This document shows, one piece after another, positions 1 to 64,000 of a stretch of DNA of 64,000 nt. The position numbers and the translations under genes are program-made. A model generated the notes under the pieces. That model saw only the letters and a program-made list of their open reading frames with translations, was not told the origin of the DNA and made no database searches. Source of the DNA: Haliotis rufescens (taxonomy: Eukaryota); the NCBI RefSeq assembly GCF_023055435.1, contig NW_025963890.1, positions 36,270,001-36,334,000 on the forward strand, in the 5' to 3' direction. Within the stretch, counting starts at the first letter, position 1. Each line of letters opens with the position of its first letter.

Positions 1-729
1 TTCGGCGTGATGAGCAAACACTTTAACCATAAGGCTACCCAACCGCCCCCTGATATACCTGGAAAATAGTTAAGCACATCTTCTTATATCCAGTATTATC
101 GTGTGATGAAACACGTGTATTTTTCTTTACATACTCAAATGGAAATAATTTGAGAACCCTTCTACTTCTTCCCCTGATTTTTTAAATAAGACTCCCTACC
201 TGCGAGCATCAGGTGAAAGCTTGTTTGTGTACCAACTTTTCACCAGGTATTTGTGATATCTCAGACATTTATCAAAATGAAATTGATGCAGGCATGTGAT
301 ACTCCATTCAAAGTTGGAATTCCATCTCTTTTATCTCCATATTTTCCCAAACTCGGTACGCTGTAGTTTCTGGTGAAAACAGATCAGTTCTCAGCTTTTC
401 CTTGAATCCCATGCTTGTCCGTGTCATATGTAGATATTTCCAAAATTTACATGGACGTTTATTTTCCTCCAGTATATATCAGCTCCAGATGCTGATCACC
501 TTGTGTGATAGCATTCATCTCAGTGCTCCTTCGGACTGTCTGTGGGTGGTTTACTTATCTTGTGTTGTAGAATCATGAATTATTTTCTTGAATAGGATCC
601 ATAAACTGTTATAACTTCAACATGTGTGGAACATTTGTATTTTATACATTTCTTTTGTAAAAAGTGTACAATTGATGGTCTACATAATGCAAATAAACTA
701 TGAATTCTTCCTATGGCTACAGTGTTTAT

Positions 730-855
730 ATACTAAAAAAAATAATATTAGGGATCATAAATATACTGGGGGATATTTTTATGACATTCTGTGCTCAGTT
801 TTCACTTAAAAATTTGTCTCCTAAAATATTCATGATCCCTAACTTATTTTGTTAA
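730..855. mobile_element. Short Tc1/mariner-like MITE copy
   Basis: TTAGGGATCATAAATAT ... ATATTCATGATCCCTAA. Confidence 0.75.
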
Positions 856-1230
856 AGACAGTACACATGGGTGACAGTCTGAATTGGTGAATACTGATTG
901 AAAACACAGACCCAGGGTTTATGTTATTACATCGGAGATTGTTGGTGTCAGTGGGGAGTCTGCACTGCTTCCAGCTCTATCTCAGGCTGGCATGGACAGG
1001 TCATGGACAGGTCATGGACAGGTCATGAGCTTCACACTGTGCCATGTGGAGAGTTCAAATCAGGTCTTCACAAGACGCGCCAACTTTACTTATGTGCGAT
1101 GTGTTGGTTTGACTTCAACTCTGAAAGGATCTGACAACAAATAGCAGCAGCAGCTCAATATTCATATACACTGAGGTAGTTCTTTAACATCATTGCACTT
1201 ATATAGCGATGTGCATGCATGTGTGTCTTC

Positions 1231-1635
1231 TAGGGCTGGGACGGGTAACTCGGATACTCGGGCTGGGTGGGTACTGAGTAGGACCCGGGTACCCACAGGA
1301 CTAGCCGGAGCCATGGTCAGTCACGTGATATATTGTTTCATGACCAAAAATCACTATAACTACATGGTTACTCAAGTCACTTATGTTCATATTTCTTCAT
1401 GACTTATTTATGTTTGAATAAAGATGAAACTTGAGTCAACTTCAGTGTATGCATGACTAGATCGTTTTATAAATATGTGTATCTAAATAAATTTTGCCAG
1501 GGCTACAGTCAACTATTCCCAATCAGACATTTTGTACCTATCTTTTGAAACCAACAGTGGGTACCCAGGTAGGGTCGGGGAATAGGGGTACGGTGTGGGT
1601 ACCCGGGTAGTTAATCTGGACTGGTCCTAGCTCTA
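1231..1635. mobile_element. hAT-like MITE with 8-bp TSD
   Basis: Termini TAGGGCTGGGAC...GTCCTAGCTCTA, flanked by GTGTCTTC (1223-1230) and GTGTCTGC (1636-1643). Subterminal GTACCCGGGT repeats. A second partial copy lies at about 62390-62745. Confidence 0.8.
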
Positions 1636-1836
1636 GTGTCTGCTTGTACTACTCTGGACTAACACTGGTTCTATAGTGCTAGCCCATTCAAGTACCAAGT
1701 CCCAATTTAACATGAATACCCCACTCATACACAGTATACTGATTCTGAGCAGACCAGTCCTCAATGCAAGGCAGGGTAACAAAATGTTCTGTCTTTTGGT
1801 ATGACGCCACCGGAGATCAAACCCCCGGCCTTTTGC
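1636..1836 (-). mobile_element. SINE family C (tRNA head; resembles molluscan V-SINE/RUDI-type elements as recalled)
   Basis: CTTGTACT..GGACTAA..TATAGTGCTAGCCC..CATGAATACCCCACTCA..CAGGGTAACAA..TTTGGTATGACG..AACCC, shared with the copies at 21790, 27650 and 61130. Confidence 0.8.
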
Positions 1837-1893
1837 TGTTCAATTTGTAATCTCTGATTATCCAAGTCATGTAGAATCTGACATAAGTCAGTG

Positions 1894-2054
1894 TCAGTGA
1901 GTATGGTTTTACGCCGCTTTTAGCAATATTCCAGCAATATCACGGTGGGGCACACTAGAAATGGGCTTCACACATTGTACACATGTCGGGAATTGAACCC
2001 GGGTCTTCGGCATGATGAGCGAACACTTTAACCACTAGGATACGCGACCGCTCC
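1894..2054 (-). mobile_element. SINE family A (tRNA-Asp-like head, (TCAC)n tail)
   Basis: Minus strand has A box TAGTGGTTAAAG, B box GGTTCAATTCC and tail GCTGGAATATTGCTAAAAGCGGCGTAAAAC. A partial copy is at 1-50. Confidence 0.88.
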
Positions 2055-2059
2055 AGAAT

Positions 2060-2109
2060 GTAACATAAAACAACACACAAGGAATATGTCAATATAATGC
2101 ATATTTATT
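2060..2109 (-). terminator. Candidate polyadenylation signal with GU-rich downstream element
   Basis: Minus strand reads AATAAA (2109-2104), about 22 nt, then ttgtgtgtgtttatgtt, which is the canonical spacing. Confidence 0.5.
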
Positions 2110-5100
2110 GCTTGAGACATCAAGATGATTATATGTGTGATGTAACAACAGATCTGAATAGAAATGATATGTCGTCACAATATGGTGTATACATGTAATA
2201 TCTGGGTATTGGCAACTCATTGCACGGTCATATAGAAGTATGTACATTCTAAGCTGGGTAAGGCACACTAGGGCTATGGTCATACCGAAACAGTTGTACA
2301 TTATTTTCCTTCAATAACTCCATAGGACACTATGATGCAACAACTTGAGATGGAAACAAACAAAACTATGAACAACTTCAACTATGTTTGACTCCTGTTC
2401 TGCTGGAGCTTTTTTCTCATTGCAGTTCTTGATTAATGCAGGCTTCTGAGACTGTATGAAGGCGTATGAAACACAAAGACATTCTCGGATTTGTAAACAG
2501 AATGTCCCTACCACCAGTAGCTTTGATATATAGTAAAAAAATATTATTTGCTCAATATCTTTTTTAAGATATTCACATTTTGGAGTCATATCTGAATCTT
2601 TTTCTAACAAATGATTAATGATGTTGCATATGTATATATATTAAGCTGTTACAAATCTGGAGATACTGAGGCAAATGTTCACAATTTTCTGTATACAATT
2701 CTACATTATTTAACCTCTACAATAGCTATCAAAAAGTTCCAAATAATTATTTACCTTAAATATGTACAAGCACACTAGGGAATATTCGGTCTTGGTATGA
2801 GAAATTCAAATTTAAAAAAGGTATTAAACTTTATGCACAATATATTCCAAGCATGTGTAAAGGTATCACAATGATTGACAAGTCAATGTCCAAGGCTGTA
2901 TCTGCATAGTCTTGACACATGGACATTGCTCGGTACATGTTGTCAGATGAATGGGTGCCAAGGACTCTGTACAACAGTATAACAAACGTATGCAAAGCAC
3001 TCAATCAATTTTAAATGTACACGTAAATGCTCAATCTGGCAAGCTGATGATTAACACTAATCAGTTTAGGACAACAATTAAACCACACAGTACAGACAGG
3101 ATGGATTGGCTTTGGTATTAATCACATACATGGATGAAAATTTGAAGATTTTATCCTTAACAAATATGTCAATATCTGACAAAACAGTACCATAAATATT
3201 TACTGGGATACCTTCTCGAATAGCTACTCACAACTTTATGAAAATTTATAATGTGTGACATGTATAAACCACACATTTCAAATAAATTTATTCATTCTTG
3301 AAGTAGTCATGCCAGTTTTCATAAACATAAATATCCATAAATTTAACATTCAAATAAGAATTAGTTCAAACAGCTATGTTCAAACAATTAACATGTTAGT
3401 ATGGCTGTACATGCATTCTTTCCACCGTCACACTGCCCTGAAACACCGGCACTTGGCACTGACCAGGGTTTTGTGGGGAAGTTTCAGCCATATGTTTCAT
3501 ATACAACTATATTTGTGCAGTTGCCCAATTGGAGATGAATAAATACTTGATATTTCATATATTTGATGGCTAAAGGTATATTTCAATAGTATAGTAGTAA
3601 TGCTTAAAAATATTTTCAGAATCAAAATCAAAAGCAGCTTGATGAAACTGTCTCACATTTCAATATGAATACACCTTTCTTGACCTGACACCAGGTGTTC
3701 TGGAAGACTTGCTGATGAATCCTGATTGAACCTCAGTATATGACAAAATGTATGAAAGAACACATTTCAGATATTTTTATCATTTTATCAATTTCTCGAA
3801 GTATAACAAGGAATTACATAACGCGTGCTGTGGATTTGATTAAAGTTGCAATGAAACATGGAGTGGCTGCCTCGAGTTGTACAGAATGGAGTGCGATTAT
3901 GTGGGGAAACACTGGTACGAGTAGTCATGTACAATGTATCACGTTCATTGGCTGTAGATTCTTGTTCAAATTCAACATCATACATAAACGTATATGTATA
4001 CTTTTGTTCTAACAACAATTTGGTATAAAAGCAAAGAAACAGGTACCTGAGTCAGATGCAGATGACTAACTCACTCTGCAGTATGTACCTGTGATTAAAT
4101 ACATGTACACACACACCTGCATTTATTACAGTTCATGCTGAAAACCTTTGCACCAGATAGCCTTAATGGAACCATGAAGATCCAGGTTAGAATCGTTCTT
4201 CAGCAACCTATGCTTGCTGTAAAAAGTGATTAAGAGGATCAGTGGTCAGGCTCGCCGACTTGGTTGATGCATCGATTGCATCCCAACTGCATGAATCGAT
4301 GCTCATGATATCAATCACTGGATTGTCTGGTCCAGACTCGATTATCCACAGACTGCCATCATATAGCTGGAATATTGTTGAGTGCAGCGTTAACAACAAA
4401 CAGACACTACACTATGGCCTTTTGTTTAAACCAAAATAAATGTTACTAGACTAGGCCTGAGTGCCAGAATGTAATTGGATATTTCTAGTTTTTGATAAAT
4501 TTCAGGTAAGTCTGTGTGCAGATTTTCAGGAAAGCATGTGTAGCACCAGTCAATTACCAGCTACTGGTCAACAGGTGCGTTTGACCACAACATTTCCAAT
4601 ATCCCTCATCAACGCTTCAGAGACGGACAGATATTGACAGTTCCACATGTATATTACATTCAGGTAAATGTACACACCTACTACGGTCACAGAATATATT
4701 ATTATTGGCCTTTGCATACAAAGCAAGCTCAACGCGATATCTACAATGATATGTACATTTGTTCATGTTAGACAGCTCTGATGATTGATCACCACGATGC
4801 AGGATGATGCAGTATTTTGATTGACCAACATACATTGCCTGTATAATATAATGAAATATATATGCTTTTGGCAAAGTTTGTACATTTCAGATCCCAGTCT
4901 TCCAAGAAGGTCCCCTACAGTTTCATACATACTCTGAATATATGCTTCTTCATCTACGCCATAGCTGCACTACGCACCGTCAACGCATTTCTAGCTCTGA
5001 CAGCATCGTCAGTCTGCATCATCACTGTATGTACAAGCCGCTACTGTAATTCGCTACTGTCGAGCCTCAGGCTATAGCACCATGGAACAATGTCTAAAGG

Positions 5101-5410
5101 GAATGTGGTACAACCCCAGGATTTGAAAGTTGTTGATGTGTTTTGCTTAATTCTACAGCTACGTTTCCAAAAATCTTGTCTGAATTATATTCATATTTTG
5201 GATACACTTTTCCAACCGTCACCCTTAATTTGAAAACAATATTGCAATAAATCGGATGAATTTTGTCAGTTTTAACAGTTTCTCTTATTTGAAATTATAT
5301 TTCTTAATCTCTGACTTTCACCATCATTGTCCTTTCTCCAGTACTAATACTCTCCACAATTATTACTCCTGAATTGTTCTGCGATTGTTCCTCGATTGTT
5401 CATCTATTGA
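2085..5410 (-). other. Probable 3' UTR of the AKAP2/MISP-like gene
   Basis: Follows the stop codon and has no coding signal. Minus-strand AATAAA at 4122-4127, 3287-3292 and 2104-2109. Confidence 0.5.
4175..4403 (+). mobile_element. SINE family B, inside the probable 3' UTR
   Basis: GAAGATCC(A/G)GGTTAGAA..CTTCAGCAACC.ATGCTTG..GGTCAGGCTCGC.GACTTGGTTGA..GCTGGAATATTG..AACAACAAAC. Homologous to the copies at 22468, 39700, 46635 and 52575. Confidence 0.85.
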
Positions 5411-5552
5411 TCAGTTGTTACATATCTGTTCCCACTGAGCAGCTACGTTCCCTTTCTTGTTTGAAGATTGTTCTCCGTCAGACTTCCCATTCGGAGTTGC
5501 CTCCCTTGGACTGCTGGGGCCTTCTTCATCCCCTGGTGTGGCCCTCTGTTTC
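5411..5552 (-). CDS. Terminal coding exon of the AKAP2/MISP-like protein (absent from the ORF track)
   Basis: Acceptor tgtttcag|G at 5553/5552 completes AG+G=Arg. It then reads KQRATPGDEEGPSSPREATPNGKSDGEQSSNKKGNVAAQWEQICNN-stop (TGA at 5413-5411). The terminal AAQWE resembles the ALxxRWE-type end recalled for AKAP2/MISP proteins. Confidence 0.85.
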
Positions 5553-6145
5553 CTGAAACATACGATATGTTTGTTGATGATATGATGTCATCATATATCT
5601 GGGGCAACCATCCGAGAGAAGTCTGTCATTATTTCATGGTCTTAGAGTGACATACAACAGTTTTATCCACTGTCAGTAAGAATAAAACAATTTCAAACAA
5701 AACTCTTGAGCAAGTACATTTTCCAAACTGCAACTACCCCCAAACATGTTTCAGTGTGAGAGATGCGATATGTTAGATTTTCCTCCAAAGTTCATGCCTA
5801 AGAAACATTCACTCACCCACTCACATACTCAAGGATGAAGAAAACTGGCAGTTCATCTTCTTGTACAAAATTGCCATGTTTTGTGCAATGTGTTTTCTTA
5901 TTTCTTAAAACTCAAAGGCAGCATGTATAAAATTAACGTGGGAAAGGTGATAATATCTACTTTTTAACATATTTTGGAAATAATCCATTTACTGCTCAAG
6001 ACTAACCTTTGTACATATTTTTACTCGTCTTGGTGGTTTAATCTAGATTCAATCTTTGGACTATGTATTATGTACAGTGAATCTCAGGCAATGCAAAACT
6101 ATGGTTTATTGAATCAGTAAGTTCAGCTGTAGCATGCATGTTATA

Positions 6146-6271
6146 TACTACACAAAGAAGTTAGGGATCATGAATATTTGGGGGGATATTCTTATAAAAT
6201 TGACTGCTGAGTCTTCACTACAAAACAATATCCCCCAAAATATTAATGATCCCTAAATTGTTTTGTTAGTA
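6146..6271. mobile_element. Short Tc1/mariner-like MITE (3 copies: about 730-855, 6146-6271, 9643-9764)
   Basis: Inverted repeats TTAGGGATCATGAATATTTGGGGGGATATT ... AATATCCCCCAAAATATTAATGATCCCTAA, with TA flanks. Confidence 0.8.
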
Positions 6272-7619
6272 CATTCCACTTATTGTTCTCTTCTCACAAG
6301 AAAAACAAATTGCATTATGTCCATTTCTGATTTTCTTCTCTCAATCCCTGATTTTTTTTCAAACAAGAAAATCACTTTTTATAAATAGTACAGGGCTCAA
6401 AGAAATTGCAATTGTGAATAATATGTTCATATTGGGACACAGTATTCCCAGGAGTCCCAGAGCTCACAAATAGACAGACCCAGGTAAATACCTGGCGACA
6501 ACCTCTCAATAGCAATGGCTGGACTTTGACAGAAACTTTGACATATTCCATATTGTAAAGCTCTGTGGCATCAAAGTGTCAAAAACCACACAAGTTTTCC
6601 CAATTAGCACCAATGTACACTTAATAGTCTTCCCCAACATTGAGCTTCATAAGCCTTTATATCAACAACGTTTTGTCAATGGGCTTTTTGTGAGCTCTAC
6701 TTTCTCCACTGTATTTGCTACGGTCTCATAACTCAATCTGAGTAAATATTGTGCCATAGAGAAGAGATTGTAATTCGTGACACGCTACCATGGGTCACCT
6801 GATGATGACCTGCTGTTGCAATGTGAACAGGTTACCTTATATAGACGTTAGAAGTTGCCAGACGAGATTCCTAATGTATGTGCACAGTACAGCCAAACCA
6901 GTCATCATGCTGGTATACAATCATGCCTTCCTTTGAGAGCGAATATTTACACTTTCCTATCTACCTTTCAAGGCTTGTGAGGCTGATTATGACCCATGTT
7001 AGCCAATTCTACAGCTGTGTAGGAAACTGAGCTTACAATGTGATCAGAGAATAAAATTAAAACTTATCTTATCTCGCACACTCAGTATACATAATTTGCA
7101 GTTTTCTTTGAAAAATGTTTTTCTGAATGAATTTCTTTTTAAGTGCTTGTGACAAGTGTCAGTAATCCTTTCATTCAAATGAAAATCTAACAGTAATTCA
7201 GGAAATCAGTTTTTCTTTGACCACCATGTCTAAGTGACACAAAGTTATATTATAGATGGAGGAAAGTGGCCTATAGTTTGACAATGAAATGTAGGTGGAG
7301 TAAGATGACACACAAGCATGACCAGCAGTGAACCACTGGAGTGCACCTCTACACCAGATCACAACACCAGGTCAAACCTCACCTCATTCACATCACAATA
7401 TTCAGCAACGTATCTGACATTTTTATATACTTTAGGAGTGACTTAACTGTTGTAGTAACAAAATAACAAAAACACGACCTTGAAATCCTATTTCCACAAA
7501 CACCAATTTCATAAACTTCATGAACCAATAAGACATGAATGAGGAGAGTTTGCTGTCTAATCTCTACATATTTGTTGAAGTGATCACCAATCTTATCATC
7601 AACACAAAATGTGACCTAC

Positions 7620-8800
7620 CTCAGTTCATCCTCCCTCTCTCTCATTTCCCTCAGCTCTCTCTCGATCTTTGACTCGGCTGTATTCCGACTCTCTTTGTAC
7701 GAAAAGCCTGCTCCACCCGCTGACATCACCTTCCTTGACTTCAGAAGCTCAGCCTTGGGGGTTGTCTTAGCTTGGCTATCACTAACAGCACCGTCCACTT
7801 CATCCGACTTTGTTGGAGTGTACCCTCCAGACGACTTCCTAGTCACAAAGTTCTTCTTAACATTGGCATTGGTAGTTTCCTGTCCCGTGACAGCCACATA
7901 CTTGAGTGGCTGGATGTGTTCCTCGGACGTGGTGATGATCTTCCCCTCACTGCGCAGATCCATCTCCCTCTGATTCTGCTTGATGATCTCCTGCTGGAGT
8001 CTGTTGGAGGAGTAGCGCTTCATGGTGTTCTTGTTCTCCAAGGGGGACCGAAAGTACCGTGGAGAGTGCTCGGTAGAGGGCGAGGACAGAGACAGAGGGG
8101 GACCACTTCTATGCTCTGCTTTGGGATCAGGGAGATCAGGAAGACCTTTTGATCGTCTGAGTTCATTCTCCCGCTCACGGACAAGACGAATCTCCCGTTC
8201 GATTGGTGTTTCAGATTTGGGCTTGTATGCTGGAAACTCATCTTCTTCCTGATTTTGCGTGCCCAAATCAGACGGTGATTTGCCAGTGCTGTGACTAGAA
8301 GCCAGTGAGTCTACAGAACCACTACGTTTAGATTTTTGAAGGAATGGTGAAACGTCTTTTTGCCATGTCCCCTGGCGTGCTGCAGGGGAGGAGTTGGAAA
8401 CTTTTGGGGTTGTTTTAGATGCTGGTGTTGGCTGTGACTGCTGCTGTTTTGTAGGTGTTGCAACATCACTCTGTTGATGAAGTCGTGACCTCTGCTGTTG
8501 CAGTTCATCCTCCCGTTCCCTTGCTTCTCTCAACTCGCGAGCAATAAGACTCTCACCATCATGACTGTAACTTGAAATTGCCTTCTCATACGAAACACTC
8601 TTTGTCTGATTATGGTTAATATCGTTCTGTGGCTCGACTTGTTTATGATTCTGCTCAGGTTCTGGTGGTGATGCAGGCTGTTCAACTGTCTTCCCCTTCC
8701 TCTGTTGCTGAAGCTCTGCCTCCCTCTCGCGCTGTATTCGGATCTCCTTCTCGATGATGCTCTCCCTTGTTTCCTCTGCTACACCATTAGTTCTTGACTC
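7620..8800 (-). CDS. Second common coding exon of the AKAP2/MISP-like protein
   Basis: Acceptor ttttgttcttacag|GAG at 8801/8800 (phase 0, matching the upstream donor) and donor AG|gtaggt at 7620/7619 (phase 2). 1181 nt. Contains five more motif copies, including ETPIEREIRLVRERENELRRSKG. Confidence 0.92.
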
Positions 8801-9642
8801 CTGTAAGAACAAAACCTGGGTCAGTGTCTCCCAAATACAACGATGACTGATGGACTTCCTCTTCTTTATGAGGTGTTAGTACCTTTATCAACCACTTGCT
8901 TCATAAAGGTACTAGCACCTGTACCAATGTTACATTGGAACAATAAAGAAGTTGAAATCCATGTCATCTCTCACTTCAATGATACTGCAGCTTGTAAAAT
9001 GTCACTTTAAAATATTACACAATATCTTGAGGAAGAACAGTCATCAGCACTCTATCAAATACTGTCTTACACAACATTATCGAAACCTACAGGTTCTTAT
9101 CTTTTCCTACCATATGTTGGTATCATATTTTTCCTTACCATGAAAACTGGTTATTAATCACTAATGTTGGCTTGAAAAAATGGTTGTATGAATGTCAGAA
9201 CACTCCCAGTTTCCTCTGGCCAGTACAACTGACCACTATACTACACCTGCCTGACCTTGCAATCTACACAAGACCTGAAAAACTGTGAACCCAACATCTG
9301 ATCTGAATGACACATTGATAAGATGCTTATTTGATTAGCTATTGACTTCAATGAAGACTAACAGACATCTGCCATGATAATGTTTATCTTGGTTTACAAA
9401 TGGCAGAATAAACTTGTCCTGGATGTCCCAATTTCCACAAAGCATTCCCGACTTTCCTAGCGACCTGGCAGTGTAAGCGGAGGAAAGCGACATGCATGTC
9501 AATAGGCAGATTGCAGGCAGCATGTCAGCCACTAGGGATGTGATGCAGCATTCAGGACTGAACTTAATGCTTGTCTATTTCAGTAGCATGCATGTGCTCG
9601 CATATACAGTGACACTTGGATTGATAACATTATCTACTTAGC

Positions 9643-9764
9643 ATACTGAACTAAAAAAGTATTTTGGGGGATATTTTTATGAAATTGTGAGCTCAGTCTT
9701 CATAATAGTTCATTACAAAAAATATCCCAAAAATATTCATGATCCCTAACTTTTCTGTTCAGTA
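9643..9764. mobile_element. Short Tc1/mariner-like MITE copy
   Basis: TACTGAAC.AAAAAAGT ... ATGATCCCTAACTTTTCTGTTCAGTA. Confidence 0.75.
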
Positions 9765-11905
9765 TAATTACATGTTGATCTTCTTAAAAATCACTAGATC
9801 TATATTGTTTGTTTGGATTGCAAAATAATTATTGAAAATTTAATAAAAAGTATAATATTTTTAAAAATATACAAACAGTCAAACAGAAATCATCTGAGCA
9901 ACATTAAATTTCTAAACGTTTGATCTTTCTCTACAACATTGTCAGGTTGATATTTTTGTCCTTACATGAAAACCATGGTAAGATAATGCAGCCATATCAC
10001 CAAACAGAATGTTGCCAATTAAGAAAGTCTGTGTAATCCAGTAATTTGTCATCAAGTTCTCCACATACTTACTATGATCAAACTATGAAAGGCAGTTACA
10101 AAATGCCCATAAAATAAACTTAAACATGCTAGGTAAACATCAGTAATTCTAATATCCAACGCCATATAACATTGGCCAATAACATGAGGGACACATGTCG
10201 TGAGTGTGCAAGATTGCACAGTGTAAACTCTGTCTGCATTCTCATCAGAGTCTCCCTTCAAACTCCAGAACCCTTGGGTATTTGTCTGTTGTTTAAACAA
10301 CTTTTTTATATCCCCGACGCCTATTTCTTCAAAGTCTAGGATCATTAGTTTGTCTTTGTTGGTTAACTTTCAGCGCGATGAAGGATATTTCACACACAAG
10401 TGACAGTGGCCATGTTCTCTAAGATCTTCCATCATAATGAATTTACTTAAAGGTGTCATACAGTTTGGCGTAAACTGCCAAATATTTTATCTTTTTCTAA
10501 ATTTCAAGCAGAGACATTTTGGAGTCCTTTGACATACACCATGTTCTTTTGTAGCGACATATCAACTAGCCTGTGTTTTCATTTCTGAGAATAAATATGT
10601 TAGCTTTTCAGGAAGAAAATGTGATCCAACTCCAACCATCAGATACAAATATGATGTAGAGGTAGTGCTTCCTTTGTGAGTGTGAGTGAGTTAATGCTTT
10701 ATGTCACATCGGCAATATTTCAGCAATATCGTGACGAGCCTCCCTTGTAGATCATGCACCAAGCATGGCTGAAGGATTTTCAAGAATATGTGAAACTCCT
10801 TTTATATATCAAAAGGTTTTCACATTTCAAATTCTATTTTAAAAAATATTAGATTAACATTTGTATTATACTTTTTTTAATCAGCTTTAATCATATTTTA
10901 ACCTAAGTACCATGGCAATCAAATTGGGACAATAATAATTATTCTGTGCAAAATGAGTACTAATTAAAGTTTGTATGTTCGAAAGTTCAGAGGTACTGCA
11001 ATGCTACAATACAAAACTATTACATTATTCTCTGTGTTGGTCCTGTGAACAGTGACAAGCAAGTCACCATTGGAAAGTTAAAACATTAGTTATAATAACT
11101 AAAATTTGGAAATTTTAAATCCAATTTGATTTTTTTATCCCAATTTGCTGTCGACTCAGGGCCTAGCTAACATCAACTTGTGAGAACGCCTAGGTTACAG
11201 TTACATGTTAGACGTTCCTTTAAACACGGTAGATACTGTATTGTTATGACCAGCATGCTTAACATCACACGCTACCAGGATGTTGTCGGGATGTTAAACT
11301 ATTTCTAATGTAGTCCAAGAATTCCATTGGTATTGTTCATTGTGAATCTGATGCAGTCATAATCTGAGTTATAATGAAAGTATAAAAAATGGGCCTTATG
11401 TCAATAAAGCTACATCATTTGGGGAGCTTTTGATATTTGTTTAAATCCACAAATATTTAGGGAGGAAATAAATAATGGGTCTTTGTGAAATGTTAAATTT
11501 CAAAACATGAATTGAGTTTGTTTAATCTTGATCAACCTCAAGACAATATGATCTTATTGAAAATGGTAAATTGGAAGATTGACCTGCAAAACGTCACGGC
11601 ATGAATAATGCCCTTGAAATGAACTCCATCTATTCAGGTTAGGAAATAGGACCATCACTTTCCAAATGGCAGTACATGCTAATTTAAGTCTTGTTGTCAC
11701 AAAAACAATCCCTGCTCTACAATGAAAGAGACAGTTTGTCAACGAGATGTCAAACCTGCACCTTGGATATGGCTCTAGTTTTCAGCCATGTCAAGGTCAC
11801 CGAGAAATTAATGAGAAACCTCATATGTATGTTTTGATAAATGATAAATGTTAATTCTTTAAACATAATTCTTTGCAAAAAGAATAAACCCATTCATAGG
11901 AAGTA

Positions 11906-12067
11906 GTGAGCGAATTTGGTTTTACGCTGCTTTTAGCAATATTTCAGCAATATCACTGCAGGGGACGCTAGAAATGGGCTTCACACATTGTACCCATGTG
12001 GGGAATTGAACCCAGGTCTTTGGTGTGACAAGCGAATGCTTTAACCACTAGGCTACCCCACCGCCCT
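11906..12067 (-). mobile_element. SINE family A
   Basis: Full-length copy with head GGGCGGTGGGGTAGCCTAGTGGTTAAAGC..GTCAC..GGGTTCAATTCCCC. Confidence 0.9.
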
Positions 12068-12621
12068 TCATACATAGTAATGAACAACAATTGAAGGCAC
12101 AGTGCTAAGTTTGCTTTAGGGAAAACATGAGCCAACATTTTGTCAACTCTGTATAAAAGTTTATTCTATATACAGATCACGTGCAAAAGAACATTAACGC
12201 TTGTTACCAGATACACTCTTAGGAATTAAATTATGTTTGTGATCTGATTTTGCTATATCCCATGTTGACTACACACCCAGGGTAAATCACAAATCAGAGG
12301 AAGTTAAGCAATGCTGGTGTATGCACAGGGAACCCTACTCAGCACGTTTGTCTCAAGAGAGTTTCTAGGCTATCAGTTCTGCCTCAACAGGTTATAACTC
12401 ATGCAAGGTCTCTTTAGGCTAAACTTTGTTAGAAACTCGCCACTCTTCACCCACCAATGGATGGTACCTGGTCAAATAAGATGGTCAAGAAAATAGAAAC
12501 ATTCCAGCATCAAACAGCAACTTGGGTAGTATATTTGGGAACCAAGTCTAAATTAGAAGGCTGCTGTCTGGGGTAATTGTGTAGCTTCAGTGCAACAAAC
12601 TCATGCAGTATATATTTATTT

Positions 12622-12880
12622 ATTATTGACCATTCATAAGGTCATCATGGACGTATCATGTCTTATGGATCTTAGAAACTGATACTGACCAAGGATAGCA
12701 GCCAAGGTCGATATCAGTTTCTTCAATCCATGAAACATGATATTGCCCTAGTTGTGGGCAATAATTGTTTTATCACAAAATATGTAAAACAAGAAAATTT
12801 CAATATGAGTTTTTAATAACTGATGCTGCTTTACAACAAGCTTTGCGTAACGCTCTCACTGATTGGCTGAAAATATTTTT
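12622..12880. mobile_element. Foldback element, possibly a non-autonomous Crypton-type repeat
   Basis: About 140-bp imperfect inverted repeat centred on TGACCAAGG..GCCAAGGTCG, followed by CTGATTGGCTGA. The family assignment comes from recalled motifs. Confidence 0.5.
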
Positions 12881-13006
12881 CTCCTTTATATCAATTGGCT
12901 TAATCACCGAGGCAATACTGTGTTCTAAAGAAGGTCATGTGACCCTTTCTTTATTTTGAAAATACAGATATAATTTGTAAATGTTAAAGCATTCCACATC
13001 ACTCAC

Positions 13007-13659
13007 CTGTCTAGAATTCTCAACGTGATGGTTTTTCCTCAGAGCCCTCTCCTTTTCCTCTTGTTCCCGGAGCTCCTGCTGGATGATGGTCTCCCTCTTA
13101 CACATCTCCGAGCCGCGATCTGCTTCTGTCAACTCGTGAAACATCGGCTTCGTCTCATCCTTTGGCACACTTTCATACATCGTTGTATCGACCTTGCCCT
13201 TTTCACTTAGCAGTTTCCTTTCTTCCTGTTCCCTCCGGAGTGTCTCCTCGCGCTCCATGTTCAACCGAATCTCCCGCTCGATGGCACTTTCATTAGCATA
13301 CCTATCCTGTGTGTCCTCCATGCTGGTGAAGGAAACGTCCACTTTATCAGCTTCTATGCTCACAGACTTCCTTTTATTTGGGAAATTCACCTCCCAGTGT
13401 CGAACAGTTGCTTTTTTCTGTGATTCAGTCTTTTCAGCAACAGGGGACAATATCGTCTCCCACTGTTGTCTGGTTGATGACAAGTCACGGATTGACTCCC
13501 GGTTGACTTCCTCTGTTGTGTTGGCCTCCTGCACAACGTTCTCACTGTACAGGTTGACTTTGTTTGGTCGGCCTGTCCATCCGACGTCTGGATTCTGGTT
13601 CTGATTGTCAACTAACTCCCAGTGATTTTGACTATCTGAATTAGTCCTCAATTCTGACT
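13007..13659 (-). CDS. First common coding exon of an AKAP2/MISP-like charged coiled-coil-motif protein
   Basis: Acceptor ttttgtgtttcag|AG at 13660/13659 (phase 1) and donor CAG|gtgagt at 13007/13006 (phase 0). 653 nt = 2 nt + 217 codons, inside ORF 12935..13675. Contains ESAIEREIRLNMEREETLRR and ETIIQQELREQEEKERALRK. Confidence 0.9.
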
Positions 13660-15054
13660 CTGAAACACAAAACACAAACTTAAGAACTCGTAAAACAAAC
13701 TCTTAATTTAGGAGAACAAGCTACCAATGGAGCTTACAAACCCAATAAGGAACAGGTTGGGTCTATATCAGCTGACATCCTTCTGGTGAATCAAGACTGT
13801 GGCAGCTGACTGAAGCGACATCACACAAAGCTGACAATGTACCAACTGATCATGTGTAGCCTCGAAGGTCAGGCTAAACAAGCTGGGGTTTTAAAAGCCT
13901 GAAATGTCAAAAAGTTGAAATCCGGGAGCAAACCATTTCTTTCTGACACAACACACAGTTAATGTCATTAGCACATGTTAAGTCCCTGTCTACATTAAAA
14001 ACTAACTCGTATTAAACTGTGAAGAGACTGCAAAAAGATGAGTAACACGAGAGCTTTAAACACTTCCTTAGGCAAGACTTGAATCTGTGATCACAACAGA
14101 TGCAACTTTACCACAACAGCAACCATGATTACAATTGGGATATCAAATACATATTTGAAACTCAGTCACTCCTTTGCAGGCTATTATACCAGGTTTAAAC
14201 GAAAATATAATGACTGAAATACATAACAATTTATCTGGGGCTGTCTGTTCAATAACTTATTGGGAAGTCCGTGGTTGAAAGCACCCAATTCTCTCTGAAG
14301 AGTCACATCCCTTTGTTGAGCCAGGATCCACTGATCACAGGTTTGAATATTAGTTTGCCCCTATAATGGCTCTTCATCTGTCAGCACCATGCCCAAGCTC
14401 GTGGGTTTCACCAAAGTAGTATACATCCATGTCGTGATTTTTTACTTTCAAGCTGTCCAAAACTGTTAAACTCAACTCCCTGACACACTCATGTGTAGCC
14501 ATAACTCATTAACTTACATCAAGTCAACAGAGTTGAGTCGTAACACTGCAATAAATGAAAGACTGGTGGCAAATAATCTATGCTGCTGACTCACACCACA
14601 TCTGCCGGAGCATATATTCCATTTCTGTCAGAATTATCTCATACAGATCTACTCCAAATAATAGATAAGCTAATTTCTCAGCCAATGATGAGAAGAACGG
14701 TACATTCGTCATACACAGCACATAGAAATGAATGCTATTGGTGATGTATGATCACTTGGTCAACAGTTAATATGACCCTTTCACTCAGTAGATTTGGATG
14801 TGTAACACACGGGACATTACTGTAAACAAGCAATTGATACAGAGCACTCATCTGAATATTGCCATATTTGCAGACTATTTGCCAAATGTCTTCCTCGGGT
14901 GCATATCATTCAATATCTTCAGCTTACGATTTGTGTGAAAATCAGTAATAATGCTACATGCAGATGCCATCTGATAAGTGATAGATCATATTTTTCTGTC
15001 TCATAAGGAATAGACAGCTAGGAAATTTTATGTGTCTGAGTTGGATTTAATAAA

Positions 15055-15385
15055 ATGTAATGTGCATGTTTCTACTGCACCAAATCAATGCCCTAAAGGG
15101 TGCTCAAAGCACTACATTATGACCCCGGTCAGTGGATCAGTGTGCACCTTTCCATTCTCAGCTCCCTGGGGAGTATACAACCCAAGCTGCCTGTGAGGCT
15201 CTAGAACAACAACAATAACAATAATAATGATAAGTCATACATATTGCACTATATTTCCACACCCCACTAGATATGCTCAGAGCGCTACACTATTATTACC
15301 CGTCAATGGATCAGTGTGCACTAACAATCATTCTCAGCACCCTGGGGAGTATACAGCTCAAGCTACCTTGGTGTATTGTAAGCAT
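15055..15385 (-). mobile_element. Two tandem fragments of SINE family E (L2-type 3' tail)
   Basis: GCTCA(A/G)AGC(A/G)CTACA..ACCC..GTCA.TGGATCAGTGTGCAC..TTCTCAGC.CCCTGGGGAGTATACA occurs twice. Further copies lie at about 59000-59045 and 60665-60825. Confidence 0.7.
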
Positions 15386-16771
15386 CAGGAGCGTGGAATG
15401 TACAAGGCAATATGCAATGTCTCTTAAGTACTGTACTTGCAGCAGACTTGCAGAAATTCTGTGGAAAAAGCCTCAATCAAAAGACTGTCGACCCCACACT
15501 GATATGATGCATCGTGTTCTTTACTTAGCCCATTATTAGATAATGATGAAGTAGATATATAGATGGCATCTACAAAGGTGTGGCATCTGAAGACAACATC
15601 TATGCCTGGGAGCAGCTATTACACACGAGTACGCCTAACAGCACCAGAGCAGCAACTACAAACATTAACATTATCAGCCAATAGGAACCAATATAACATA
15701 TGAACCAAATATACTGATGGAAATGAATCAGGGAACACTTAGTAAAGACTTAGACACAGTAAAATGATATGCTATCATGGGTTCCCAGCCAAATACGTGA
15801 TTGAAACAACGCACACAAACACATCTCAACTTTTAATTCTGACGTGTTGAATTTGTATGCTTGCTATTTCAAATGTACTGATGGTAAAGCTTATTTCCCT
15901 ATATTTTTCATTGTTCCCTTATTCATTTCAATCAGTATATGAACCAATGTGCTCACTTCTTAAAGTTGTCCTCAGTAGAACCAAGTACTTTTAACTGTCA
16001 AAGCTATCCTAAGATTTATGAACTATCAGTGGTCAAATGAGGCTGTCCTCTGAGATATGAACAAGAACTGGTTGTCCTGAAAGTAGGACCAGATATGAAA
16101 TCCAATATTTCAAGGTTGTCCAACAACAAATGAAACACTCTTAGTTCTCAAAGCTGTCTCAGAAAATATGAGTCACCTTCAACGTTACCTATATACCCCT
16201 GAATCAAACCCCTGAAACTAGAAACCAAATTAACTGTTGTCGAGAAACCAAAATATGATATCAATTTATCTCAAATTTACAGCTGTCAAAGAAAATATGA
16301 ATCTCCCTATAGAAAGAAACACGGCTGCTTACCAGCTAAGGTCTGTACAGTATATCCTTGGTGCTATCATGTATAGTAGCTCTCAGTGAACTTACACCTG
16401 AATAATGCTAGACCGCTGCTTAGTAAGGAACATGCCTCCCACAGCCATACAAGGCAACCTACAGGTACCACAAAGGACTGGGCTGACTATGTTTAGAGTT
16501 GGAATGTAGGGGGCTACCACAGCATTACTACATATGACTCCACCGCTTGCTTGGGGATTGCTGTTGTCTATAGAAAGGTGTGCTGAGTCATCAGTGGGAT
16601 CATGGAAGTGTTTGTACGAGCTGTGACATATCTACAAAAATGTTTAAAGTATTTTAATACATGACTATTGGTTGATTTTATTTTCTTTGATAAAATTATT
16701 TGGCAGGTATTTTTATGAATTGTGTCTGTAACGTGTCATTTTGAGCTCGTAATACTGTATATGGCAGGTGC

Positions 16772-19700
16772 TGGGGGGTATCGGAGACACCCACACAGGA
16801 CAGAGCAAGTGTGGCGGGGTATCGGAGACACCCACACAGGACAGAGTGAATGTGGCGGGGTATCGGAGACACCCACACAGGACAGAGTGAATGTGGCGGG
16901 GTATCGGAGACACCCACACAGGACAGAGCAAGTGTGGCGGGGTATCGGAGACACCCACACAGGACAGAGCAAGTGTGGCGGGGTATCGGAGACACCCACA
17001 CAGGACAGAGTGAAAGTGGCGGGGTATCGGAGACACCCACACAGGACAGAGCAAGTGTGGCGGGGTATCGGAGACACCCACACAGGACAGAGCAAGTGTG
17101 GCGGGGTATCGGAGACACCGACACAGGACAGAGTGAATGTGGCAGGGTATCGGAGACACCCACACAGGACAGAGTGAATGTGGCGGGGTATTGGAGACAC
17201 CCACACAGGACAGAGTGAGTGTGGCGGGGTATCGGAGACACCCACACAGGACAGAGCAAGTGTGGCGGGGTATCGGAGACACCCACACAGGACAGAGCAA
17301 GTGTGGCGGGGTATCGGAGACACCCACACAGGACAGAGTGAATGTGGCGGGGTATCGGAGACACCCACACAGGACAGAGCAAGTGTGGCGGGGTATCGGA
17401 GACACCCACACAGGACAGAGCAAGTGTGGCGGGGTATCGGAGACACCCACACAGGACAGAGCAAGTGTGGCGGGGTATCGGAGACACCCACACAGGACAG
17501 AGTGAATGTGGCGGGGTATCGGAGACACCCACACAGGACAGAGCAAGTGTGGCGGGGTATCGGAGACACCCACACAGGACAGAGCAAGTGTGGCGGGGTA
17601 TCGGAGACACCCACACAGGACAGAGTGAATGTGGCGGGGTATCGGAGACACCCACACAGGACAGAGCAAGTGTGGCGGGGTATCGGAGACACCCACACAG
17701 GACAGAGCAAGTGTGGCGGGGTATCGGAGACACCCACACAGGACAGAGTGAATGTGGCGGGGTATCGGAGACACCCACACAGGACAGAGTGAATGTGGCG
17801 GGGTATTGGAGACACCCACACAGGACAGAGTGAGTGTGGCGGGGTATCGGAGACACCCACACAGGACAGAGCAAGTGTGGCGGGGTATCGGAGACACCCA
17901 CACAGGACAGAGCAAGTGTGGCGGGGTATCGGAGACACCCACACAGGACAGAGTGAATGTGGCGGGGTATCAGAGACACCAACACAGGACAGAGCAAGTG
18001 TGGCGGGGTATCGGAGACACCCACACAGGACAGAGCAAGTGTGGCGGGGTATCGGAGACACCCACACAGGACAGAGTGAATGTGGCGGGGTATCGGAGAC
18101 ACCCACACAGGACAGAGCAAGTGTGGCGGGGTATCGGAGACACCCACACAGGACAGAGCAAGTGTGGCGGGGTATCGGAAACACCCACACAGGACAGTGA
18201 GTGTGGCGGGGTATCGGAGACACCCACACAGGACAGAGCAAGTGTGGCGGGGTATCGGAAACACCCACACAGGACAGAGTGAGTGTGGCGGGGTATCGGA
18301 GACACCCACACAGGACAGAGTGAGTGTGGCGGGGTATCGGAGACACCCACTCAGGACAGAGTGAGTGTGGCGGGGTATCGGAGACACCCACACAGGACAG
18401 AGCGAGTGTGGCCGGGTATCGGAGACACCCACACAGGACAGAGTGAGTGTGGCGGGGTATCGGAGACACCCACACAGGACAGTGAGTGTGGCGGGGTATC
18501 GGAGACACCCACACAGGACAGAGTGAGGCGGGGTATCGGAGACACCCACACAGGACAGAGTGAGTGTGGCGGGGTATCGGAGACACCCACAAAGGACAGA
18601 GTGAGTGTGGCGGGGTATCGGAGACACCCACACAGGACAGAGCAAGTGTGGCGGGGTATCGGAGACACCCACACAGGACAGAGTGAGTGTGGCGGGGTAT
18701 CGGAGACACCCACACAGGACAGAGTGAGTGTGGCGGGGTATCGGAGACACCCACACAGGACAGAGTGAATGTGGCGGGGTATCGGAGACACCCACACAGG
18801 ACAGAGCAAGTGTGGCGGGGTATCGGAGACACCCACACAGGACAGAGCAAGTGTGGCGGGGTATCGGAGACACCCACACAGGACAGAGTGAATGTGGCGG
18901 GGTATCGGAGACACCCACACAGGACAGAGTGAATGTGGCGGGGTATTGGAGACACCCACACAGGACAGAGTGAGTGTGGCGGGGTATCGGAGACACCCAC
19001 ACAGGACAGAGCAAGTGTGGCGGGGTATCGGAGACACCCACACAGGACAGAGCAAGTGTGGCGGGGTATCGGAGACACCCACACAGGACAGAGTGAATGT
19101 GGCGGGGTATCAGAGACACCAACACAGGACAGAGCAAGTGTGGCGGGGTATCGGAGACACCCACACAGGACAGAGCAAGTGTGGCGGGGTATCGGAGACA
19201 CCCACACAGGACAGAGTGAATGTGGCGGGGTATCGGAGACACCCACACAGGACAGAGCAAGTGTGGCGGGGTATCGGAGACACCCACACAGGACAGAGCA
19301 AGTGTGGCGGGGTATCGGAAACACCCACACAGGACAGTGAGTGTGGCGGGGTATCAGAGACACCCACACAGGACAGAGCAAGTGTGGCGGGGTATCGGAA
19401 ACACCCACACAGGACAGAGTGAGTGTGGCGGGGTATCGGAGACACCCACACAGGACAGAGTGAGTGTGGCGGGGTATCGGAGACACCCACTCAGGACAGA
19501 GTGAGTGTGGCGGGGTATCGGAGACACCCACACAGGACAGAGCGAGTGTGGCAGGGTATCGGAGACACCCACACAGGACAGAGTGAGTGTGGCGGGGTAT
19601 CGGAGACACCCACACAGGACAGTGAGTGTGGCGGGGTATCGGAGACACCCACACAGGACAGAGTGAGGCGGGGTATCGGAGACACCCACACAGGACAGAG

Positions 19701-20202
19701 TGAGTGTGGTGGGGTATCGGAGACACCCACAAAGGACAGAGTGAGTGTGGCGGGGTATCGGAGACACCCACACAGGACAGAGCAAGTGTGGCGGGGTATC
19801 GGAGACACCCACACAGGACAGAGTGAGTGTGGCGGGGTATCGGAGACACCCACACAGGACAGAGTGAGTGTGGCGGGGTATCGGAGACACCCACACAGGA
19901 CAGAGTGAGTGTGGGGGGGTATCGGAGACACCCACACAGGACAGAGTGAGTGTGGCGGGGTATCGGAGACACCCACACAGGACAGAGTGAGTGTGGCGGG
20001 GTATCGGAGACACCCACACACGACAGAGTGAGTGTGGCGGGGTATCGGAGACACCCACACAGGACAGAGTGAGTGTGGCGGGGTATCGGAGACACCCACA
20101 CAGGACAGAGTGAGTGTGGCGGGGTATCGGAGACACCCACACAGGACAGAGTGAGTGTGGCGGGGTATCGGAGACACCCACAAAGGACAGAGTGAGTGTG
20201 GC
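16772..20202. repeat. GC-rich minisatellite, 41-bp unit, about 84 copies
   Basis: Unit GGCGGGGTATCGGAGACACCCACACAGGACAGAG(CAAG/TGAA/TGAG)TGT with near-identical copies. It generates all ORFs at 16.7-20.3 kb. Confidence 0.98.
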
Positions 20203-21539
20203 AGATGACCCTTGTTGTAGCAATATTGCAGTCATGTAACGACAGGACACCAGGGAAGAGCTTTACCATGAGGAGATTTCAACCATGATGCATATCGACA
20301 AGCAAATAAAAAAAGAAAACATACATATATATAAAGAAAAGTATGATACTTCTTGATTGGAAAAAAAATGAAGTCAAAATTAAAAAGACTTCAAACACAT
20401 TTAAGAAGTAACACTAAGGTATTTGATTATCATAGAGGAGTGTCAACTGATTTATGTAATCAGTCATCAGCTGGGACAGATTTACTGCATGGGATGGATA
20501 CATACAAGGAAGTGCAGTACACTTCTAGCTGAAACAATCAACTTGTTTAATCACGGTACTATAGACAAATAGATTGAGGAAGTATACACCTCAGCAGCTG
20601 CTATAATACTCCAATCTTAAAAGTGTCCAGATTTCACATTAATTCCTTGGAAGCAAAACTACTACAAACGTTTTATTTTATAAACTTTAACGAACACATT
20701 GCAACTTTCCTTTCAGGCACTTACTGTAGGGAACATCAATAATTAAGACATTACTCTATACCTGTGACTTGTTAATCTGGAACTTTGTCAATCCAGTTGA
20801 ATTGATTGAGAATAATTCCATCAAGATTAACAGGATTATACTGTAAAAGAATAGGACATGCTCCAAAATCAAAATCAAATTGAGACATTATTAAGAAACC
20901 CTGGAGAACTGAAACACGATTAAGAATCTTCACACTGCAAGCACTAGAATTGGTCTCTCAGTATCATTTACTGCACAATAACTGCATCAGAACCCATCTT
21001 CTCATCCTTATAGAAGCATCTATGGAAAATGAACAGGACGGGGAGAAGCATGGATGTCCGCCACACGTCACCAGATAGGGTATTACAGCAATAAGCTTGA
21101 CTGATTCCTGGCTAAGGACCAGTGTGTGACCCAAGTGTACACAATCAGGCTATACACCAACACAAACCATCTAAATCAATCTCAATCAGTTACGGGGTAC
21201 ATTACCCATTGTAGTCCTCAGAATAAATCACAGGGTCCGTGTGTTGCCTGACAAAATGAATGTTATGGGGATAAGTCTAGAATGGAAACCAGTATTTGGT
21301 TCCAGTGATAAAGCTCAGATAGGTTTTCTTCTACGTAGGATTACAGCTTGTGTTCCAAATTTTGCCAGCCAAGGCTGGAAATGTTATGCTTTGCTGCCTT
21401 CACACAGAAAGAATGGGAACACATTCAACTGAATGTAGTGGAAATAGTTCATTAATGAACTAAAATTGTTTCATATCACAACTGAAATGAAAATGGTGTT
21501 ATAAAACAGATGTCTTTTATCTCAAAACATAGAGTGAGT

Positions 21540-21678
21540 ATGGTGCTGACAAACCTAGAAACATGATCTGGGTGAACCGGGATTTGAACCCACAATCATA
21601 GGTTTCTGGCGTGCCCAAGAGATGCAACTCCGCACAGCGAATCGCGTTGCCTTAGATGACTGGGCCACCCGTGCCCCC
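21540..21678 (-). mobile_element. SINE family D (5' part, tRNA-Leu/Ser-like head)
   Basis: Minus strand reads GGGGCACGGGTGGCCCAGTCATCTAAGGC..GTGGGTTCAAATCCCGG..TTTCTAGGTTTGTCAGCACC. Confidence 0.78.
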
Positions 21679-21782
21679 TCAAAACATAGACCCTTGATGA
21701 CACTGATGATGATATTGACATCAATTTCCACCATTACACACCTACATTTGTCACATAACCATTCCATTAACAAAGCATTCAT

Positions 21783-21965
21783 GTGTGTGTGTGGCTGCTT
21801 GTACTAGTCCGGACCGATGCTGATTTTATAGTGCTAGTCCGAAATACCATGATTAACATGAATACCCCACTCTTTTAACGTCCTTTGGTATGACATGTCC
21901 AGAGATTTGAACCCCGGACCTTACGCTCTCTGGGTGGATGCTCTACCACTAGACCACGGAGACAG
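21783..21965 (-). mobile_element. SINE family C (internally deleted)
   Basis: Minus-strand head CCGTGGTCTAGTGGTAGAGCAT..GGGGTTCAAATC and the shared body. Confidence 0.8.
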
Positions 21966-22467
21966 TCAACTGAACCATGTAATTTGCGAAGTTGAAATGA
22001 TACAAAAAAATATAGTTTGGTTTCTGAAATGAACTGTTTGTATATGAAGATACTGATTTCAAATCTGAATCCACACATGTCCTGGGATCACAAAGTACGT
22101 GGTAAATAAATCTTGTAAAGAAATCCAATTTTGGAGTAGATCACTATCTCATCACTTAAACACACCATTAAAGCTGCTCATTTCAATCTCTATACTTCAT
22201 ACATGAAATTTGAAACAGCTCTCCCTACCTGTTACCTGTTAGGTTGAAGAAAATTCCTACTATGTGGTTTAATTGCATAGAGGGAGGTACCCCACTTGTG
22301 CAAGCCTTATCATATATAAACTTGTGACCGAACAATGACATCACTCTGCGATCAATAAAAACATACGTAGGCAAATACACACCCTCCTTATCAGAGAATG
22401 CCTTATACGGCTGTGTAACATAGTTAGAATGGCAGGCAACTGTCTGATGATGCTTTCCTGTCTGGCC

Positions 22468-22702
22468 CGAGAAGATCCGGGTTAGAACAGGTCTTCAGCA
22501 GCACCTGCTTCTCGTAAGAGGCAACTATGCTTGTCGAGTACCAAGATTGAGTGGTCAAGCTCGCTGACTTAGTTGATGCATGTCATCGTATCCCAATTGC
22601 GTGGACCGATGTTCATGATATCAATCACTGAATTTTATTATTTACAGACTGCTGTCATATTGCTGGAATATTGCTGAGTCTGGCATTAAACAACAAACAA
22701 AC
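22468..22702 (+). mobile_element. SINE family B
   Basis: Contains the CGTAAGAGGC(A/G)ACTA core and the shared GCTGGAATATTGCTGAG tail. Confidence 0.85.
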
Positions 22703-25700
22703 TTTCCTGTCAACTGAAGAATACTAAACCAGACATTGAATGAATAGGAATGGTATTGACGTGAGTTGGTGTGTGCCAATTTGACAGACAGCTTGTCTAT
22801 TGCAGAAAACCACAAATGGTACACAAGCGTGTAATAACAGTTCATTAACCTGGAGTCAGCACACTGCAGCTATATCAAATTTAAAAAAAAAAAATTTGAA
22901 ATTTAAGTGTGGATGGGAAAAAACAACGGTGAACAACAATCTATGCTGTAATGGTATGGCACAATCAGCTTTATCATACAGTGTAACCATGTAATTAGCT
23001 TGGTTCGTATAACAAACACACAATATTTTATCCTACATTCTCCTGGTTGTAAGGCTGGGACCTCTTGATTTACCTTTGAGCCATATTACAGAAACATTTA
23101 CCCTGCTGAGTTATTCAAGAAGCAGAATGACACACTGAAATGTGTGACGGCTTCATCCACAGTTACCGGTGACAGTGTTGTACATGTCATGTAATGTACA
23201 AGCAATCACGTACACCTCACAGGCTTTAAACCAACAAACACATCCCTCGGATACCATAAAACAGCCATATCAGCTTTACTACCTGTCCATAGCACGAATG
23301 TATTTGACGACGTATATTTCAAAGGCAGGAGTCAGAAGTAGGCCACCTGTACGTACTGACATACCTGTTCAGGTCAAAGGTTGTTGCATTACAGGTAGGC
23401 GTTATATAGGATATGAGTCAAGACTGAAGCAAGACATGCCCCTAGCAGCCGGCACAGCTGTGATGTACATAGCTTGTCAATTGGCGTTGATAGCAGAACC
23501 TTACAGGCTGGCCAACCCTACACCTAGAGCACATAGCATGTACAAGTCTCCTATCTCACAACATTTGTCAGCGTCAACACACACAGAAATCTCAAAGCAT
23601 CCTTGATGTTTCAAAATAAATTCATTTCTGTTGCATTGGAGCACACAATCACTTTCTTTTAGTTAAAATACTTATTTTTTATATCATAAATATATCATAA
23701 ATGAACCGTTTTGAAGACAAAAACATGTCTTAATCTCTATTTGTGATGCTGTATATTTATCAAAGCACAAAAAATAATGAAGCTAAGCAAACATGGGATG
23801 TCGCTCGTTCATACAGTTGACAGATAGAAACAGTTTCTGGAACACTGATGACGAACAAGCCATGTTGACTCCCAATTTGTTTCTTGCAATTAAAGCTGAT
23901 AAACAATTTCAACTGGGCAGCAATGTATGAGTAGAAACACATTTACATCAACCAGTATTTATCTTTCATTACAGAATTGTCAGAAACAGATTATCAGCAT
24001 TACATTATTAGAAGTCGCAAAAACTGGATTTGTGTAGGGAGCTATTCACAAGAGCTATAAGTTTTTCACATTTTGACCTCTCCTTAATCACAATAAATAT
24101 GACAACAGTATATGATAATCCAGATGAATTAGGACTTAAATACTCTGTAAAACTCTGTTGAACATTTGTATATTCGTCAAGAAATCCACAACAAAACTGG
24201 CAAAAACTTACTGTTGTAACCCCAATCAAGGGTGGAACTGACTGAAATGTGTGACTGAATCAGCTGATCTGAAAGGTACACACCTGTTTGGTGAGAGCCC
24301 TGTCGCCCCGGGCCGCTCCTCCTGTGAAGGTGCAGTCACTGGTGGGGCCCAAATATCTGATTGATTAACCCAATCTCACCGGCCATAAATTGCCAGACAT
24401 AATGGCCATTGTCGGCAGCCTTAGGATATTGACATGCAAGTGGCTAGCAAGGTTGTCTGTTTCAACACCAGAGTGTGGTTGCGTACATTTCAGTGTCACT
24501 GTACAGGGATCAGTATCTGGGCAGGTGTTTCAGGGATTGCTAATTGCAATGAAATTAAAACAATAATGGATATCCAATATAAACGTTAACAGCATACGTG
24601 TTAACTGCACAAGTCAAGTATATTTCCACCAGTCATTCTGAGTACTGACATGTTGTATATTTCAGTGGCAAAGTCACCTACTTTCCAAAAATATTTTGAT
24701 ATATCTTAAAATATATCTTAGCATAAGGATAACTGACACACGTAAAAATTACAGGTCATTTGGATCACAACAACTTTGTCCAAAATTGTCAGGGTGACCT
24801 AGAAATTGAAATAACATCACAAAACCATAAAATACTCAGCATAAAAAAGTGGACATAAAACTGCTACATTTTATACCTGTTATACCATCATCTCACAGAA
24901 AACCTTCCAATTTGTCATTTTCAAGCTTCTTTCGTCATAATTCCAATGACACTGATCGATGATACAAAGTGTGACAACTGTCTGGGCCTACGTTTACACA
25001 GTGTTCCAGAATCTAGCTGCACAATGTTAATTTACTCCCAACAAACAAAACAAGGTTGTGTAAATTAGAAGTATTGCCAGGTCAGAAGTCCCGACCAAGT
25101 CTGACTTTTATACCATGAGCTTGACGAAAGTTTTGTGACAAATCCATTAAAAAACGTCTGGATTTGGAGTTTTCCCTGCATGTAATCTTCCAGAGTCAAC
25201 ATTCTTCCGAGCAAGTTCTATCAAAATTGTAAACAAGATCAAGATGTTTTTGTTTCTATTTCAGGAAACCTGAAAAAGGAAACATTTAAAAAATGAATCT
25301 GGTTTCATTTGATTTTATTATAATATTATAAAAATTACACAGCCAAACACTGAAGAGTAAGGAGCTTTTAAATTCAGATGGCATTTTCTTTAATTCATAA
25401 AACTCTCCTGGGCAAGTGCGATTAATGCTTTCTAAGATTTCTAAGGTGAGTGCCACCTTTTCATGAACTGGTATCATCACTATTCATCATAGTCAAAATT
25501 GTACAATTGATTTTTGGTTGGAAATTTCAGAAATCTTCACAAGAATCCATTCCCAAGAAATAAAACCCACACTCCTCTTTAAATAAATAAAATTTCTTAA
25601 AGTCAGTTCAAACTTCTCAACTTTGATGTCATGGTGACCTTGCTAAGCTCTTCACCTGTCAAACATCAATTAAATGCCCAAAAGCCATTAATGCAAAATC

Positions 25701-27634
25701 CCTCCCTTACACTAAGTCATGTGGAGTAAAGCGTTGTTAAAGTCGACTACCCCCCGTCTATGTACTTGGTCTAACAACTGTAAACATTTGTAGGATCTCT
25801 CACAACATGCCTTGGATTCCCTGAATCAAGGAGGTAGTACTACCGGCTAGCTTTTACCTTGGCTCAGTTGCCACAGGTGACATCGGGCAAAATTTAATCT
25901 TATATTTTTTTAAACAAACTATCTACAATGTAAATGTGTTGGACATCATTTGAAAGAGCATGAAAAATGCTTTCAAACACATATCCAGTTTGATATTTAA
26001 GAATGAATTTATATTGTTCAAACAAAACAAAACACAAGCTTAATTCTCAAATGGTATACAACTTACATAAGGAAGTAATAAAAATTATTAAGAAACTATA
26101 TAATACTTTCTCATTTGGTTTTACTTACAAACAACACAAAACTACAACAATCTTATTTAATATTTACACACAACTAAACCATCAAAAAGCTGGTTTTCAG
26201 AAGTAATTTTTTCGCACATGCAGATGTTTTTACCAGAAAAATATTTACCCACAAATAAAACTGACATGGTTTAATCCATTTAAGTTTTTCTAAGACAAGT
26301 AGGAATCCCCCATACAGAGACAATCTGCACAGGTATTCTCATTTATACCTGTGAAGATCAGAGTCTTATCAACTAATCATATTCCAGGTAAAAGTCCAAC
26401 TAAAGGTTTTTCAGACAAAGCAAGTTTAAATGTCATATTCTCCAAGAAGCATTGGTATTATGGGGAATAATGTATATATTAGTTTTATGAATTTTCTCCT
26501 TCATATTTTCAATCTTCTTCATTTTGAGGATGTAAAATCTATATTTCTGTTTTTTCGACCAATGCCTCTTTTTTGACTAACTTGTCTCGTCTCATGGAAT
26601 GTCGCGCTGAGGTGTCCACAAGTCTCTGTTTACCCATCCACTTTATTACATAAATGAAAAACTTTGGTGAATTCATTATTCAAAAATTAAATTGTGAAAT
26701 TCCAATATTTTCATTTCAACTTAGATTCCTACAGTTCAATTTGCTATGAACTTAAATAAGCAATAATATATTATTTCAAATCCTGAAACCCCATTCAGAC
26801 GCCTATGACAACTGAAATACACCTTTCATGTTTCCCACACAAATTCTCTCCAAAAGGTTATCTCAATTCTGTGTAAATGAGCATCCATTATCTCCAAGTT
26901 TGTAATCTCCATGTTGGGACCTGGAGCAAGGTTTGGACAGCTACACACTCAAGAAGGGGATGGTCTGCACATCGCTACTAGCCTGTAGTTCCAGATACCC
27001 GAGTTGAGAGATTGTGACAATCACTAGAGTTTGAAACACCTGTCAAACCTTGCTCATGCTCATTTGGTTGTAGGCTCTCACTGCTCAGTGTTGATTCAAT
27101 AGATGTATTTCTGCTCACTAACATCCAGTTACAATGAATGGTTCCTGGGTATACATTATTGGGGTTTAAGGGCATATTTACAATAGAATGGGAATATATA
27201 TGCAAATGGTCTGATATGCGGGTTGAACATTGTCCATGGAAATACATTATGCATCAGTAACCTGAATGGGATTTTACAGAATTTTGTGGATGTGATACAG
27301 AAATTGTTTACATTCATATGATAATGAATACAAAATTCTTTCAATATCTGAACTTTTCAGACGCTTTTCAGAAGGACCTTTGAATGTATGGATATATTTT
27401 CCTGGGCTAGACTTAATACAAGTCTTATGCAGAGATAAAAAAACAAATACACCAGCCCTTTTTATTATGTCATTTCATCGAAAGCTTTTCATCATTTGTA
27501 CCTTTCTTGCCCAGAACCAGACCACAGATACAATAACACATAGTTTCTTTTTGTAGTCACTGAGCAAGTAAATAACAGTGAGATGGTGTGAGAAAGCCTA
27601 AATGTAGACATCAGATGATCCTAAGACCAATGCA

Positions 27635-27902
27635 GTGAGGTGAGGTGAGGTGACTTGTACTAGTCCGGACTAATGCCAATTTCATAGTGCTAGGTCATTA
27701 AGATACCATGCACAGTTTAACATGAATACCCCACTCAGACACGGTATACTGATTCCGAGCCAACCAGTCTTTGTTTTAGCCCCTAAATGCCAAGTGCCAG
27801 ACAGGGTAACAACAAGTACCATATTTTAATGTACTTTGGTATGACGCGGCCGGGGATGGAACCTCCAACCTTGCGCTCTACCACTATGCCAGGGAGGCGG
27901 TG
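27635..27902 (-). mobile_element. SINE family C
   Basis: Near full-length, with a (GTGAG)n tail on the plus strand. Confidence 0.85.
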
Positions 27903-30900
27903 CCAATACAGTGAAGTTCCATACATGTCTCAGCATCCACTGACCACAGCATTGACCTCTCTGAAACGTACAACTGTGCGCAACCTTACTTGAACTTTGA
28001 AAGTCAGGAGTCGGGTGAAATCAACAACAGTCAAAGTCAAATCTATTAATCTACTGGGAACAAATGCTACCAATTGAGATGAACCTACAGAAATCAAACA
28101 TCAACCATTATCATGCCCTTACAAAGTGATTAGAGGGAATTAATTGTTTCCTTTTATGGCTGGATAAATTCTAGTCTTGTTGAATGTCAATACAACACCT
28201 GTCATGACAGATCCTGTGGGCATCCTGATGACTTTGCAAACAATTGTTGAAATGGTTGCCATGGTGGACATTGAAGGCTAGAGGTATTCTGTCACGCAAT
28301 TACGCCTGAATATGTCAGGCCATTCAAAAGGAATAATCACTATTTAGATGCTGCTTTCAACGCTGGACAATGACTAGTACTATAATCCAACTATGATTCT
28401 GAAACCATTCAATAAAAAAGACATTTAAAGACTATTTTGCAATTACATCAAAGTTTGTGATAGCATATAAAACTTAAAAACATATACATGTAGTTTATGT
28501 TGGTTATGTTACTATTTGGCCTGAAAACACACTCAGTTGGATTATGAAAACATTTCTTTGATCAAGGGCTCAGTAAAGATTTCAAAAAGGTTTATGGTAG
28601 ACATAGGGAGGACATTTCCAAATTTGATGCATTGAGTGACAAAAATGATGTCCGATGCAATTCCCTTTTTTGACTTGTACCACATCTTCCTGTATTTCTT
28701 ACAGGTTAATAGTTGTCTTGCCTTTGCATGTGTTTGTGATGGGTGTCACTGATGGGGCAGGACATGATCACCTATTTTCAAACACCTGGTATCATCACTA
28801 ATTGATAGTAATTAATATATACATGCTCAAGATATAGTCGGAATCATACAATGAATATGACAAGGGTTTTGTGGCTTTAATTCATTAAACATTTCAATTC
28901 TACTGAAAGTGTTTTTATGGCTCTGTTATGAATGCTTTGATAGGAAAATTAATGAATGACCATTGAATTTATGATGATGAGACTACATCGTCTTGATGGC
29001 GTTAATGTGGAAGCAAAGACGACATCAAACACGTGACACAACATACATCATCAGAAGAGTCATCAGGATCAAAGGCCAACACAGTCTCTTGAAGACAGAT
29101 ATAAATAACATAATAAATGTTAATGTAGCTTCCACAAGTGTATTCCCTGATTTATATGTCGCATAGATGACGTAACATTCCCCCCCCAAGACCCAGCTTG
29201 CACAAACAAGTATCAATCATCGCGATATGAGTAGCAGCCAAGTGTGTATGGGAAATATACACCCAGCTTATAAATGACGCTATTTCTTCACATCAACTTC
29301 ATAACGTGAGCAAACTGATCTTATATGGTTTAAAGTTTCAGTTCAAGTTTGTGTAACTTGTAAAGTCAAGGATCTAACTAGTTGGAATTGTATATTCCCT
29401 CTATGGTGCTTGTAAGACATGTAATGAGTCACGCCTTATGGATAAGATGTTAATTCTTATGGGAAAATCTTCATATAGATTACACCTAAATATCTTCATA
29501 ACAATTTTTCAGCAACCAACACATGTAACCTAATACATGTATCTCTCCAGTTCATCAATTCCAAATCTAAAATATCTTGACGCCATTCATTTCGCAGTGC
29601 TAGCAAAGTCGTTCAAAATCCATTTTTGGTTTCTTCTAACTCAATTTGTTTACATAGATGAATCTTGTAGACATTTGGTTTTTTAATGTTTGAGTACAAG
29701 CATGTGTGTATAATGAAATCAAATTGAAATTGGTACTTTTGAAAATACATCTCTTACAGCATACAAGGCACTGCAGGAATTTGTAAACATTTGGCATCAG
29801 ACCTGACAAGAGACGCTTGTTCTGTGAAACTGACGAGCTAAACATGTGTATGTGTATATTGCAGGCCTGGTGACGTGCTGTCACAGCCGTACATGTCCAG
29901 CATGTCTTCAGTCATGTATATATCAGCCATGTATATGTCAGCCTCTGTCAGTCATCTAGATCTACTCATTGTGACTGCCGGTGGTGTCAATCACCAGGTA
30001 TATAAAGCCCAATGTACAACCAATCTTATGCAGCAATTACACAAAATAGCGACAATGTTGAAGAAAGTCGATATTGACACACAAGGTCTAAGAAGCTAGT
30101 TGAGAAGTTTTGCCTTTTCCAGAGCCACAAAGACAATTCCTCAAGTCAGTCCTAGCACTAAGCCTGTCATACAAAGGTAACTAAAAACAGACATAGTAGC
30201 AGTCGACACAAAATTACTTCAAATCTTTCAAACAACTTGTTTGGGCTCATAACCAAATTTTTATAATACATGTCAATCTAACAGTTCTGGAATACACTAT
30301 TATAATTACAGTATGGTCTCTAGACAAGGTACCAGCTACAATGTCGAGCACTTTCTAAAAATGAGCATCACACATCCTTACACAGACTGATGATAGTCCT
30401 AAAGCTAGAACCCTTTGTAAAACTGAACCCCCATCTATGAGAAACTATGCTGAGTCTCATCAGTAATGCTATCCCCCGTTGTCACATGTAATACACAATC
30501 ATCAAATGGCATATTTGATCATCTTTAAGAAACATAATTGACCCTAATAGAAGTGCAGACACATTATACTCAAGAGTACAAAGAGGTTAAATTCTCATTA
30601 ATAGAATTGCACAAGAAAAGCTCTAAACTAAATGGCAGGGAGATGTAAAATGTACACTGGTACACAGCCTCCACACCAACCAATGTGTCCCCAGGAGTTG
30701 ATGTCAGTGTAATGACAGTTGTTAATGTATTGTTATGACATTCCTGCAATGTGTGAGGCTGCTCAGATGACTACACCCACATTTATTGCCTTTTCATGGA
30801 CTTGTCCTGGGGCGAGTCTTCTTATGCAACAAACAGTCCAAGATTAGCACACCAGCTTACTAATGGTCATTGTCTTCAGGCTAGAACTCTGCCTCAGGGA

Positions 30901-31196
30901 TTGGTATTTTCAAGAAAACAAATTGGATGTTTACTGTGCCTGATATAGGGTTAATATCAACTACCAAAGGCCTTCAGTACATACAAGCCACATGTCTCAG
31001 AATAATTTCATCTAGACTAGCAATAGAGCCAGTCAGCCTTAGATGTGGAATGCTATTGTAAGAACATGAACAAGTTTGCATGTCATAATGGGAGAATTAT
31101 TTATAGGCAATTCTTTATTAGTTCCTTTGTGGAGAGGTCAAACATTTTAACAGATAAACAGAAATTTTGATAACAGATTTTTCTTCTTCCCATATA

Positions 31197-31531
31197 CCGT
31201 ATTCGACGTAATAAGCGCCCTGCTCTAATAAGCGCCCACGGCGATATTTGCTAATATACTGGCTAGTGAACAATCCCAATTAGCACCCCTTCCGATTGAT
31301 CAATGTACACAAGACTTATTTATTTGCGTATGATACGCACTCGTGTGTTATATGCAACCTTTATTATGGGCACTTAAATTCTGGAAAATATATCTGTCGT
31401 ACATGAACATTCAGCATAAACCACGAAATTTATCTTTAAACTCTGTTTTTTTTCACCAAAATAATATTCTATTAAGAGCCCCCTATTTCTAATTTTGAGA
31501 GCGCCCTGGGCACGCATTACGTCGAATATGG
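31197..31531. mobile_element. pogo/Tigger-like MITE
   Basis: ta|CCGTATTCGACGTAATAAGCGCCC ... GGGCACGCATTACGTCGAATATGG inverted termini, with an internal repeat of TAATAAGCGCCC. Confidence 0.8.
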
Positions 31532-33792
31532 CAGTCAGTTATTAATTTCAGTAATACAAAACTTACAAAATGTCAATATAAAATGTGTTGGAAGACTCAC
31601 TATACCAAACATTAATTTTTTGTTTATTTCATTCGACAGATGATTCTTTGAAGGAATCACTTAAAACTAACCATGTTTATTAAATTTTAACATCTACACG
31701 CAACATAGTGATTAAATACAAAACGTCATGGCAGAATATAACCAATCTTGATTATCCAACAAAACAGATTCCATTGGGCATAAAAGGCAAATTAGAGGTG
31801 AAAAGAACATATCTTTCCATAATTTCTTGAATATATCATGCACACTTTTTTAAAGCTGTGTAGAGGAGTGCATATTATGCAACCAGATAATGAGTATATA
31901 TTTTTTCTATATTTTAATTATCTAGATTTTCTCTTTACTTGTAAACTTGTTCAAACATGTAGCAGCTCCAGGAAGAAATCGTTGATGATGCTATGTGAGA
32001 TCCATCAACACCATTAGCAAGACTGACAAGAAGTCAATATAAATCAATCGAAATACCGGTAGCATTTATGTGATAATTACAGGTGGGATCAATAATCAAT
32101 TTGGACACTGCAGTCAGATGATTGTGTCTTAGTCAGGTGAGCTCCACCAAGACTCTGGCATTTGTGCAAGACTCTCCATAAAGCCCTGGTGGTGTGGCTG
32201 TCGATGACACGACACTTAGGACCTGCCTGTTACCCTGCCTGTCCTTCCTTTGAAATCAACAAGCTATTGACGTGAAGAAACAAAGGATAAACCTCTTAGC
32301 CTTGTATCACCCTTCTGACACACTTGTAGCAAAGAAGGAAAAACTACACCATTTTCTGTGGTATAGTTGACTGTTTTGGACCGAGTTCACTCAGTTACTG
32401 TTTCAAATGGAAACGAAACTGTTATCAACAAATTTCTAGATTCACATGCCACAAATGAAATAACTGTTAAACAGCATGCTCTGTCAACAATCATAGTATC
32501 TATCAGTATGAAATGTCCAAGCTGTCAAAATGAAAATATAGTAACAACTTTTCCAATTATATAATAAATCAGCTTAACATTCTTGATGATAACACAGAGA
32601 TGCCACTCCCAATTCACTTATGGAATATCAAGGATCCTTGAGGTCTAAGCTATGGAATTTAAAAAACAAATTAGTATAACTGACAGTATGATATTGATAC
32701 AAATAAACAAAATGTATTATTATTGCATTTTAACACCCAAACTCCTTAGAATCTTTTCCCTTCATTGGACTGCTTCACCCCAAAACAACAACATCGACAA
32801 CTACTGCATGATGACACTGGACTGCCTCGATGCATGTCTTGTTTAATTTGCAAATACTGAAGAGCTAACGTTCGAAACTAAATATTTCTCAACAGTTATT
32901 TGTGTGACCCTGGAACAAACTTTGAAGCTGAAGAATTCCGGCTGCAGTAGACTTGAAATACCTGACCATTTACTGTGCGGGAGAAGTGCAACTTTTAACA
33001 AATGATGGACGTGACACTGGCAATTATGATATTGACATCACATGACATCGTGTTGGATGGCAGGAAAATGAAGAATTTTTGGATAAATCAAAAGGTTTGA
33101 TTTGAATGCTGTTTTTATAGTGATGTATTTCAAAGGAATATTTACTGTTGATACGTTATTGTGACACATGACTCTGGTTCTTTGACACTGATGTGATAAT
33201 GACATGCATGACAGGTTTCACATATTGTGAAATGTACATCGCCCGAGAAGGCCATGCATCATGAACAAACTGTCATGTTGATTGATAGCCATTGCTTGAA
33301 AAGATTCTCAAAAAGCGTACATATATTTTGTCATCTAGTTAACACAAAACAAGAACAGGACTTAAAAATTCATTCTTTTTTCAAAATGTTGAATAAGTAA
33401 ATTACTCTGAAATAGACAAAATGTGCTCTTCCTTGCATCATTAACACCAACAATCCTTCCAGCAATCCATTCCCTTTATCATCTGACTCAAGTATACTCA
33501 CATTAACCAGAATGAGAAGAAAATTGTCAATTTCCAACATGTTGAAATCCCTACCAGCTGAGCATAGTGAACCTACTTACATACAAGTGAAAGACAAGGC
33601 CTACTGGTCGTCAATATCAAGTAGTTACAGGTGGAAGCTTAGACCACTGTAAGAATATCTAGTGGACATGTGGTCCTGTGAATAATTCAACAGCTGATTA
33701 ATTAACAAAGGTAGGTAAACTTCGATGGAGGTGTGACCAGGCCACAAAGGCTAGACTGATTCTATAATAAAGGTAGCTTATCAATGACTCAC

Positions 33793-33853
33793 CGTGTGGA
33801 TTCGAAGTTACTGGCTTCAGTATGAGGACAGCTTGTGAGGAGTAAGTCTCCAT
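33793..33853 (-). CDS. Candidate alternative first coding exon, METYSSQAVLILKPVTSNPH
   Basis: caaaATGG start context, 61 nt (20 codons + 1), donor CACG|gtgagt in phase 1 matching the 13659 acceptor. A CpG-richer segment lies just upstream (about 33930-34130). Confidence 0.65.
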
Positions 33854-35267
33854 TTTGGCAGTGGCTTGCATTCAGTTTGTTATTCCCCACATGAAAATCC
33901 TTCACAAACTGTCACCTGTTTGCCATTAAAGTCGCTGCGTGGGCTTTGAGTTATCTACCTGCAATGCCGTTTCACAACTTGCCGCTCATGGGCCAGCGAG
34001 CAGGCAGGACTGTCCCCGAGTTTGCCAATCAGACGGGAGAGCGACTTTTACCCAGCAACTCGAAGGAAGGGAAACAATGCCTGGATATACTTGAAGAAGG
34101 GGTCGCGGTAGAGAAGAGGAGGAATGCGACACTATGGAATAACATTGTCGTTAAATTACAAGTTCTTAAAATGCAATCAGCCGTTCAGTTACTGAAGAGG
34201 CTGGGCTATGAATGCTGTGCAACAAAGAATCAGTTGGGGGTAGTTTCCCCAGCTTATTTTTGTCACGGTCAATTGTAAACACAAATGGAGTTATGAAAAC
34301 ATTTCTGTGTCAATTTAGATCGTCCACTTTGGCTGGTCAGACAAATTCTATGTCTTCATGTCAACAGGGGACACATTGAGACAAACATGCTGCTTGTAAG
34401 ATGACTGGCTGGGACCTAAAGTTAAATAATGCTAAATTAGACCAAATTTGATTTCCAAATACCCTGCAGTTGATTCAATATCATGTGAATTTGAAAAATC
34501 AGTTATACCCTGGATCCACAATGTAAAACCCCAAACACACTCATACCAAGAATAACAGAAATAGAGTCTGATTTGTTTTACGAAGTATCAAATTCTTATT
34601 TGGCTTAAAATGATTCATGAGCAAATTATTGTCGACAAACAAGGTGCATTGATGTTTTGATCTATATTAATACAACAAATTTACTGCCATTGAAATAAGT
34701 TGATATGAACAAAGGTATATTTTCAGCTTCTCAAATAAACACTAACCTTTAATTAAAAACTCCACAAAACATTTTTTTACACTTGTTATAATTTCTCAAA
34801 TGTGGTATAAAATTTGAATATAAGAGTCTTTTCTTTCTTCCAGTTGTGTCTCTTAACACATTTCAGTATGAAGTACTTCAAATTCGATTGATAAGGGTAG
34901 ACCTGTCATGATCATTTAAAGAAACATACACTTCAACAGCATGATGCCATCATTTCCCTGTTATTTTTCCATTTCATTGTTTATGTTTTTTTATTTGGAA
35001 AGAAATAAAATACTTTTTTTATTCTTATACACACAACGTTAGTCACCAATATGTCTTATACCCATTTCATGAGTAAATAAATTATTCAATAGTTCAGACA
35101 ATCAATTGGGTTTTGGGTCTTATGGATATATAAGCCTACACTAAATTTGCACACAAAAATATTGAAACTTTTTATTGCAGACCAAAAACTGCATGTTTTT
35201 TTAAAGAATGAGTGAGTTGGTTTTAATGCAGCTTTGATGTGGTAGGAAAGCCATAAGTGATGGAAGT

Positions 35268-35316
35268 TATTATTATTATTATTATTATTATTATCATCAT
35301 TATTATTATTATCATC
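35268..35316. repeat. (ATT)n/(ATC)n microsatellite
   Basis: Read directly from the sequence. A second (ATT)n tract lies at about 58928-58955. Confidence 0.85.
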
Positions 35317-35933
35317 ACTGTAACTGATCTAAGTAAACAAAGTATCTATTGATAAACATTTGATGGATCTCAAGTATCAACATATGGTCTTAGTAAGGTA
35401 AACCAAGTCACCAAAAAGATTTGGCCAATGTAAACATCATTATAGCAAAAAATTAGAACAAGGAATGGCCTTGTCATAACCCATCCACAAACACAATGAT
35501 AGTAATAATCACAACATAAACTTTGTTATCAGAACCTTAATATTTTCATCTTCTCAATAGTCCAGTTAATCTCTGCCAACTCATATTGACCTGACCCGTC
35601 GGGCTTGCAAGAAGTAAATATATATAAAGCTACTATAGACTGAAGTTTATTGTGACATCTTTTGTAGCATTTCAATGAGTGAATGAAAGCATAAAGTCCA
35701 TGAACAGTTGCCTATGCCCAACACAATGCGGCTTTGAGAGTGCCCACAAGCTTGACGAAACAAGTATTTCAGAGTAGGGTTAATTCATGTCATATGTTTG
35801 TGTTGCAGTGGTAAAATACTTTCAACATTACTCATCAAGGGGAGGACTTGGATTTTATGCTGCTTGCATCACTATTCCAGTCCCAGTCTATACAGGTGGT
35901 GGAGATGAAGTTTGGGCTTCACTTACTGTACTC

Positions 35934-36439
35934 CATCTTCATGAGGCAAGGGAGTTAACTGACTTTAAAAGTCAAGTTTCCACCCTTGCCAAATGAGGCT
36001 GGTATTATGGAGTTATAGTTTGGCTGGACAAACAAGACTATGCCCAGTCCAATCAAAATCACTTAGGAAATCAAAATCCGGTTCGTAAACTGTCATGCAG
36101 ATTTTGTTCGATTGCAGGATTTGCAAGGCTCGGTTAACTCGGTGTCAACAGATATTTTAAAAATCTTTTCATGTTTTTAATCAAGGTTTACACGTGATTT
36201 GATGCACTTTGCGATGTAAGACCCGTTTTATCACAATATAGATCTTGATTATTGGTCAGATCGTTTTGTCTGAGTGCTGCCATTTTGTTTGAAGCAAATG
36301 CTAGTGATACAAGAGGCAGAATCTGATTGGTCAATAACCAGTGGTGGCGCTATGATCAAGCCCAGAAAGTCCAGCCTAGTTCGGCAAGGGTGGAAACTGG
36401 ACTTTTACAGTCAGTTAACTCCCTTGCCCCGGGAAGATG
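35934..36439. mobile_element. Non-autonomous DNA transposon with about 70-bp TIRs and a 9-bp TSD, nested in a family-A SINE
   Basis: CATCTTC..GGCAAGGGAGTTAACTGACT.TAAAAGTC.AGTTTCCACCCTTGCC is mirrored at the right end. The TSD ACTGTACTC is at 35925-35933 and 36440-36448. Confidence 0.9.
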
Positions 36440-36739
36440 ACTGTACTCATGTTGGGAATCAAACCTTGGCCTTAGGTGTGATGAACAAACACAAGGCTAC
36501 CCACTGCTCCAGTTATAAACTTGAATGAGTTTTGTTTAATGCTGCTTTGAATGTATTTCGGTCATATCACGATGTGTCAGTTTGTGGAGAAAGTCTTGCA
36601 GTGAGTGCTGGTCTTAGACACTTAATGACCACTTGAACAAACGAGGACAGGTATGAATCAAGAAGCAGGGAAATTGAAATGCATACCAGATGCAACTGTG
36701 CACTTGGAATGCAGTAACTTACATGGCTAGGTCACCCAC

Positions 36740-36764
36740 CTGTTCTCCACTGGTCATATGACAT
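36740..36764 (-). CDS. Weaker candidate N-terminal exon, MSYDQWRT
   Basis: 25 nt, donor ACAG|gtgggt in phase 1. Possible acceptor ctttcttgctatcag at 36787 and a possible upstream non-coding donor CCAG|gtaagc at 36925/36924. Confidence 0.3.
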
Positions 36765-38207
36765 GAGCTGTGTCAACTTTATCCTTCTGATAGCAAGAAA
36801 GTAAGGTATAATAACAAGCAGTTCTTTTCAATAATGTTTCTTAAAACTTGAATTTGAGTGGATAAATATGTACATGTTATCTTCAGACAATAACTAAATG
36901 GGCAGTGTTCCTTTGTTAGCTTACCTGGTATGAAGTTATGAAATGTTTCTCATTTACCCACTTTCCATATTAATGATGGGAACTAATACTCAGATATCAT
37001 TCTGTGAATTCAAACAGTTTGACATCTTCCATCTATTTGAGTAATTTGAAAACAAAAAGGCCTGATTTATTCCAAAGATAATAAGGATTTTACATCTCTA
37101 AATAATGACACAAATCATAAAAAAACATCTTCAGAATGACATTTCCATCAAGAGTAATAGAAATGATAGGAATTGAGGATGCCGTTGTACATCACTGTCA
37201 TGTTTATATCATATCTCAGCATATCCATCTATGATATGACAGCATAACACGGACATGTTCCATACAGCCTGTCACAGCAGTGCAGGGCACACCCAGTTCT
37301 CCTGTAGACAAATGTATGTATAGATGAAACACCACCTGTATCACCATACATCAAAGGTGAAAGCATCTCTTCGTGAGACATGTTTGTCAGGGTGCTTAGT
37401 GACACATGAGTAGTGAATACTTGCATGCTGAAGATGTTCTGAATGAACAGACGGGGGTGTTTCTGAATTGATATTTCTAACAGGGTGAATCAACAGTTAA
37501 ACCTTGTCTGTTTCAATACATGTCTTGCCTCTTTCAATATAGGTCTTGTCTATTTCAGTTGAGGTCGTGTCTATTTCACATTCGGGTGGTGTGGCAGGAC
37601 CCAAACAGGACTGGGAACGTTTAATTTAGATTGGGCGTATGTAATAGGATTGTCCCTCGGAAGAGCAGTTGCTTATTCATGTATTGTCAATTCCCTGTAA
37701 AACATGGAGTGACATGAACATCCCTTACTTATTTCCAAGAACTGTCACTTTCTGGGGAGATGTGTTACCTTGTTTATGCCTTATCAGTTTATTTATGACA
37801 CAGGGGAACTTGTGAACATCACTTACAGACAATGAATCAAGGTGTAGAATACCCTATTACTCTGTGGATTAGTATTATCCCTTTGGTATTATCACTAATT
37901 CATAGTGCTCCATAAACACATGCTCATGATGTAGTCAGAATCGTACAACTGACTTTTTGGCAGCTAAAGGTTTCTTATGACTACAGACAGGGTTTTGATG
38001 CTTTTATTTACATGTCTGAAACTTTGTGATATCTGAGACCAGTTAGAAGGTGATTTAGATCCAATTTACATCAAGGACTAAATTTTTTATTGAGTGATAT
38101 GTTTCCCCACCAGAAATAGACAAGTATAAACATAAACACTCATGCATTGGTGCTGTAGACAACAGCAATAGACATGGCTTCAGGGGAAATAGACATCACT
38201 CCCAGCT

Positions 38208-38759
38208 AGACAGACAAAGTGGAGCTAATGCGATCAACACAGACAGCCGGCTTCTAGCCCTGATCCATAGAAAGACATGGTGGAACCAAAGCGATCAACA
38301 CGGACAGCCGGCTTCTAGCCCTGATCCGCAGACAGACATATTGGAACCAAAGCCATCAACACAGACAGCCGGCTTCTAGCCCTGATCCATAGAAAGACAT
38401 GGTGGAACCAAAGCCATCAACCCAGACAGCCGGCTTCTAGCCCTGATCCACAGACAAACATGGTGGAACTAAAGCGATCAACACGGACAGCCGGCTTCTA
38501 GCCCTGATCCACAGACAAACATGGTGGAACTAAAGCGATCAACACGGACAGCCGGCTTCTAGCCCTGATCCACAGACAGACATGGTGGAACTAAAGCCAT
38601 CAACACAGACAGCCGGCTTCTAGCCCTGATCCACAGACAGACATGGTGGAACCAAAGCGATCAACACAGACAGCCTGCTCCTAGCCCTGATCCACAGACA
38701 GACATGGTGGAACTAAAGCGATCAACACGGACAGCCGGCTTCTAGCCCTGATCCATAGA
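38208..38759. repeat. Minisatellite, 61-bp unit, about 9 copies
   Basis: GC(G/C)ATCAAC recurs at 38230, 38291, 38352 ... 38718 (period 61). Confidence 0.95.
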
Positions 38760-39168
38760 TATTCAACCTTAAGATAAGAACAACATAAATCAGTGTTGCA
38801 ATAGACACCAGGAACATTCCATTGTCAATCATTAGCTACACATGCTATTTTCAGTGTCTTGACATTATTTGACACTGATTGAAGACTAGTAATTAGAACC
38901 GTTTGCAATCAAACATAAATCAAACAATTGTCTAAAAAGACTCTTGTATATCCTTGTTAGTTAATAACCTCAACAATTTCAACAACAATACTCTTGTTAA
39001 TGAAACAAATGTTTAAAACTTCAACCATTGCTTACAGAAGTCGTAAAGCATGACAATACAGGCTAATTCCCTGTATCCTATACATGTAAGTCAATACTTG
39101 CTTCATACCATATATAAATCAATAGAAATGTATATACAATTCAAAACCCCATTTCCAGACAAACTTAC

Positions 39169-39181
39169 CAAGCTGCGACAT
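39169..39181 (-). CDS. Candidate alternative first coding exon, MSQL
   Basis: ATG TCG CAG CTT G|gtaagt, phase 1. In-frame stop upstream. GC/CpG-richer segment at about 39300-39390. Confidence 0.55.
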
Positions 39182-39696
39182 TCTGAGCAAAATAATCCTG
39201 TCCCGCTTCACTCCAAGCCTTAGCACATCTGAGTTTAACCTTCACTGAACATGTCTCCTGTTATCGTGCACATCTATATTTCATGTTATTTGTACAGTGT
39301 GGGAGACGCTCTGGCATTGTCCCAAAACCCGTTACCCCTCTTCTGTTCACTGCCTAGGTATGTAAGCGGGCCGGATCTCCCCGCGATAAGAGCACATACA
39401 CAAGGAGATATACTGTAAATTCTCACTGGAGTAAGTTGACAAGGTACTGTCAGGAACGACCTTGTTCCAATACTGTCAGGTTGTACTGATGAGATATTAA
39501 CAAGGGAAGGTATTGATGACTTGCTGCAACCAAATACCTAGTTATTGATGTACAGGGTACTGCAGGTTGAAGGCTTCATGATGAATATATGACTGTTATG
39601 AACAGAATTGTACTGAATAGATATGTTATGATGATATATATAATTCATTTCTAGTAGTATACATGGGTACCTGGTAGGATTTATACATAGTGTTTC

Positions 39697-39921
39697 ATGA
39701 CCACACTCAGCAATATTCCAGCTATATGGCGATGGAATCTGTAAATAATCGAGTCTGGACAAGACAATCCAGTGATTGACATCATAAACATCGATCTACG
39801 CATTTGGGATACGATGACATGCTTCAACCAAGTCAGCGAGCCTGACTACCCTATTCCATTAGTTGCTTCTTCCGACAAGCATGGGCTGCTGAAGACCTAT
39901 TCTCTACCCTGATCTTCACAG
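39697..39921 (-). mobile_element. SINE family B
   Basis: Reverse complement of the 4175 and 22468 copies. Confidence 0.85.
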
Positions 39922-40780
39922 GTCTGTGTTATGGTACTCTTGCAGTACAACACATTAGTACTGATGATTTAAACAAATAAGTTATTCTGCCAAAAGGGAA
40001 AAAGTAGTTTGAATATTTTTTGAAGATTATATAAATGATAACAAGCAATGTGGATGACAATGTCTTATTTACACTTGTCATCAATACAAATTGCTTGTCA
40101 TCTATCTCAACTTCTTCCATTCCAGATTAAACTATTAACAAGTTGCATAAAGGTAAGGCATTGTCATACACCTGTGTATCTGATGCAATATTCAATACTT
40201 TCTCTGCTAATACCTTCATTCTGTGAAGACAGCCTCGTCATGGATGGAGATGCAGAACAATTTCCATGGTTTCGTTACCACACTTTACAAGCTGTTAGCT
40301 ATGCATGCTTAATGTCATTACGCAGATGCATTCACCAGTGCATTTAAACTCCATTGATACTGTACAACAAATGAATGCACAACAATTAATCTGTATTGAA
40401 TTTATTTTCATGGATTTGATAAATCTTATCAGCAATAAAGATGTTGAAAATGTTACAGCATCATATATTACTGATACTTCATTCTTAAAAAAATTATAGT
40501 TATATGACACGACATTTTTTAATCTGTGTGATTTATACACCACACAATGTCTTTATATTTCAGTCCCAACCTGTTGACAGCAATCTAGACCAGGTCTGAT
40601 AAATTTGTTTCTTGTGATTTACAATACCAGCTGCACATAATATTCAAACACAGGGTTTCAAATGACATTGTTATCTGGAGTGAAGTTTAACTTGGACAGC
40701 TAGTTAAAAAAAATGGACTATTTCTAGGTCTAATTCTGACCACAAGGATGCAGGGGGAGATAATAGTAATTAAGGATAAG

Positions 40781-41482
40781 TATTGTAAGGCATACTTTGG
40801 TATCATACAGTGACAGTCACCTCATTGTAAGGTATACTTATGTATCATACAGTGACAGTCACCTCATTGTAAGGCCTACTTATGTATCAGAGTGCAGTCA
40901 CCTCATTGTAAGGTATACTTATGTATCATACAGTGACAGTCACCTCATTGTAAGGTATACTTATGTATCATACAGTGACAGTCACCTTATTGTAAGGTAT
41001 ACTTATGTATCATACAGTCACAGTCACCTCATTGTAAGGTATACTTATGTATCATACAGTCACCTCAGTGTAAGGTATACTTATGTATCATACAGTCACA
41101 GTCACCTCATTGTAAGGTATACTTATGTATCATACAGTGACAGTCACCTCATTGTAAGGTATACTTATGTATCATACATTGACAGTCACCTCATTGTAAG
41201 GCCTACTTATGTATCATACAGTTACAGTCACCTCATTGTAAGGTATACTTATGTATCATACAGTGACAGTCACCTCATTGTAAGGTATACTTATGTATCA
41301 TACAGTGACAGTCACCTCATTGTAAGGTATACTTATGTATCATACAGTGACAGTCACCTTATTGTAAGGTATACTTATGTATCATACAGTGACAGTCACC
41401 TTATTGTAAGGTATACTTATGTATCATACAGTGACAGTCACCTCATTGTAAGGCCTACTTATGTATCATACAGTGACAGTCA
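40781..41482. repeat. Minisatellite, 42-bp unit, about 16-17 copies
   Basis: Unit ATTGTAAGGTATACTTATGTATCATACAGTGACAGTCACCTC. It explains ORF 40797..41546. Confidence 0.97.
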
Positions 41483-41999
41483 GCTTCATTGTTCACCTAG
41501 ATGCGTTACCAGCTCTTTCGATACTCTACTGCTACATTACAAATAAATACACAAATTGCATTAGCCCACTGCCTTAAAATACTTGAAAATGTTTTTTCAA
41601 ATGAAGTTTTGTGATTGGGAAAAATGAATTTTAGCTGTCAAATTCAAGGAGCTAAAAGGTGATAGAAACATCTATTTGCCGTGTTTCACAGCTTTAGACT
41701 TGTCCTTTTGAACTTTCACCAACTTCAGCGTAGCATGGGTAATTAGACAGTGTCAGTGTAGCATGAAAAGCACATCTGACAGTTAGGTCTCTATTAAATC
41801 TTTACAATTTTCTATGGGCATTTGTCTATGACAACAAACATGTCTGGCTGAAATCTTTAGGCCTATGTTTATGGTGTTGATTACAGTCTAAGTGTTGTCA
41901 ATATCATACGATACCCTGCACAATGAGGTGTGACATGGATCTTGTCCCTTGTCAATGACCATCAAGTACAACACTGAAATCAACACCCCCAGTCTTGCA

Positions 42000-42157
42000 G
42001 GGGTCACCAAGCTCTGGGTCACTGCCTAGCCGAGGGGGGAGGGGGACCTGGGGTCACCAAGCTCTGGGTCACTGCCTAGCCGAGGGGGAGGGGGAACTGG
42101 GGTCACCAAGCTCTGGGTCACTGCCTAGCCGAGGGGGAGGGGGGAGGGGGAGGGGGA
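42000..42157. repeat. G-rich tandem repeat, about 50-bp unit, 3 copies
   Basis: GGGGTCACCAAGCTCTGGGTCACTGCCTAGCCGAGGGGGAGGGGGA.. three times, ending in (GGGGGA)4. Confidence 0.9.
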
Positions 42158-42234
42158 CGGATACTAAGCACTTGGTCAGGTCACTGCCTGCAAGGGAGAA
42201 GGGGTGGCCGTTGGTCTAATGGCTACTATCAGTG

Positions 42235-42248
42235 AGGTCAAGAGGTCA
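42235..42248 (+). promoter_or_regulatory. Perfect nuclear-receptor DR2 motif (AGGTCA-AG-AGGTCA)
   Basis: Exact consensus match only. Function is untested. Confidence 0.3.
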
Positions 42249-42484
42249 AGGATGAATGGGAACTGAGAAGTATGGGGAGCATGTCTACATAAGAAGTATG
42301 GCTACATAATGATTGTAATGATATATCTTTGATCTGACTGAGGAGATTGTCAAACAGTAGACAGACATTCTCATAAAGTTCCTGTCAAGGAGAAAGTTTG
42401 ATTGACAATCTCACTTCTCTTGGTAGTTTTAATGACAGCTTATGACTCATATTTGATGTACCAGTAACATATTTATTTTAGTGT

Positions 42485-42725
42485 GTGAGTCAGTGAGTTG
42501 GGTTTGGCGCCGCTTTTAACTGCATTCCAGTTATATCACGGCATGTCAGCTTAATGTGGAAGGAAAGCCCAAAGTGATGCAGGTCTCAGATGTTTACCAC
42601 TTCTGTAAAACCCACGAGCATGTTTATAGTGCTGACAAACCTAGAAACATAATCAGGGCGAACCGGCATCCGAACCCACAATCATAGGTTCCTGGCGTGC
42701 CCAAGGGACGCAATTATGCACAGCA
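42485..42725 (-). mobile_element. SINE family D
   Basis: Closely similar to 62132-62362 (GGAAAGCCCAAAGTGATGCAGGTCTCAGA..GCTGACAAACCTAGAAACATAATC). Confidence 0.85.
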
Positions 42726-42977
42726 ATATTTTAGTGTAATTTATATATATATATATGTTATTGATGCAAAATTAACATAAAATTAGATATTTTTTTAAAA
42801 TGTAAAACAAATGCTTCATGATACAATGTTGATGAAACAAACAATACAGACAAATATTGGATTCGGAGTCACAACAAGCAGATCCTGAAAGCACAAAGGG
42901 ATCCAGCTCTACAGTACAGCAATTTGTACAGCAATTGTACAGTCCTATAGCAATGGGCCTACCCTTACCCCTTTAAA

Positions 42978-43334
42978 GAGTGCGTGAGTTGGATTATTGT
43001 TTGTTTGTTGTTTAATGCTGCACCCTGCAATATTCCAGTTGTATGATGGCAGCCTGTAAATAATTGACTCTGGACCAGACAATCCAGTGATTGACATCAT
43101 GAGCATCAGTCTACACAATTAGGATACGATGACAACCATCTCAGCTTGATGTGGAATAACGCTTAAGTGATGCAGGTCTAAGATGTGTACCAGCTTGGTG
43201 AAATCCTCAAGCCCAGGTATTGTGCTGACAAACCTAGAAACATACTCCATGGTGAAAGTTTCAGGCATGCTTAAGGAACCCAGCTTAGAAATGTGCATTG
43301 CAGTGCCTTCAACGACTAGGTCACCTGTGCCCCT
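42978..43334 (-). mobile_element. Composite SINE: family D head and body joined to the family B 3' half
   Basis: 43000-43133 matches family B and 43140-43334 matches family D. Confidence 0.7.
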
Positions 43335-43954
43335 GACCTGTTGACAGCAAAATTACAGGTATTACCAAAGGATGATTTAGTAACGCCTCACCCGGATATG
43401 GTAACACACAACCAGCCAAGTCATAGCAGGACACGTTTTTCTGGTTAATGAGTAGCCTTACTCAACTCCAAACACAGTTACCACTAGATTTCCATTACCG
43501 GTACATGATGATGACCTTGAAACTGCATCAGCATCCCCTGCTATTACGTTTAATCAAATGTAACAATAAGTCAAATGTTTCAGTAATATATTCTCCGTAC
43601 CACAGCTTTAACTCATACATGAATACATGTGTAGTTGGACGTTACCAAGGCAATGTCTGATGTCATAGAAACTGGCTGGAGATAAAGGCAGTATGGAGGC
43701 CACAACTGAGGGGATTGTTTTGGTATAAAGACAAACTCCCACTGTTCACTAGCCTGGGACCACCACATCAGCTTGGGCATTCTGGACAATAGTTTTCACA
43801 ATCTCACACAAAGGACCTTTTTATTGAAGAAACACAGCTGCATCCTGTAGAGACCATGCTAACTGGTTGATAAGGAAAATCAATCTTTGTTATCAAATTA
43901 CAAACAGAAAAACAAATAGTACTGCAAAACACTGCACAAAACTTCAACAGCATC

Positions 43955-45356
43955 ACTATAACAGCACACAGCTGCATTCAACTGCAACAGCACAACACTA
44001 CATTCAACTGCGACAGCACATTGCATTCAACTACAACAGCACATTGCATTAAACTACAACAGCACAACATTGCATTCAACTGCAACAGCACATTGCACTC
44101 AACTGCAACAGCACAACATTGCATTCAACTGCAACAGTACAACATTGCATTCAACTGCAACAGCACAACATTGCATTCAACTGCAACAGCACATTGCACT
44201 CAACTGCAACAGCACAACATTGCATTCAACTACAACAGCACAACATTGCATTCAACTGCAACAGCACAACATTGCATTCAACTACAACAGCACAACACTG
44301 CATTCAACTGCAACAGCACATTGCACTCAACTGCAACAGCAGAACTTTGCATTCAACTGCAACAACACAACACTACATTCAACTGCGACAGTGCAACCCT
44401 GCATTCAACTACAACAGCACATTGCATTCAACTGCAACAGCACATTGCATTCAACTGTAACAGCACAACATTGCATTCAACTACAACAGCACAACATTGA
44501 ATTCAACTAAAACAGCACAACATTGCATTCAACTACAACAGCACAACCCTGCATTCAACTACAACAGCACAACACTGCATTCAACTACAACAGCACAACC
44601 CTGCATTCAACTACAACAGCACAACCCTGCATTCAACTACAACAGCACAACACTGCATTCAACTAAAACAGCACAACACTGCATTCAACTACAACATCAC
44701 AACCCTGCATTCAACTACAACAGCACAACCCTGCATTCAACTACAACAGTACAACTATGCATTCAACTACAACAGCACAACACTGCATTCAACTAAAACA
44801 GCACAACACTGCATTCAACTAAAACAGCACAACACTGCATTCAACTACAACAGCAAACCCTGCATTCAACTAAAACAGCACAACACTGCATTCAACTAAA
44901 ACAGCACAACACTGCATTCAACTACAACAGTACAACACTGCATTCAACTACAACAGCACAACCCTACATTCAACTAAAACAGCACAACACTGCATTCAAC
45001 TAAAACAGCACAACACTGAATTCAACTACAACAGCACAACACTGCATTCAACTAAAACAGCACAACACTGCATTCAACTAAAACAGCACAACCCTGCATT
45101 CAACTACAACAGCACAACACTGCATTCAACTACAACAGCACAACCCTGCATTCAACTATAACAGCACAACACTGCATTCAACTACAACAGCACAACCCTA
45201 CATTCAACTAAAACAGCACAACACTGCATTCAACTAAAACATCACAACACTGCATTCAACTACAACAGTACAACACTGCATTCAACTACAACAGCACAAC
45301 ACTGCATTCAACTACAACAGCACAACACTGCATTCAACTATAACATCACAACCCTG
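43955..45356. repeat. Minisatellite, 26-bp unit with 23-bp variants
   Basis: Unit CA(T/C)TGCATTCAACT(A/G)CAACAGCACAA. Confidence 0.96.
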
Positions 45357-46063
45357 CTCAGCATGTCCACAAACAGGCTAATGTAATACTGTATAATGAT
45401 CATCTTGTAGATACAAATGGTATGAATATATATATGCTCTCAAGGCTGTTGGCAATCAAGTGTACATACTCCACAGAGAGGTGCTCATAAAATCCTCTAT
45501 AAGCCATTGTTTACCTGACAGGTGGTACCACTGTTAAAACTACTACACCAAGTACTGCTGCAGTTGTCTCCCTTGACAAATAACGTCCAGCATTTGGTGA
45601 AGCAACAATGTATGCTGTGTTCCCGATCCCAAGCCTACTGGTTACTAGCCAGCTCAGCGGACTTGATTTATAATATTCAGGCCTGATTTTCAATTAAAAT
45701 AGACAAAATTGAACTCTATTGATTTTATGTGTGGTTATATTTGGAATATCAGAAATACAATGGATAGGTGTTCAACTAAAAATGATGTCTGTATATAAAT
45801 CATTCATTGTCACTGAGAGCAAAACAATTCCAACACATGGTTGTCCAAGCTCCGACCCAGCTTTTGGCGTACTGACTTGTTGTCTATGGTACATTAATTC
45901 CTGGCACGAACCCCCCTAATAACAACACAGTAGCAGGTGTCACTGCAGGAATAGGGAGTTCAAAGGTAACTTTCAGTGATACATGTTGGTTAGCACTGGA
46001 TATAATTGAAACTGATGTTTGAAACTCATGTCTGTATGTTGTTTAATGTCTCAATGTCTCAAT

Positions 46064-46221
46064 GGGCAGTGCAGTAGGCAAACAATCAAGTGTTCACTCG
46101 CCATGCTGAAAGCCTGGGTTCAATTCCTGACATGGGTACAATGTGCGAAGCCCATTTCTGGTGTCCCCAGTTGCGATATTGCTAGAATAGTGCTAAAAAT
46201 GAATGAAATTCACTCACACAC
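46064..46221 (+). mobile_element. SINE family A (plus strand, degenerate)
   Basis: GGGTTCAATTCC..ATGGGTACAATGTGCGAAGCCCATTTCTGGTGTCCCC..CACTCAC. Confidence 0.8.
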
Positions 46222-46632
46222 TTTTTACAAAAATCGTGTAAGTGTATATGAAATGTACACACATTACTGCACTCCACAACCTGTAAGATCTGTATATAAA
46301 CGGGGCAAATGTCACGCGTGATGGCTGATATCCCAACGCACATGTCTGTGTCTGCACCATCACCTACACTAGAGCAGTTAATTACTCTTTGACCCTCCTG
46401 ATATGAACGTGAGTACAGTCCTGGACTTACTAATCTGAACAACTGGTACCTGGTACAAGAACAGCTGACCTCCTCAACTCTTATCAATGTCTCCTTGTCT
46501 GTCTCCCACCACCCGGAGGATTTAACGAAAAATTGAATCCAACTCAAAAACAATTGAATTATGTCTTAACAATGACATTATCTGATAATATGATTATTAC
46601 CCTTGTATGTTTTCATATCATGATACACATGG

Positions 46633-46851
46633 AATCCGCACTAGAATTGATATTCAGCCACCAATGATTATCGTAAGAGGTAACTAACGGTTAGACCCAA
46701 TGACTTGGTTGATGCATGTCATTGTATCCCAATTGATACTCATGATGTCAATTACTGGATTGCCTGGTCCAGATTCGTTAATTTACAGACCGCCGTCATA
46801 TGGCTGGAATGTTGCTGAGTGCGGTGTTGAAAACACCAAACCAAACAAACC
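46633..46851 (+). mobile_element. SINE family B
   Basis: CGTAAGAGGTAACTAACGG core, GGTCCAGA.TCG..ATTTACAGACCGCCGTCATA, and the shared tail. Confidence 0.82.
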
Positions 46852-46871
46852 ATATCATAAATATCATAATA

Positions 46872-47059
46872 GGACTATAAAATACGGTTAACTATGGTGA
46901 TAGCGAACTCAAACGAACCCCTTATTTAGTTTATTATAACTGTATATTATACTGTTCGTTATAAGCATATATACAGCAAATGGCTTGAACAAAAAATATA
47001 TGTTAGTCATATCTGTCAGTTCACTATAAGCGTGTTCATTATCAACGCAATTTACAGTA
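46872..47059. mobile_element. Degenerate Tigger-like MITE
   Basis: Repeated GTTC(G/A).TATAAGC motifs and a right terminus ..TTTACAGTA. The left terminus is degraded. Confidence 0.45.
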
Positions 47060-47304
47060 TGTATTACAGTATGTTCAGGAAAAGTTCGCCTAATACAATT
47101 CTCATTCCTCTGATATGCTATTATGATAAGGAAACACTTCGCAAATGGTCTCCAGCAATCCATTATTTGAAGCATGCACAAATACTTGGCTATTATGTAC
47201 ACAAGATTAATAGTCTTAATAACTTGTCAACATGCAATATCTGGCAATAACTACAGACATTAAAGTGAGAAAACTGACAACACATTTGGTTATGATCCAG
47301 ACCC

Positions 47305-48292
47305 CGATATGAAACGTACACCAACTTCAGCGATGTGAAACTTACACCCACTTTAGCGATGTGAAGCATACACCCATTTCAGCGATATGAAACACACCCA
47401 CTTCAGCGATATGAAACATACACCCACTTCGGCAATAAGAAACATACACCCACTTCGGCGATATGAAACATACACCCACTTCGGTGATATGAAACATACA
47501 CCCACTTCAGCGATATGAAACATACACCAACTTCGGTGATATGAAACATACACCCACTTCAGCGATATGAAACATACACCAACTTCAGCGATAGGAAACA
47601 CACCCACTTCAGCAATATAAAACATACACCCACTTCAGCGATATGAAACATGCACCCACTTCAGCGATATGAAACATACACCCACTTCGGCAATAAGAAA
47701 CATACACCCACTTCAGCGATATGAAACATGCACCCACTTCGGTGATATGAAACATACACCCACTTCAGCGATATGAAACATACACCAACTTCAGCGATAG
47801 GAAACACACCCACTTCAGCAATATAAAACATGCACCCACTTCAGCGATATGAAACATACACCCACTTCAGCGATAGGAAACACACAACCACATCGGCGAT
47901 ATGAAACATACATCCACTTCAGCAATATGAAACATACACCCACTTCAGCGATAGGAAACACACAGCTACATCGGCGATATGAAACATACACCCACTTCAG
48001 CGATATGAAACATGCACCCACTTCAGCGATATGAAACATGCACCCACTTCAGCGATATGAAACATACACCAACTTCAGTGATAGGAAACACACAACAACA
48101 TCAGCGATATGAAACATACACCCACTTCAGTGATATGAAACATACACCCACTTCAGCGATAGGAACACACCCACTTCGGCGATATGAAACATACACCCAC
48201 TTCAGCGATATGAAACATGCACCCACTTCAGCGATATGAAACATACACCCACTTCAGCGATAGGAAACACACCCACTTCAGCGATATGAAAT
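47305..48292. repeat. Minisatellite, 26-bp unit with 24-bp variants
   Basis: Unit GATATGAAACATACACCCACTTCAGC. Confidence 0.96.
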
Positions 48293-48765
48293 GTACATCT
48301 TTCAGTAGTCATGACTGACCCAGATAGCTAAACATTTCCCAATCAGGCCTGGCACAACAGTAAACAAGGTAACATATGGAACATGATCAAACCTGCCAGT
48401 GTACATGTTTAATTGAAGCAAAAATTATTGAACATGCGTTACAATCACAACTCGAGCAACAGCTTGGTGACAATTGGCCTACATTCTTGAAAATGAGTCA
48501 TGATATTGAATCATGTGAGCAATTGTATTCAAACAGGAAACAGTTTCACCTCCTTTTATCTAAATGTATACATGATTATATATCTTTGTGTGTACAATTC
48601 CATGTGTCTGTCTCTTCAAAAATGTCCTCACCTCAAGGACGACCATTGCCCTACCCACCATCGCTAATAATATACATGGTATTTGATATGTTACACACAG
48701 TGGTACCACTCCCACATTCAAATAAAAAGTACAAAGACTGCACTGACATTTAAATGAAATTGGGA

Positions 48766-48897
48766 GTGAGTGAGTATGGTTGTATGCTGCTTTTAGCTAT
48801 TTGTGCAGTTGGGGACCCCAGGACTTCACACATTGTACCCCTGTCGGGAATCAAACCCGGGCCTTAACACTTTAACCACTGGGCTACCCCACCCCCC
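48766..48897 (-). mobile_element. SINE family A (internally deleted)
   Basis: Shares head, CTTCACACATTGTACC core and tail with the other copies. Confidence 0.8.
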
Positions 48898-50089
48898 TTA
48901 ACTGAAATTGGAAAAGTAATCTGACTGTTTATTAAATGTTTAGTATATTTCATATCCTATTTTCTTTCATATTAGAGTGGTGTTTTAAACGATTGTCATC
49001 AATATCAGAGTTGAATGTATTACATTCACATGCGTATGTGATTCATGTTCAACAGTAGAGTCAGCATTATTCCAGCAATATCATTACAGCCTGTAAATAT
49101 TCAGCTTGTCACACAAGCATATCTCTTTGGCCTTTCATGATCTAAACATTTTATAAAGATTAGGTTTAATTTTTCTCTCTCATTCTTTATTGAGATTTTT
49201 GTTTTCAACATGAATCAACAAAGATTTTCATCAACTTACCCCTTTCTTATTTTCTGTTTTCTAACACTGTTCCTGAATGTCCAATGTTTTAAACCTGGAG
49301 TGACATCTACAAACTTACTGAAATGAATGCACCTAGGCTGCATCGACATGGTCATAGGATACTGTGACAGGGAGGGTATTTGTACACCTGATAACATATG
49401 ATACCGTCAGTGGGTATTTGTACACATGACCATACTGCTGACATTAGAACTAAAATTACAAATGCACTTTTAATCACGCTAAAACAAACCTGATACTCAA
49501 ACAAACCTCAACACCAGATTAAAACCACATCAAACATCAAACAGATTAAGCCTGTGCCTTGGGTTAAAGTGACAGTTGCACATAACATCAATACCAGAAT
49601 ATAAGATGTCACCATGACCTTAGTCATGACTGTCGTAATATATTTATATTACTAAAAGCCTAGGCAAGTCTAGATCAAACTATACCCAGTCTAGTTTCTT
49701 TGATTCCACCAAAAAAATTATAATTATTTAAAAAAAATGTTTTCATAGACTAAGTTTTAGTCTACCATGACATATGATTATTTATTAGTGGTATTTTGGG
49801 AGACTGTTTTATTTACATAGAATTTGTTTCACATCTGAAATTGGCTTTTAAATAGAGTTAATTTGATAGATTCAAAACATGTTCCACCCGTTGATTATCA
49901 TTCCTTCCATGTCAGCTGGCCCCACCTGGATGATTCATACAGGTATGAGATGCATGCTAGTAACTCCAGGATCTGCTGGCTGTATATATAACTCAGCTGG
50001 GCTCAACTGCATTTAGATTATCTTATTGTAACACCCACCCACATGTTTACAGAGTGTCACCCACACTTTATATGTTGAATGTAACAGGC

Positions 50090-52518
50090 CGACACCCACA
50101 TTGTATACATTGTATGTACAGAATGACAGCCACATTGGATACATTGCATATACAGAATGACATCAACATTGTATACATTGTATATACAGAATGACATCAA
50201 CATTGTATGTACAGAATGACACCCACATTGGATACATTGCATATACAGAATGACATCAACATTGTATACATTGTATATACAGAATGACATCAACATTGTA
50301 TATACAGAATGACACCCACATTGGATACATTGTATATACAGAATGACATCAACATTGTATACATTGTATATACAGAATGACATCAACATTGTGTACATTG
50401 TATATACAGAATGACATCAACATTGGATACATTGTATATACAGAATGACACCCACATTGTATACATTGTATATACAGAATGACACCCACATTGTATACAT
50501 TGTATATACAGAATGACACCCACATTGGATACATTGCATATACAGAATGACACCTACATTGTATACATTGCATATACAGAATGACACCTGCATTGTATAC
50601 ATTGTATATACAGAATGACACCCGCATTGTATACATTGTATATACAGAATGACACCCACATTGTATACATTGTATATACAGAATGACACCCGCATTGTAT
50701 ACATTGTATATACAGAATGACATCAACATTGTATGTATTGTATATACAGAATGACATCAACATTGTATACATTGTATATACAGAATGACACCCACATTGT
50801 ATACATTGTATATACAGAATGACACCCACATTGTATACATTGTATATACAGAATGACACCCAAATTGTATACATTGTATATACAGAATGACCCCCGAATT
50901 GTATACATTGTATTTACAGAATGACATCAACATTGTATGTATTGTATATACAGAATGACATCAACATTGTATACATTGTATATACAGAATGACACCCACA
51001 TTGTATACATTGTATATACAGAATGACACCCACATTGTACACATTGTATATACAGAATGACACCCGCATTGTATACATTGTATATACAGAATGACATCAA
51101 CATTGTATGTATTGTATATACAGAATGACATTAACATTGTATACATTGTATATACAGAATGACACCCACATTGTATACATTGTATATACAGAATGACATC
51201 AACATTGTATACATTGTATATACAGAATGACACCCACATTGTATACATTGTATATACAGAATGACATCAACATTGTATGTATTGTATATACAGAATGACA
51301 TCAACATTGTATACATTGTATATACAGAATGACATCAACATTGTATACATTGTATATACAGAATGACACCCACATTGTATACATTGTATATACAGAATGA
51401 CACCCACATTGTATACATTGTATATACAGAATGACACCCACATTGTATACATTGTATATACAGAATGACATCAACATTGTATACATTGTATATACAGAAT
51501 GACACCCACATTGTATACATTGTATATACAGAATGACATCAACATTGTATACATTGTATATACAGAATGACACCCACATTGTATACATTGTATATACAGA
51601 ATGACATCAACATTGTATGTATTGTATATACAGAATGACATCAACATTGTATACATTGTATATACAGAATGACATCAACATTGTATACATTGTATATACA
51701 GAATGACACCCACATTGTATACATTGTATATACAGAATGACATCAACATTGTATACATTGTATATACAGAATGACACCCACATTGTATACATTGTATATA
51801 CAGAATGACATCAACATTGTATGTATTGTATATACAGAATGACATCAACATTGTATACATTGTATATACAGAATGACATCAACATTGTATACATTGTATA
51901 TACAGAATGACACCCACATTGTATACATTGTATATACAGAATGACATCAACATTGTATACATTGTATATACAGAATGACACCCACATTGTATACATTGTA
52001 TATACAGAATGACATCAACATTGTATACATTGTATATACAGAATGACACCCACATTGTATACATTGTATATACAGAATGACATCAACATTGTATACATTG
52101 TATATACAGAATGACACCCACATTGTATACATTGTATATACAGAATGACATCAACATTGTATGTATTGTATATACAGAATGACATCAACATTGTATACAT
52201 TGTATATACAGAATGACATCAACATTGTATACATTGTATATACAGAATGACACCCACATTGTATACATTGTATATATAGAATGACACCCACATTGTATAC
52301 ATTGTATATACAGAATGACACCCACATTGTATACATTGTATATACAGAATGACATCAACATTGTATACATTGTATATACAGAATGACATCAACATTGTAT
52401 ACATTGTATATACAGAATGACATCAACATTGTATACATTGTATATACAGAATGACACCCAAATTGTATACATTGTATATACAGAATGACCCCCGAATTGT
52501 ATACATTGTATTTACAGA
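50090..52518. repeat. AT-rich minisatellite, 34-bp unit, about 70 copies
   Basis: Unit ACATTGTATACATTGTATATACAGAATGACA(CCC/TCA). It explains the periodic ORFs at 50.0-52.4 kb. Confidence 0.98.
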
Positions 52519-52574
52519 CTGAGTAAGTGAGTTCAATTAATGACTGTTTTATTTTAGCTTTATTGTTTTGTTTT

Positions 52575-52690
52575 TTTGTTTTTTTAACGCCACACTCAAT
52601 ATTCCAGCTATATGATGGTGATATGATAGTCGCCTATTACAGCAAGCATGGGTTGCTGAAGACCTATTCTAGCCAGATCTTTACGGGTCA
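52575..52690 (-). mobile_element. SINE family B (internally deleted), at the edge of the 34-bp satellite
   Basis: Head and tail are present and the middle is missing. A degenerate satellite unit resumes at about 52695. Confidence 0.7.
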
Positions 52691-53555
52691 ATTCACAGAA
52701 TGACATCCACATTATATATCCATTGTATACATAAATGACATCCACAATATAATATTTATTTGTATGGATGTCAGTGGTTATCCTCATGAAATAATTACTG
52801 GATTCTGATCTATGAATATTGCTGATCATTCAGATTCAATAAGCCATGCTGCGCTGCTTTGTTATAGACAAAAACTACAGAGAATGATACTCAAAATCTA
52901 AACACATGTAAGCATTAATCCTCTATAAACGAACAACCCCAACAAAGGTAAGCAATTGCAAATAGTCCCAAGTGCTGACAACATCCATGAAATCAACATC
53001 TACAAATTTCCTGATTGACAGAAATATACACAAGGTAAATAGAAAACTAGAAGTAGGGAGTACAGCAAGCCAGGGATGTTTGAATGTCAATGACAAAGGT
53101 ATAATACTAGAATGTCGAAAGTCTCAGGAAATGTCTATTCAAAATGCAGGGCAGTTGGCTCATATATCATCCTAAACAATCAAGACAAACTGGCAGTTGG
53201 AAATCTGCACACAAAGACACTGATTCCAGTTTTACCTGTGACAACCTGAACATTTCAGGTCATGAATCTGAGGACAGACTGATCAATACAACCCGGCTGG
53301 CAGCCATCAACACTGTCGGTGGTGACATGTACAGTTAACATTGTCTACATCAAGTTGACGGTACCAACTATCACCATGTGGAGGTCCTACCTGTATGACT
53401 ACCTGTAGCATGACCTGTATCAACGACAGGGTAGCTCAACATCACTGGCGTGTTGTCAATTCAAATTTCCATCTCTTCTCAAACACCCATTGTCACTACA
53501 GACAAGTTTCAATCATTATGAAATATACGACAGTATGTGACTTGTAAGTACTCAC

Positions 53556-53592
53556 CGCTTATTACATTGCTGCGCCTAACCCATCGAGGCAT
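53556..53592 (-). CDS. Candidate alternative first coding exon, MPRWVRRSNVIS
   Basis: gaaATG start, 37 nt (12 codons + 1), donor AGCG|gtgagt in phase 1. In-frame stop upstream. CpG-rich leader (gtgcgcgtcg...). Confidence 0.6.
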
Positions 53593-55060
53593 TTCCCAAG
53601 GTGCAAAGCTGTGTGCGCGTCGCACAACAAAACGATCAATAAAAGTTGCACGTTATTATTTTGCCGTAGTATCCAGCTGTAGGCACACCAGCTGTCGAGA
53701 TCAGAGCCACTTCATTGTCGGCAAATAATTGATCACTCCAAACTTTGAACAGAATTCAATAGGGCCAGGTACTCCACAAGGGCTAAGACTTCAGCATGGG
53801 CTATGCTGGTTTGTTCTGCACCACTGTGCTAAAACTGTGCAGGTAGAACTGCTCTTTGTTTGTTTCAAATATTGATCAATAAAGACTGTCAACAGTCAGA
53901 GATGGTGTATCAGAGATTGACGCCCTTCAGTTTCATACGACCAAGTCATCAGATTGTATGTCGGTCACACCAAATTATCTCTGAGAGGGAAATATGCACT
54001 ATAATTAGTCCTAACACCACGTGCCAGTTCTTAGTCTGTGCTAATCTGTTTCACGTACATATCTAGGATGCCTTACACACTGATTAGAACATGTGGCCTG
54101 AGCTGTAAGTCAAAGCAGTTAGTCACCAGCAACAATTCATACTGAAGAGTGCACCAACATGTCGTGTGGAGATTTGGTGACAGGTTACAGCCTTGAAACC
54201 ACTTATCACCATGGCACACCTCACAAAATGGAAGTCTTGCATAATTAATCACACTATCAGCCTTGTATATTACACTGGAGTGAGAGGTAATGACATCTGA
54301 TTAATACCAATAATCCATCAATCAAGCATACGTAAGCCCTAATCTGGACCACATCTTACAGATAATCTGTGCCTGTGTGTACTAACTCTGCTCACACCAT
54401 GAGGAGCACAGGGACCAGCCCCATGGGGGGTACACACATTACTGCAGTCATTGCATACTTGTGAGATGTAGAAAACTATCAACAGTTAATACTTTCAGTG
54501 ATCACTACAGGTGCTAACAAGGATGGAAGAAGAAGGAGCTTGAAAACCACATGTCATCTCCATCTTCATCGGGGATTTCATTCCCACATGGTTTGGTGGA
54601 TGAATATTTTATATTTGAAAATAGGAAATATGCCCCAGTTGCACATATCCTCTGAACTAGCTATTTGAAACGCTCAACTAGGTCAGCTCAAATATTATTG
54701 CTTGAGTTGTCAACCATGGCATATTCAATTACTTGTTGACTTGGAGACAAAGGGTTTGCACATCAAAATAGCTCACAATAAGATTCTAAACTTTGTCCTT
54801 CTCTTGCTGCTCCCGATGATACTAAAATGTTAGCTGGGTCACAATGACTTCATAAAACTTCAATTTAAATCAACATTTACTTTCCAAACAAACTTCAAAA
54901 CAAGTGATGACAGAGGTGTCCCTTCTTAAAGTTCAAATTCAATGTCAGAACAGGTCTGTCAGTCTACCCAATATTAGGCTACATGTACTTAAAATACTTT
55001 GTTGTGTGGATACAGACAATCCTAAAATAACTTTTCAGAGAGAAAAAATGGATTACTCAC

Positions 55061-55091
55061 CAAATCTGATGTGCAACACTGTGTCGTGCAT
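55061..55091 (-). CDS. Candidate alternative first coding exon, MHDTVLHIRF
   Basis: atcATG start, 31 nt (10 codons + 1), donor TTTG|gtgagt in phase 1. In-frame stop upstream. Confidence 0.5.
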
Positions 55092-58000
55092 GATTGCTTC
55101 CAAATATTCAACAAGTATCTCTGGGTATCACAAACTTTATCCACCAGGTGATCACAAGTACCCTTGACAAGCCCAAAATCACTGGTTGAAAGTGACACGG
55201 TGCATACGTTGCATGTGTTTGCGCATAAGCGACACAATATACATCTTTGTCCTCCCTTAGTGGGCAGTCATGCTGAGTTCACTACCCATGATTCATTTCC
55301 TTTCAATTAGTATCTTATTAGTTTCCTAATCCCCTGTCTACAAGTGAGAAATACTACAAACTTGACCTGAAAGGCATGTCAATTTCTGGTCAGTTGGAAA
55401 TGTGCAACACAATAGGGGAAATCAGTAACTTGTGATGTAAGAAAAACATGGGATTAATTGTATAGCTGTGATGCCCTGGGGAGCCAAGGTGTGGGGGAGG
55501 GGTGTGTGTGGTGGCATCCACTCAGCTAAGAAAACAACCAGTAGCCCTTACTAGCTAAATGAATAGCAGCTCTCAATGCAATAAAAGTTGCAGAACCAGC
55601 TAGGAATCCTGTCCTGCAATCAAATTAACGCCTTGTCACTCCAACCAGCTTGACAGCTACAGAGATTGAAATAGAATATAATTGTCATGATGTCTGCAGC
55701 AGTTAATGTGTCTGCAAGATCCTAAACACAAATAAATCAGCCTCACACCTGTGACTCCCTGGTATTGTGACTACTAAATTGTATTTTATATACCCCTGGT
55801 CATAGAGTTACTGTGCATGATGATATTTCGTTTCAATAGATTTTGTTTCTTGAAGGTAAACTAAACATGGCTCAAAGAAAAAAGTAATAATTAAGTCAAG
55901 TGTGTGTCAATATTTTGCCGTAAATGTAGCCTGAGAGAAGATTAGCTTTACTTAATTTTGAATGTAAGTCGGGTCAGTGCTACAATACTGTGAACACTGT
56001 ACACAGGTGTGTTCACGGGGAGAAGGAAGAGACTAGGTCATGGAACACTGATGTTTGCGACGTCATGGAGATATTAATATTTAAGCAAAAGCCTAATCTG
56101 GTGATATGCTCGTTCAACAGTTTCCTTAGATATTTTTGATATAAAATATATGTATAATTTTATCTGATACAATTATTTCTATCTACACACAAATTAATTT
56201 ATTGATTATAATCTATAGCATCTAAAATAGGCAAATCACGTTTCAAGCCATATTCAGTAACGTAAATCATGCCAAATTAGTTACATTACATTAACCTGGA
56301 GCAGGAATGATATTGTGAGCATCTATTAAAGCAAGATACATCAGAATCACAAATCAATCTGCAGAGAGACTTGGCATCATTAGCCAAACAATTAACAGAC
56401 ATGCCATACAACTATTAACACTTGGTAGGTATTGCAATACATGAAGGAGAGCATCCCTTGCAAGTCTGTACCCTTAGGCCATTAATTTTGTTCTTGTTGG
56501 TTTACAGATCAACTGACATGAAACTTAGAAAAATGAATATAACATCAAAATGATTTTTCTGTTATTTTTTTAATACTGTCAAATAATGGTATAATTTTTT
56601 TTAACAAAAATAAGTTAACATGAAATATATATGAAATTAGTTTTTGTGTTGAAAAGAGGATTCATTGAGAGATTCAAAATACATACAGAAGTATTAACTG
56701 CTAATTTTGAAGCGATGTCGACCGATTAAGATCTACTGCCCTTCAACACTATGACATATCTGGTTGTGCAGTAAAATTTAGGCAGGAAAATGGCAACATT
56801 CATGTGCCTTGTCAGTGTAGCTGAAGAGCATAAATGGAGGAATTTCCGACGCTGTTCAATTGGAGACAATTGTTTTTTTAAACCACTGACATTGCAAGAA
56901 CAAAACAAAATTCGAGCAAAATACAACAAAAAGTAAATTAAGCGCCTTATGGACCAACCTGCCATTTTTGTTACAGTGAGACTATTTTCACTCACTGCTT
57001 CAAGGAGATGTACAAAGAGGAGCAGAAGTGGTTTTGTACCAAAGAATTGTTTTGAACATTTTCTTTTTTTAAACATTTTTTTATACATTATGTACCTGAG
57101 CTGAATATGTCAACAGAATATGTGAACTTATCAACAGACAATTAGTTCAGCACACGTACACTAACACATGAACAATGTAAACACGACAGTAATAAAATTC
57201 ACAACATGCCTAAGTAAGAAAACAAATAACACATTGTAGACATTTCCAGCTAAAATATGTATAGACCAGAGTCAATATCTATATAAGCGTTAAATTCTTA
57301 AGAACGAAAATATAAATTGTAAACTAGTAACAACATCAGTAATATTTGCAGACATATCTTATGTATAAATCACTTACTTTTCTGTCTGATTTTCAGATTA
57401 CAACACAGCAAAACGTCCTCCAAAAACCAAATTGGACCTCGTTTGTTTAACTTGCACCAGTACTCCAAAGACAACCCAAAGCCGGTACGTCTACTCTCAA
57501 ATATGGGCAAAGCTACCTTTGCAATGACTAAATTTAGCCACAAATATTACCCGTTATTCATATTCTTTCATGGCATTGCAAACACCCACCACAAAGGTGG
57601 GGTCTTGGGTAAATATCTGAGCCCCGTCATTACATTGAGAAGTCAGAATCTGTCCCAACCTGACCGGCCTGCTTCTACCTGTTATTACTGTAGAATACAG
57701 GGTTATTGTCAGTCTCACAGGTGTACATTTCACCCTTCAATCGGCTTTAGCTCGCAACTCAAATCTTGAGTGACAACTTGCACGGTTGGTTCTGTTTGTG
57801 CTTTGGAGCAGAATATCAACATGCATTTGTGCATTTTCCCACCATTTCAAAAATTGTGTTTTCATATTCTGATAACTGGATGATAAAATTAATTGAATAT
57901 ATTTTAGTTCACTTTTACAATGAATTATTACTTTGAAAAGTTGACATTATCAATATTTTAAATGAGCTTTTTAGTTTGAATGTAAGGATTGGACAAGTTA

Positions 58001-58169
58001 AAGAAAAACATAAGGCTGTTTGCAAAAGTTAGTTTTAACTTAAGGTTAAATATATACAATCCATGCAAAATTAAGAAACTTTCTCATGTAAACATGGATG
58101 CTAGTTATGTCCATAGTCCATGATCACTTCCTATGTATTTCTCATCAACAGCTTATGAAAGGCAATTTA

Positions 58170-58336
58170 GTGAGTGAGTGAGCATGGTTTTACACCGCTT
58201 TTAGCAATATTCCAGCAATACCACGACAGGTGACACCAGTAATGGGCTTCACACATTGTAACCATGTCGGGAATCGAACCCGGTTCTTTTCAGCGTGACG
58301 AGCAAACGCTTTAACTACAAGGCTACCTGACCCCCC
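58170..58336 (-). mobile_element. SINE family A
   Basis: Full-length copy with a (GTGA)3 tail on the plus strand. Confidence 0.9.
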
Positions 58337-59708
58337 TGAAAGTCAATTTAAGTCAGTTCAAACATGGTTTCCCCTCCGGACCAATAATTACTGAGATTTT
58401 GCTGGCCATTTTATCACATAGTTCCCACAAATTAAAACAAAATTTGAAAGCTGTCTGCACTCACACTTTGTCTTGTGTCTCATAACAAGGCAGCTTTCAG
58501 ATAAATGTTTAAATAGCTAAGTGAGCACTAACTGTGAACGACAAATATTTTCACAAAACTATTTTGGTATCATGCATAATTTATGATTCAACTGACAGAA
58601 AAAGTTGTAAATTATGAAAGCATGTGCCATGACTATTGATTGTAAAAACACCTGGTAACCAGACTCGGTAGTAGGCAAGGTCACATGACAATAAATCCAT
58701 TTGGTCAACAAACGAGGGATCAGCATCACCCAGTTTCTCCAAGTAAAGATGAAAGGTACTCTTTTACACACAATCATCAAGATAAAGTGGGATCTTTATG
58801 AGAGACTGTTAATCTGGCAATTATTCATTTATCTTAATTGTGCAAGGATATGAAATGTTGAATATATAGATATTATATCCCTAAATAGATTTTAAATCCT
58901 TAAAGATTTATAGTACAAATTTGAAACATTATTATTATTATTATTATTATTATTAATTGCTTAAAAAACCCGATAACCGATATATTATTCCCAAGTTAGC
59001 AGATCAATGTGCATTTATTTGGCAGCTCCCTGGGGAGTATGCAGTCAATATCATTTCTGTTTCAGATGGACTTTAAATTTGAATATACAGTCAAGAATGC
59101 AAATTTCGAATATCTCAGTCAGGTATGCAAAATCTAGTATTGAATATATTGTATAATTCACAGCTGCAGCTGAATGCCATGAAGTCTGTTTCATATACTC
59201 ATGTAAGCAAATATGGATTTTTCTTTATAATGAAAAATCAGTTTGCCAAAGTTCATACAGATGTCGAAGACTCAAATGCAAGGCCTTTTCAAGGATTTTT
59301 CAGTTGGGCTATTAGCTTTAGTCTATCAATATATGACCTAAAAAGGCAGTTTGAACATCACAAATAACAAGATATATATATACAACCAACAAGTAAAATA
59401 AATTAAGTCTTTTATTAATATAAATACTTTCATAAACAAGTATAGATCTATGTCATTTTGCACAAATTCAAGACTTTTCAAGCTAATCAGTGATTTTGAT
59501 GGCTTTACAAGGTTGACACTAAAAAGCAAGGCTTTTCAAGAGGAGCCTCAAAATTACAAGTATTTTCAGTCCTGTATGAACCTTGGTTTGCCATCAACGT
59601 TAAATTCATTATATGGAATTCATTACTTATATGAAATTTACAGGATAATACTTAGCAAAGCAGTTAGACTTTCAAATAGTTCATTATAACTGTTGCTATT
59701 TTATAGCC

Positions 59709-59855
59709 ATGTGCTAGTGATGAGACTCTCCACCTTGATGCATGGTCCTGTGAATATACACACAGACTCTACAGGATGCATGCTGGTGATAGGACTCTCC
59801 ACCTTGATGCATGGTCCTGTGAATCTATACACACAGACTCTACAGGATACATGCT
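59709..59855. repeat. Tandem duplication, about 70 bp x 2
   Basis: GACTCTCCACCTTGATGCATGGTCCTGTGAAT starts at both 59724 and 59793. Confidence 0.85.
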
Positions 59856-60661
59856 GCTGTATCACAATAAAGGCGCATGTCTATTTCAACACAGCCGTCA
59901 TGTCTGACAAGTTACAAAGAAACAATCCTTTCATAGATTTACCTGAAGAGGAATCATTCTTTAAATACATTTGACTTTAATCCTTCTTTTTCAAATCAAA
60001 GAGAACACCCATCCCTTTCTACAGAAGGCTAGAAATCTTTTTTCCAGACAACGTTTGAATTTCATAAATGTGTTGGCAATTTAAACAATTATTCACATCG
60101 CTATTGACATGTCACGTTGTGTTGCGTAATCTCAGTTTACAGAGCATACATGTATGGATCAGTTAGACAGCGTTAAATGGGACTCAAGCCTGTACAGTCA
60201 GATATTGACGACTTTTCCAATGTGTGGATAATCTTTCTGCAACAGCAGGCATGGTGATAGATTTCCTGTCTAAATACTTTGGAATACTGATAGACATTCT
60301 GCTCAAACACACAATATAAACAGTCTGGAGATTTATCAGATTTTTCCCCTTCTTGATATACATTGATTTCTTTATAACACCCTACCTAATCACAGAGAAA
60401 TACAATGCAATGAGCCCTTAATGGATATTCAACGTAATTGTGAGGTAATTATTCTAAAAATATTTTCTGCTGCAAACTCCAGTCCACAGTTGAGGTTAAA
60501 AGAAAATATTCTTAAATTTTTGTAGTTTATCTAAAGGGAAATAATTCTGGTTCCAACTAAGAGTGTTCACCATTGTTTTTATGAAGTGTTGTAAGAAAAA
60601 AACATATCTATTGGAGATGCTGGGTTGCTATGGTGATAAATACATATAAAGTTTGAACATT

Positions 60662-60825
60662 AAATAATAACAATAATGTGTGTATTTATATTGCGCTAGA
60701 CTCCATACACAAGGCGAATGCTCAAAATGCTAATATTATTACCCCAGTCAATTGATCAGTGAGCACTGGAGTTTCATCTCAGCTCCCTGAGGAGTATACC
60801 GGTACAACCCAGGCTGTCTGAGACA
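60662..60825 (-). mobile_element. SINE family E fragment
   Basis: Same CTCCCTG.GGAGTATAC core. The minus strand ends ..TAGCGCAATATAAATAC..(ATT)n, like L2 tails. Confidence 0.7.
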
Positions 60826-61131
60826 CAAGGTTAACCTTTAGCCTGCTGAATTGCTTTCACACTTCTTAGCCCTGTCTGCTAGATTAACTTCAGCTTAAGT
60901 TACTGTAAAGAGGGTGGGTGATTCATTAAACAAGGGACATTTGAACTAATATTTTGCACATTAATACCTGATAGAAAAATACACATTGTCATTTAAAAAT
61001 ATCCTGACATTTTCAAACATACAGAGGTTAAGACCAAAGCGAACATAAAATTTGTAAATTTTCTTGAACTTAACTGAATTACATTAATGAAGATGTGTTT
61101 CATATTAGGAACATTCTTAAATCATTAAATT

Positions 61132-61378
61132 TGTCCGGACTGATGCAGATCTATAGTGTTAGCCCACTGAGATACCATGCCACAGTTTCACATGGATACC
61201 CTACTCAGACACAGTACACTGACTCCGAGCCGACCAGTCCTTGTTTAAGCCCCTTAATACCGAGCGCCAGACAGGGTAACAACAAGTACCATCTTTTAAT
61301 GTCTTTTGGTATGACCCTTCGCTCTCCGGGGGGGGGGGGGGGGGGTGTGCTCTACCACCTGACCCCACGGAGGCGGTC
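61132..61378 (-). mobile_element. SINE family C
   Basis: Shared body. A G18 run lies within the tRNA-like head. Confidence 0.82.
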
Positions 61379-61967
61379 GCTTACAACAAGGATACACAGA
61401 AAGGTTATGTTGATGAACCATGTATCTTGTACATAAATATATAAATACACCTGACTACACTCAACAAGCACAGACAAAGAGTACATGTTGATCTTGCACC
61501 GTCAAGGCTGTCACAAGAATTGAGCCCCAAAACACATGTCTACATACAGAGATGTAGCAGTTTTCTTCACACTGCATGTATTGTATAGAAATGTCATCAA
61601 TTGCATGATGAAACGTACACCTGTCAGTGGTGGGCCGCCAGTGTCAACATGCAGCCACCCTCTACTGTTGCAGCAAGTGCGCACTGTGAGTCAGGCTTGT
61701 ATCTACATGTGATGCTGATGAAAGGTGTCTCTTGTCACAAAACAACTGGCCCATATGTTAATAGAATGTGGGGATTTATTGTTATTTCTATGACTTTCTT
61801 TCCTATTTTATTTATAAAGCCTTTGGACAAGAAAATAATACACCCAAAGTCACTGAGTGCATTTCGTTTTCAGTCTGCCTGAATACACTGGAACATTTCT
61901 TTTTACTATCTACTGAAATAGAGGTATAAAGACATCCATTATGAAAAAGAATATACTTATCCCACAC

Positions 61968-62026
61968 AGTGAGTGAGTGAGTGAGTGAGTGAGTGAGTGA
62001 GTGAGTGAGTGAGTGAGTGAGTGAGT
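61968..62026. repeat. (GTGA)n microsatellite, the expanded tail of a SINE
   Basis: About 14 GTGA units directly adjacent to a degenerate family-A SINE body. Confidence 0.9.
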
Positions 62027-62131
62027 GTGTCTTCACACCGCCTTTGGCAATAGTACGAGAGAGGACATCAGAAACAGGCTTTACATGTGCAGCAGTGTAA
62101 GGCTTGAACCCAAACCTTCAGTGATTCTGAA

Positions 62132-62362
62132 GAGTGAGTGAGTTGGGTTTAATGCCGCTTTTAACAGTATTCCAGTTATATCACAGCGGGTCAGCTTAAT
62201 GTGGGAGGAAAGCCCAAAGTGATGCAGGTCTCAGACGTTTACCATTTCGGTGAAACCCACCAGCATGGGTATGGTGCTGACAAACCTAGAAACATAATCG
62301 GGGCGAACCGGAATTCGAACCCACAATCATAGGTTTCTGGCACGCCCAAGGGACGCAACTCT
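62132..62362 (-). mobile_element. SINE family D
   Basis: Homologous to 42485-42725. B box GGTTCGAATTCC on the minus strand. Confidence 0.85.
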
Positions 62363-62389
62363 GAAACAAAAGCGCCAAGGCATGTATGT

Positions 62390-62745
62390 CATACCCAGGT
62401 ACCCATAGTACTACCCAGACCTGTGGTTAGTCGCGTGATATAGTTTAATGAGAAAAGTCCACTAAAACTCCACAGTTACACAACAAGTCACTAATATTGA
62501 CATACTTTCTTTCTTACTATCCACATATTCCTTCTGACTTGTTTTATGTTAAAATAAAGTTTCAGTCAATGTCAGTGTATGCATGACCAGATTGTTTTCT
62601 ACTTGTATATGAATATGTGTTGCCAGGGCTCCGGTAAATTAATTCCCAGTGAACTTCTGTGTCCTATTGTGGGTATCCGGGTAGGGTAGGGTAGGGCTGT
62701 AGGGGTTGGGTATCCGGGTAGTAAATTTGGATTCACCCCAACACT
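62390..62745. mobile_element. Truncated copy of the hAT-like MITE
   Basis: Shares CAGTGTATGCATGAC.AGAT.GTTTT, TTGCCAGGGCT and GGGTA(C/T)CCGGGTAG with 1231-1635. Confidence 0.75.
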
Positions 62746-64000
62746 AATGCTGACCTATCAGATTTGATACTGGAGTGAAACTTTTCACCTTGGATACACT
62801 ACCAACATTTCCTGGCCTAGTTAAGCAATGTGCAATTTTTTATGACATCCTGTATTAAACATTAGCACACCAACTTGTTGAAAGAGGTATTAGATCACAT
62901 CTTCGAGGTGACACAACAAAAGGATCTTAGATAATTACATCATGAATACTGCTTTTAAAGACGTTAATGAAAGGCAAATCATTTCACCGCCAAAACGACA
63001 AAGATGAAATTTTTCTTGATCTGTGGTGAATTACTTCAAAAGTCTTCAACATCAAACAATCAGGATCAAAACATAAACTAACTCCCATTGCTTTAAAAAT
63101 CATGACCCTTTCAACTTTAAAACCATAAGACAGTGCAGGTGTCTGGCTTTGATGAAATGTGATGACGTGATGGTGACAACATATCAACTCCCAAAGGCCT
63201 TCATGCACACTACCCAAATGACCTGAAATGTACTTGACTGTGACAAGCATGTCAATTTCGGTGCAGCAACAGCTTCTTAGTAACATCCGACAATCAAATC
63301 TCCACAATAGGTCCTATTATCAACATTTCCCTTTTATTCAGAGCATGACCTAATGGTAACGTCACCCTCTTTGACAAACAATTTTTTGCATATTAAAAAC
63401 CAGTCTAGTTCTGTTTAACGAGACAAATATTGACAAGGCAGAGCACAGTTATCCAGCGAATTTCCAGTTGGCATTACCTGTCGTTCTTCATAAGCGGTAC
63501 TAATCTCCCCAAATGATGGCAGCTAAATGCTTAAACCTCTGTTCTATATTTGATCCTGCTTCCAAATTGCACATGCCTTTAACAGAGACATTCATTTCTA
63601 TGGAATGTTGCACCTTGCAAAAATACAGCTGGCAAATGCCTATCACACATAAAGACAGTAACACCAAAATCCGGGGCTTTCTAATTCCTGGCCTATAATA
63701 TTAACCATGTCTGAAAAATATTGGAAACTTAATAATGACTGGAAGAAGCACAATTTCTCATACATTCATCTTGATATGATGGCACATGAATACCACAGCT
63801 ATATTCATTATCCAATTCATCCTTATAATCAGTTCAAAAATAAAAATTTCTCAAGGATATCTATGTGTAATATAGAATATAAAATAAAATATGTATCAAG
63901 GCCAGAGGACATACAGTCCCAATCATCTGCCAAAACAGATTCCATTGGGCCTAAAAGGCAGAACAGTGGTGCAAATGACATGAATGGACCACTAAAAACC

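Follow-up and report, generated by a model that had tools for sequence, protein, structure and literature searches.

Plectin, a large cytoskeletal linker, acquires isoform-specific N-termini from short alternative first coding exons that are spliced onto one common exon. The variable exons of the UGT1A and clustered protocadherin arrays are tandemly duplicated, paralogous and domain-coding. The feature that makes AKAP2 an AKAP is a PKA RII-binding amphipathic helix. Palm2-AKAP2 fusion proteins that occur naturally, and the use of alternative promoters, have been described (bioRxiv 10.64898/2026.09.03.749080). The 64-kb window analyzed here, a stretch of 64,000 nucleotides of Haliotis rufescens DNA that contains no N, had been predicted to hold four alternative first mini-exons feeding one acceptor at 13659, a design likened to plectin, UGT1 and clustered protocadherins. 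What emerges is probably an internal alternative promoter of an ordinary kind; its nearest parallel is the vertebrate PALM2-AKAP2 locus rather than UGT1 or the protocadherins. In vertebrates, and probably in abalone too, an AKAP2_C body (PF15304) is either spliced to an upstream coding unit or produced from internal or alternative promoters; this parallel layout (upstream coding unit, AKAP2_C body and internal start) suggests that the body commonly serves both as part of a fusion and by itself. The two genes differ in that the upstream unit carries two EH domains in abalone but a paralemmin coiled coil in vertebrates, and in that the N-terminal YSSxAxLIL tag of the abalone gene was observed in molluscs alone, the comparison set containing no vertebrate sequences. 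Among the analogues originally put forward, plectin is a better comparison, PALM2-AKAP2 being the best of all, although the abalone gene has one supported internal first exon and the dominant partner of its common exon is an ordinary upstream coding exon. The UGT1A and protocadherin arrays are similar to this locus in that one acceptor could serve a number of upstream exons; the analogy nevertheless breaks down, since the variable exons here are not paralogues and encode no domain, the four abalone candidates being 4–20 codons long and mutually unrelated.

The window represents the 3' third of the Haliotis gene, which is read from the minus strand. Exon A (13007..13659, minus strand), the common exon of the AKAP2_C/MISP-like body, was defined by its sequence, by protein homology and by RNA contigs. 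Its acceptor reads ...tgtttcag/AGTCAGAA with the exon starting at 13659 in phase 1, and its donor is a phase-0 CAG/gtgagt after 13007; the minus-strand reading agrees with the predicted phase-1 joint, in which G+AG gives Glu. Each exon was searched singly. The best representative match of exon A is H. cracherodii XP_071119810 (RefSeq isoform X2, 2084 aa; isoform X1 has 2176 aa), at residues 1428–1646; identity over residues 1428–1644 is 99%. The intron from 13006 to 8801 is spliced out in RNA contigs of all four runs, leading into exon B (7620..8800, minus strand), whose boundaries were read from the sequence. Exon B carries the AKAP2_C repeats (EREIRL..ERE.EL) and matches the PF15304 profile in four stretches with 61.2 bits (gathering cut-off 27, E 1.3e-16); the whole XP_071119810 protein scores 31.7 bits against the same profile. 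The last coding exon (5411..5552, minus strand; …KQRATPGDEE…WEQICNN, stop TGA at 5413-5411) was located by tblastn with residues 2037–2084 of XP_071119810 (98% identity).

XP_071119810 also contains EH domains (PF12763, E 8.5e-34) in two N-terminal stretches, and the EH exons lie on the same contig and strand as the window, 110–139 kb upstream of the last coding exon. No part of residues 1–1426 maps within the 64-kb window. In the long product of H. cracherodii RefSeq, two EH domains stand at the N-terminus, an AKAP2_C/MISP-like body forms the C-terminus, and a long low-complexity stretch lies between them; the union of EH and AKAP2_C in one product is that of a protein model and not of a transcript read here. 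Exon A is an internal exon of this long isoform, and the body that starts at 13659 corresponds to the C-terminal third of a ~2100–2200-aa protein. The gene does not begin at exon 13659, as had been proposed, since the body is preceded by EH-domain coding exons beyond the window; the gene model is corrected accordingly, with the apparent gene start reassigned as an internal exon and the product as a very long EH-domain/AKAP2_C protein.

The coding exon preceding exon A is 525 nt long and lies at contig positions 36340506-36341030, ~6.5 kb past the window end; the upstream exons of the long form span contig positions 36340506-36409050. It ends in phase 1 with a G (...CCATTTAATGAAG/gtgag) and encodes ...EEGLPPFNE. 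Because this exon is the main phase-1 partner of 13659, the interval 13660..64000 (minus strand) is intronic and makes up the major part of a 57-kb long-isoform intron that extends to window-equivalent position 70505. The intron is AT-rich, and its 13660..64000 part includes ~10 kb of minisatellite arrays. Judged from protein sequences, the long-form junction is conserved: the block ARxFAEMVQKP...LEMERRAVI..TVRRK stands immediately before the common exon in Littorina isoform X1 and in two transcript-derived proteins of other species. The original prediction took the mini-exons as donors for 13659 and named donor exons beyond the window as evidence against an array; for the main donor, it is the latter that is found.

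RNA contigs (Logan) were examined over 8700-14699. Those of runs X1, X5, X12 and X13 cover 13006-13660/1 and end or change exactly at the acceptor boundary. In run X13, a contig over exons A and B extends beyond the acceptor by 523 letters unlike the window plus two chance matches (AG); this 525-nt extension equals the upstream exon in length, the agreement being one of length, and its 5' edge is the point at which H. cracherodii isoforms X1 and X2 diverge. The contig traverses the acceptor without a branch, and the H. cracherodii RefSeq proteins in the collection are long isoforms only. Both observations suit a reading in which the long-isoform exon alone feeds the acceptor, none of the four candidates is used, and candidate 1 resembles relatives' N-termini by chance or as a relic, a reading that we consider distinctly unlikely. 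Against it, the contigs of runs X1, X5 and X12 stop at 13660, so that G at -1 is the one base that the alternatives have in common. The base at -2 is A in both the intron and the long-form exon, whereas candidate 1 ends in CG; taken with the stops at 13660, this points to an additional partner that differs at -2, an argument that assumes that Logan contigs terminate at a branching k-mer. It is thereby implied that at least two upstream partners are joined to exon 13659. Run X13 also has a low-depth intron contig that ends at 13660, outside the exon, which fits poorly with simple unitig behavior. A tRNA or SINE source was considered for the very deep RNA pile-ups, and ARAGORN found no tRNA.

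Candidate 1 (33793..33871, minus strand) is a probable alternative first coding exon encoding METYSSQAVLILKPVTSNPH, identified by homology to the N-termini of relatives. It runs from the ATG at 33853 to a phase-1 donor, ...CACACG/GTGAGT, with its last base at 33793, and encodes 20 aa. The ATG lies in a strong context (gccaaaATGg), A standing at -3 and G at +4. Translation from a second in-frame ATG, located further 5' at 33871 (MQATAKMETYSS...), would extend the peptide to (MQATAK)METYSSQAVLILKPVTSNPH. The very N-termini of isoform X3 of Littorina saxatilis (MSRTYSSSATLILR...) and of model WAR23717 of Mya arenaria (MDFVEPKVYSSSAVLILRP...) are homologous to candidate 1, which is the top tblastn match of both (E 1.8e-4 and 0.012, respectively) within 72 kb. 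The motif YS[ST]x[AS]xL[IV]L occurs once in the six frames of this 72 kb, and candidate 1 is single copy in the genome at the sensitivity of the search. A weak match, 'TFSSKTLIL', at window-equivalent 69.9 kb was rejected, having no ATG and no donor and ending in a stop. By these comparisons candidate 1 is conserved as an N-terminus in a caenogastropod (Littorina) and a bivalve (Mya). A chance or relic origin is hard to square with a match at nine of ten motif residues that is unique in 72 kb, lies on the right strand, begins at an ATG and ends at a phase-1 consensus donor.

Candidate 1 probably starts a short isoform of the abalone gene. The account that we hold to be probable combines the long isoform, made via the 525-nt exon, with candidate 1 as an internal first exon, the other three ATG-donor pairs having arisen by chance. 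The 525-nt exon beyond the window would be the regular phase-1 partner of 13659, and at least one internal promoter would operate within the 57-kb intron. From it, a first exon with its ATG at 33853 or 33871 and its donor after 33793 would be spliced in phase 1 to 13659, giving an EH-less short isoform of ~677 aa with the conserved YSSxAxLIL N-terminal tag. Transcription of candidate 1 and its joining to 13659 in Haliotis, the site of the promoter and the role of the tag are what we infer from the homology and the sequence context. Composition suggests a putative TATA-less promoter or 5' leader at 33872..34130 (minus strand), where the CpG observed/expected ratio is 0.72–0.78 compared with 0.39 for the window (94th–95th percentile) and where an inverted CCAAT box (ATTGG) is present at 34025-34029. 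The protein collection searched contained no short Haliotis isoform, the 90% cluster of the H. cracherodii protein being limited to X1, X2 and a pair of single-exon ORFs; an EH-less short form, which the abalone gene probably also yields, is thus absent from the H. cracherodii proteins in that collection. The collection likewise contained no same-species transcript-derived variant N-termini, the best word-search identities being 54% for exon A and 48% for exon B. The YSSxAxLIL tag is small and testable as a motif, and it sits on a scaffold associated with the cytoskeleton; beyond the tag and the corrected gene model, the locus exemplifies ordinary alternative promoter use.

The predicted design of variable first exons holds for the gene family, because the RefSeq isoforms X1–X5 of Littorina saxatilis (XP_070195623 to XP_070195628), which are computed models, place five N-termini on the orthologous common exon. 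One is of the long type (X1) and four are short, two of the latter being only 'M' and 'MI'. This orthologue resembles the abalone gene in that isoform X3 bears the same YSSSATLIL tag as candidate 1, and differs in that the Haliotis interval lacks counterparts of the N-termini of X2, X4 and X5. A second type of N-terminus is common to two gastropods (…WKKIYEE in Littorina X2 and …WRDIYAQ in an Elysia chlorotica model). The four short Littorina variants and this second shared type leave room for the tentative reading that Haliotis, like Littorina, has several internal first exons which, apart from candidate 1, are not those proposed. With the same modest probability, the others might use donors that do not read GTRAGT, might be leaders without coding sequence, or might be located past the window end, in the remaining 6.5 kb of the intron; the filter behind the original prediction did require both an ATG and G/GTRAGT. 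What speaks against several such exons is the 72 kb itself, in which there is no W[KRDE][KRDE]IY motif, no counterpart of the N-termini of Littorina X2, Elysia, a bivalve transcript or cephalopod-like transcripts, and no N-terminal homology other than that of candidate 1.

The account with candidate 1 as the internal first exon assigns the other three candidates to chance. All are on the minus strand and in phase 1: candidate 2 (39169..39181; MSQL, 4 aa) ends ...CTTG/GTAAGT, candidate 3 (53556..53592; MPRWVRRSNVIS, 12 aa) ends ...AGCG/GTGAGT and candidate 4 (55061..55091; MHDTVLHIRF, 10 aa) ends ...TTTG/GTGAGT, and each is unsupported. The four ATG-initiated micro-ORFs, their G/GTRAGT donors, phase and coordinates were all confirmed on the minus strand, and an upstream in-frame stop, claimed for three, is present in all four. 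These shared properties, together with an A at -3 in each of the four, speak for a model in which all four mini-exons are promoter-specific first exons feeding 13659. Such a full array would also agree with Littorina RefSeq, where four short N-termini, among them 'M' and 'MI', accompany the long one, and any of the candidates could explain the contigs of three runs that break at the acceptor with only the G shared. The array is further favored by the single-copy state of candidates 2, 3 and 4 in the genome (at search sensitivity), which, with that of candidate 1, rules out a repeat origin. We nevertheless regard the full array as highly unlikely. Candidates 2–4 have no homologue among the N-termini of the relatives compared, so that of the four proposed first exons only candidate 1 is conserved, being found in Littorina X3 and Mya WAR23717. 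The claim that three lie beside CpG-richer DNA holds for candidate 1, whose 300 nt 5' of the ATG have a CpG observed/expected ratio of 0.72 (94th percentile of the interval); values are only mildly raised for candidates 2 (0.58, 85th) and 3 (0.56, 82nd), and candidate 4 shows no enrichment (0.33, 50th).

The number of pairs also argues against an array. The minus strand of 13660-64000 contains 26 GTRAGT sites and 20 ATG-to-donor pairs, nine of them in phase 1, of which four have a G at -1; five phase-1 ATG-GTRAGT pairs thus exist on the same strand besides the candidates. Second-order Markov simulations gave a mean of 1.7 G/GTRAGT phase-1 pairs and at least four in 10.5% of simulations. As a set, the four pairs do not exceed chance (P ~0.1), and with candidate 1 set aside, the three observed against 1.7 expected fit chance.

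Candidates 2–4 most likely arose by chance in the long AT-rich intron. A bolder scenario, to which we give little credence, makes the intron a conserved promoter platform, with an internal promoter for an EH-less isoform whose tag predates the gastropod/bivalve split and acts as a short targeting or turnover motif, and with at least one of the micro-exons (MSQL, MPRWVRRSNVIS, MHDTVLHIRF) serving as a tissue-specific start, mirroring Littorina. One of candidates 2–4 could be real, given the A at -3, the mild CpG rise in candidates 2 and 3, and the Littorina exons of one or two codons. The A at -3 of the ATG is common to all three, for which the chance expectation in a post hoc test is 0.325 cubed, or 0.03.

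Exon A, the common exon (13659-13007, minus strand), follows the acceptor tgtttcag|AGTCAGAA and starts at 13659 in phase 1. The original prediction that it lacks a start codon was borne out on reading the sequence, which has no ATG near the start of the exon. Protein searches were run exon by exon. Exon B (8800-7620, minus strand) matched Pfam AKAP2_C well over the cut-off, and when exon A was the sole query, full HMMER searching matched it to residues 1428-1646 of a 2084-aa Haliotis cracherodii protein (XP_071119810, 'futsch-like isoform X2'; the length of X1 is 2176 aa). This protein's last exon and its exons A and B show 98-99% identity to the window, and identity in the EH-domain exons is only 83-89%. 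These values place the window in an abalone near H. cracherodii but probably distinct from it. The long protein carries two EH domains at its N-terminus, and the long models from Argopecten, Patella and Babylonia are built alike.

The gene had been taken to begin in the window, which proved wrong. No part of the first 1426 residues of the H. cracherodii protein maps within the window, which corresponds to C112:36270001-36334000 of its assembly, and the preceding coding exon (525 nt, phase 1, same strand as exon A) lies beyond it at C112:36340506-36341030. The interval originally scanned for first exons therefore makes up the greater part of an intron of 57 kb. Farther upstream on the same strand are a single 2.5-kb exon of ∼850 codons (C112:36343784-36346282) and the EH-domain exons (C112:36404467-36409050). 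Together, the long isoform's upstream exons span G000:C112:36340506-36409050; the whole gene covers ∼135 kb. H. cracherodii isoforms X1 and X2 differ by an insert of 92 aa immediately ahead of the 525-nt exon. The 525-nt exon ends in ...CCATTTAATGAAG|gtgag, and G+AG at its junction with exon A encodes the Glu of ...PPFNE-E-SELRT. In Littorina isoform X1 its ARxFAEMVQKP...LEMERRAVI..TVRRK block stands immediately before the common exon, as it does in two proteins predicted from other species' transcript contigs. The long junction is accordingly both old and real.

Within the intron, four minus-strand micro-ORFs starting with ATG had been proposed as mini first exons, and all were found in the sequence with the coordinates and donors claimed. 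Candidate 1 (ATG 33853, last exon base 33793) encodes METYSSQAVLILKPVTSNPH before the donor ACG|GTGAGT and has an additional in-frame ATG at 33871; candidate 2 (39181, 39169) encodes MSQL before TTG|GTAAGT; candidate 3 (53592, 53556) encodes MPRWVRRSNVIS before GCG|GTGAGT; and candidate 4 (55091, 55061) encodes MHDTVLHIRF before TTG|GTGAGT. All four are in phase 1 as predicted, and an upstream in-frame stop, claimed for three, is present in every one. The reported CpG-richer surroundings are clear at candidate 1 (94th percentile of local CpG enrichment), mild at candidates 2 (85th) and 3 (82nd), and absent at candidate 4 (50th). Between 13660 and 64000 there are 26 GTRAGT sites on the minus strand; of the 20 ATG-to-donor pairs there, nine are in phase 1, four of these nine having G at -1. 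Simulated sequence gave a mean of 1.7 phase-1 G|GTRAGT pairs, with at least four in 10.5% of runs; the set of four candidates is thus not significantly beyond chance.

Comparison with relatives singles out candidate 1. The N-termini of Mya arenaria model WAR23717 (MDFVEPKVYSSSAVLILRPANSQTD) and Littorina saxatilis isoform X3 (MSRTYSSSATLILRASTDQQVTN) are each followed directly by the common exon. Across 72 kb, comprising the window and the remainder of the intron upstream of exon A, both find their best tblastn match on the minus strand at 33847-33803 (E 1.8e-4 and 0.012), and in a six-frame reading the motif YS[ST]x[AS]xL[IV]L occurs solely at candidate 1. Around ATG 33853, position -3 is A and position +4 is G, and the 300 nt upstream of it are CpG-richer and contain an inverted CCAAT box. 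We regard candidate 1 as probably a real alternative first coding exon. A joint or loose end at 33793 would read AGTCAGAATTGAGG, and a start here would yield an EH-less isoform of ∼677 aa. Candidate 1 would then mark an internal alternative promoter of an ordinary kind, its N-terminal tag being conserved.

RNA evidence came from Logan contigs of four sequencing runs (X1, X5, X12 and X13) placed on 8700-14699 only. The intron 13006-8801 is spliced out in all four on the minus strand with GT..AG ends, so the runs hold spliced RNA of the gene. A 3548-nt contig of run X13 extends beyond the acceptor by 523 letters not placed on the stretch, and it still aligns at 13661, two bases inside the intron. 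Since the 525-nt exon and the intron both end in AG, the true extension would be 525 nt, the exact length of the upstream exon; this length, rather than the letters themselves, suggests that the contig continues into that exon. The 5' edge of the 525-nt exon is also the divergence point of isoforms X1 and X2 and hence a natural contig break. In runs X1, X5 and X12, contigs stop at 13660, with only the G at -1 in common with the upstream sequence. The base at -2 is A in both the intron and the long-form exon, which alone would give a stop at 13661; provided that contigs end at a branching k-mer, the stop at 13660 implies a further partner of exon A with a base other than A at -2. A low-depth intron contig of run X13 that also stops at 13660 is awkward for that assumption. 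The last two bases of candidates 1-4 (CG, TG, CG and TG) all fit the break, which therefore cannot discriminate among them.

Candidates 2-4 have no similarity to any of the relatives' N-termini compared, each is single copy in the genome, and their count is that predicted by chance. Two weak points favour them: the base at -3 of the ATG is A in each of them (P ∼0.03, post hoc test), and first exons coding just 'M' or 'MI' occur in the Littorina version of the gene. We regard each of them as improbable.

The expectation of several promoter-specific mini first exons was right in kind, with candidate 1 conserved and the three others unsupported. Littorina RefSeq models place one long-type and four short N-termini on the common exon, and in this gene family a single common exon shared by several N-termini is a real design. 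Plectin offers a fair analogy for the abalone design. The proposed likeness to UGT1 and protocadherin fails, as the abalone variable exons are tiny and mutually unrelated. Among known systems vertebrate PALM2-AKAP2 comes nearest: the AKAP2 body is made alone or fused to upstream Palm2 exons, and alternative promoters are used (bioRxiv 10.64898/2026.09.03.749080); the abalone upstream unit, by contrast, bears EH domains. A second shared type of short N-terminus, ending ...FQRWKKIYEE in Littorina X2 and MSIWDKWRDIYAQ in Elysia chlorotica, lies just before the common exon; the Haliotis intron yielded no counterpart of it. Two transcript-derived proteins contain KSLI[IV]RKCSTG ∼10 residues ahead of a conserved PPKVNLYSEN; this is similar to AVLILKP, which forms the core of the Haliotis tag, and the two may be one short motif in different positions.

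About 10 kb of the 57-kb intron is minisatellite. In the large array at 16775-20202, a G-rich unit of 41 nt is repeated 84 times (94% matches, GC 0.6). The array is strongly skewed in both GC and AT, and spurious ORFs as long as 1177 aa arise from it in several frames. Five further arrays make up the rest: 38208-38759 (period 61 nt), 40782-41492 (42 nt), 43955-45357 (26 nt), 47305-48291 (26 nt) and 50048-52522 (34 nt); the window's top CpG o/e values come from the array at 47.3-48.3 kb. Summed RNA-contig word depth is extreme in all four runs, reaching 4.5e5 at 11900-12099, 2.7e4 at 14300-14499 and 3.2e3 at 10700-10899. ARAGORN found no tRNA; the numerous divergent contigs and loose ends at these stretches suggest expressed dispersed repeats, SINE-like in character. 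A related ORF fragment (…GSIP.M.TMCEAHF) occurs at both 1955-2092 and 11968-12138.
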